Positions 1 to 32,000 of a stretch of DNA of 32,000 bases are shown one piece after another. Position numbers and translations under genes: made by a program. A model generated the notes under the pieces. That model made no database searches. It was not told where the DNA came from and worked only from the letters and a program-made list of their open reading frames with translations. The DNA is from Candidatus Electronema halotolerans. Its GTDB lineage: Bacteria > Desulfobacterota > Desulfobulbia > Desulfobulbales > Desulfobulbaceae. How positions within the stretch are numbered: position 1 is the first letter of the stretch; every line of letters begins with the position of its first letter. Location: positions 1,950,001 through 1,982,000 of the forward strand of contig OW818675.1 of NCBI GenBank assembly GCA_942493095.1, given 5' to 3'.

Positions 1-490
1 GATTAAGCACATAGCTGCCGTCAACATAGCCGACCCGGCCCGCTGCCACTGGCCCGCTCCACGGAATATCGGACAAGGACAAGGCGACAGATGCGCCGTT
101 CATGGCGAGAATGTCAGGATTAATCTCGTCTTCTGCGGAAAAGACTGTGGCGATGACTTGGGTCTCGGCCCGCCACTTTTTTGGAAAAAGAGGCCGCAGA
201 GGCCGGTCAATCAAACGGCTGGTCAAGATTTCTTTTTCAGAAGGACGGCCAATTTCGCGGCGGAAGTAGTTGCCTGGAATCCGGCCCGCAGCGTAAAGCC
301 GCTCCTGATATTCTATGGTCAAAGGCATGAAGCCAATGTCATCTTTTGCACTTTTCTCCGCCACTGCTGTGACCAGAACTATCGTGTCTCCGCAGGAAAC
401 TGTCACCGAACCGCTGGCCTGCTTGGCCATCTTGCCTGTTTCAAACACTATGCTGCGATCACCGAGTGCGACTTCAAACCTTTTGTACAT
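1..490 (-). CDS. pnp: polyribonucleotide nucleotidyltransferase (PNPase), 5' part only; runs off the left edge
   Basis: Hand translation of the reverse strand from ATG (490-488) gives [43 protein letters not shown]...[44 protein letters not shown], the conserved PNPase N-terminal RNase-PH core. A GAGGAG Shine-Dalgarno lies 5 nt upstream. Position downstream of rpsO is canonical. It is missing from the ORF track only because it has no stop in the window. Confidence 0.93.
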
Positions 491-560
491 GCAAACTCCT
501 CTGCGTGCAAGTCCCGGACATATCAGGCCGGGTGTTCTTTCGTTATGCAATCAAATTCAT

Positions 561-595
561 GCCGCCATTTCATCCGAAAAGCAAGAAATGGCGGC
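561..595 (-). promoter_or_regulatory. perfect 11-bp-stem hairpin in the pnp 5' leader (possible processing/attenuation structure)
   Basis: gccgccatttc (561-571) and gaaatggcggc (585-595) are exact reverse complements separated by a 13-nt loop. The hairpin lies between the stop of the membrane ORF (609) and the pnp start (490). It is not followed by a clean U-tract. Confidence 0.4.
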
Positions 596-608
596 TTATC
601 TACTGTTA

Positions 609-1115
609 TTATGATGGTTTAATACTTTCAAATACCTTCGATGCCTTATTGACAGCATAAGGTGCAAACAAAGTAAGGCCAGCGGTCAAAAAAGTGACAA
701 CTTTATCGGCATCTTCTCCAAGTTCTCCACTTACAGCAAATCTGTAAAGAGCGAAGGTGCCAAAGCCAATAAAAAGCACCAGAATAGCGATCATGCCCAT
801 AAATGCAACAAGTCTGCTTGAACTTGCCCGCATTTCTACAATCTTTTCTTTATTTTCGCTATCTTTATTTGTCACCTCAACCGGTTCTGACAAAGCATCA
901 GAAAGAGACCACTCTGACTTGCCAGAGGCAAGAGCATTCTTTATATTTCTTAGGGTATAAAACAAAACAAAAAGAAAAAATACAATAACGCCATAGACAA
1001 AAAATGAATCTGGCGCATTAGCCGCTTTGCTCTGAGCAAAAGCAGGGGGTGAAAAGAGAAGAACTGAAAGAGCAGCGGCTTGAACAGAATAGAAAAAATT
1101 CCGGGATTGCATCAT
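609..1115 (-). CDS. hypothetical secreted/membrane protein (signal peptide plus about 3 hydrophobic helices), AT-rich insert between rpsO and pnp
   Basis: 168-aa ORF. The N-terminus MMQSRNFFYSVQAAALSVLLFSPPAFA|QS looks like a Sec signal peptide. Hydrophobic stretches are FFVYGVIVFFLFVLFYTL, LVAFMGMIAILVLFIGFGTFALY and VVTFLTAGLTLFAPYAV. A strong AGGAGG lies just upstream of the ATGATG start. I recognise no family. Confidence 0.6.
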   Translation of the reverse strand: MMQSRNFFYSVQAAALSVLLFSPPAFAQSKAANAPDSFFVYGVIVFFLFVLFYTLRNIKNALASGKSEWSLSDALSEPVEVTNKDSENKEKIVEMRASSSRLVAFMGMIAILVLFIGFGTFALYRFAVSGELGEDADKVVTFLTAGLTLFAPYAVNKASKVFESIKPS

Positions 1116-1148
1116 GTCCTCCTTTTTTAAGTATGAGATAATGAATTT

Positions 1149-1178
1149 CCTGCCATGCTACAGAACGTGCATGGCAGG
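1149..1178 (-). terminator. 10-bp perfect hairpin just downstream of rpsO (putative terminator/processing hairpin)
   Basis: cctgccatgc (1149-1158) and gcatggcagg (1169-1178) are exact reverse complements. The hairpin starts 16 nt after the rpsO stop. The downstream tract (AAAUUCAUUAUC) is A/U-rich but not a canonical U-run. Confidence 0.45.
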
Positions 1179-1193
1179 AAGTGCAGTGATGCC

Positions 1194-1463
1194 TTACTTT
1201 CTGATGCCCAAGGCCTGAATCAGGGTCCGATACCGGTTGATATCCTTCTTTTTCAGATAATTGAGCAGGCTGCGCCGGTGTCCGACCAGCTTGAGCAGGC
1301 CCCGCCGGGAATGATGATCCTTGGCATGGGTCTGGAAATGTTCGGTCAGATAGGTGATCCGGTCGGAAATCAGGGCAATCTGCACCTCCGGCGAGCCGGT
1401 GTCGTTCTCATGGGTGGCAAATTTGCTGATGATTTCCATCTTCTTTACTGTAGTCTGCACCAT
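1194..1463 (-). CDS. rpsO: 30S ribosomal protein S15
   Basis: 89 aa. Contains ...[48 protein letters not shown]..., the typical S15 sequence, and has the canonical position after truB. Confidence 0.97.
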
Positions 1464-1621
1464 TTTGGCCTCCGAAAATCTGTTCCTTCTGCTGTCGGCA
1501 AAGCCTGCTTTTCCTCAGCCTCGCCGGAGTCTGGATACGCTTGCCTTCAATTTCCTGTCCGAGGAATGAGACAGAAACGGCAAGGACTGCTCCGCCCGCT
1601 GCGGAGCAGCCTGTATTTCAT

Positions 1622-2368
1622 TCATGCAGATGCGCTGCTGCTCAAGGCCTGCTCCACAGTCAGCATCTTCTGATGCAGGGCGGCACGGGCGGCCTCGCGG
1701 TCATCAGCAAAGAGCAGGCTGCCATCAACAGCCTCTTCCACTACAAAGCCGCCGCTCCGGGTGCGGCGCAGCGCGGTCAGATACGCACCACAGCCGATTT
1801 TGCTGCCGATGTCTGCGGCCAGCACCCGGATGTAAGTACCCCGGCTGCACGACACCGTGCAGGCAAGGCGGGCTGTTTCTTCAGCATACTGCCTCAGCTC
1901 CAAGCTGTAAATCTCAATCTGCTTGGCTTCCTTTTCAATGATGATGCCTTGGCGGGCATAGTCATACAAGGGTCGGCCCTGATGCTTGGCAGCAGAATAG
2001 GCGGGCGGAGCCTGCAGCTGCGGCCCGACAAAATTGCCCAGCAGGGCGGCGAGTTCTGCCTCAGTCAGCTTTGGCACTGGCCTGACCGCTGTCACCTGCC
2101 CTTCCGGGTCCAGCGTCGTTGTTTCTTGGCCGAGCTGAATGACCGCCTCGTAAGTTTTCCGGCCTGCCATGAACTGGTCAATGTGCTTGGTCGCAGGCCG
2201 TCCGATGCAAAGAATGAGCAGGCCGCTGGCAAAAGGGTCCAACGTGCCTGCATGACCAATCTTTTTAATTTCCAGCAGCCGCCGCAGCCGCTGCACCACT
2301 GCAAAGGAGGTTGGCCCGGCAGGCTTGTCAACCAGCACTGCTCCGGCCTCTGCGTCTGCCAGATTCAC
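1622..2368 (-). CDS. truB: tRNA pseudouridine(55) synthase TruB
   Basis: 248 aa. Contains VLVDKPAGPTSFAVV and the catalytic-Asp motif GHAGTLDPFASGLL. ATGA overlap with the upstream DHH gene. Confidence 0.93.
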   Translation of the reverse strand: MNLADAEAGAVLVDKPAGPTSFAVVQRLRRLLEIKKIGHAGTLDPFASGLLILCIGRPATKHIDQFMAGRKTYEAVIQLGQETTTLDPEGQVTAVRPVPKLTEAELAALLGNFVGPQLQAPPAYSAAKHQGRPLYDYARQGIIIEKEAKQIEIYSLELRQYAEETARLACTVSCSRGTYIRVLAADIGSKIGCGAYLTALRRTRSGGFVVEEAVDGSLLFADDREAARAALHQKMLTVEQALSSSASA

Positions 2369-3513
2369 CCTGCTCCGCCTGCCGCCTGCAACGCTTCTTC
2401 CAGCACCGGCATCAGCACGGCCTGCATCTGCTCCAAGCTGAGATCATGGAGCCGGAAGCCAGCTGCGTTCCGATGTCCGCCGCCGCCAAACTGGGCCGCC
2501 ACCTTGGCCACATCGCAGTCGCCTTTGGCCCGCAGACTGACCGATATTTCCCGGTTCTCCTTCTCCTTGAGCAGCACGGCGACCCGCACCGTGCCCACGG
2601 AGCGGGGAAAATTGATCAGGCTGTCGCAGTCCTCGTAAGTGGTGCCGGTTGTCTGCAGCATCTTCTGGGAAACCTGCATCATGGCAACCTGATCATCACG
2701 GAAGGTCTGAAGCGTGGCCAAGACTAATTGCAGGAGCTGAAGACTGCCAAAGGTGGCCTGAGCATAGAGTTGCTCGCTGATTTCGGCAGGCTTGGCCCCC
2801 CGTTCCATGAGCCGGGCTGCCACGGCAAAGGTGTGGCTGGAGACAGCATCGTACTGAAAGGAGCCAGTGTCGGTGACAAGGGCTGTGTAGAGGCATTTGG
2901 CCGCTGCCGGGGAAACGCTTTCGGCCAAGCCCATGTCTGCGGCCAGATCATAGACCATTTCCCCAGTTGAGGAACGGTGCGGTTCAATCCAGTGCAAGTC
3001 GCCAAAGCCGTCATTGCTCTGATGGTGATCGATCACGGCAAACGGCCTGATTTTCCGCAGGGCCTCCCCGTTCTTGCCCAATCTGCTCAAGTCGCCGCAG
3101 TCAAGGCAGATGCCCATGATGTTCTGGCCGCATTCCTGAACAAAGGCGGCAACCTGCCCGATGTCAGTCTCAATCCGCAGCAGATCATGGACGCGAAATG
3201 CCGCCGCCTTTCTGAGATCGGTTTTACGCCGCAGCATGTCCTTGACAAGGAACTGGCCCAGTGTTCCGAGCGGCTCCTCAAAATAACAGAGCACCTGCCT
3301 GCCAGTCATGCTGAGAATGTCAGCCAGCCCCAGCGTGGCCCCCAGCGCGTCGCCGTCAGGCCGGACATGCGTAGCCAAGACAATATTCTGCGCTTGTTCA
3401 ATCGCCTGACGTATTCTCGTTCTCTTCACTGTCCCTGTCTTCCACAGCTCGTTCCTTATTGATTTGGGTGAAGAGCCGTTCCAGCCGTTCCAGCTCCTCG
3501 CTCTGCCGGTCAT
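2365..3513 (-). CDS. DHH/DHHA1 family phosphoesterase (NrnA-like oligoribonuclease/pAp phosphatase)
   Basis: Motifs HVRPDGDALG, DHH (VIDHHQSN) and C-terminal GGGH (FGGGGHRNAAG). The track start at 3513 overlaps rbfA by 116 nt. A GTG at 3429 (VKRTRIRQAIE...) is a more likely start, so the 5' end is uncertain. Confidence 0.85.
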   Translation of the reverse strand: MTGRARSWNGWNGSSPKSIRNELWKTGTVKRTRIRQAIEQAQNIVLATHVRPDGDALGATLGLADILSMTGRQVLCYFEEPLGTLGQFLVKDMLRRKTDLRKAAAFRVHDLLRIETDIGQVAAFVQECGQNIMGICLDCGDLSRLGKNGEALRKIRPFAVIDHHQSNDGFGDLHWIEPHRSSTGEMVYDLAADMGLAESVSPAAAKCLYTALVTDTGSFQYDAVSSHTFAVAARLMERGAKPAEISEQLYAQATFGSLQLLQLVLATLQTFRDDQVAMMQVSQKMLQTTGTTYEDCDSLINFPRSVGTVRVAVLLKEKENREISVSLRAKGDCDVAKVAAQFGGGGHRNAAGFRLHDLSLEQMQAVLMPVLEEALQAAGGAG

Positions 3514-3829
3514 GAAAAAAAAGCAGTTCCGGCGTGCAGCGCAGATTGAGCGTCCGAGCCAAATGAGAGCGGAAAAAGCCGCCCGCCCGCCGCATGGCTT
3601 TCAGAGCTTGGCCGGGATCAGCTCCTGCCTCAGCTGCAAACCAGATTTTGGCCTGCTTGAGATCAGGACTTATCTGCACCTTGGAAATGGACACCCCCCG
3701 GAGCCGGGCATCCCGCGCCTTCTGGCGGAGCAGAATGGATAGCTCCTGAAAGACTGCTTCAGCCACCCGTTCAGGTCGGGAGCTTTTGGGCCGTCCCAGT
3801 CCGGGCAGGGTGAAATCAAACTTGTCCAT
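3398..3829 (-). CDS. rbfA: ribosome-binding factor A
   Basis: 143 aa. Contains RPERVAEAVFQELSILL...VSISKVQISPDLKQAKIWF, typical of RbfA. Position directly after infB. Confidence 0.9.
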   Translation of the reverse strand: MDKFDFTLPGLGRPKSSRPERVAEAVFQELSILLRQKARDARLRGVSISKVQISPDLKQAKIWFAAEAGADPGQALKAMRRAGGFFRSHLARTLNLRCTPELLFFHDRQSEELERLERLFTQINKERAVEDRDSEENENTSGD

Positions 3830-3838
3830 GCCAGTATT

Positions 3839-6451
3839 CTACAGCGTGGCCGCCACTTGATCGACGAAAAATGCTTCCAAGCTGTCGCCGATTTTGAGGT
3901 CATTGTATTTTTCCACGCCAATGCCGCATTCATAGCCGCTGGCAACCTCTTTGACATCGTCTTTGAAGCGGCGCAAGGAGCTGATCTTGCCGGTGTAGAT
4001 GACCACCGACTCGCGCAGTACCCGGACATGGGCGTTGCGCTCAATCTTGCCCTCACTGACCATGCAGCCAGCAATAGTGCCAATCTTGGGCACAGAGAAG
4101 GTATCGCGCACTTCTGCCGAGCCGATCACCCGCTCGCGCAGCTCCGGCTCAAGCATTCCAGCCATTGCCTTTTCAATGTCCTCAAGGGCATGATAGATGA
4201 CATCATAGGTGCGGATATCCACGCCCTCGCGTTCAGCCAGCTCCTTGATTTTGGCCGCAGGCCGGACATTGAAGCCGATGATCACCGCATCTGAGGCGGA
4301 AGCGAGAAGAATGTCGTTCTCCGTGATCGCGCCCGCGCCCTCGTGCAGAATCCGCACTCTGACCTCGTCGGTGGAGAGATTTTCCGCCGCCTGGCCAAAG
4401 GCCTGCAAGGTGCCCTGCACATCAGCCCGCAGCACCACCCGCAGCTCCTTCATCTTCTGCTCGGCCATCTTTTCAAAGAGATTGCCAAGCGAAACCTTGG
4501 ATGCCGAAGCCAGTTCAACTTCGCGGCTCTTGAGCTGACGGGAGTCAGAAACCGCCTTGGCCATCTTCTCATCCTTGACCACCATGAACTCGTCGCCAGC
4601 CTGCGGCACCCCGGACAAGCCCTGCACCTCGACCGGAATCGACGGCCTGGCCTCAGTCACCAGCTCGCCCCGGTCATTCATCAGGCTGCGCACCTTGCCG
4701 CTGAACTGACCGGCAATGAACCACTCACCTGCCCGCAGGGTGCCTTCCTGAACCAGCACTGTGGCCACTGGCCCCCGGCCCTTGTGGAGCTGGGCCTCAA
4801 TGACCGTGCCCCGCGCCTTCCGGTTGGGGTCAGCGGACAGCTCGAGAATTTCCGCCTGGAGCTGAATGCTTTCCAGCAGCTCGGCAATGCCGATGCCCTT
4901 TTTGGCCGAGGTCTCGCAGAACATGGTGCTGCCGCCCCAAGCCTCCGGGAGCAGGTTGAACTCGCCCAGCTCGCGCATCACCCTGGTTGAATCCGCGCCG
5001 TCCTTGTCGATTTTGTTGATCGCCACCACAATCGGCACTTCAGCAGCTTTGGCATGGGCAATGGCCTCCTTGGTCTGCTCCATGACTCCGTCATCCGCAG
5101 CCACGACCAGCACGACAATGTCCGTGACCTTGGCCCCGCGTGAGCGCATCTCGGTGAAGGCGGCATGGCCGGGCGTGTCAACAAAGGTGATGTCGCCGGA
5201 CGGGGCCTGCACATGATAGGCACCGATGTGCTGGGTGATGCCGCCCGCTTCGCCCGCAGCCACGTCAGTGCGGCGGATTGCGTCGAGAATTGAGGTCTTG
5301 CCGTGATCAACATGGCCCATGACCGTGACCACTGGGAAGCGCGGCTTTTTCTCGCCGCCCCGTTCTTCCTCCTGAAGGGCCTCAACGCCCAGTTCCTCGG
5401 TCATGCCCTGTTCGATCTCGTAGCCAAAATCCGAGGCCACCAGTGAGGCGGTGTCAACATCCAAGGACTGATTAAGGGTGGCCAGCACGCCGAGTCCCAT
5501 CAGCTTGCTGATGATCTCGCCCGCCTTGACTCCCATCCGCTTGGCCAAATCACCAACCGTGATGGTCTCAAAAACCGTGATCCGCCGCTTGATGGCCTTG
5601 CTTTCCGTGATCGGAGTGGAAGCGATTTTTTTGCGCCGCTTGTCCCTCCTGCCGCGTCCGCGCATGGACTGCGCCAGCTCCTCGCCAGTGTTGGAGAAGC
5701 CGGTTGACTGCCGCCCCTTGCTCCGTCCGCCTTTGCCGCCTTTTTTCCGGCTGTCATCAGCAGCATTGCCGACCGCGACCACCCGTTTGCCTTTTTTCCG
5801 GCCTCTGCCATCGCCAGTGTTTGGCATCGCAGCCGCAGCATCAGACAGATTGCGGCCAGTCTGCGGTCGGGGACCAGTCCGGCTTGGCTTTCTTGGTTCC
5901 GGCACAGAAGAAGGCGCAACCGGAATATTAACTTGGCCGACTATTCTGGCCAGCCCTTTGGGGCGGCGCGGCTCCCGATTGCCGCCAGTCTTGTCAGCCG
6001 GCTGCCCGCCTGATTTCGCCTCCTTGCCGCCGGTCTTGTCAGCAGGGACATTTTTTTTGACCTCTGCCGGAGGAGCATCGGTCTTTTCCGCCTGCGGCTG
6101 CTCAGAATGCCCTTTTTCAGCTTCTCTTTTCAATCTGGCCTGTTCGGCGGCAGCTTTGGCTGCCTCCTCCTTCCTGGCAATTTTCTCCTTCTGGTCCCTG
6201 GATCTGCGCCGGACCACTGCCGCCGCTCTGTCAGGCATCTCAGCACCTCTGTCTTTGATTTCTATTGGCCTGCCCGTGATTTCGGCAGCAGCCTTGCTCA
6301 ACACTTTACGACGTATTTCCGCAGCCATCTCGCTGTCAATGGTTGAACTGGGACTTTTGACCGGGTAGCCCATTGCCGCCAGCCTGTCTGCCAAGTCTTT
6401 GCTCTTGAGACCGGCCTCTTTGGCCAGATCGTAAATCCGGATCCTGCTCAT
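3839..6451 (-). CDS. infB: translation initiation factor IF-2
   Basis: 870 aa. Low-complexity K/R/G/A-rich N-terminal region, then the GTPase domain (VTVMGHVDHGKTSILD, DTPGH, NKID). GGGAG RBS upstream. Confidence 0.98.
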   Translation of the reverse strand: MSRIRIYDLAKEAGLKSKDLADRLAAMGYPVKSPSSTIDSEMAAEIRRKVLSKAAAEITGRPIEIKDRGAEMPDRAAAVVRRRSRDQKEKIARKEEAAKAAAEQARLKREAEKGHSEQPQAEKTDAPPAEVKKNVPADKTGGKEAKSGGQPADKTGGNREPRRPKGLARIVGQVNIPVAPSSVPEPRKPSRTGPRPQTGRNLSDAAAAMPNTGDGRGRKKGKRVVAVGNAADDSRKKGGKGGRSKGRQSTGFSNTGEELAQSMRGRGRRDKRRKKIASTPITESKAIKRRITVFETITVGDLAKRMGVKAGEIISKLMGLGVLATLNQSLDVDTASLVASDFGYEIEQGMTEELGVEALQEEERGGEKKPRFPVVTVMGHVDHGKTSILDAIRRTDVAAGEAGGITQHIGAYHVQAPSGDITFVDTPGHAAFTEMRSRGAKVTDIVVLVVAADDGVMEQTKEAIAHAKAAEVPIVVAINKIDKDGADSTRVMRELGEFNLLPEAWGGSTMFCETSAKKGIGIAELLESIQLQAEILELSADPNRKARGTVIEAQLHKGRGPVATVLVQEGTLRAGEWFIAGQFSGKVRSLMNDRGELVTEARPSIPVEVQGLSGVPQAGDEFMVVKDEKMAKAVSDSRQLKSREVELASASKVSLGNLFEKMAEQKMKELRVVLRADVQGTLQAFGQAAENLSTDEVRVRILHEGAGAITENDILLASASDAVIIGFNVRPAAKIKELAEREGVDIRTYDVIYHALEDIEKAMAGMLEPELRERVIGSAEVRDTFSVPKIGTIAGCMVSEGKIERNAHVRVLRESVVIYTGKISSLRRFKDDVKEVASGYECGIGVEKYNDLKIGDSLEAFFVDQVAATL

Positions 6452-6493
6452 CAGTTGCTCCCGTAAACCTTTCCTGCCGCTGCCTGCGGCGGC

Positions 6494-6715
6494 TTAAAGA
6501 CGAAAGGCCCGCTTCAAGCCTTTTTTGTTCTTTTCCAGCCGCATGCGGCATTGCTCATTCTTGCAGCAGTAAACACCTCTCCCAGGCAGGCCCTCACCGC
6601 TGTCCTCTCTCACCACGCCGTTGGCCAGCACCAGCCGTGTCAGCTCCGAGGCAGGCTTTTTCTGACCGCAGCCTTTGCAGGTGCGGATCGGAACATGCCC
6701 TCTGCTCATTGGCAC
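6494..6715 (-). CDS. ylxR: YlxR/DUF448 family RNA-binding protein
   Basis: 73 aa. Contains PIRTCKGCGQKKPASELTRLV...GRGVYCC, the YlxR signature, in the classical slot between nusA and infB. Confidence 0.85.
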   Translation of the reverse strand: MPMSRGHVPIRTCKGCGQKKPASELTRLVLANGVVREDSGEGLPGRGVYCCKNEQCRMRLEKNKKGLKRAFRL

Positions 6716-6717
6716 TG

Positions 6718-8043
6718 TCAGGCCTCTGCTTCGTCCGCGCCGCTGTCCTGCGGCATGGTGGTGAATAGCTGCTCATCCTCTTTGGCAGTGTCGGCGGCCT
6801 GCAGCTTGAGCAAGGCGGCCTGATCCTCATCCACCTCAGCAAACTGACTGATGTCAGCAAGCGAGGCAGCGGCAAGCTGTTCCGCTGAAGCAATGCCTGC
6901 CCGGCTCAAGTTCTCTGCCTCCTCCTCAGTCAAGCCGTTCTCAGTCAGGAACCGCATCCACTCAGGATCAATTGCCTCCTCATCCACCGGGATATCCGCC
7001 TCAGCAGCCTGCTGCTCGTTTTTGACATCAATCCGCCAGCCCACCAATTTGGAGGCAAGACGCACATTCTGGCCTTGACGGCCAATGGCCAAAGAAAGCT
7101 GATCATCAGGGACCATGACCAGCAGGGAATGCAGGTCCTCATCGACCACCACAGTGCTGACCACTGCCGGGGCCAAGGCATTGCAGACATATTTGGCCGG
7201 ATCAGGACTCCACGGGACAATGTCAATCCGCTCGCCCTGCAATTCCTGGACCACATTCTGCACCCGCGCCCCTTTCACACCCACGCAGGCGCCGACCGGG
7301 TCCACATCCGACTCAGTCGAGGTGACGGCGATTTTGGCCCGAAAGCCTGGCTCACGGGCCGCACCCATAATTTTGACAATGCCTTCGGCAATCTCCGGCA
7401 CTTCCATGTCAAAAAGACTGATCAGAAATTCGTTGCAGGTGCGGCTGAGAACAAGCTGCGAGTCGCGGCTTTCCTGACGCACCTCTTGGAGATAGGCCCG
7501 GATGCGGTCGCCCTGCTTGTAGGAGCGTTTGGGTATCTGGCCCTCGCGGGGCAGGACCGCGTCAGTGCGGCCTAAGTTGACAATCATCGCCCCCCGTTCA
7601 AAACGCTGGACTATGCCATTGACCACTGTGCCTTCCCGGTCGCGGAACATGTCGAAAATCACTTCCCGCTCCGCGTCCCGCATCCGATGGATGATCACCT
7701 GCTTGGCTGACTGAGCCGCGATCCGGCCCAGCTCGGAGACGCTCTCCATCTTCTCGCCCAGATCCTCTTCCAGCTCAATGTCCGGGACCAGCTTGCGGGC
7801 CTCGTCAACATGAACTTCGGTCTCCTCATCCCAGACATCGTCAACCACGGTGCGGTAGCGAAAAATCTCCACCTCGCCCAGCTCTTCGTTGAACTGCACC
7901 TCCACATCCCGCTTGCCGCCGTATTTTTTCCGCACTGCCGAGCGCACCGCCTCCTCAATCGCCTCCACCATCAGCGCGCGGTCTATGCCCTTGTCCCGGC
8001 AGATTTGATCAAGTATCCGTTTTAAATTCTCTCCACCTGACAT
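6718..8043 (-). CDS. nusA: transcription termination/antitermination factor NusA
   Basis: 441 aa. N-terminal domain, S1 and KH regions (GTVVNGIVQRFERGAMIVNLG; PVGACVGVKGARVQNVVQEL; AIGRQGQNVRLASKLVGWRIDV). Acidic C-terminal tail. Confidence 0.97.
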   Translation of the reverse strand: MSGGENLKRILDQICRDKGIDRALMVEAIEEAVRSAVRKKYGGKRDVEVQFNEELGEVEIFRYRTVVDDVWDEETEVHVDEARKLVPDIELEEDLGEKMESVSELGRIAAQSAKQVIIHRMRDAEREVIFDMFRDREGTVVNGIVQRFERGAMIVNLGRTDAVLPREGQIPKRSYKQGDRIRAYLQEVRQESRDSQLVLSRTCNEFLISLFDMEVPEIAEGIVKIMGAAREPGFRAKIAVTSTESDVDPVGACVGVKGARVQNVVQELQGERIDIVPWSPDPAKYVCNALAPAVVSTVVVDEDLHSLLVMVPDDQLSLAIGRQGQNVRLASKLVGWRIDVKNEQQAAEADIPVDEEAIDPEWMRFLTENGLTEEEAENLSRAGIASAEQLAAASLADISQFAEVDEDQAALLKLQAADTAKEDEQLFTTMPQDSGADEAEA

Positions 8044-8099
8044 GCTTTCTCTCTCCTCCGGTGCGCCGTTGTTTGGCAGCAGCCTCGGTTTCCTATATT

Positions 8100-8591
8100 C
8101 TACAGGCTCAGACGGGCTTTCGCCACTGCATCGAGCGCAAAGGTCATCGGCCCGGCCTGGTCCGCATCCAGAATGATCCGCCTGTGTTCCGCATCCGCCG
8201 CTGTCAGCGTGCCGGAAAAGACATATTCGCCGTTGACTGGCTCCTTGAGTTTGATTCTGACCCGGCGGCCCGCAAAACGGACAAAATCCTCCAACCGCTT
8301 CAGGGGCCGTTCCGCTCCGGGCGACGAGACTTCCAAGGTGTAGGCATGGCTGATCAGGTCTTCCGCCTCCAGACAGGCACTGACCTGCCTGCTCACCGAC
8401 GCGCAGTCATCCACGTTCACGCCGCCCTGCTCCCGGTCAATGAACAGGCGCAGGACCCAGCCCGACTCCTGCCGGAACTGCGCTTCAACCAGCTCCAGCC
8501 CCATTTCCTCGGCAATCGGGCGGGCAAACCCCTCTACCGCCTTGATGATCCGATCCGCGCTCACAGCCTCCCGCCTTTCAATTTCTTGCAA
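8100..8591 (-). CDS. rimP: ribosome maturation factor RimP
   Basis: 163 aa. Contains GLELVEAQFRQESGWVLRLFIDRE...TLEVSSPGAERPLK, typical of RimP. Immediately upstream of nusA. Confidence 0.9.
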   Translation of the reverse strand: MQEIERREAVSADRIIKAVEGFARPIAEEMGLELVEAQFRQESGWVLRLFIDREQGGVNVDDCASVSRQVSACLEAEDLISHAYTLEVSSPGAERPLKRLEDFVRFAGRRVRIKLKEPVNGEYVFSGTLTAADAEHRRIILDADQAGPMTFALDAVAKARLSL

Positions 8592-8598
8592 AAAGACA

Positions 8599-8622
8599 AT
8601 AAAAAAAGCGGGCCAAGCCCAC
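8599..8622 (-). terminator. intrinsic terminator/attenuator between tRNA-Gly and rimP
   Basis: The minus-strand RNA reads GUGGGCuugGCCCGC followed by UUUUUUUAUU. Hairpin at 8608-8622, U-run at 8601-8607. A second 9-bp hairpin (8648-8671) lies just 3' of the tRNA. Confidence 0.55.
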
Positions 8623-8695
8623 TTTCACAAAATTCCGTCAATGCGCACTGTTTCTTCTTGCAAAGAAACAGCAGGCTGACCAGCCGGACCACCTC

Positions 8696-8771
8696 TGGAG
8701 CGGGTAACGGGGTTCGAACCCGTGGCCCCAAGCTTGGGAAGCTTGTGCTCTGCCAACTGAGCTACACCCGC
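8696..8771 (-). tRNA. tRNA-Gly (anticodon CCC), CCA encoded
   Basis: The reverse complement folds by hand into a cloverleaf. Acceptor GCGGGUG/UACCCGC. D arm GCUCAGUUGGCAGAGC. Anticodon stem CAAGC/GCUUG with loop UUCCCAA. T arm ACGGGUUCGAACCCCGU. Discriminator U plus CCA. 76 nt. Confidence 0.9.
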
Positions 8772-8803
8772 TCTGCCTGCTGTCACGCCCTGCGGACTGT
8801 GTC

Positions 8804-8832
8804 TATATAGACAATATCTTGTTTCCTGTCAA
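8804..8832 (-). promoter_or_regulatory. near-consensus sigma-70 promoter for the tRNA-Gly/rimP-nusA-infB transcript
   Basis: The minus strand reads TTGACA (8832-8827), a 17-nt spacer, then TATATA (8809-8804), about 30 nt upstream of the mature tRNA 5' end. The -10 is embedded in a perfect 14-bp palindrome TGTCTATATAGACA (8799-8812). Confidence 0.6.
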
Positions 8833-8937
8833 GGGGCAATGCGCAAAATACGGCTGGCGCACGCAACTTGCCCTTGCAATTCCGCATCAGGTCATCTACA
8901 GTTTCTCATTCTTTTCTTTTCTGCATCCTTGCGAGCC

Positions 8938-9849
8938 ATGTGCGTTGATCTCCACACTCATTCAGTCTATTCCGACGGCACGGACAGCCCAGCCCGCCTG
9001 ATCAGCATGGCTGCGGCGGCTGGACTGACCGGCTTTGCCCTCACGGACCACGACACCGTGGAAGGGATGCCGGAAGTGCTGCGGCTTGGCCAGGAGCAGG
9101 GGATCAAGGTGATCAGCGGCTTGGAGATCAGTGCCAAGCATGGCGATATTTCAGTGCATATTCTTGGCTATGGCATTGACCCGGAGCATCCGCAGCTCAA
9201 TGCCTGGCTGAGTCGAATTCAGAAGGGCCGCCGGGAGCGCAATCAGCAAATCATGATAAAATTGGCCGCATTAGGCATGGAGATCAGCCTTGAAGAGGTG
9301 GAGCAGTTCTCCGGCTGCGGCCAGACCGGCAGGCCGCACATTGCCCGGCTGCTGACCGTCAAAGGGCATGTCAAACATCCGAGCCAGGCCTTTACGCGCT
9401 ACTTGGGCAGAAATAAAGCGGCCTGGCATCCCCGTTTTGCCTGTTCAGCAGCAGAAAGCATTGCTATAATACATCAAGCGGGCGGCGCAGCAGTGCTGGC
9501 TCATCCCGGTCTCATTGATCCAACCTTGAAAAAGCAGCCGCAGCTCATCCGCGAGTTGGCGGAGCGGGACATGGACGGCTTGGAGGCGCATTATCCCAAA
9601 CACAGCCACCAGATGACCGAGCTGTTCAGCAGCTTGGCCCGCCGCCATCAACTGCTGCTCACCGGCGGCAGCGACTATCACGGCGACAGCCGGATCAAGG
9701 GCTTGGCCGGACCGGCAACCGGCTTCTGTCCGCCGGATTCGATCATGGAGCAGCTCTGCCAACGCCTGAGCCGTCTGCAAGCCGCCTCTGTCAATCCAGA
9801 CCAAAAACCGCATCCAGACCAAGACCATGCAGACCATACTTGTTGTTGA
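8938..9849 (+). CDS. PHP-domain metal-dependent phosphoesterase (TrpH/YciV-like)
   Basis: From the internal ATG the protein reads MCVDLHTHSVYSDGTDSPARLISMAAAAGLTGFALTDHDTVEG...HILGYG...AHPG...GGSDYHG, the PHP His/Asp motif set. The track ORF starts at 8839, but that extension has no PHP similarity and covers the promoter region. Confidence 0.85.
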   Translation: MCVDLHTHSVYSDGTDSPARLISMAAAAGLTGFALTDHDTVEGMPEVLRLGQEQGIKVISGLEISAKHGDISVHILGYGIDPEHPQLNAWLSRIQKGRRERNQQIMIKLAALGMEISLEEVEQFSGCGQTGRPHIARLLTVKGHVKHPSQAFTRYLGRNKAAWHPRFACSAAESIAIIHQAGGAAVLAHPGLIDPTLKKQPQLIRELAERDMDGLEAHYPKHSHQMTELFSSLARRHQLLLTGGSDYHGDSRIKGLAGPATGFCPPDSIMEQLCQRLSRLQAASVNPDQKPHPDQDHADHTCC

Positions 9850-11218
9850 TGACGAGCCGAATTATCTGATTGTGCTCTCCGAACTGCTGCGCGACGAGGA
9901 CTACGAGGTCTTCACGGCTGACTGCGGCCCGGCAGCCCTGAAAATTGCCCGTGAGACTGACTTGGATTTGGTCCTGTCTGACATGAAGATGCCGGGCATG
10001 GACGGCATTGAGCTGCTCGCCAAGCTCAAGGAGTTCAACCGGCATCTGCCGGTAATTCTCGTCACCGCGTATGCGGAAGTGGGCAAGGCGGTCGAGGCCA
10101 TGCACCTTGGTGCCTTCACCTATTTGGCCAAGCCGTTTTCCAACGAGGCCCTGCTGGCGGCAGTGCGCAAGGCGGTTGAACATTACGGCCTGATCCAAGA
10201 AGTACACCGGCTGCGCAGCGAAGCCGCGCCCAAGTCCGGCTTTGGCGGCATGATCGGCAAAAATCCGAACATGCTGGCCGTGTATCGGCTGATTGAAAAG
10301 GTGGCCCCGACCATGTCCTCGGTGCTGATCACCGGCGAGTCCGGCACAGGCAAGGAATTGGTCGCCCGCGCCATTCACAATCTGAGCGAGCGGCGGGAAG
10401 CGCCGTTCATTTCGGTCAACTGCGCCGCCCTGTCTGAGCATCTGCTGGAAAGCGAGCTGTTCGGCCATGAAAAAGGCTCGTTCACGGATGCGGCCTACAT
10501 GCGCAAGGGCCGTTTTGAGCTGGCTGACACTGGCACCCTGTTTTTGGATGAAATCGGCGAGATGGCTCATTCGCTGCAAGCCAAGCTGCTGCGGGTCCTG
10601 CAAGAGAAAGCCTTTGAGCGGGTGGGCGGCAGCAAGACCATGCAGGTTGATGTGCGCATTCTTGCCGCCACCAACAAAGACTTGAAAGATGAGGTTGACA
10701 AGGGCAATTTCCGCGAAGACCTCTACTACCGCCTCAATGTCATTCATATCCACATGCCGCCGTTGCGCGAGCGGGTTGATGACATTCCTGCCTTGGTCCA
10801 TCATTTCCTGAAGAAAAACGGGGCGCGGATGAACCGGGAAAGCTATGAGATTTCTCCAGAAGCCATGCGCCTTTTGGTCAGCCTGCCGTGGGAGGGCAAC
10901 ATCCGTGAGCTGGAAAACACCATTGAGCGGGCCGCCATTCTCTGCAACGAATTCCGCATTGAAGCCGAAGACGTGCAGCCGGATTCCAGCCAGCTGCCGA
11001 CCGCGCAGGAATGGAGCGCTGGTTTGGAACTGAGTCAGTTTGTCCCGGAAGGGCTGCCCTTGGCTGACATCCTCAACGGCATTGAGGAAAAATTGGTGCG
11101 GCAGGCCTTGGACGAGGCGGATCAGGTGCAGGCCAGAGCAGCGGAAAAGCTCGGCATCACCAAAAGCCTGCTGCAGTACAAGATGAAGAAATACAAGCTG
11201 CAACGGAAGCGGAAGTGA
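9827..11218 (+). CDS. sigma-54-dependent response regulator (NtrC family, PilR-like by context)
   Basis: REC domain (ILVVDDE...LVLSDMKMPGMDG...LAKPF). AAA+ sigma-54 interaction domain (Walker A GESGTGKE, GAFTGA-position loop reads GSFTDA, Walker B LFLDEIGEM). C-terminal Fis-type HTH (AAEKLGITKSLLQYKMKKY). Overlaps the PHP gene by 23 nt and sits directly upstream of two -24/-12 promoters. Confidence 0.92.
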   Translation: MQTILVVDDEPNYLIVLSELLRDEDYEVFTADCGPAALKIARETDLDLVLSDMKMPGMDGIELLAKLKEFNRHLPVILVTAYAEVGKAVEAMHLGAFTYLAKPFSNEALLAAVRKAVEHYGLIQEVHRLRSEAAPKSGFGGMIGKNPNMLAVYRLIEKVAPTMSSVLITGESGTGKELVARAIHNLSERREAPFISVNCAALSEHLLESELFGHEKGSFTDAAYMRKGRFELADTGTLFLDEIGEMAHSLQAKLLRVLQEKAFERVGGSKTMQVDVRILAATNKDLKDEVDKGNFREDLYYRLNVIHIHMPPLRERVDDIPALVHHFLKKNGARMNRESYEISPEAMRLLVSLPWEGNIRELENTIERAAILCNEFRIEAEDVQPDSSQLPTAQEWSAGLELSQFVPEGLPLADILNGIEEKLVRQALDEADQVQARAAEKLGITKSLLQYKMKKYKLQRKRK

Positions 11219-11423
11219 GCAAGTCGCCAAGGCCCAAGGTGCTGCCTTGGGCTGCGGGAACTCCGGCGCATCGAGCGGAGCAGGCCCCGTGCAACTTTTT
11301 AATACCAGCCTGCTGTCTTGTAAACTTTTTTAATACTTCGCGCAGAATCAAAATGGAAAGCAAAAAATAATGTTGCGTAAAAAGACATTTTATTGCTTGC
11401 GGTTAGAGCATTTTTTCTGCAAC

Positions 11424-11439
11424 AGGCATGTTTCTTGCT
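11424..11439 (+). promoter_or_regulatory. sigma-54 (-24/-12) promoter P1
   Basis: aGGCATgtttcTTGCTg: GG at 11425-11426 and GC at 11437-11438, exactly the 12-nt offset of the TGGCAC-N5-TTGC consensus, about 30 nt upstream of the pseudopilin start. Confidence 0.7.
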
Positions 11440-11469
11440 GAAACTTTCAACAAGAATAATGCAATCGTC

Positions 11470-11973
11470 ATGATCATGTTGGAAAAACGCATCAAAGACA
11501 GTTCCGGGTTTTCGCTTATGGAATTGATGGTGGTCATCGCCATGATAGGCATTCTCTCGGCTGTGGCTCTGCCGGGTATTCTCCACGCCCTGCCGGAACA
11601 ACGCTTGAAAAATGCCGCCCGCAATCTCTATGCGGACATGCAGCGGGCAAGAATGCTGGCTGTGAAAGAAAACAAAAGAATGTACGTCAAATTTTCTGGT
11701 TCGGATACAGCAGATGCAGCAGATGATTTTTATTATTGTGTTGATGATACGAAGAAAGGCCCTGAAAATGCTGTGTTCAGGAGAAACTTGTCAGAGGATG
11801 GCGATGTGAGTTTTGGAAAGACAAACAATATAAGTTTCGGTCCTACTGGTTCTGCTGGCACAGGTTCAACGTATCTGAAAAATCAAAATCAAGATGTATG
11901 TTATGTAATTATTACGACAAGACATGGGCATGTGCGCATAGATCGAAAAGAAACTGGCTGTCTGTGGAACTGA
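11470..11973 (+). CDS. type IV pilus/T2SS-type minor pseudopilin, FimT/GspH-like (paralog 1)
   Basis: Prepilin leader and methylation motif MIMLEKRIKDSSG|FSLMELMVVIAMIGILSAVALPG with Glu+5. Followed by the GspH/FimT-type helix LKNAARNLYADMQRARMLAV. The track start (11428) lies inside the sigma-54 promoter and is unlikely. No obvious SD before 11470. Confidence 0.8.
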   Translation: MIMLEKRIKDSSGFSLMELMVVIAMIGILSAVALPGILHALPEQRLKNAARNLYADMQRARMLAVKENKRMYVKFSGSDTADAADDFYYCVDDTKKGPENAVFRRNLSEDGDVSFGKTNNISFGPTGSAGTGSTYLKNQNQDVCYVIITTRHGHVRIDRKETGCLWN

Positions 11974-11993
11974 CTCAAGTAACAGTTTTGAAT

Positions 11994-12009
11994 CGGCATG
12001 TTCTTTGCT
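11994..12009 (+). promoter_or_regulatory. sigma-54 (-24/-12) promoter P2
   Basis: cGGCATgttctTTGCTg: GG at 11995-11996 and GC at 12007-12008, the same 12-nt offset. It is a near-copy of P1. Confidence 0.7.
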
Positions 12010-12047
12010 GAAATTTTCAACAGAAATAATGCAATCAAAATAAGGTC

Positions 12048-12614
12048 ATGATCATGTTAGAAAAATACACCAAAGACAGTTCTGGTTTTTCATTTATGGA
12101 ATTGATGGTGGTCATCGCCATGATAGGCATTCTCTCGGCTGTGGCTCTGCCGGGTATTCTGCGCGCCCTGCCGGAACAACGTGTGAAGAACGCCGCCCGC
12201 AATCTCTATGCGGACATGCAGCGGGCAAGAATGCTGGCGGTGAAGAATAATAGAACCGTTTCAGTGCGATTTAATGGTGGTGGTTATTATATTGATGCTG
12301 ATGATGACGACAGTTTCAACCCTGACACACCTGATGAATTAAGAAGAAATTTATCGGAAGATGGCGATGTGAGTTTTGGTTCTGGGAAGGCTCAAAAAGA
12401 TTGGGAAGACACACCAAATCCTCTTCCAAGTTCACCTACAGATGATACTATGTTCAGTTCTACTGGAGAAGTCACTTTTGATTCCGGCTCAACTACTCGC
12501 AGCGTAATTTTGTTGCAAAATCAAAATCAAGATGTGTGTTACGCGGTAATAACAACAAGTTTTGGGGCTGTGCAAATACGGCGTTTCAATGGAAGCGACT
12601 GGGATAAACTGTGA
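12048..12614 (+). CDS. type IV pilus/T2SS-type minor pseudopilin, FimT/GspH-like (paralog 2)
   Basis: MIMLEKYTKDSSG|FSFMELMVVIAMIGILSAVALPG...VKNAARNLYADMQRARMLAV...LLQNQNQDVCYAVITTSFGAVQIRR. AAGG SD 3-4 nt upstream. Confidence 0.85.
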   Translation: MIMLEKYTKDSSGFSFMELMVVIAMIGILSAVALPGILRALPEQRVKNAARNLYADMQRARMLAVKNNRTVSVRFNGGGYYIDADDDDSFNPDTPDELRRNLSEDGDVSFGSGKAQKDWEDTPNPLPSSPTDDTMFSSTGEVTFDSGSTTRSVILLQNQNQDVCYAVITTSFGAVQIRRFNGSDWDKL

Positions 12615-12644
12615 GAAGGCAGCAACTTTTTCAAGAGTGCTAAG

Positions 12645-13325
12645 ATGAAAAAAATAATGCGGCAGGAAATCGGCATGACGCTTGTCGAACTCATGGTCTC
12701 CTTGGTCATTTCCAGCTTTGTGATAGCTGGAGTGTATGGAGTATATACACTCCAAAAGAAGAGCTACACTGTGCAGGAGCAAGTAGCCGAAATGCAGCAG
12801 CGGCTTCGTTCTGCTATGGATTTTTTAGTGCGGGACATAAGAATGGCTGGTTCAAATCCAGACATGGAAAGCAGATGCAGCACTAAAATTACCACAGCTG
12901 CAGCAGATAATATGGTGTTTAGAGCCTGCAACATGGATACAGACGATAATGATTTTGAAATTACTGTTAATTTCAATAGCGGCGAAAATAAAATCAGCTT
13001 GACAAGGAATAATCTAAACACAAACACAGCAAATTCAATGCCGATAGCAGAAAGTGTGGATTGGTTTGAGATGCTGTATATTTCAGGTTATGATAATGTT
13101 GGCAATCCAATACCTGCTGATGTTGCCACTAAAGATGGCAGAGATAAAATTCGTGCTGTGCAAATATCATTACTGATTCGTTCATCGTATCCTGATATGA
13201 AATATACGGATACAACTACGTATAAAATGGGGTCTGGAACTGAATGGACACCTCCCGCAGCGGCTCAACACTATCACCGCAGACTTCTTGTAACCACAAT
13301 TCAGCTGCGAAATATGTTGCAGTAG
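12645..13325 (+). CDS. pilW: type IV pilus minor pilin, PilW-like
   Basis: Leader MKKIMRQEIG|MTLVELMVSLVISSFVIAG, then ...QQRLRSAMDFLVRDIRMAG, the pattern I associate with PilW. Confidence 0.7.
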   Translation: MKKIMRQEIGMTLVELMVSLVISSFVIAGVYGVYTLQKKSYTVQEQVAEMQQRLRSAMDFLVRDIRMAGSNPDMESRCSTKITTAAADNMVFRACNMDTDDNDFEITVNFNSGENKISLTRNNLNTNTANSMPIAESVDWFEMLYISGYDNVGNPIPADVATKDGRDKIRAVQISLLIRSSYPDMKYTDTTTYKMGSGTEWTPPAAAQHYHRRLLVTTIQLRNMLQ

Positions 13326-13338
13326 AGGTTGCGAAACA

Positions 13339-13836
13339 ATGAAAAAACAAGCCGGTTTCACCCTGATTGAGACGTTGATGGCAATGGCCATCTTCACCAT
13401 TGGCATTCTTTCTCTTTTTGGAATGCAGTCAGCAGCAATCACAAAAAACGTGGTGGCCAACAAAATCACCGCAGGCTCCACATGGGCCGCTGATCAAGTG
13501 GAGCAGCTGATCAGTTTTCCGTATAATCATCCTTTTCTTGCCGATGGCGGTGGAACTAAGAATGGTTGTGGAGGACTTGATGATTGGCCTGATGCAGATG
13601 GTTCTAAAAAAGGAAGTGATTTTTTGTCGTCACCTCCGTACTACAATATCTACTGGAATGTCGCTGATGACTGTACATTGATCGATATTCCAAAAGATAC
13701 TATAGAAAATCCAGATGAAGTGCAGCGGCCAAAGCATGTCAGGATTCTTGTCACCAGAGTCAACGGCAATGGAACTGAAGAATTAACAGCAACTTACAGC
13801 TATATAAAACAGAATGTTATTAAAAAAAAGGATTAA
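13339..13836 (+). CDS. pilV: type IV pilus minor pilin, PilV-like
   Basis: MKKQAG|FTLIETLMAMAIFTIGILSLFGMQ: prepilin cleavage/methylation motif and PilV-type N-terminus. Confidence 0.7.
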   Translation: MKKQAGFTLIETLMAMAIFTIGILSLFGMQSAAITKNVVANKITAGSTWAADQVEQLISFPYNHPFLADGGGTKNGCGGLDDWPDADGSKKGSDFLSSPPYYNIYWNVADDCTLIDIPKDTIENPDEVQRPKHVRILVTRVNGNGTEELTATYSYIKQNVIKKKD

Positions 13837-13849
13837 GAAGGCGACTTTC

Positions 13850-14530
13850 ATGAACAATGGAACAAAAAATACAAACGGCGAAAGCGGCTTTGTCATGATT
13901 GCTTCGCTGCTTATTCTTCTGGTGCTGACCGTCTTAGGCGTTGCTGTCAACAGAAACACCGAGATAGAATGGCAGATCGCCATGAACGACCGCGTCCATA
14001 AAGAGACCTTTTACAATGCCGACGCGGCCACTGAGCTGGCTTCTGAAATTTTGGAGCAAAGCATTGCCTGTCTGGGATTTGGCCAGAATCCGAGTGGGAT
14101 GACTCTTGCCGGAGCTAATAATAACAATGTGTACATTGATCCAAGTTCACTTGGATTTTGGCGGAATTACGCGCCAAACGGCATTGAATTTCCTACTGAA
14201 GAAGATCCTGATTGGGGCACAGATGTTGTTCGTCCAGACATTATTTATCCAGTATCTGGAGCTTTCAGCCCTTATGATTCCTTAAAAAAGAATAACGCTG
14301 ACTGGCGGCCTCATGCCAGAATCAAAATCGGCGGCAACACCAAGCTGACTGCCGGAGCCGCGATTCAGATGGCCGCAGGCTACGAGGGTGTCGGCAAAAG
14401 TCTGGCAATGAACGGTGCTGTCCTGATATACGACATCAAGGTGACGGAGATTGGCGAACGCGGCAGCATATCAAGGATATCGGTTCAATACGGCCATGCT
14501 CTTGGCACTGAAGGAACCTGCAACTATTAG
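13850..14530 (+). CDS. pilX: PilX-like minor pilin (PilX N-terminal domain)
   Basis: MNNGTKNTNGESG|FVMIASLLILLVLTVLGVAVNRNTEIEWQIAMN...ADAATELASE. No Glu+5, as is typical of PilX_N proteins. AAGG SD upstream. The track start at 13814 overlaps the pilV end and is less likely. Confidence 0.65.
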   Translation: MNNGTKNTNGESGFVMIASLLILLVLTVLGVAVNRNTEIEWQIAMNDRVHKETFYNADAATELASEILEQSIACLGFGQNPSGMTLAGANNNNVYIDPSSLGFWRNYAPNGIEFPTEEDPDWGTDVVRPDIIYPVSGAFSPYDSLKKNNADWRPHARIKIGGNTKLTAGAAIQMAAGYEGVGKSLAMNGAVLIYDIKVTEIGERGSISRISVQYGHALGTEGTCNY

Positions 14531-14596
14531 CGGCAGCAAAGGTTTGAGGATTTTCAAGATTGACGCGATGAGCGCGGATTCTTAGGAGGGAAGATT

Positions 14597-17500
14597 ATGA
14601 AAAAAATATGTTGCGCAGCCTTGTTCGGCCTGACCGGAGCAGTTCTGCTTCCGGCGGCTGGCCTTGCCGCCAATGTCTGCGGCCAAGGCGTTGGCATTCC
14701 ACCTTTTCTGTCCTCTGGGGCCAAGCCCAACCTGCTGATGGTGCTGGACAACTCCGGCTCCATGCTGGATGCGGCCTACACTGACACCACGTACTGTAGC
14801 GACGGTTCCACATGCAATACTAATACTGGCAAATGTACTGACGGCAGCGAATGCGGCGCATTCTGCTTTGATGACACCTATGACAAAGACACAACCTATG
14901 CCGGTTATTTCCAGAATGACCAGTGGTATGTATGGACTGAGGGCACCTATAAGCCGTGGGTGAACGGCAAAACTGATTATAAGAAAGGAGACAGGGTTTA
15001 TGTCCAAGGTGTCATTTGGGAGGCTAATAATGACGGCACCTCCAGCGGCACCTCGCCTGATGATGATGCCAATGTGATTTGGAGCAAAGTTTTTTCCATA
15101 CCAAAATGGAAAAATGGCGCAACCTACAGCAAAGATGACATAGTCTGGTCCGGGCCGCAGCTCTACAAGGCATTGAACGCAGGAACCAGCACAGACTCCA
15201 ATCCTGTTGACGGAACCAATCTTGAAGGCAGCAATACAACCAATGTGACATGGGAGGCTGTTGATTCCACATGGCTGAACGGCAAAGAATACGGAGCAGG
15301 TGATATTGTTGCCTATAGAGGTGTGCTGTATGAAACTGCTGCTGGCGGCACATCTAACGGCACCAGCGTTTATGACGACACCGGTGTTATTTGGAATTCT
15401 TTGGATGAGGGTTCTTTTGTCGCTGTCAGCATGAGCGGGGCGCAGACCGCCTGCTCGACAGCTCCAGGAGCCACGAACAAATATACGAACGGCGAACTCT
15501 GCATCAGCCTTAACACAACTCCTGAGCCGGACCAAGTTGCCGCCTTTGCGGCACGGGGCAATCTGCTCAACTGGGCTGCGGCTTCCAAATTTGATGTGGA
15601 GAAGAAAATTCTCACAGGCGGCAAGTACAATTACAAGGAACAGTTCTTGGTCAGCGAGCACCGGGGCTGCTCCGGCTCGCGTCTGATCAAGCAGATTCAG
15701 ATAGCTGGCGCAGGCACTGCGGATACAGCTGACGATAAGTTCCTCAGTCTCGGAGTGCGCAGCTCGCGCTACAGTGATGCCCCGCTTTATGAAGATCGGA
15801 TTGACAGCACAGATGATACTGGACGGCTGGAAGTGCTGGCAATTACGAACAAGGGGTATCAAATGTCTGATAAATGTCAATATGCTATTGACAAGATCGC
15901 GAAAAATGATGGTGATTTGAACGGCACGCAAAATGCGATTGACCAATGCATCACCAGTTTTCCAAGCTCTAACAGCAAGCTGACCGACATGCGGCCTGCG
16001 CTCAATCACAGTCTGCAGGCTTGCTGGCAGGATGACCCAACGACAGATGTTTTTGAAATCAACAACGGAAAATTCAAAAGCCTCGTAGATGCCTGCTGGG
16101 CACTGTACACGGGCGAGGGAAATGGTCAGCTCTCCACGGATGGACGGAAATACGATCCGGCGGAACTTCGTCCGGCGGATGGTGGGCCATATATTTGCTA
16201 TGGTTTGTATGATTCAGGCGTGGATGCAGAAAACAGGACTGGTTACATAGGCCGCGTCTGGAATACGCTTGGAGAGGGCAGCTCCATGACCTGCAATCCT
16301 TGGAAACCAAGCGATGTGCCTTATACCTGTCCTGGCAGTGCAACTACCTGTTATTGGGAATACAATGCTGACAATCAACCTGTAGCTGTCGCAATAACAA
16401 AGGACGGCGAGCCAGCCTATAAGAACGATGGCAATATGGTTTACAAATGCACCTCTTGGCTCAAAGGCGAGTGTAAAGACAATGGCTTGGAGCAGGTGTA
16501 CAAACGTTCTGACGGGGCGTTTTATTATGATGATTCAACCTGCGGCATTTCTGAAGGCAGTACGACAGGCTCTGACTGGGAGAATCCAGATTGGGCTGAC
16601 TCCCCTGCTGATCCGACCAACAACGGCATTGTCCAAGCGATCAAAGATTACTGCGATGCCCTGCGAATACCAGAGGTCATTGATCCTTCTGATGCCGCCG
16701 GAAAAACAAGCTCAACCGGTGGCATGCCGGGACTGCTCAGGGATTCCGAGCTGATGGCTTTTCTGGGCGGCGGCGAACCGCTGGCAACCATGAAAAGCTA
16801 TATCTATCAGGCCAAGCGGCCAGAGGGCGTGGTGCATCGGGTGGCCGGTGATTTACGGCTTGGCGTGATGTCCTTCCGGTACGTGGGCGCAAAAACTGAA
16901 TGCGATCTTGCGGAAACGGATTCCAAGATTGAGAAGTACTGTCCGCTGAACAACATGGATGGTGCCTTGCTCCGCACCCCGCTGGAAGTGGGCGACTATG
17001 TCACAGACAGCGATGACTCAAGCTATGAGAGCGGCAAGCGGCGGCATGTCGATGATCTGGCCGAGGCGATCAACACCACGCGGGGCACTTCATGGACACC
17101 GCTGGCTGAGGCCATGTACGAGGCTATAGGCTATTACACCCAGAACATCAACTTCTGTCTGAATAAGGATGCCAGCACAGGGGAGTGCATGGATTTTCCG
17201 ACAGCGGACAATCCAGCTTATTTCCCCACCGTGACAAAGTCTGATCCGATTCAGTACTGGTGCCAGGACAATCATATCTTGGTGATCACCGAGGGCGAGT
17301 CCACAGCGGATATCAACGAGCAGGTGAAAAAACTCTCCGGGCAGGTGAAAGAGGATGATCCGCATATCCTTTCAAAGAACTGCCCCGGCACCTGCACAAC
17401 ACACGGCCAAGAGAGCGGCTGTCTGTCCGGTCCGTTAGATAAGTTGAAGAGCGGCGATGGGGATGACCCGGACGGTGACGGAGCGGATAACACTGTTTGT

Positions 17501-20500
17501 AATGACGGTCTTTACACCAGCTCTTATTTGGACAACATGACATGGCTGGGGCAGAACGTCCAGCCGCTGTACAAAAACCGCTGCGTTGACGATGCGGCCA
17601 AAGAGACTAAGACCGAAAAACAGGCTATTTTCACACACGTGGTCACCACCGGTACGCTGCTGAATGATGGAGCCGGCGAATGCAACCCGGAAACCCTGAT
17701 GGAGCAGGCCGCAATAAACGGCGGCACTAACGATTATTATCCGGGCGAGAATCCGCAGCAGCTGGAGGACAATCTCTACGCTGTCTTTGATGACATCCTC
17801 AGCCGCTCTTCGGCTGGTTCAGCGGCATCGGTCATCTCCAGCTCCAGAAGTGGTGCCGGCGCAGTCTATCAGGCGGTGTTCTGGCCCAAATTTGATGACG
17901 GAGACCCGGACGGAGACGGCACAAGCAACAAAGTGAGCTGGGTCGGTGATGTTCATTCCCTCTTTGTCAGCTCCAAGGGCCTGATGTATGATGACTGGAA
18001 TCAAAACGGCAAGCTGGATGAGGGCAGCGGTGACAACCGGATTCTCTTCTATTTCAGCAATGCGGCCAACAAAACCAGAGGCTGCTATGACGCGGATGCG
18101 GTTGTCGCCACTGGCCAATGTTCTGAACCAGAGGCGAATGGAGACGACCTCGTTCCTGAATGTTCTGCCAAGAATGGCTGCGGGCCTGATCAAGACTGCA
18201 AATGCGTCGAGCTGCAGGACATCAAATACCTGTGGTCGGCAAACAAGAATCTCGCGGACAGGGATGTTGCCAAGGACCGCAAGCTGTTCACATGGAATGA
18301 CTTTAACAATAACGGCATGGTTGATACGGATGAATGGTTCCAGCTCAATGACTCTGTTGACTGGACCGCGTTGGACAATGAGGCTGCCAAAGCCAATCCT
18401 CCCCGTGGGCCAGTGAGCAATGATTTCCTCAAAGAGGACGATATTGAGGATTTTGTCGCCTACGATGCTAGCAGCGACATGAAGAGCAACGCTCTCAAAA
18501 CCTTGACGCTCTGGCTGCAAGGGGTTGATGTGCTGCCTGATCCGACGACCGGGGATGTGACAGTGACTGACACGGACAACAACACGTGGAATGCCAAAGA
18601 GCTGCGGTCAAGAAAGTTCACCTTCCAGACCACAGCGACGGTTGGCGGCACAGAAGTTTCAGGGTATGCCGACAAAACATGGCGGCTGGGCGACATCATC
18701 CATTCCACACCGATGGTTGTGGCCAAGCCTGCTGAACTCTATCATTACATCTACCGTGATCCGACCTACAACAGCTTTGCAACGAAATGGAACGACCGCC
18801 GCAACATGATTTATTTCGGCGGCAATGACGGCATGCTTCATGCGGTGAACGGCGGCTTCTTTTACAACAATCAGTTCTGCTGCACTCCGTTTGACAGCGA
18901 CGGCACTTGCCCGTCTGAGCCGGAAAACGGCGTTTGCGATGGTCATCCTGATCTTGGCGAAGAACTGTGGGCCTACATTCCCTACAATCTTCAGCCTCAT
19001 CTGAAATGTCTGGCTGACAAGTTCTATGCCCACAAGTCCTATGTTGATCTGAAGCCGCGCATTTTTGATGTGCAGATATTTAAAGAAGATGCGACGCATC
19101 CCGGCGGCTGGGGCACCATACTGGTCGGCGGCATGTACTTTGGTGGTACCCCGGTGGCAGCTGTGGATTTGAATGACACCGCGAATGACAACCGGAAATT
19201 CATCTCCGCCTACTTTGTCCTTGACATCACTGATCCTGGAAGTGATCCTGTGCTGCTCGGTGAGATGACGCAGACTCTCAAGAAGGACAGCGACGGAAAC
19301 CTGATCCAAGACGGCAGCGGAAACTACGTGGATGAATATGCGGACATGCAGTACACCGCCTCCTCGCCGTCCATGATCATCATGCGTAAGGGCGGAGCGA
19401 ATGATGTCAAATCACAATGGTATCTGACGCTTGGCAGCGGTCCGGCAGATATGGACGGGGCCAACAACAGCGGCGCGCAGGGCAAGCTGGCGGTCATCCC
19501 GCTCGACTGGATGGAAGGCGGAGTGACAAGCTGGACCAAAGGTGTGCCGACCAATGTCAGCGATGTCTCTAAAAAACCGTTCCGCATTCCTAATGAAAAA
19601 CCTAAGGCCGGTTCCCAAGGCGGCACCTTCCCTGTTCCTTGGCCAAACAACGACAGCACCAGCGCCAGCTCCATCTCTGATATTATCTCTATCGATTACA
19701 ATATCGATCTGTCCTCAGCAGGCGACGACCTCGGTGCGCGGTACTGCACAGATGCCATCTATTTCGGCACTGTGGATGGCACTGACTTTGAGAAATATCC
19801 GTCCAGCTATCTTGACGGCGCAGCAGACCAGTTCTACTGGAACGGAGGCGGCAGAGTCTTCCGGTTAGTCACCAAGATAATGACCAGCAAGGAGGACACC
19901 AACAACAACAACCAGTTGGATGAGGGCGAAGACACCAATAACAACGGTGTCTTGGATACCTATGTTGAAGCCGCATCGCTCCCGTCAGAGTGGGCGGGCA
20001 AATGGGATGACGGAAATCCGCTGCGGCTGCTGGCTGATGTTGGAATGCCGGTTGTCGGCGCGCAGTCTGTCGGCTACGACAACTGGAATTACTGGGTCTA
20101 TGCGGGCACAGGGCGCTTCTTTGGCGAGAAGGACAAGACGGATGACGGCTGGTGTCTCAGTGCTGACTGCTCGGACAAAGGGGACAGAAGCAAAGCTGCC
20201 ATCTTTGGCCTCAAAGAGCCGCTGATGGATAAAATATCCGGCTTTGATAACTGGACTGCCGCTCACACACCGTTAAGCTCGTCCTTCACCTGTGCGGACA
20301 GGGTGATGACATGGGCAACAATCAATTGGGATATCAACGTTGACAGCAACGATGAACTGCCCAAAAATGTCTCTTCCTCTGATCCTCCAGCTCCTTCAAA
20401 CAACAAAGCCGGGGAGCGCGGTCTGATGCGGACAGACAATATTCTCGTGGATAACACGGGGGCTTTGTACTGTTATTACTGCGCGACAGACCTCGCCGAC

Positions 20501-21145
20501 CCATCTCTGTACCAATGCGGCAAAACAGATGGATTGACTGGCGCGACTCTGGATGATGGAGATTGCTTTCCTGGCGGCACAAACGGGCTGATCTGGGATG
20601 CGACTAACGGGCGTTACGCCTTTGACAATCTCCAAAGGTACATTGCCGGAGAGGCTTTCAATCCAACAGGAAATGGGCAAGGGTGCATTGAGAATACCGG
20701 AACTGGCTTGGACGGCTGGTATCACGCCTTCCATGATCCCCGCGAACGGAATCTCGGTGCTTCGGCCCTGCTGGGCGGTCTGCTGACCTTCACCACCTAT
20801 CAGCCTTATAACGACAAGTGCCAAGCTGAGGGCCAGAGCTATCTGTACGGCATTCACTTCCAGACCGGCACAGCTTGGACAGAGACGGTCTTCGGCACCT
20901 TTGACGAGAATTTGAGCAACGGAAGTGACAGCGCCAGCAAGAAAACTGTTGTTAAAGACAAGCTGAGTCTGGGCCGGGGTCTGTCCACCACCCCCAGCAT
21001 GCATGTCGGCAGCGACAGCGACAATGATGCCAAGGCCTTCATTCAGACCAGCACCGGGGAGATCATTGAGGTCGAGCAGAAAAACCTGCCTATCACAGCC
21101 GGAAGAAGCGGCAGGCAGAACTGGAATGACCGCCTGAGCAAATAA
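14597..21145 (+). CDS. pilY1: giant PilY1-like pilus tip adhesin (signal peptide, expanded vWA region, C-terminal PilY1/PilC beta-propeller)
   Basis: 2182 aa. AGGAGGG RBS. Signal peptide MKKICCAALFGLTGAVLLPAAGLAA. vWA MIDAS elements are VLDNSGSM (aa 49-56), TPLAEAMYEAIGYY and ILVITEGESTAD. PilY1 propeller hallmarks from about aa 1362 are WRLGDIIHSTPMVV, IYFGGNDGMLHAVNG, ELWAYIP, YFVLDITDP, AIYFGT, WVYAGTGRF, and GWYHAF...ERNLGASALLGGLLTFTTYQP...C..EGQSYLYGI. Confidence 0.9.
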   Translation: MKKICCAALFGLTGAVLLPAAGLAANVCGQGVGIPPFLSSGAKPNLLMVLDNSGSMLDAAYTDTTYCSDGSTCNTNTGKCTDGSECGAFCFDDTYDKDTTYAGYFQNDQWYVWTEGTYKPWVNGKTDYKKGDRVYVQGVIWEANNDGTSSGTSPDDDANVIWSKVFSIPKWKNGATYSKDDIVWSGPQLYKALNAGTSTDSNPVDGTNLEGSNTTNVTWEAVDSTWLNGKEYGAGDIVAYRGVLYETAAGGTSNGTSVYDDTGVIWNSLDEGSFVAVSMSGAQTACSTAPGATNKYTNGELCISLNTTPEPDQVAAFAARGNLLNWAAASKFDVEKKILTGGKYNYKEQFLVSEHRGCSGSRLIKQIQIAGAGTADTADDKFLSLGVRSSRYSDAPLYEDRIDSTDDTGRLEVLAITNKGYQMSDKCQYAIDKIAKNDGDLNGTQNAIDQCITSFPSSNSKLTDMRPALNHSLQACWQDDPTTDVFEINNGKFKSLVDACWALYTGEGNGQLSTDGRKYDPAELRPADGGPYICYGLYDSGVDAENRTGYIGRVWNTLGEGSSMTCNPWKPSDVPYTCPGSATTCYWEYNADNQPVAVAITKDGEPAYKNDGNMVYKCTSWLKGECKDNGLEQVYKRSDGAFYYDDSTCGISEGSTTGSDWENPDWADSPADPTNNGIVQAIKDYCDALRIPEVIDPSDAAGKTSSTGGMPGLLRDSELMAFLGGGEPLATMKSYIYQAKRPEGVVHRVAGDLRLGVMSFRYVGAKTECDLAETDSKIEKYCPLNNMDGALLRTPLEVGDYVTDSDDSSYESGKRRHVDDLAEAINTTRGTSWTPLAEAMYEAIGYYTQNINFCLNKDASTGECMDFPTADNPAYFPTVTKSDPIQYWCQDNHILVITEGESTADINEQVKKLSGQVKEDDPHILSKNCPGTCTTHGQESGCLSGPLDKLKSGDGDDPDGDGADNTVCNDGLYTSSYLDNMTWLGQNVQPLYKNRCVDDAAKETKTEKQAIFTHVVTTGTLLNDGAGECNPETLMEQAAINGGTNDYYPGENPQQLEDNLYAVFDDILSRSSAGSAASVISSSRSGAGAVYQAVFWPKFDDGDPDGDGTSNKVSWVGDVHSLFVSSKGLMYDDWNQNGKLDEGSGDNRILFYFSNAANKTRGCYDADAVVATGQCSEPEANGDDLVPECSAKNGCGPDQDCKCVELQDIKYLWSANKNLADRDVAKDRKLFTWNDFNNNGMVDTDEWFQLNDSVDWTALDNEAAKANPPRGPVSNDFLKEDDIEDFVAYDASSDMKSNALKTLTLWLQGVDVLPDPTTGDVTVTDTDNNTWNAKELRSRKFTFQTTATVGGTEVSGYADKTWRLGDIIHSTPMVVAKPAELYHYIYRDPTYNSFATKWNDRRNMIYFGGNDGMLHAVNGGFFYNNQFCCTPFDSDGTCPSEPENGVCDGHPDLGEELWAYIPYNLQPHLKCLADKFYAHKSYVDLKPRIFDVQIFKEDATHPGGWGTILVGGMYFGGTPVAAVDLNDTANDNRKFISAYFVLDITDPGSDPVLLGEMTQTLKKDSDGNLIQDGSGNYVDEYADMQYTASSPSMIIMRKGGANDVKSQWYLTLGSGPADMDGANNSGAQGKLAVIPLDWMEGGVTSWTKGVPTNVSDVSKKPFRIPNEKPKAGSQGGTFPVPWPNNDSTSASSISDIISIDYNIDLSSAGDDLGARYCTDAIYFGTVDGTDFEKYPSSYLDGAADQFYWNGGGRVFRLVTKIMTSKEDTNNNNQLDEGEDTNNNGVLDTYVEAASLPSEWAGKWDDGNPLRLLADVGMPVVGAQSVGYDNWNYWVYAGTGRFFGEKDKTDDGWCLSADCSDKGDRSKAAIFGLKEPLMDKISGFDNWTAAHTPLSSSFTCADRVMTWATINWDINVDSNDELPKNVSSSDPPAPSNNKAGERGLMRTDNILVDNTGALYCYYCATDLADPSLYQCGKTDGLTGATLDDGDCFPGGTNGLIWDATNGRYAFDNLQRYIAGEAFNPTGNGQGCIENTGTGLDGWYHAFHDPRERNLGASALLGGLLTFTTYQPYNDKCQAEGQSYLYGIHFQTGTAWTETVFGTFDENLSNGSDSASKKTVVKDKLSLGRGLSTTPSMHVGSDSDNDAKAFIQTSTGEIIEVEQKNLPITAGRSGRQNWNDRLSK

Positions 21146-21168
21146 TCAACCTTCACCTTGATGCTTGC

Positions 21169-21203
21169 AAGAGCTTTCGGCCTGTGCCGGAAGCTCTTTT
21201 TTT
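21169..21203 (+). terminator. rho-independent terminator after pilY1
   Basis: A 12-bp stem with one G.U pair, aagagctttcgg (21169-21180) / ccggaagctctt (21187-21198), and a 6-nt loop. It runs into T7 (21197-21203). Located in the 76-nt gap between convergent pilY1 and zwf. Confidence 0.8.
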
Positions 21204-21221
21204 ATCCGGCAGGCAGGCGGA

Positions 21222-22679
21222 CTACTCCTCCCACTCGCGTTCATCCCGCGCCAGCAAAGCCACTGAAGCCACCGGCCCCCAGCTTCCTGCGGGGTAGGGT
21301 TTGAGCGGCTCGCTGGTTCTGGCCCACGCCTCTTGAATGGAGTCGATCCATTGCCACGAGCGTTCCACCTCGTCGCGGCAGATGAACAGGGCCTGCTTGC
21401 CTTGCATGACCTCCAGAATGAGCCGCTCATAAGCGCCAGCAATGCGTTCCTTGCTGAAGGCTTCGGAAAAACTCAGGTCCAGCATGGACCGCTGAAGGCG
21501 GAGGCCGTCGCTCAGGCCCGGCACCTTATTGAGCATCTCAATCTCCACGCCCTCGTCTGGCTGGAGGCGGATGATCAGCTTGTTGGCTGGCAGCTTGCGG
21601 CTGTTGCCGGTGAAGATGTTGTGCGGCAGGGGCTTGTAGTTGATCACCACCTCGGAGCGTTTGCAGGCCATCGCCTTGCCCGTGCGCAGATAGAACGGCA
21701 CTCCGGCCCAGCGCCAGTTGTCAATATCCACCCGGATGGCGACAAAGGTTTCGGTGCTGGAGGCAGGATGACCGCCCTGCTCTTCCAAGTAGCCGGGCAC
21801 AGCCTTGCCCTTGATAAAGCCTGGCCCGTACTGGCCGCGCACCACCCGCTTGTCCACATTCTTGGCCGTGATGGGCCGCAATGCCTTGAGCACCTTGAGT
21901 TTCTCGTTGCGCAGGCTGTCGTCGTTCAGATTGACCGGCGGCTCCATCGCCACGAGGGTCAGTATCTGCATCAGGTGATTCTGCACCATGTCACGGAGCT
22001 GGCCTGCCTGATCAAAATAGCCCCAGCGGCTGCCAATGGCCACTTCCTCGGCCACGGTGATCTGGACATGGTCAATGGTGTTGTGATCCCAGTTGGTGGT
22101 GAAGATCGAGTTGGCAAAGCGCAGGGCGAGCAGATTCATGACCGTTTCTTTGCCCAAGTAGTGGTCAATGCGATAGACCTGCTGCTCGCTGAAGACCGTG
22201 GCCACGAGGTCGTTGATCTCTTGCGAGGTGGCCAAGTTGCGGCCAATAGGCTTCTCCAGCACCACTCTGGTTGTTGGAGTCACCAGACCAGCCTGCGCCA
22301 GGCCGGTGCATATCGGGCCAAACAGGGACGGCGCCACTGAGAAGTAGCTGACAAAGACCCGCTCTTGGGGATTGACCACCTCCAGCAGGCGGATGTATTC
22401 CTCCGGCATGTCAAGGTTGATCAGGACATAGCGCATCCGGGCCAGCAGCCGTTCGACAGTCTCGCTCTCCAGCGGCTCACTGACAAAGCTCTGGAGCTTG
22501 CCGCGCACCTCCTCCAGAAAGGCCTCTTGGCTGAGGTCATGGCGGGCTGCGCCGATGATGCGGGTCTCCGGGTGGAGCAGGCCCGCCTTTTCGAGCTGGT
22601 AAAGAGATGGGAGGAGATTGCGCTGGGACAGATCGCCCAGCACGCCGAAGATGGTGAAGTCGCAGGCTTGTTTTTCCAT
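21222..22679 (-). CDS. zwf: glucose-6-phosphate 1-dehydrogenase
   Basis: From the internal Met the protein reads MEKQACDFTIFGVLGDLSQRNLLPSLYQL (NADP-binding GxxGDLx(R/K)), then EKPIGRNL and the active-site motif RIDHYLGKE. The track ORF (to 22979) has a 100-codon extension that overlaps ispDF and looks like noise. Confidence 0.92.
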   Translation of the reverse strand: MEKQACDFTIFGVLGDLSQRNLLPSLYQLEKAGLLHPETRIIGAARHDLSQEAFLEEVRGKLQSFVSEPLESETVERLLARMRYVLINLDMPEEYIRLLEVVNPQERVFVSYFSVAPSLFGPICTGLAQAGLVTPTTRVVLEKPIGRNLATSQEINDLVATVFSEQQVYRIDHYLGKETVMNLLALRFANSIFTTNWDHNTIDHVQITVAEEVAIGSRWGYFDQAGQLRDMVQNHLMQILTLVAMEPPVNLNDDSLRNEKLKVLKALRPITAKNVDKRVVRGQYGPGFIKGKAVPGYLEEQGGHPASSTETFVAIRVDIDNWRWAGVPFYLRTGKAMACKRSEVVINYKPLPHNIFTGNSRKLPANKLIIRLQPDEGVEIEMLNKVPGLSDGLRLQRSMLDLSFSEAFSKERIAGAYERLILEVMQGKQALFICRDEVERSWQWIDSIQEAWARTSEPLKPYPAGSWGPVASVALLARDEREWEE

Positions 22680-22701
22680 AACTGGTTGGTCAGAGTCGTG
22701 T

Positions 22702-23919
22702 TCAGCCGCTGGCGCGCAGCAGCACAATGGCGTGGGCGCTGATGCCTTCGCCCCGACCAGTATAGCCCATTCTCTCCGTGGTTGTCGCCTTGATATTGAG
22801 CTGCTCCGCTGCGCAGACGGTGCTGAGATTGCTCTGCATGGCCGGAATATGCGGGGCCAGCTTGGGCTGCTGGCAGATGACGGTGATGTCGGCATTGATG
22901 ATGCGCATCTGGCGCGCCCTGACCAAGTCCATGACCCGCGCCAGCAGGATAAGGCTGTCCGCGCCCCGGTACTGCTCATCTGTGTCCGGGAAATGACGGC
23001 CTATGTCTCCCTCGCCCAGTGCGCCAAGGATGGCATCCATCAGGGCATGAACCAAGACATCCGCATCTGAATGCCCTTGCAGGCCAAGATGATAGGGAAT
23101 GTCCACCCCGCCGAGAATCAGCTTGCGTCCAGCAACCAAGCGGTGCGCGTCAAAGCCTTGGCCAATGCGCATGATGCGCTCCTTTTCTTGCAGCAGCCCG
23201 GCAGCGATGCGCAGATCATCGGGCCGGGTAATCTTGATGTTTTCCTCACTGCCCATGACCACAGCCACCGGAATGCCCGCATGTTCAAGCAGAGATGCCT
23301 CGTCCGTGCCGAGAAAGCCGTCCACCTCAACCTGCTTGCATGCCTGCTCCAGCAGCTCCCGCCTCATGCCCTGCGGAGTCTGGGCCTGCCAGAGCGAACT
23401 GCGGTCAACAGTGCGAGTTATGCAATTATTCGCAACTTCCTTCAGGGTGTCTTTGACCGGCACCGCCGCAATCACGGCCCCGTGCTCTTCCATGCCAGAT
23501 AAACAGCGGTCAATGACTGCAGCACTGACCAAGGGCCGGGCTGCGTCATGCACTAAAATGCGCGCAACTGCAGCGGGCAAAGCCTGCAAGCCATTGCGCA
23601 CTGAGGCTTGGCGCGTCTCGCCGCCTGCGGTAAAAAGGAGCTTGCTCCGCTGGGCTGGGCTGAGATAAGGACGGAGCAGGTCTGCCCCAAACTGAAGCTG
23701 ATCCGGCGGCAGGACAGCGACAACTGCGCTGACCGCAGGATGATCAAGAAAGACCAGCAGGGTTCGGGCCAGCACCGGCATTCCGGCCAGCTCCAGAAAC
23801 TGCTTGGGCTGGTCTGTGTGCATGCGGCGGCCAAAACCGGCAGCAGGGATGATGATGCCGAGAATGCCGGGCTGAGATGGAATATTGCAAAACCAGCGAA
23901 GTTCCTTGCCTGTGGCCAT
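22702..23919 (-). CDS. ispDF: bifunctional 2-C-methyl-D-erythritol 4-phosphate cytidylyltransferase / MEcPP synthase
   Basis: N-terminal IspD motif IIPAAGFGRRM...KQFLEL. C-terminal IspF motifs RIGQGFDAHRL, GHSDADVLVHALMDAILGA and ITVICQQPKL. Confidence 0.93.
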   Translation of the reverse strand: MATGKELRWFCNIPSQPGILGIIIPAAGFGRRMHTDQPKQFLELAGMPVLARTLLVFLDHPAVSAVVAVLPPDQLQFGADLLRPYLSPAQRSKLLFTAGGETRQASVRNGLQALPAAVARILVHDAARPLVSAAVIDRCLSGMEEHGAVIAAVPVKDTLKEVANNCITRTVDRSSLWQAQTPQGMRRELLEQACKQVEVDGFLGTDEASLLEHAGIPVAVVMGSEENIKITRPDDLRIAAGLLQEKERIMRIGQGFDAHRLVAGRKLILGGVDIPYHLGLQGHSDADVLVHALMDAILGALGEGDIGRHFPDTDEQYRGADSLILLARVMDLVRARQMRIINADITVICQQPKLAPHIPAMQSNLSTVCAAEQLNIKATTTERMGYTGRGEGISAHAIVLLRASG

Positions 23920-25625
23920 CAGAAATCAAACCTCCAAATTCCCGCAGCAATATCCGCCATCCGCTTCTGCCGGGATTCAACCTTCTGCTCATCCCAGCTG
24001 TCGTAATGCTCGGCCACAGCCTGCGTCATCTTGAATGCGCTGCGCTGATACACGGCCCGCTTCGTTTGATAGTCCTTATTGCCAAGTTCCCGGTTGCGGC
24101 TGGTTTCAAGCGGAGTCATGTTGCCAAGCCGGTATTTCATCCGCTCCTGTTTCGCTTCCTCAATGACAGACCATGCCTCTGACGGATGCTCAGGAAGGAT
24201 GTGCTCAATGCTGTAGGTCGCGCTTTCAACGTCAAACTCCTGCTGATACTTCTGCCGTTCAATTTCAAAAAGAATATAGCGCACGATCTTCTTGTTCCGG
24301 CTGAACGAAGTTCGCAGTTCCTTTTCCGCAAAGGCTGTTTTGAACAGGCTGTCGTCAGGATAGACTGCTCCCAAGGCAGCAAGCAACGCTGCCGTGCTCG
24401 CATACTTTTTGTCGGAGACATTGCGGGCAATCTCGTTGTACAGCCGCTCTTGATCATGTGTCGGGAGATTGCAGATCACGTTGTAACGGAAAGATGCGAT
24501 TGTGACCGCCCGCATGATGCGGGTGAACACCGCCCGTTCCGCTTCATAATACCGCTCATAGCAGGCCATGAGCATGGCTAACGGCTGCCGCACTTTGAAC
24601 ATCATCAATTGCCGAAGATACTGCCGCTCATCAGCGCTCCAAGCAGCATCCTGCGGATCACGGAGAGCCGCATACACTGCGGCGGCCTGATCTAAATCCC
24701 GCAGCAACTGAAATGCTGTCTCCCGTGAGTTGATCTGTTTTCGGATAGTCTTGAACAGTTCAGACTTCCTGACCAATCTGTTGCGGCTGTTCCAAAAAAT
24801 CCGCAGAAACTCAGGAAAGCTCTCGCTGCCCAACAGGTCAACGATTCCCTCCCAGCGTTCTTCAAGCGAGGTCATCTCGACTTCATGCTCGGTCTCTCTG
24901 CTGATAATGGAAAACAGATAATTTTTCAGCAGATCAGTTGCCGACAGCCGCACTCCCCGCGCATTGAGCGTTTCAAAGACCGTGAAGGCGTTCAGCTCGT
25001 CAGTCACCGAGATGACCGTGAAAAAGAGCTTGTCCGCCAGCATCTCGACAAACTCGGCCAGCTTCCTGCCGCTCGCCTCTGTGGTTCCGCAGTGCTTTTT
25101 GATGCGCTCCTTGAACCAGATGAACGCCTTTCTCAGCTTATGCTCAGAGGCGTTCAAGCGCCGCTGGGGTATTTTTCCCAGCGGAACCAGATAGGTCTGA
25201 TAAAAGCGGTTGTTGTGCCGGTTCAACTCCAGCTTGGAATGCGACACCAAGCTCACCGGATCAAGATAACCGATGTAGCTGTTCCGCAATTGCTCCGCCC
25301 GTCTGCGGTTGTTGTCCGTATCTGCACCTGATGCAGACATATCCTCAAGCAGACTCAGGCTGGCCAGCACCAGCACGCTGAGAGTCGTCAGCCGCTGCTG
25401 GCCGTCAATGATGGCAAACCGTTTGCTGTCCGAGGACTGCAGCACCAGATATCCCATGTAATGGGCTGGCTCGCCGTCTTCCTCAAGGAGACCGAGCATG
25501 TCCAGCCAGAGGTCATCCCACTCCTCCTCTGTCCACGAGTAGTCGCGCTGAAAAGGCGGCACCCGGTAGCTGAGACCATTGCCCAGCAGCTGGCGGAAGG
25601 TGTTGTTGGCGGTGTTGAAATTCAT
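23919..25625 (-). CDS. DUF262 + DUF1524 protein (GmrSD-family, type IV restriction-like nuclease)
   Basis: 568 aa. N-terminal DUF262 signature YRVPPFQRDYSWTEEEW and DGQQRLTT. C-terminal His-Me/HNH-like DUF1524 signature IEHILPEHP...LGNMTPLETSRNRELGNKDY. Its stop shares one nucleotide with the ispDF ATG (TGATG). Confidence 0.8.
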   Translation of the reverse strand: MNFNTANNTFRQLLGNGLSYRVPPFQRDYSWTEEEWDDLWLDMLGLLEEDGEPAHYMGYLVLQSSDSKRFAIIDGQQRLTTLSVLVLASLSLLEDMSASGADTDNNRRRAEQLRNSYIGYLDPVSLVSHSKLELNRHNNRFYQTYLVPLGKIPQRRLNASEHKLRKAFIWFKERIKKHCGTTEASGRKLAEFVEMLADKLFFTVISVTDELNAFTVFETLNARGVRLSATDLLKNYLFSIISRETEHEVEMTSLEERWEGIVDLLGSESFPEFLRIFWNSRNRLVRKSELFKTIRKQINSRETAFQLLRDLDQAAAVYAALRDPQDAAWSADERQYLRQLMMFKVRQPLAMLMACYERYYEAERAVFTRIMRAVTIASFRYNVICNLPTHDQERLYNEIARNVSDKKYASTAALLAALGAVYPDDSLFKTAFAEKELRTSFSRNKKIVRYILFEIERQKYQQEFDVESATYSIEHILPEHPSEAWSVIEEAKQERMKYRLGNMTPLETSRNRELGNKDYQTKRAVYQRSAFKMTQAVAEHYDSWDEQKVESRQKRMADIAAGIWRFDF

Positions 25626-25643
25626 GTCGCTCGTCTCGCATAA

Positions 25644-26234
25644 CTACAGCCGCAGCACCACATGCACCACATCCGGGTCTTCGCCGCTCGTGCTGATATT
25701 GAAGCCGAGCTTGGCAGCCAGGGTGAGCATGTCATTATTAGTAGAGAGCACATCGCCTTCCATGAGCTGCAAACCATGACTGCGGGCCGCAGCAAGGAGT
25801 TGCTGCATGAGCAGATGGGCAATGCCTTGCCGCTGCCATTCATCGGCCACGACAATGGCGAATTCGCAGCTCCGGCCATCCGGGTTGATGCTGTAGCGGG
25901 CCAGCATCTGCGGACTGAGTTCGTCAATCGCCTGCATGAAGCGGAAATACTTGCTCTGCTCAGAGAGATTGCGGACAAATTCCTGCTCCATGTCCGCATC
26001 CTCTGGCCGGATGGGCCGGATGACCATGTCCATGCCATTGGGCAGCTGCCGCTTGGTGACAAAATGGGCTGGATACGGATAAATAGCCATGTGGCTGTAG
26101 CGGTCGGAAGTCATCGCGTGAAAATCAACCACGATCCGCGCATCCACGGCCATTGCCCCGTGCTCATCGACAATCAGGGGGTTGATGTCCAGCTCCTTGA
26201 CCAAGGGCAGCTCGCAGGCGATTTCCGAGACCCG
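25644..26234 (-). repeat. direct repeat copy A of the pat 3' end
   Basis: Manual alignment to 28759-29439: about 17 mismatches in 25644-25842, 1 mismatch in 25843-26234, plus a 90-nt gap. Confidence 0.9.
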
Positions 26235-26249
26235 CAGAGACAGTGTCAA
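25644..26249 (-). pseudogene. displaced 3' fragment of the pat (acyl-CoA synthetase-like/GNAT acetyltransferase) gene, with an internal 90-nt deletion
   Basis: 591 nt (25644-26234) align to 28759-29439 of the intact gene. There is only a TTG 'start', no RBS, and the homology begins mid-domain. 30 codons of the GNAT core (FTQIDYSREMGLISVVHGAEDKEKQIGVAR) are missing. Confidence 0.8.
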
Positions 26250-26260
26250 GATGCAAAATA

Positions 26261-26956
26261 TTACAATACTCTGTAGAGAAATACTTCATGGGGGACAGAA
26301 CAGCCGTTCAGCAGTTTTCTATGTGTATATTTTTGACGATCAAGGATCGTGAACTGTTCCTGCTTATCCATCCATTGCAAAATTTCTTGTCTATTCTTAT
26401 GAAAAGGATCATCAACTAAATTAAAAGCAATATAGGCGGGTTCTTTCAGTAAATCTGTATAAAGCTGATAGTCTTTCAGGGCTAAATGGTTTGCTGCTCC
26501 GCAGATTATTAAGCAGTTGATATTTTTTTTCTTCAGTTCTGACAGGTCATCTTCTGGAAACAAGAAGCATCTGTTATAAATACCGGGCGTATCGCGATTC
26601 AAGGCTTTCAGTGCTTCCGCTGTAATTTCAACACCGGCAAGGTACTGTACAGCGAGGGAAGGACTGTCGATTATTTTCTTTCCCATAAGTCCGCTGCCAC
26701 AGGCAATGTCTGCTATTCTCAGAGGCAGTCTTTTGGGGATAAAGGAGATCAGAATTTTTTCAATGGCATCATAAACCCCACATTTCAAAAAATCTACAAT
26801 CAGTTGACGATAAAGATCAGGATAACTGTAGAGGAACGGGTAATCCCAAATATGAAATTCCCTGCTCGTCCCATCTGAAAACTGCACTTCAAGCAGTTCG
26901 TCCCCCTGCTTTCCTGTTCTGATGCTGCTGAACATATACATACGATTATTGCACAT
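26261..26956 (-). CDS. class I SAM-dependent methyltransferase (substrate unknown)
   Basis: 231 aa. Motif I region RIADIACGSGLMGKKI. AT-rich. Overlaps the upstream PLP-enzyme gene by 11 nt. Confidence 0.65.
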   Translation of the reverse strand: MCNNRMYMFSSIRTGKQGDELLEVQFSDGTSREFHIWDYPFLYSYPDLYRQLIVDFLKCGVYDAIEKILISFIPKRLPLRIADIACGSGLMGKKIIDSPSLAVQYLAGVEITAEALKALNRDTPGIYNRCFLFPEDDLSELKKKNINCLIICGAANHLALKDYQLYTDLLKEPAYIAFNLVDDPFHKNRQEILQWMDKQEQFTILDRQKYTHRKLLNGCSVPHEVFLYRVL

Positions 26957-27908
26957 CTATCTTCTGCTCCTGTAGAAAATCAGGATTATATATTTTTGAC
27001 AAATACTTGATACCGTGATCGTAGAGGATGGTGATAATAACTCCTTTATCTATCTGTTTGCTCAATTTTTGACAGGCAGCAAGATTCAATCCACTGCTGC
27101 CGCCGACAAAGAATCCTTCTGTTTTTGCAAGCTGGTGACAGCAATTGACTGCCTCCTTATCAGAAATATCAATCACATCATCAATTAAAGAGAAATCAGT
27201 ACAGCTTGTTGGCTTCATTTTTCCCGCTCCTTCAATAAGGTATTTCTTTTTTTTGGAGATTTTAACAGACTGTTTTCTGTATTTTCGATAATGTCCGGAA
27301 AGGCATGAATGCAGAGGATCGGCAAGTATCACCTTAATGTCTCTATTTTTCTCCTTTAGATATCGTGCTGTTCCAGCAATGCAGCCAAAGGTTGAAGAAG
27401 TCATGACTAGAAAGTTCACCTTTCCACAACTTTGCTTCCATATTTCAGGACCAAGAGAGGAATAGTAGGCGTACGGGTTGTCAGGATTGTCATACTGATT
27501 AATATCAAAATAGCCATTTCTTTTTGCAAGTTCCATTGCATATTCTATATAGTCATCTGTCACAATAAGACGGGCGTTAAAAGCTCGAATATGATCCTGC
27601 TTTTCGCGACTGCATTTTTCAGAGGTGACAATAACCACCTTGTATCCTTTCACTGCTCCCAGCATCGCGAGACTCAACCCGGTATTCCCGCTTGAAGCGC
27701 ATATAACTGTGTCCCCTGGATGAAGTTTTTTTTCACATTCAGCTCGCAGTAAGATATATTTAATCATACGATCTTTCATGCTCAGGCCGGGATTCATAAA
27801 TTCACACTTTGCATAGAGCGAAACAGACCTGTCCAGTATTGAACTCAAATCAACCAACGGAGTGTTTCCGATGAGATCAACAAGTTTTTTTGGAGCCGGG
27901 ACAATCAT
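26946..27908 (-). CDS. PLP-dependent cysteine synthase/cystathionine beta-synthase family enzyme (CysK/CysM/SbnA-like)
   Basis: 320 aa. IGNTPLVDL, PLP-lysine motif NPGLSMKDR, asparagine-loop SSGNTGLSLA, C-terminal GGSSG. The usual glycine-rich phosphate loop (GxGTGGT) reads TSSTFGCIAG. Confidence 0.85.
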   Translation of the reverse strand: MIVPAPKKLVDLIGNTPLVDLSSILDRSVSLYAKCEFMNPGLSMKDRMIKYILLRAECEKKLHPGDTVICASSGNTGLSLAMLGAVKGYKVVIVTSEKCSREKQDHIRAFNARLIVTDDYIEYAMELAKRNGYFDINQYDNPDNPYAYYSSLGPEIWKQSCGKVNFLVMTSSTFGCIAGTARYLKEKNRDIKVILADPLHSCLSGHYRKYRKQSVKISKKKKYLIEGAGKMKPTSCTDFSLIDDVIDISDKEAVNCCHQLAKTEGFFVGGSSGLNLAACQKLSKQIDKGVIITILYDHGIKYLSKIYNPDFLQEQKIDVQ

Positions 27909-28639
27909 CCTGCATTCCTCCTGAACTCTATAACGTAAATTTTTTTATTCCATTCACCGTTCTTTTTGCTGATTTCACGCCGTTGCCGCTCGTCTTCAGA
28001 CATTTTTCCGACAGCAGGATAAAAAATTTGCCGGAGAGGCACTATAGCTGCGCATTTTTTTACCACAGTCAGGCCACGGTCTCCAGCATCTTTCAGAATA
28101 TTATCAGGCAGCAATACTGATGATATCCCCAGATAGGCGCGGGTTTGCCTATGCAGGCATGAGGCCAGCCATTCTGTAAACTGATCAATCAAATGTCGTC
28201 CGTCAGCTCCTCCGTCACGAAAAATACGTTCCCGACCATCTCTGTATGTATCAATGGGAACCAAGTCCGTCGGTAGCTGCGGCGGATTGAAAAAAATCGC
28301 ATCTATCTGATATTGAGACAGTTCAATGTCTTGGAAAGGTGTATTGAGCAGCCTGTATGCAGACTCCGGGATACGATGACGCTGTAGATTTCGCTGCGTT
28401 AAACGAATAGCATCCTTCTGGAGATCGTTAAAATAAACAAAGCCGCTCCCGTTGAGCAGCGCGTACAGACCGACAATACCGCTTCCGCAGCCGATATCCA
28501 GCAGACATCTCGGGCAATCAAAAGACAGGGCTTCGCACATCAGTCTGCTGAATGGGGTTTTGTCTGGGATGCCTTCATTACCGTACAGATGAACAGCATC
28601 AAAACATGCACCCCTAACGCCTTTTTTTTCTTTGTTCAT
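27905..28639 (-). CDS. SAM-dependent methyltransferase of the HemK/'MTS' small-domain type with an NPPQ motif IV
   Basis: 244 aa. Motif I LLDIGCGSGIVG, acidic loop YFNDL, motif IV IFFNPPQLP (a variant of (D/N)PP(Y/F)), then RDGGADGRHLIDQF. ATGA overlap with the downstream PLP-enzyme gene. Confidence 0.7.
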   Translation of the reverse strand: MNKEKKGVRGACFDAVHLYGNEGIPDKTPFSRLMCEALSFDCPRCLLDIGCGSGIVGLYALLNGSGFVYFNDLQKDAIRLTQRNLQRHRIPESAYRLLNTPFQDIELSQYQIDAIFFNPPQLPTDLVPIDTYRDGRERIFRDGGADGRHLIDQFTEWLASCLHRQTRAYLGISSVLLPDNILKDAGDRGLTVVKKCAAIVPLRQIFYPAVGKMSEDERQRREISKKNGEWNKKIYVIEFRRNAG

Positions 28640-28694
28640 GATAACAGGCTTTCAATATGCTTGCAGGTAAAAAAACAGAAAACACAAGTCATCT

Positions 28695-28728
28695 CGTTCC
28701 AACGCTCAAGCATGTCAGCGTTGGAACG
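28695..28728 (-). terminator. 12-bp perfect hairpin downstream of pat (putative terminator)
   Basis: cgttccaacgct (28695-28706) and agcgttggaacg (28717-28728) are exact reverse complements, 30 nt after the pat stop. A U-rich tract follows, but the U7 run is about 20 nt away, so this is non-canonical. Confidence 0.4.
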
Positions 28729-28758
28729 CATGAACCATGCCACCAAATTGCGGCAGCT

Positions 28759-29439
28759 TTAGAGCCGCAGCACCACATGGACCACATCCGGGTCTTCATC
28801 GCTGTTGCTGATGTTGAAGCCGAGTTTGGCCGCCAAGGTGAGCATGTCATTATTAGTAGAGAGCACATCGCCTTCCATGAGCCGCAAACCATGACTGCGG
28901 GCTGCGGCAAGGAGCTGCTGCATGAGCAGATGGGCAATGCCCTGCCGCTGCCATTCGTCGGCCACGACAATGGCGAATTCGCAGCTCCGGCCATCCGGGT
29001 TGATGCTGTAGCGGGCCACGCCGATCTGTTTTTCCTTGTCCTCCGCACCATGCACCACGGAAATCAGCCCCATCTCCCGGCTGTAGTCGATCTGGGTGAA
29101 GCGGGCCAGCATCTGCGGACTGAGTTCGTCAATCGCCTGCATGAAGCGGAAATACTTGCTCTGCTCAGAGAGATTGCGGACAAATTCCTGCTCCATGTCC
29201 GCATCCTCTGGCCGGATGGGCCGGATGACCATGTCCATGCCATTGGGCAGCTGCCGCTTGGTGACAAAATGGGCTGGATATGGATAAATAGCCATGTGGC
29301 TGTAGCGGTCGGAAGTCATCGCGTGAAAATCAACCACGATCCGCGCATCCACGGCCATTGCCCCGTGCTCATCGACAATCAGGGGGTTGATGTCCAGCTC
29401 CTTGACCAAGGGCAGCTCGCAGGCGATTTCCGAGACCCG
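28759..29439 (-). repeat. direct repeat copy B of the pat 3' end (inside the intact gene)
   Basis: See copy A. The homology ends abruptly at 29439/26234 and at the stop codons (TAA versus TAG). Confidence 0.9.
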
Positions 29440-31437
29440 GAGCAGGACATGCTCCAAGGCTTCCATGTCAACCTTGGGCATGTGCCGGAACGCGCCCAGC
29501 AGCTTGAAAACTCTGGTGCTCTGAATCAGGTCTTGGACCAAGCGGCGATTGAGCGGCGGCAGGGTCACGGCCCGGTCGCCCATCACCTCGACCGAAATGC
29601 CGCCCGCGCCAAAGGTGATCACCGGGCCAAAGACCGGGTCTGTGACCAAGCCGACCAGCAGCTCCCGGCCATTGGGCCGCTGAAGCATGGGCTGAATGGT
29701 CACGCCGTCAATGCGGGCTTCGGGCCGGTTCCGGCGCACCTCGGCCAGCATCTCGTTGTAGGCGCTGCGGGCTGCCTGGGCATTGCTGATCCCAAGCCGC
29801 ACGCCGCCCGCATCTGACTTGTGGGTGATGTCGGGCGAATTGATTTTCAGGGCCACGGGAAAGCCGATGGTCTCAGCCTGGACCAAGGCCTCGTTGGGCG
29901 AGCGGACTATGCTGGCCGGAGTGGTCGGAATATGGAAAGCATGCAGCACCGCCTTGGACTCAGCCTCACTGAGCACCTTGCGGCCCTCTGCCAGCACGCT
30001 CTCGATGATCAGGCGCGCCCCTTCCACATCCGGTGCCCTGTCCCGCGAGATCGGCCCCGGCGTTTCCAACAGCAGCTTCTGGTTCCGGCCATGATTGACC
30101 AAGTAGGAAAAGGCATCCACCGCTGTTTCCGGGGTGTTGAAGGTCGGGATGTTGGCATCGCGGAAAATGCGGCGGCCTTCGCCAACCTGAATTTCCCCCA
30201 TCCAGCAGGTCAGGAGCGGCTTTTTGCCCGTGTTCAGCTCGACCAGTGACTGGGCCACGCCTGCCGGGTCGGTCATGGCCTGCGGAGTGAGAATGACCAG
30301 CAGACCATCGACATTGGGATCATCCATGCAGATGGACACAGCTTGGGCATAGCGTTCCGGGGTCGCATCACCAATAATGTCAACCGGATTGCTGTGCGAC
30401 CACGTTGCAGGCAGGACTTCGTTCAGCCGCTTCATGGTCTCTTTGGACAGCTCGGCCAAAGGTAGGCCCAGATCAGCCAGCCGGTCTGTGGCCATCACCC
30501 CTGGGCCGCCGCCATTGGTGACAATTGCCAGCCGGTCGCCATCCGCCTTAGTCGGAAAGGTCAGGATGGCGGCGGCAGAGAAGAGATTGGCGATGCGCAG
30601 GCCGCGCACCACCCCTGCCCGCCGCAAGGCGCTGTCAAACACGTCATCCGCCCCGACCAGTGCGCCGGTGTGCGACATGGCCGCCTTGGAGCCGCTGGCG
30701 TGCCGTCCCACTTTCAAGGCAATGACCGGCTTGAAGCGGGCCGCTGCCCGCAGGCCGCTCATAAAGGACAAGGCGTTGTGAATGCCTTCGATATACAGCA
30801 AGATGCTCTTGGTCTTGGGGTCATTGACTAAGTAATCGAGCACATCGCCAAAGTCGATGTCGGCGGAAATGCCGGTCGAAACCACAGCGGAAAAGCCGAT
30901 CTTGTTGGCAGCAGCCCAGTCAAGAATGGCCGTGCAGAGCGCGCCGGACTGCGAAACAAGGGCAATATTGCCCGGCGCGGCCACGCCCTTGTTGAAGGTG
31001 CAGTTCAGACCGGTGGCAGGCCGCATGATGCCGAGGCAGTTTGGCCCGACAAAGCGCAGGCCGTGGCGGCGGGCGTTCTCCAAGACCGCCTGCTCCAGTT
31101 TCAGGCCCTGCTGCCCGACCTCGCGGAAACCTGCTGAGATGATCACTGCCGAGCGGATGCCGTAGCTGCCGCAGGCTTCGATAATGGCAGGCACGGTTGC
31201 CGCCGGAGTGGTGATCACGGCCAGATCAACCGGCTGGCCAAGGCTCTTCAGGTCAGGATAGGCTTTGCGGCCTTGCACCTCCTCGTGCTTGGGGTTGACC
31301 GGAAAGACCTCGCCCTTGAAGCCGCCTTCAATCATGTTTTTGAAGACCAGATTGCCCACCGCCCCTTCGCGGTCGCTGGCACCGAAGACCGCGACTGAGC
31401 GCGGTTCAAACAGCTTGTTGAGATAGTGCTTGCCCAT
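28759..31437 (-). CDS. pat: Pat-type bifunctional NDP-forming acyl-CoA synthetase-like / GNAT protein acetyltransferase
   Basis: 892 aa. N-terminal CoA-binding/succinyl-CoA-synthetase-like region (PRSVAVFGASDREGAVGN...VNPK...VGPNCLG), ATP-grasp middle region, C-terminal GNAT (IVVADEWQRQGIAHLLM). AAGGAA RBS. Confidence 0.88.
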   Translation of the reverse strand: MGKHYLNKLFEPRSVAVFGASDREGAVGNLVFKNMIEGGFKGEVFPVNPKHEEVQGRKAYPDLKSLGQPVDLAVITTPAATVPAIIEACGSYGIRSAVIISAGFREVGQQGLKLEQAVLENARRHGLRFVGPNCLGIMRPATGLNCTFNKGVAAPGNIALVSQSGALCTAILDWAAANKIGFSAVVSTGISADIDFGDVLDYLVNDPKTKSILLYIEGIHNALSFMSGLRAAARFKPVIALKVGRHASGSKAAMSHTGALVGADDVFDSALRRAGVVRGLRIANLFSAAAILTFPTKADGDRLAIVTNGGGPGVMATDRLADLGLPLAELSKETMKRLNEVLPATWSHSNPVDIIGDATPERYAQAVSICMDDPNVDGLLVILTPQAMTDPAGVAQSLVELNTGKKPLLTCWMGEIQVGEGRRIFRDANIPTFNTPETAVDAFSYLVNHGRNQKLLLETPGPISRDRAPDVEGARLIIESVLAEGRKVLSEAESKAVLHAFHIPTTPASIVRSPNEALVQAETIGFPVALKINSPDITHKSDAGGVRLGISNAQAARSAYNEMLAEVRRNRPEARIDGVTIQPMLQRPNGRELLVGLVTDPVFGPVITFGAGGISVEVMGDRAVTLPPLNRRLVQDLIQSTRVFKLLGAFRHMPKVDMEALEHVLLRVSEIACELPLVKELDINPLIVDEHGAMAVDARIVVDFHAMTSDRYSHMAIYPYPAHFVTKRQLPNGMDMVIRPIRPEDADMEQEFVRNLSEQSKYFRFMQAIDELSPQMLARFTQIDYSREMGLISVVHGAEDKEKQIGVARYSINPDGRSCEFAIVVADEWQRQGIAHLLMQQLLAAARSHGLRLMEGDVLSTNNDMLTLAAKLGFNISNSDEDPDVVHVVLRL

Positions 31438-31474
31438 GAGAAGTTCCTTATAGCGGTTTCGTATTGAACAGATA

Positions 31475-32000
31475 TCAAACCCAGCAATGACGGAAAAACG
31501 ATTTGATTGATTTTGACTTAACCGTTTTCAGAGATATATCATAAGCTTCCATCAGCTCACGCTCTGTTCTCGGCTTCAATTTTCTTATAGTGTTTTTCAT
31601 TACTGACCAGCAGTATTCAATAGGGTTCAGTTCAGGACGATAAGGAGGGAGGAAAATGATCTTCGCTCCTGTACTTCTGATCAAAGCGAGAGCTTCTTTG
31701 TTTTTATGAGGACTGGCATTGTCAAGAACGACTGTCTTGCTGCTGTCAAGATATTTCAAAAGATAATTTTTTATATAGAAATAAAAGACATCTCCTGTCA
31801 TGGTGCCTTTAAATTTCATGCACTTCAATATTTTTCCAAACTTTACAGCTCCTATCATGCTTATTCTTTTCCCTTTACCTGAAGGTCTTTTTGAAAAAGC
31901 TCTTGTTCCTTTTCTTGATCTTGCAAATTTTCTCGACATGTTCAAACAGCATCCTGTCTCATCAATAAAGATGAAATTCTTTTTGTCAGCCTCGAGCAGG
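31475..32000 (-). mobile_element. IS630/Tc1-mariner family DDE transposase (C-terminal catalytic part; runs off the right edge)
   Basis: The frame stays open to the window edge: LLEADKKNFIFIDETGCCLNMSRKF...VVLDNASPHKN...IFLPPYRPELNPIEYCWSVMK. These are the DDE_3 motifs (DE..., D..., PPYSPELNPIE-like). AT-rich relative to pat. Confidence 0.85.

Follow-up and report, generated by a model that had tools for sequence, protein, structure and literature searches.

Some integrative elements bring with them a surrogate copy of the 3' end of the gene that they target; these include e14 and phage 21, both in icd, and the islands present at tRNA and tmRNA genes. Homology-facilitated illegitimate recombination (HFIR), in which foreign DNA comes to lie beside a homologous anchor, is described for E. 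coli conjugation and for the natural transformation of Acinetobacter, Streptococcus pneumoniae, and Pseudomonas stutzeri (PMC3240628). Both HFIR and displaced 3' ends are also documented in other systems (PMC5361080). Such "orphan" 3' ends keep a conserved coding stretch and can recombine with the main gene (PMC5361080).

The locus described here is present in Candidatus Electronema halotolerans, whose species-naming paper reports circular genomes of cable bacteria obtained with Nanopore and Illumina reads (PMC10030654). Within the 32,000-nt stretch that was analyzed (the window), the 3' end of pat (28759-29442) is repeated directly at 25644-26237, and a low-GC block lies between the two copies. 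In the order of transcription, the features are:

31452-32000, minus strand: IS630-family (DDE_3) copy abutting pat and cut by the end of the window (Pfam)
28759-31437, minus strand: intact pat, 892 amino acids, "H-type" allele, with CoA-binding, ATP-grasp_5, and GNAT domains (Pfam and NCBIfam)
28759-29442, minus strand: repeat copy 1, the last 684 nt of intact pat (repeat search and alignment)
26238-28758, minus strand: block judged foreign, 2,521 nt (hairpin, three genes, and a 23-nt tail), bounded by J1 (28758/28759) and J2 (26237/26238)
28695-28728, minus strand: perfect 12-bp hairpin, 30 nt past the pat stop codon
27905-28639, minus strand: MT1, HemK/MTS-like class I SAM methyltransferase, 244 amino acids, NPPQ motif (Pfam MTS, 3e-8)
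26946-27908, minus strand: PLP enzyme of the CysK/CBS/SbnA fold, 320 amino acids, SMKDR lysine motif and SSGNTG loop (PALP, 3e-71)
26261-26956, minus strand: MT2, novel class I SAM methyltransferase, 231 amino acids (AlphaFold model, pLDDT 91)
25644-26237, minus strand: repeat copy 2, a truncated pat 3' end (the fragment), Pat residues 666-892, with a reading frame that is open but defective
25843-26234, minus strand: homogenized (putatively gene-converted) H-type block of the fragment; 0 of 111 amino acids differ from intact pat and 6 of 111 from P0149, a full-length Pat of a sister lineage
25895-25903, minus strand: site of a 90-nt in-frame deletion, attributed to slippage between two 9-nt TGGCCCGCT repeats
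25644-25842, minus strand: part of the fragment next to the stop codon, unconverted ("S-type" allele); it differs from intact pat at 17 nt, and its protein is identical to P0149
23919-25625, minus strand: GmrSD-family type IV restriction gene (DUF262/DUF1524, HEC-06; domain and defense-system scans)

The two copies of the pat 3' end

The original prediction, made from the sequence before this analysis, held that the 3' end of pat is present twice in direct orientation, and the duplication proved real both in a repeat search of the window and in independent contigs. The search returned two matches, 25892-26191 with 29097-29396 (99% identity, offset 3205) and 25645-25903 with 28760-29018 (94%, offset 3115), whose offsets are unequal owing to an in-frame gap of 90 nt in the downstream copy. 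This in-frame slippage deletion, between the two 9-nt repeats, also explains why the copies measure 591 and 681 nt when counted up to 26234 and 29439. The truncated copy is left without residues 777-806, which lie within the GNAT core. Two independent short-read contigs (L081 and L103) reproduce the cassette with both of its junctions, another (L082) reproduces the stretch from the fragment tail through GmrSD and ispDF to G6PD, and a contig from another strain and another sample (L091) crosses the junction between cassette and pat. Because independent contigs, including that of the other sample, carry the junctions, the arrangement of repeat and cassette, judged at the level of assembled sequence, is not an assembly artifact.

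Identity between the copies is mosaic, as had been claimed, and a recount agreed with the earlier figures: 17 differences are present in the last 199 nt, the stop codons (TAA vs TAG) among them, and 1 difference (26076/29281) over the other ~390 aligned nt. An additional single difference lies at the extreme edge (26235/29440). This uneven spread is not due to chance (Fisher p = 7e-8). The homology does end abruptly, although not exactly at 26234/29439 as first proposed; judged against outgroups, its end lies 3 nt further, at 26237/29442. Thirteen of the 17 tail differences are at third codon positions (p = 3e-4), and only 3 codons alter the amino acid. The differences split about half per branch, with those on the fragment branch mostly synonymous, and both alleles therefore appear to have diverged as working genes.

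Indeed, two pat alleles occur naturally as full-length genes, the H-type, present in the window and in the cassette-less close strain L101 (L101/P0145), and the S-type (P0149); the two proteins are about 96% identical. Separate comparison of the divergent tails, a check that the original prediction had proposed, assigned the intact tail to the L101 allele and the protein of the fragment tail to P0149. From position -14 through the stop codon, intact pat and its L101 counterpart are 99.44% identical in nucleotides, the last 260 nt containing a single mismatch; by this comparison, intact pat is a single, uniform H-type allele from start to stop rather than a chimera. Homology with L101 reaches the end of the pat stop codon and goes no further, which puts the left boundary of the insert at 28758/28759, outside pat. 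Upstream of the pat start, the L101 homology breaks off at 14 nt; an IS630-type DDE_3 open reading frame (31475-31945) was found there, as expected of the mobile gene placed on the far side of pat.

What made the rest of the fragment nearly identical to intact pat is suggested by the contig from the other strain. L091 has the same junction J2 as the window; mismatches between the two number 8 in the 116 nt at the start of the fragment vs 8 in 950 nt of the cassette part (p = 1e-4). In protein, its fragment head equals P0149 (diagnostic PLIKELD...VVDY) and is thus S-type. Because a strain with the same junction keeps sister-type sequence there, the near-identical block of the window is best read as a gene conversion tract. 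Of the two readings first offered for this block, a crossover or a conversion tract, the second thus agrees with the contrast to L091, while an att core does not fit a block that is ~390 nt long and not common to L091. At 26076, L101 carries the G of the fragment, so this mismatch reflects a later change in the intact copy (29281); as the fragment retains the L101 state, conversion would have preceded that mutation. The pat homology in the L091 contig runs for exactly k = 119 nt before the contig stops, which shows that the sample contains a second, identical S-type copy. The L091 organism could be S-type at both positions, which would require a more complex history than the one favored below.

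On its downstream side, the fragment is followed after 19 nt by the start of the GmrSD gene, whose stop codon overlaps the start of ispDF. In Electronema sp. PJ, an intact pat is separated from GmrSD by 27 nt, and because this spacing is similar, the truncated copy occupies the ancestral place of a pat 3' end. The synteny comparison that had been suggested thus yielded both a cassette-less pat (L101) and a pat directly before GmrSD (Electronema sp. PJ). The DNA right after the pat stop codon differs in every Electronema genome, and it includes several genes of defense-associated families.

The cassette and its relatives

Between the copies, the content is as originally listed: a hairpin and three co-directional, overlapping, AT-rich genes. 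The genes overlap by 4 and 11 nt, leaving 119 + 23 nt of intergenic space in all. The GC content of the cassette is 0.42, compared with 0.57-0.64 in pat and the flanks, so the anticipated shift in composition is present. Domain scans of all three genes (Pfam, NCBIfam, and PADLOC) found no recombinase domain, as had been stated; no tRNA was found at the locus, and no terminal inverted repeats, target-site duplication, or flanking repeats were found for the 26238-28758 block. The hairpin is absent in every relative compared, and it is not a canonical intrinsic terminator, since the U-run lies ~15 nt further on.

MT1 matches HemK-related NCBIfam models, all under their cut-offs, and its matches in the PDB are HemK and N6AMT1. 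For the PLP enzyme, the PDB matches are cysteine synthases and CBS. Among the NCBIfam equivalogs, it scores best with CysK PRK10717 (268 bits, cut-off 387), and the others give 247 against 600, 244 against 510, and 204 against 350. Assignment as a cysteine synthase, CBS, SbnA, or cysteate synthase equivalog was rejected, the scores being under every curated NCBIfam cut-off; judged by these profiles, membership holds at the fold level only (PF00291). MT2 has no Pfam family, the best PDB folds for its AlphaFold model have a TM of about 0.5, and its family is rare (15 clusters among 5.8 billion proteins). It is predicted, with low confidence, that the most likely product of the cassette is a methylated amino-acid derivative, made through a PLP-dependent beta-replacement and two SAM-dependent methylations.

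The nearest relatives of MT1-PLP-MT2 are in marine Electrothrix-like bacteria. Among the operon copies found, the closest come from Electrothrix scaldis and from short-read contigs; low-GC metagenome contigs contain more distant ones. The operon is present at 12 other loci in unrelated contexts, nine with the trio, one with MT1-MT2 alone, and two on fragmentary contigs that hold only part of it. Gene order is conserved in other genomes, away from pat, and a ~740-amino-acid membrane protein, absent in the window, often adjoins the operon. None of the other loci has a link to pat or an integrase, and in three of the longer loci, scanned for flanking repeats, no gene-end duplication was found. 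Thus, the operon shows no sign of being a self-mobile element directed at pat. The cassette was absent from all other Electronema pat loci examined; by its AT-richness and this distribution, the cassette is foreign.

A proposed history of the locus

The reading that we favor, and consider reasonably probable, is that the region is an ordinary scar of homologous and illegitimate recombination at a hypervariable locus downstream of pat, created by an exchange between sister lineages with one illegitimate (HFIR-like) junction, followed by conversion and then by deletion. DNA of a sister lineage would have entered the other lineage, in either direction. One end would have been joined by homology, leaving no visible junction, and the other illegitimately at 26237/26238, so that H-type DNA carrying the cassette came to lie beside what was left of the 3' part of an S-type pat-GmrSD unit. 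With the resident intact pat as donor, RecA-type conversion may then have overwritten the first ~390 nt of the remnant, sparing its first 3 nt. Next, slippage between the 9-nt repeats would have deleted 90 nt, and a point mutation would later have changed the intact copy at 29281.

At J2, foreign and resident DNA meet abruptly with neither terminal repeats nor target-site duplication, and the related lineages have a common anchor, as full-length pat alleles of the H- and S-type exist and the window combines both. Since the homologous crossover is invisible, we infer the HFIR mechanism from the one abrupt junction. Homology with L101 is also lost at the stop codon, and this second non-homologous boundary calls for either a separate event or a donor in which the cassette already lay after pat. 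The locus does not represent a mobile element of a new kind; on this reading, the cassette was carried along as passive cargo, and no dedicated recombinase is needed. An improbable extension of this history is that the pat 3' end is a recurrent, recombinase-free "landing pad" at which lineages swap downstream DNA with the gene end as homology arm, and that the cargo could make a methylated, amino-acid-type solute that aids the salt tolerance of the only saltwater Electronema species. If true, the landing pad would explain both the different post-stop DNA of every Electronema genome and the mosaic, hypervariable C-termini of Pat.

Other histories fit parts of the locus. In a Campbell-type insertion-duplication, the cassette, the hairpin, and the final ~684 nt of pat would have been on a circular molecule that a single homologous crossover brought into pat. 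The topology (intact gene, insert, 5'-truncated copy) is that expected, and the fragment, with its H-type head and S-type tail, looks like a reciprocal product of the crossover. However, no reciprocal chimera is present, as the intact copy is H-type from end to end, and the fragment head was originally S-type at the same junction (L091), so that the chimera of the window arose later. Extra replacement steps would be required, and we regard this route as unlikely.

Somewhat harder to sustain is the idea that a segment made up of IS630, a complete pat of its own, the hairpin, and the cassette split the S-type pat already in place at codon 665/666, leaving the 5' half of the resident gene beyond the window. 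Synteny with L101 breaks at IS630, 14 nt upstream of pat, and again at the stop codon, and the far side past 32000 is outside the window. However, when Pat residues 1-665 were used as a query, the best 120 matches were all full-length Pats (844-908 amino acids), with no truncated E. halotolerans protein of ~665 amino acids among them, even though the proteins of this genome are in the database. The right end of the block has no IS copy or inverted repeat, and a simple insertion of IS630 upstream of pat explains the left break.

The history initially proposed, taken here as that of a site-specific element (its integrase since lost) with a surrogate pat 3' end that restored the gene while the native end was displaced, and with the identical block as att site or crossover, is now very unlikely. 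Parts of it survive: recombination involved pat, the cassette is foreign AT-rich DNA flanked by direct repeats of a gene 3' end, the truncated copy is at the ancestral position before GmrSD, and related genomes have cassette-less pat loci. What does not survive is a surrogate 3' end that restored a chimeric gene, as intact pat matches L101 throughout, its last 200 nt being the allele of that cassette-less strain, and the divergent tail belongs to the fragment. In addition, the block is packed with three genes and contains no recombinase or remnant of one, the locus has no tRNA or terminal repeats, the identity over ~390 nt is not shared by L091 at the same junction, as expected of a conversion tract and not of an att core, and elsewhere the operon has no pat link or integrase, nor any flanking duplication in the three loci scanned for one. 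Finally, an in-situ tandem duplication with later decay, or an assembly or polishing artifact, might be suspected where a metagenome-derived genome contains direct repeats at a distance of 3.1-3.2 kb, but is extremely improbable given tails that match two different alleles, each natural as a full-length gene, purifying selection visible on both branches, and junctions confirmed by independent short-read contigs and by a contig from another sample.

Comparison with known systems

The cassette proteins resemble PLP enzymes of the CysK/CysM/CBS/SbnA group and class I SAM methyltransferases in the PALP match (3e-71), the lysine motif, the GxGxG SAM motif, and NPPQ. Unlike the members of those families, the PLP enzyme is under the equivalog cut-offs and MT2 is outside Pfam, and the three-gene operon is rare and uncharacterized.

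As in the elements with a surrogate 3' end (e14, phage 21), foreign DNA lies between two copies of a gene 3' end, and the target gene is intact. In contrast to those elements, the window has no integrase, short identical core, or chimeric intact gene, and its repeat is ~0.6 kb long and mosaic, probably through later conversion. Ectopic gene conversion between direct repeats would leave a tract such as that seen here, ~390 nt identical to the functional copy and ending 3 nt short of the homology edge, within a repeat that is divergent in a sister strain; in this respect the window is nothing unusual.

The order of a complete gene, new cargo, and then the 5'-truncated older 3' end is also that of the orphan 3' ends at Rhs, CdiA, and T6SS effector loci (PMC5361080). 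However, pat encodes a protein acetyltransferase/acyl-CoA synthetase-like protein and not a polymorphic toxin, a single fragment is present instead of an array, the next gene is a GmrSD restriction enzyme and not an immunity gene, and the cargo is a biosynthetic-looking operon; the resemblance is architectural only. An orphan 3'-end array of a polymorphic toxin was accordingly rejected, given the Pat domains (CoA-binding, ATP-grasp, GNAT) and the GmrSD gene that follows.

The locus resembles the products of HFIR in having foreign DNA beside a homologous anchor, one abrupt and one presumably seamless junction, a related donor and recipient, and no target duplication, inverted repeats, or recombinase gene. 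It differs in that the event is reconstructed from the scar, with the anchor crossover not visible, and in that the illegitimate end lies inside the homologous gene, so that two alleles placed side by side resemble a duplication.

The repeated pat 3' end

The 3' end of pat is present twice in the window, in the same orientation, on either side of a cassette of three genes.

Features of the pat region
28759-31437, minus strand: intact pat, 892 aa, with CoA-binding, succinyl-CoA-ligase-like, ATP-grasp_5 and GNAT domains
28695-28728: perfect 12-bp hairpin, between the pat copies
27905-28639, minus strand: MT1, HemK/MTS-like methyltransferase with an NPPQ motif
26946-27908, minus strand: PLP enzyme (middle gene), CysK/CBS/SbnA fold, PALP match at 3e-71, lysine and Asn-loop motifs
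26261-26956, minus strand: MT2, class I SAM methyltransferase, no Pfam family
25644-26237, minus strand: fragment, a truncated pat 3' end
3' of the fragment: GmrSD/HEC-06 type IV restriction gene, then ispDF and G6PD

A repeat search of the window recovered the duplication reported in the original prediction as two in-register blocks, 25892-26191 = 29097-29396 (99%, offset 3205) and 25645-25903 = 28760-29018 (94%, offset 3115). The 90-nt gap between the offsets is an in-frame deletion in the downstream copy, the fragment, where it is flanked by two 9-nt TGGCCCGCT repeats and takes out Pat residues 777-806 in the GNAT core. The predicted counts of differences were reproduced: 17 mismatches, TAA versus TAG among them, fall in the final 199 nt and a single one (26076/29281) in the remaining ~390 aligned nt, with an extra mismatch at the extreme border (26235/29440). 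This clustering is non-random (Fisher p = 7e-8). The homology does end abruptly, not at 26234 as first placed; comparison with outgroups puts the start of the fragment's pat-derived sequence at 26237.

The three cassette genes overlap on the minus strand; their products, like that of the fragment ORF, are annotated as proteins of Candidatus Electronema halotolerans. The AT-richness noted by eye is real, the cassette interval having a GC of 0.42 versus 0.57-0.64 in its surroundings. It is also correct that a domain scan finds no recombinase in the cassette and that an IS630-type DDE_3 ORF lies upstream of pat. A tRNA scan and Rfam (E up to 1) over 21-32 kb gave nothing near the cassette, and a promoter/terminator scan of the region gave results at best equal to shuffled sequence, the hairpin not being scored as a terminator.

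The paper naming Ca. Electronema halotolerans obtained circular cable-bacteria genomes from Nanopore and Illumina reads (PMC10030654). An assembly artefact is excluded by independent contigs: two short-read contigs (L081, L103) contain the cassette and stop 30 nt (k-1) into the identical block, a third (L082) contains fragment tail-GmrSD-ispDF-G6PD, and the cassette|pat junction is spanned by L091, from a different sample and strain. A 31-mer across the fragment-side border had no exact match in JGI metagenomes, and querying with the fragment protein turned up no other carrier of the truncated copy.

Two alleles of pat

The alleles of relatives decide where each copy comes from. In L101, a JGI contig from a very close, cassette-less strain, pat is 99.44% identical in nt to the intact window copy; the match begins 14 nt before the start codon, takes in the entire stop codon and breaks off exactly there, with an unrelated convergent fn3 gene downstream. 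Over the final 260 nt, L101 differs from the intact copy at 1 position and from the fragment at 18. The intact pat, tail included, is thus a single allele (H-type), not a native 5' part with an imported 3' end. This tells against the predicted element carrying a surrogate pat 3' end, and likewise against a simple Campbell insertion at pat, an unlikely alternative that predicts a chimeric intact gene; none is seen.

The full-length Pat P0149, from another assembly, differs from the window at 26 of 665 N-terminal residues and is the same as the fragment tail at the diagnostic positions (Q, T and G); the fragment tail is thus a sister-lineage (S-type) allele. Thirteen of the 17 tail differences are at third positions (p = 3e-4) and only three codons have an amino-acid change; about half of the differences fall on each branch, those on the fragment branch being mostly synonymous. 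This bias shows that both tails diverged as parts of working genes before being joined, and duplication in situ followed by decay is ruled out on that ground. Outgroup polarisation of the 17 sites, about half and half, did not identify the native copy; the L101 and P0149 alleles did so. A sliding-window comparison with other Electronema species (76-91%, too distant) showed no mosaic in the intact pat. Comparing the tails separately with relatives, as had been proposed, told the two apart: the intact tail matches the L101 allele, and the fragment tail is of the sister-lineage type.

Gene conversion of the fragment

The first 111 codons of the window's fragment have 0 differences from the intact copy versus 6 from P0149. 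L091 has the identical junction and a cassette part 99.2% identical (8/950 mismatches), yet the first 116 nt of its pat fragment carry 8 differences from the window (p = 1e-4) and translate exactly to the P0149 sequence. An S-type head at the same junction suggests that the fragment was originally S-type throughout; the H-type head in the window would then be the product of conversion by the resident intact pat. The near-identical ~390-nt block, for which the original prediction had allowed either a crossover or a conversion tract, is thus best read as a conversion tract; the S-type head of L091 speaks against a crossover core.

The conversion tract ends 3 nt before the homology edge, and 26235 retains the S-type, ancestral G. 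Since the tract spans the deletion site, with 0 differences in the 61 nt beyond (P about 0.004 at the tail divergence rate), the 90-nt deletion should have come after conversion. At 26076 the fragment has the L101 state, so the single mismatch arose later, by mutation of the intact copy. The L091 contig breaks off exactly 119 nt (k) inside the pat homology, so the sample must contain another, identical S-type copy, carried by the same genome or by a co-occurring strain.

Joints and proposed history

The cassette borders, J1 (28758/28759, at the pat stop codon, defined relative to L101) and J2 (26237/26238, where 23 nt of cassette tail are joined to pat codon 666), are both non-homologous boundaries, with no inverted repeats, target duplication, tRNA or recombinase nearby. 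Electronema sp. PJ has a GmrSD orthologue (75% aa) 27 nt beyond its intact pat, mirroring the window order of fragment, 19 nt and GmrSD; the fragment thus takes the place that a pat 3' end held ancestrally.

In the simplest history, the H and S sister lineages would have exchanged DNA, with homologous recombination at one end and an illegitimate joint, J2, at the other, the pattern of homology-facilitated illegitimate recombination (HFIR). The resident intact pat would then overwrite the first ~390 nt of the fragment by gene conversion, to be followed by the 90-nt deletion in the fragment and the point mutation in the intact copy. Either H-type pat-hairpin-cassette DNA may have taken the place of pat codons 1-665 at an S-type pat-GmrSD locus, or S-type pat 3' end-GmrSD DNA may have been attached beyond the cassette of an H-type genome.

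A split of the resident pat, its remainder surviving as a 665-codon remnant, is improbable: the genome's proteins are in the database, and no 665-codon protein is among the best matches to residues 1-665. An integrase-borne island is rejected, the intact pat not being chimeric, recombinase and tRNA being absent, and L091 lacking the shared identical block. Overall, three parts of the original prediction stand: pat underwent recombination, a 3' end was displaced and a stretch was converted. An element bringing a surrogate gene end is not supported.

The pat downstream flank and neighbouring genes

The cassette or a second pat 3' end was found at none of 80 pat loci elsewhere. Apart from the GmrSD parallel between PJ and the window, DNA 3' of the pat stop differs in every Electronema genome. 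The genes found there encode GmrSD, an AAA_15/AAA_21 ATPase, a PNP-NB-ARC-TPR protein, a histidine kinase, Dus, a multihaem cytochrome, and proteins with eCIS, MAM or fn3 domains. The locus is hypervariable, and several of its genes belong to defence-associated families; with an ATPase, a STAND-like protein and GmrSD as first genes, the flank resembles a small hotspot of defence-type genes.

First genes after pat in other cable-bacteria genomes
L008, 13485-14981: AAA_15/AAA_21 ATPase
L018, 12705-15461: PNP_UDP-NB-ARC-TPR protein (STAND-like)
L002, 12710-14416: GmrSD

Full-length Pat proteins P0147-P0149 have 24-26 differences in the first 665 residues, yet their last ~40 residues are markedly different; the C-terminus (window 28759-28900; P0145, P0147-P0150) has at least four allele types. 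Such variation fits recurrent recombination at the pat 3' end, beside a variable locus.

In the window, the GmrSD restriction gene is packed tightly against housekeeping genes: its stop overlaps the ispDF start by one base (23919), and about 22 nt (22680-22702) separate ispDF from G6PD. The GmrSD-ispDF-G6PD adjacency was seen at no other pat locus examined. On the other side of pat, an IS630-family (DDE_3) copy (31452-32000) is cut by the window end; because the L101 homology ends on this side, 14 nt upstream of the pat start codon, the IS630 copy probably separates pat from its native promoter region.

Farther off lies an AT-rich minor-pilin cluster (11425-14530, GC 0.42-0.45), with tandem GspH/FimU-like paralogues (11428-11973 and 12048-12614, 234 nt at 87% identity), PilW-like and PilX-like genes, and a gene with a prepilin N-methylation motif only. 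A sigma-54 response regulator (9827-11218) lies upstream, and the cluster is followed by a 2,182-aa protein (14597-21145) whose sole Pfam match is a CBM_5_12 module and whose position suggests a PilY1-type pilus tip protein.

The cassette operon

The operon MT1-PLP-MT2 is conserved and very rare. The same gene order is found in Ca. Electrothrix scaldis (L083), in several short-read contigs (72-75% nt identity) and in low-GC metagenome contigs, the last being more distant copies than the first two, and cassette GC is 0.37-0.45 across all hosts. Decayed or reduced versions are L085 (73-3202), where a large internal stretch of the PLP gene is deleted and an adjoining gene has a faint ISL3-transposase match, and L086 (9236-10684), MT1-MT2 without the PLP gene; from these, the two methyltransferases appear to be the conserved core pair. 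At the other operon loci pat is never involved, a repeat scan of three of them showed no flanking duplication, and integrase domains are absent from the gene tables of all. Thus, the cassette is a functional module moving by horizontal transfer, with no sign of mobility of its own.

The PLP enzyme scores under every curated equivalog cut-off; its closest PDB entry is 9k2p. The MT2 family comprises only 15 clusters among 5.8 billion proteins, and its profile gives only marginal, generic methyltransferase matches to PDB sequences. Foldseek matches to the MT2 model (pLDDT 91) are only generic class I folds (BioC, NRMT2, CbiT, spermidine synthase; TM about 0.5), from which its substrate would not be deducible. 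MT1 matches PADLOC mad2 at 3e-16, over the methyltransferase domain only, so the cassette is not read as a MADS defence system; no further MADS components are present beside MT1. The grouping of a PLP beta-replacement enzyme with a SAM methyltransferase on each side tentatively suggests that the cargo makes a methylated amino-acid derivative. A predicted role in salt adaptation is a speculative possibility.

A ~740-aa membrane protein, absent from the window, adjoins the trio in four distinct contexts (L083/L084, L085, L092/L093/L094). It has a signal peptide, a long coiled coil, transmembrane segments and a conserved C-terminal domain, with no Pfam match at E up to 0.1. A single-sequence search found MscS chains only (weak, E 0.04-0.8), matches that a three-sequence profile did not strengthen; thus, a mechanosensitive-channel link is unproven.

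Genes for the ~740-aa partner
L083, 10764-13025
L085, 4511-6748
L092, 4077-6314

The Electrothrix scaldis trio also adjoins a phosphonate-type cluster (L083, 13179-19935) with a PEP mutase, a TPP enzyme (by position suggested to be phosphonopyruvate decarboxylase), an aminotransferase, two methyltransferases and a MetE-like gene, and has a fused homocysteine S-methyltransferase/MTHFR gene upstream.

Significance and comparison with known systems

The region offers a clean natural case of foreign genes fixed without mobile-element machinery: homology in a conserved gene serves as one anchor, an illegitimate joint does the rest, and gene conversion later partly wipes out the traces. It also cautions that a duplicated gene end around AT-rich cargo is by itself no proof of an integrative element; the settling test is comparison of each repeat tail with the alleles of cassette-less relatives. 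For cable-bacteria biology, it shows the flank downstream of pat to be variable and rich in defence genes, and it draws attention to a very rare three-enzyme operon.

The feature adds one more example to a known class of recombination scar; its cargo is a rare, uncharacterised operon. HFIR has been put forward as an explanation for displaced 3' ends at T6SS and Rhs loci (PMC5361080; PMC3240628). The same pattern of one homologous and one illegitimate joint also fits the window, where it is read from the scar.

Follow-up and report, generated by a model that had tools for sequence, protein, structure and literature searches.

A horizontally acquired three-gene cassette of the cable bacterium Candidatus Electronema halotolerans, possibly producing a methylated sulfur amino acid

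In the cable bacterium Candidatus Electronema halotolerans, three adjacent genes encoding a methyltransferase (MT1), a PLP enzyme (PALP) and a second methyltransferase (MT2) constitute a horizontally acquired and mobile cassette, which was inserted as a low-GC unit. The trio is best explained, with a confidence that comes near to an even chance without reaching it, as a self-contained, horizontally mobile small-molecule cassette working in three steps, whose product would most likely be a methylated sulfur amino acid, perhaps serving as a salt-stress solute. By analogy, the favoured substrate would be a cysteine-derived amino acid of the cysteate or cysteine-sulfinate type. The first-pass annotation of this DNA did not recognise the trio as a described pathway, and this still holds: none of the three proteins attained the cutoff of a curated family, and the papers searched offered no matching pathway, the searches having found no MT/CysK/MT or CDO/MT pathway and no biosynthesis of cysteine betaine or N-methyltaurine.

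Organisation of the locus

Coordinates refer to the window, i.e., the whole stretch of 32,000 nucleotides that was analysed. The three genes are tightly packed open reading frames on the minus strand, at the positions and with the motifs originally described, namely (i) MT1 at 27905-28639 (244 aa; CAK8719253.1), (ii) PALP at 26946-27908 (320 aa; CAK8719248.1, annotated 'cystathionine beta-synthase'), and (iii) MT2 at 26261-26956 (231 aa; CAK8719243.1, 'hypothetical protein'). The ATGA stop/start overlap reported between MT1 and PALP at 27905-27908 is indeed present, with an AGGAGG upstream of it. The 11-nt overlap proposed between PALP and MT2 at 26946-26956 stands with the first ATG of MT2 as start, but not with the position equivalent to Met6 (MY..), at which all the orthologs begin; the true start of MT2 is probably the ATG at 26941, which 4 nt separate from the PALP stop codon, and gene packing remains tight with either start. 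As already noticed, the trio is not adjoined in the window by a gene for a serine acetyltransferase, a transporter, a regulator or an NRPS, and with no channel either, the three enzymes are alone there.

The trio has a GC content of 42%, compared with 55% in the flanks, and the 2.5-kb low-GC insert is bracketed by two copies of a direct repeat. Copy A (28760..29396, minus strand) is the 3' end of an intact pat-like gene (28759-31437) with the Pfam domains of an ADP-forming acyl-CoA synthetase and a GNAT, and its repeats D1 and D2 exhibit 94-99% identity to 25645-26191. Copy B (25645..26249, minus strand) is a duplicated 3' fragment of the pat-like gene carrying a 90-bp deletion. This fragment, missed in the first reading, occupies the 636-bp gap between MT2 and the GmrSD-like gene, which was rightly placed about 0.6 kb downstream and lies at 23919-25625. 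A module GC below that of the flanks is found in several hosts and not just in the window. Respective to a phage or plasmid origin, tblastn returned no match to MT2 in 50,697 phage and 72,556 plasmid records.

In the stretch separating MT1 from the stop codon of pat, a hairpin with a 12-bp stem followed by a T-rich tract can be read on the minus strand (28695..28728); it is terminator-like, so that the cassette probably has its own promoter. A consensus terminator scan did not list this hairpin, and matches in the promoter and terminator scan of the region were no commoner than in shuffled sequence. Scanning the window and six trio loci for riboswitches and RNA regulators returned a tRNA only.

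The three enzymes

MT1 is a HemK2/MTQ2-like class I SAM methyltransferase with the motif IV NPPQ, found as first reported within FNPPQLPTD. Its matches to Pfam MTS (E 3e-8) and to the NCBIfam PRK14968/HemK2 models fall below cutoff, with 39.7 bits for TIGR00537 (cutoff 87) and 35.2 bits for TIGR03534 (cutoff 199). N118, P120, Q121 and L122 do not vary among 20 family members and P119 hardly varies; instead of the N-P-P-Y of HemK/PrmC and HemK2/MTQ2, MT1 has a Gln in place of the stacking aromatic. A Foldseek check of the AF2 model (pLDDT 86), as had been recommended, recovered a predicted overall fold of the HemK2 type, the best matches being N6AMT1/KMT9/HemK2 (E 7e-11, TM(target) up to 0.76), with METTL5 and MmtN also among the matches. 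HemK2/MTQ2/N6AMT1-KMT9 are Trm112-dependent protein Gln/Lys methyltransferases. The positions of motif I GCGSG and motif IV N-P-P-x in these enzymes and in PrmC correspond to those of MT1, which nonetheless differs from the HemK2 group by a 50-aa C-terminal extension, by the absence of an accompanying Trm112 and by genomic partners that are amino-acid enzymes. To our knowledge, the characterised (N/D)PPx methyltransferases target almost exclusively nucleic acids or protein Gln/Lys, and the structural matches of MT1 agree with this, so that a small-molecule role for MT1 would be unusual. MmtN was rejected as a model for MT1, the similarity being that of the general fold and the MmtN paper reporting no NPPx-type site.

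PALP is predicted to belong to the CysK/CBS/CapA group of fold-type II PLP enzymes catalysing beta-replacement, in which it forms a distinct clade with an STFGC loop. It matches PF00291 (E 3e-71) but remains below every NCBIfam cutoff, i.e., PRK10717 (CysK; 268 bits, cutoff 387), which is the best NCBIfam score, CapA NF053679 (247 bits, cutoff 600; 621 for the control 9k2p), CBS TIGR01137 (244 bits, cutoff 510), TIGR01136 (240 bits, cutoff 344), TIGR01139 (225 bits, cutoff 351), TIGR01138 (223 bits, cutoff 394) and SbnA TIGR03945 (204 bits, cutoff 350). The CysK score is marginally above the CapA score, and among solved structures the best relative is a CapA cysteate synthase, 9k2p (E 8e-59, 38% identity); other solved relatives include beta-cyanoalanine synthase and O-ureido-L-serine synthase. 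The motifs initially noted, SMKDR, SSGNTG and TSSTFGCIAG, are all present. SMK45DR, with the catalytic Schiff-base lysine, and SSGNTG, the S/T-x-G-N-T substrate loop, are kept in all the trio PALPs save for a K-D-C variant in a cyanobacterium (L016), and the phosphate loop reads S-S/G/A-T-F-G-C in 8/8 trio-type PALPs, as against GTGGT/GSGGT in two references, the CysK-type G-T/S-G-G-T loop being absent from PALP. All the beta-replacement catalytic motifs of CysK/CysM, PRK10717-type enzymes and CBS are also found in PALP, which differs from CysK/CysM/CBS in having no CysE partner, heme domain or CBS domains, in being lodged between two methyltransferases and in being dispensable in several lineages; despite its NCBI name of 'cystathionine beta-synthase', the protein ends at 320 aa and no CBS-domain pair was found in it. 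CapA is the first enzyme of capnine sulfonolipid synthesis. With CapA, PALP has in common the fold, the catalytic Lys, the SSGNTG loop and a CBS-like C-terminal Y-x-x-K-I-Y tail, but it exhibits STFGC for GTGGT, EGAGK for EGIGK and several clade-specific cysteines, and is not accompanied by CapB/CapC.

MT2, as far as sequence comparison can tell, is the founding member of a very rare and unnamed family of class I methyltransferases. No family scored above cutoff in Pfam or NCBIfam, the family amounts to 15 clusters in 5.8 billion proteins, and at E<=1e-30 only 10 of 1.84 billion representatives are orthologs. The SAM motif reads DxACGSGLMG, with W37-D38-Y39 and H212-R213 invariant. For the AF2 model (pLDDT 92), Foldseek gave generic class I matches with TM ~0.5 (BioC, NRMT2, UbiG, spermidine synthase), from which no function could be assigned, and a profile search of the PDB gave nothing below E 0.03. 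A sulfonium-forming enzyme of the DsyG/DSYE type was likewise discarded for MT2 in the absence of specific similarity, the MT1 and MT2 profiles reaching no more than 8 bits with GsDsyGD, ZnDsyG and FcDSYE (sequences from PMC11306096, supplement 3). Neither MT1 nor MT2 matched GSMT/SDMT (NF041675). MT2 paralogs are clustered with genes for AlaDh_PNT, SDR, PrpD, aldolase, TauD, TPP enzyme and aminotransferase, and some relatives are fused to TauD, others to an ABC ATPase for which ProV is the best model; these contexts suggest that the relatives of MT2 act on small molecules.

Distribution and genomic partners

A survey of gene neighbourhoods, which the first-pass annotation had called for, revealed that the trio co-occurs elsewhere, the order MT1-PALP-MT2 recurring in about 9 unrelated and distant lineages, which makes the arrangement more than a chance juxtaposition. 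It was found in cable bacteria (the window and Electrothrix scaldis, L004), a Guaymas gammaproteobacterium (L013/L033), three filamentous cyanobacteria, namely Geitlerinema BBD (L014), Baaleninema simplex PCC 7105 (L015) and UBA2566 (L016), as well as on metagenome contigs (L022/L035 and L023). The hosts are mostly marine or brackish, those of sulfidic habitats comprising the cable bacteria, a multicellular magnetotactic bacterium, Guaymas Basin bacteria and the black-band-disease Geitlerinema. Two cultured hosts carry the full trio or its CDO variant, namely Baaleninema simplex PCC 7105 and the filamentous cyanobacterium ESFC-1. An explanation by the nickel-dithiolene cofactor of cable bacteria was discarded, the cassette being present in some cable and many non-cable bacteria.

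PALP has been lost or has decayed in six loci, five of which keep MT1 and MT2 (L002, L006, L008, L010 and L032) and one MT2 alone (L009), in agreement with a supplier role for PALP in the pathway proposed below. In L009, L018 and L028, the partners of MT2 are a CDO_I protein and a methyltransferase of the HemK2-like NPPF type, which replace PALP and the NPPQ-type MT1. The rat CDO residues Y58, R60, H86, H88, C93, H140, H155 and Y157 are all retained in these CDOs; this alternative partner of MT2 has kept the 3-His iron site of Arg-type mammalian CDO1 together with R60, C93-Y157 and H155, although no CDO is present in the window, for which it serves only as evidence on the class of substrate. 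The MT2 of L009, 56% identical to that of the window, has a PALP remnant just upstream of it, which points to an in-situ replacement of PALP there.

Canonical channels of the MscS family (718, 736 and 1247 aa) are directly beside the cassette in three loci (L015, L018 and L009), two of them cyanobacterial with channels 53% identical to each other. In L004/5, L006 and L022/35, the cassette is instead flanked by U735, a protein of 735-753 aa with the same topology as the channels, i.e., a signal peptide, a coiled coil, three TM helices and a C-terminal domain. U735 was retained as a hint only and not as a proven MscS homolog: it has no Pfam match, its PDB matches to MscS are at E 0.45-2.3, and hhalign against E. 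coli MscS and the L015 channel aligned the expected TM3/beta-domain region with probabilities of 13% and 1%. Solitary MT2 genes are adjoined by a TRAP solute-binding protein and an ABC importer, and L018 encodes an extra SDMT/DsyG-like methyltransferase (55 bits against the NF041675 cutoff of 550). Across 17 loci, no neighbour is conserved, GmrSD included.

Proposed pathway and alternative explanations

The first-pass annotation, whose interpretation is partly supported, had offered two readings. The first, a beta-replacement followed by methylations to give a methylated amino-acid derivative, is favoured by the exchange of PALP for a CDO, the channels and importers, and the amino-acid-modifying clusters and the fusions of MT2 relatives. 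In a first step, suggested by the fold and by the conservation of catalytic residues, PALP would form an aminoacrylate from O-acetyl- or O-phospho-serine and add a sulfur nucleophile, giving a cysteine-type amino acid. By analogy, sulfite and a cysteate-like product would be preferred to plain cysteine, because MT2 pairs elsewhere with a CDO, which makes cysteine sulfinate, a compound of which cysteate is the closer analogue, and because the closest solved relative of PALP is a cysteate synthase. In a second step, MT1 and MT2 would move SAM methyl groups onto this amino acid to yield a methylated zwitterion; the (N/D)PPx type of methyltransferase is otherwise known for N-methylation. In a third step, suggested by the recurrent neighbours, the product would accumulate as a compatible solute or leave via the large MscS-type channels.

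A more specific version of this pathway, considered rather unlikely in all its details, holds that the product is an N-methylated cysteate or cysteine sulfinate, a 'sulfo-betaine' acting as an as yet undescribed organosulfur compatible solute vented by dedicated MscK-like channels. The cassette would then be the organic-osmolyte pathway that has been missing and that let Electronema, a freshwater lineage of cable bacteria, enter salt water. The precursor would come from sulfite by the oxygen-independent PLP route or from cysteine by the oxygen-dependent CDO route, and the cassette would be spreading by HGT between bacteria inhabiting sulfidic mats and sediments of the sea. We know of no reported natural product matching N-methylated cysteate or cysteine sulfinate, and none was found in the literature searches.

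Alternatively, the trio might provide a non-proteinogenic amino acid as a toxin, signal or antimetabolite instead of an osmolyte, e.g., a beta-substituted alanine made by PALP, be it an N-methylated 2,3-diaminopropionate (BMAA-like) or an alanine carrying another heteroatom, tailored by the two methyltransferases and exported. CysK-fold enzymes yield many beta-substituted alanines, as the two synthases among the solved relatives of PALP illustrate, the SbnA model scores 204 bits, MT2 paralogs occur in natural-product-like clusters, and a sporadic spread driven by HGT, cyanobacteria included, suits an accessory metabolite. MscS-like channels can also export, as MscCG of C. glutamicum does. This explanation is nonetheless unlikely, as a true CDO replacing PALP points to sulfur rather than nitrogen nucleophiles, and the trio comes without an NRPS, resistance gene, dedicated exporter or SbnB partner, no SbnB-like gene adjoining any trio examined.

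It was also envisioned that the module modifies macromolecules, MT1 methylating protein Gln/Lys or a nucleic-acid base and MT2 adding a second mark, with PALP as an accessory or moonlighting protein and a possible tie to GmrSD. The top sequence and structure matches of MT1 (HemK, N6AMT1/KMT9, METTL5, PH1948) are compatible with this view, as are the N-terminal protein methyltransferases NRMT2/NTMT1B among the weak structural matches of MT2, the GmrSD/HEC-06 gene 636 bp from the trio in the window and the PADLOC match of MT1 to the methyltransferase domain of mad2 (E 3e-16; E 0.005 for MT2). These matches, the only ones of the trio in PADLOC, are partial, covering ~274-414 of the 492 positions of the profile, with residues 25-177 aligned to positions 274-401, short of full length; no other MADS component was matched, and no target-recognition domain accompanies the trio. 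GmrSD is a stand-alone HEC-06 system that adjoins the trio in the window only, from which it is separated by the pat remnant, and in 17 and more loci neither it nor any other nuclease is conserved next to the trio. Elsewhere, the partners comprise enzymes of free amino acids (CysK-like, Arg-type CDO), channels and importers, the genes around the MTs in other loci being those of channels, CDO, transporters and housekeeping functions, the stacking aromatic of NPPY/F is a Gln in every MT1, and the phage and plasmid records hold no homolog. As such, a cassette for DNA or protein modification is not supported; the link with GmrSD first raised is not borne out, a tie to defence or restriction-modification was rejected, and this explanation as a whole appears quite improbable.

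Finally, detoxification of sulfide, thiol or selenide, with the MTs converting HS-/RSH (or HSe-) stepwise into volatile methylated species and PALP trapping sulfide or methanethiol as cysteine or S-methylcysteine, is slightly less probable still: many hosts do live in sulfidic sediments or mats, the S-methyltransferase MmtN is among the structural matches of MT1 and CysK enzymes accept methanethiol, but an (N/D)PPx motif typically goes with N-methylation, MT2 has no specific similarity to the DsyG/DSYE S-methyltransferases, a CDO requires a free thiol on the amino acid, which does not fit with thiol removal by methylation, and mechanosensitive channels and importers would make no sense for volatile products.

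Comparison with known solute systems

For the preferred three-step pathway, the closest outline is that of the GSMT/SDMT operon, in which, as outlined in PMC3176816, two adjacent SAM methyltransferases of halotolerant microbes convert an amino acid stepwise into glycine betaine. In both cases, paired methyltransferases would turn an amino acid into a methylated zwitterionic solute, but MT1 and MT2 are not homologous to GSMT/SDMT, the extra methyltransferase of L018 being the only SDMT/DsyG-like one, and the cassette includes a dedicated precursor-forming enzyme, PALP or CDO. A solute-synthesis operon linked to an MscS-type safety valve is reportedly found in the ectABCD-mscS cluster of Nitrosopumilus maritimus, said to have been described by Widderich et al. 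in 2016, and the cassette has such a linkage in L009, L015 and L018; the enzymes are wholly different, however, the channels of the cassette are large and MscK-like (718-1247 aa), and the linkage is absent in the window. The general role of mechanosensitive channels is outlined in PMC5924519, which cites Widderich et al. as its ref. 92.

Biological significance

The proposed reading is directly testable, because two hosts are cultured and the cassette is only 2.4 kb. If true, a methylated sulfur amino acid would be made by a route that is both new and compact, with oxygen-dependent and oxygen-independent answers to one precursor problem, carried by ecologically prominent and mostly uncultured bacteria, i.e., cable bacteria, multicellular magnetotactic bacteria, Guaymas sulfur bacteria and the cyanobacteria of coral black-band disease. 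Marine organosulfur and osmolyte biochemistry would gain one compound and two families of enzymes, namely MT2 and a small-molecule NPPQ HemK2-like family. No pathway for the biosynthesis of osmolytes is reported for cable bacteria in the genome paper of this species (PMC10030654), and the cassette would provide a candidate explanation for the salt tolerance of Ca. Electronema halotolerans.

Organisation of the Cassette

The cassette is located on the minus strand at 26261-28639 of the window, which belongs to Candidatus Electronema halotolerans, where ORF calling delineates three genes, namely (i) MT1 (27905-28639; 244 aa; CAK8719253.1), a methyltransferase with a Pfam MTS match, (ii) PALP (26946-27908; 320 aa; CAK8719248.1), a CysK-like enzyme named "cystathionine beta-synthase" in the database and matching PF00291 (E 3e-71), and (iii) MT2 (26261-26956; 231 aa; CAK8719243.1), a second class I methyltransferase entered as "hypothetical", for which no family of Pfam or NCBIfam was found above threshold. 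MT1 and PALP overlap by an ATGA, as reported in the first-pass annotation, and all the motifs that it quoted from the three proteins are present; its 11-nt overlap between PALP and MT2 holds if the first ATG of MT2 is used, but gives way to a 4-nt spacer if translation begins at Met6, the position at which MT2 orthologs start in the alignment. From its sequence, PALP is clearly a fold-type II PLP enzyme; it scores below every curated NCBIfam cutoff (score/cutoff in bits: PRK10717 CysK, 268/387; CapA cysteate synthase, 247/600; CBS, 244/510; SbnA, 204/350). The best NCBIfam models for MT1 are archaeal-type HemK2/MTQ2-like, all with scores far under cutoff. NPPQ is kept across the MT1 family, with N118, P120, Q121, and L122 invariant, and the unusual phosphate loop STFGC is retained in all PALPs of trio-type loci, so that both are family traits rather than signs of decay. 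The cassette can thus be described as an unnamed methyltransferase family (MT2) associated with an atypical HemK2-like family (MT1) and an atypical CysK/CapA-like clade (PALP).

Distribution and Integrity

MT2 served as the marker for tracing the trio. It is rare, with just 15 protein clusters in 5.8 billion sequences, and an exhaustive HMM search of 1.84 billion brought up 10 representatives at E<=1e-30; loosening the threshold to 1e-10 or 1e-3 gives a wider superfamily of 157 or 343 members, respectively. Scanning 185,579 species genomes gave 14 loci, to which a metagenome scan added 7. As seen by tblastn and blastp, the order MT1-PALP-MT2 is shared by the window, Electrothrix scaldis, a Guaymas gammaproteobacterium, Geitlerinema BBD, Baaleninema simplex PCC 7105, cyanobacterium UBA2566, and two other metagenome lineages. 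The trio is a unit, and this recurrence in distant genomes, established by the gene-neighbourhood survey, disposes of the chance juxtaposition that the first-pass annotation had considered.

PALP is frameshifted, reduced to a remnant or missing at six loci (L002, L006, L008, L009, L010, and L032), where MT1 and MT2 persist except in L009 (Opitutales), which of the trio has kept MT2 alone; MT2 is also found solitary at some loci. In L002 (958-1918), from the same organism as the window (sample ERR9669565), the PLP gene is split into three ORFs (77, 149, and 90 aa) within an otherwise 99-100% identical trio, possibly through an assembly error. This locus and the decayed copies in L006 and L009 jointly show the PLP gene to be the expendable part of the cassette.

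Insertion at the pat Locus

The G+C content of the trio is 42%, against 55% in the remaining window. Upstream lies an intact pat-like gene (28759-31437), encoding an ADP-forming acyl-CoA synthetase with a GNAT domain, the last ~600 bp of which are doubled as direct repeats (25644-26249 and 28759-29445; 94-99% identity), the downstream copy bearing a 90-bp deletion. The two copies enclose a 2.5-kb low-GC insert; the trio is an insertion at the pat locus, and the repeat layout looks like the footprint expected of the single-crossover integration of a circular DNA carrying a pat fragment and the trio. After the pat stop codon, the sequence can form a hairpin with a T-rich tail. In short-read assemblies of the same organism, the trio alone is contained in 2.6-kb contigs, which fits assembly breaks at the pat direct repeats. 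The GC of the module is likewise under that of its flanks in the cyanobacteria, in ESFC-1 (L018) and in L028, and native-like in low-GC marine hosts.

On the plus strand, the long ORFs at 25662-26276 and 28657-29817 are not genes but antisense shadows of the pat copies. Just upstream of the pat-like gene, a low-GC fragment of a DDE_3 (IS630-like) transposase (31475-31945, minus strand; 156 aa) suggests a hotspot for foreign DNA at the pat locus. Elsewhere in the window, a low-GC block (11428-21145, plus strand; 43-47%) encodes five small proteins with prepilin-type N-termini (..GFSLMELMVVIAMIGIL..) followed by a 2182-aa protein, which would give this cable bacterium a cluster of type IV pilins or pseudopilins, as read from the translations alone.

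Cysteine Dioxygenase as an Alternative Partner

At three loci, namely L009, L018 (cyanobacterium ESFC-1), and L028, MT2 stands beside a CDO_I protein and a different methyltransferase, which carries LCNPPF and has the same HemK2/MTQ2-like NCBIfam models as MT1 for best matches. In alignment with mammalian cysteine dioxygenase (CDO; rat reference sequence), these CDOs retain all catalytic residues, including R60, which binds the cysteine carboxylate, and are therefore expected to convert free L-cysteine into cysteine sulfinate. The MT2 of L009 falls in the cable-bacterium clade (56% identity) with a PALP remnant immediately upstream, suggesting that the CDO and NPPF methyltransferase have replaced PALP and the NPPQ methyltransferase at this locus. 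In the MT2 tree, CDO-type loci are dispersed among trio-type loci. Most simply read, the PLP enzyme and the CDO furnish related substrates. Cysteate and cysteine sulfinate are near-isosteric, and among solved structures PALP is closest to 9k2p (38% identity), which itself scores as a cysteate synthase of the CapA type (621 bits for a cutoff of 600); given these elements and the partner swap, we favour a cysteate-like, sulfite-dependent product of PALP rather than plain cysteine. In L028, an alkyl sulfatase (9832-12132, minus strand; Lactamase_B and Alkyl_sulf_dimr/C), i.e., an organosulfur enzyme, adjoins the CDO-type cassette, as a single case.

Channels and Importers

In Baaleninema simplex, MT1 is immediately preceded, on its own strand, by the gene of a 718-aa MscS-family channel (MS_channel_2nd, E 3e-15). 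ESFC-1 has a 736-aa homolog at 646 bp from its CDO gene, and in L009 an MscS-family protein of 1247 aa stops 229 bp short of MT2. By a rough estimate, three canonical MscS adjacencies in about 22 loci are far above chance, the expectation being near 0.05 if a handful of MscS genes per genome is assumed. A protein of 735-753 aa also adjoins the trio in Electrothrix scaldis (L004, 10818-13025), in L006 (4511-6748) and in the metagenome contigs L022/L035 (L035, 5077-7314). It has the same layout as these MscS channels, i.e., a signal peptide, a coiled coil of about 400 aa, and three TM helices followed by a C-terminal domain of 240 aa, the latter conserved with GFGPVRQGEKV...LPLKDL. It has no match in Pfam, and at the TM3/beta-domain junction it resembles MscS in a manner suggestive of kinship but below significance. 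Next to solitary MT2 genes, a TRAP solute-binding protein is encoded in L020 and an ABC importer in L012. In the Guaymas gammaproteobacterium (L033), P-type ATPases flank the trio on both sides (6943-8961 and 12267-14315; 672 and 682 aa), and a dCache histidine kinase is encoded upstream.

Small-Molecule or Macromolecule Methylation

Paralogs of MT2 (about 25% identity) occur in a recurring, apparently undescribed cluster (L029, 6280-15027; L030, 4096-7694; L006, 8522-13202), with one member from Achromatium, where the methyltransferase is accompanied by an AlaDh_PNT dehydrogenase, a short-chain dehydrogenase, MmgE/PrpD, a class II aldolase, a TauD dioxygenase, a TPP enzyme, and an aminotransferase; the 735-753 aa family is represented at the edge of the L029 cluster (15963-16741). 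Members of the wider superfamily occur as fusions with TauD or with an ABC ATPase (best model ProV), and L018 has an additional SDMT/DsyG-like methyltransferase. These settings are those of small-molecule, amino-acid or onium-compound chemistry. In Electrothrix scaldis (L004, 6195-20675), the trio lies amid methionine/SAM-cycle genes (a homocysteine S-methyltransferase/MTHFR fusion and a short MetE-like gene) and a phosphonate cluster comprising PEP mutase, phosphonopyruvate decarboxylase, two methyltransferases, and an aminotransferase.

Alternatively, the methyltransferases of the trio could modify a macromolecule. The MT2 model is confident (pLDDT 92) and matches generic class I methyltransferases only (TM about 0.5). 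The MT1 model (pLDDT 86) best resembles N6AMT1/KMT9/HemK2, next METTL5 and PH1948, and then MmtN and a carbamoyl N-methyltransferase, which keeps this rival alive, and (N/D)PPx methyltransferases are known almost solely from nucleic-acid and protein N-methylation; in every MT1, however, the aromatic residue of the motif is exchanged for Gln. A macromolecule modification module neighbouring a type IV restriction-like gene was one of two options raised in the first-pass annotation. The GmrSD gene (23919-25625, minus strand), beyond the pat remnant, encodes a DUF262/DUF1524-type protein with a near full-length match to HEC-06 (PADLOC, E 4e-238), a candidate single-gene defence system; its GC (52-57%) is slightly under that of core genes, and it has the pat remnant on one side and ispDF on the other. 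All-against-all clustering of the ORFs around the loci revealed no further gene conserved across them, so that this adjacency is specific to the window. A modification module tied to the nuclease is not supported.

Biological Significance

The other proposal of the first-pass annotation, a beta-replacement followed by methylations, finds support in the partner swap with CDO, the channels and importers, and the relatives of MT2. On this reading, the cassette is a mobile unit that would methylate a cysteine-derived amino acid, akin to amino-acid-to-methylated-solute operons; as first supposed, no described pathway matching the cassette was found in the curated families and literature searched. 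The product is plausibly made or exported as a compatible solute, mechanosensitive channels being release valves for such solutes (PMC5924519). In the genome paper for Ca. Electronema halotolerans, no osmolyte biosynthesis pathway was found in cable bacteria (PMC10030654); the cassette is a candidate for such a pathway.
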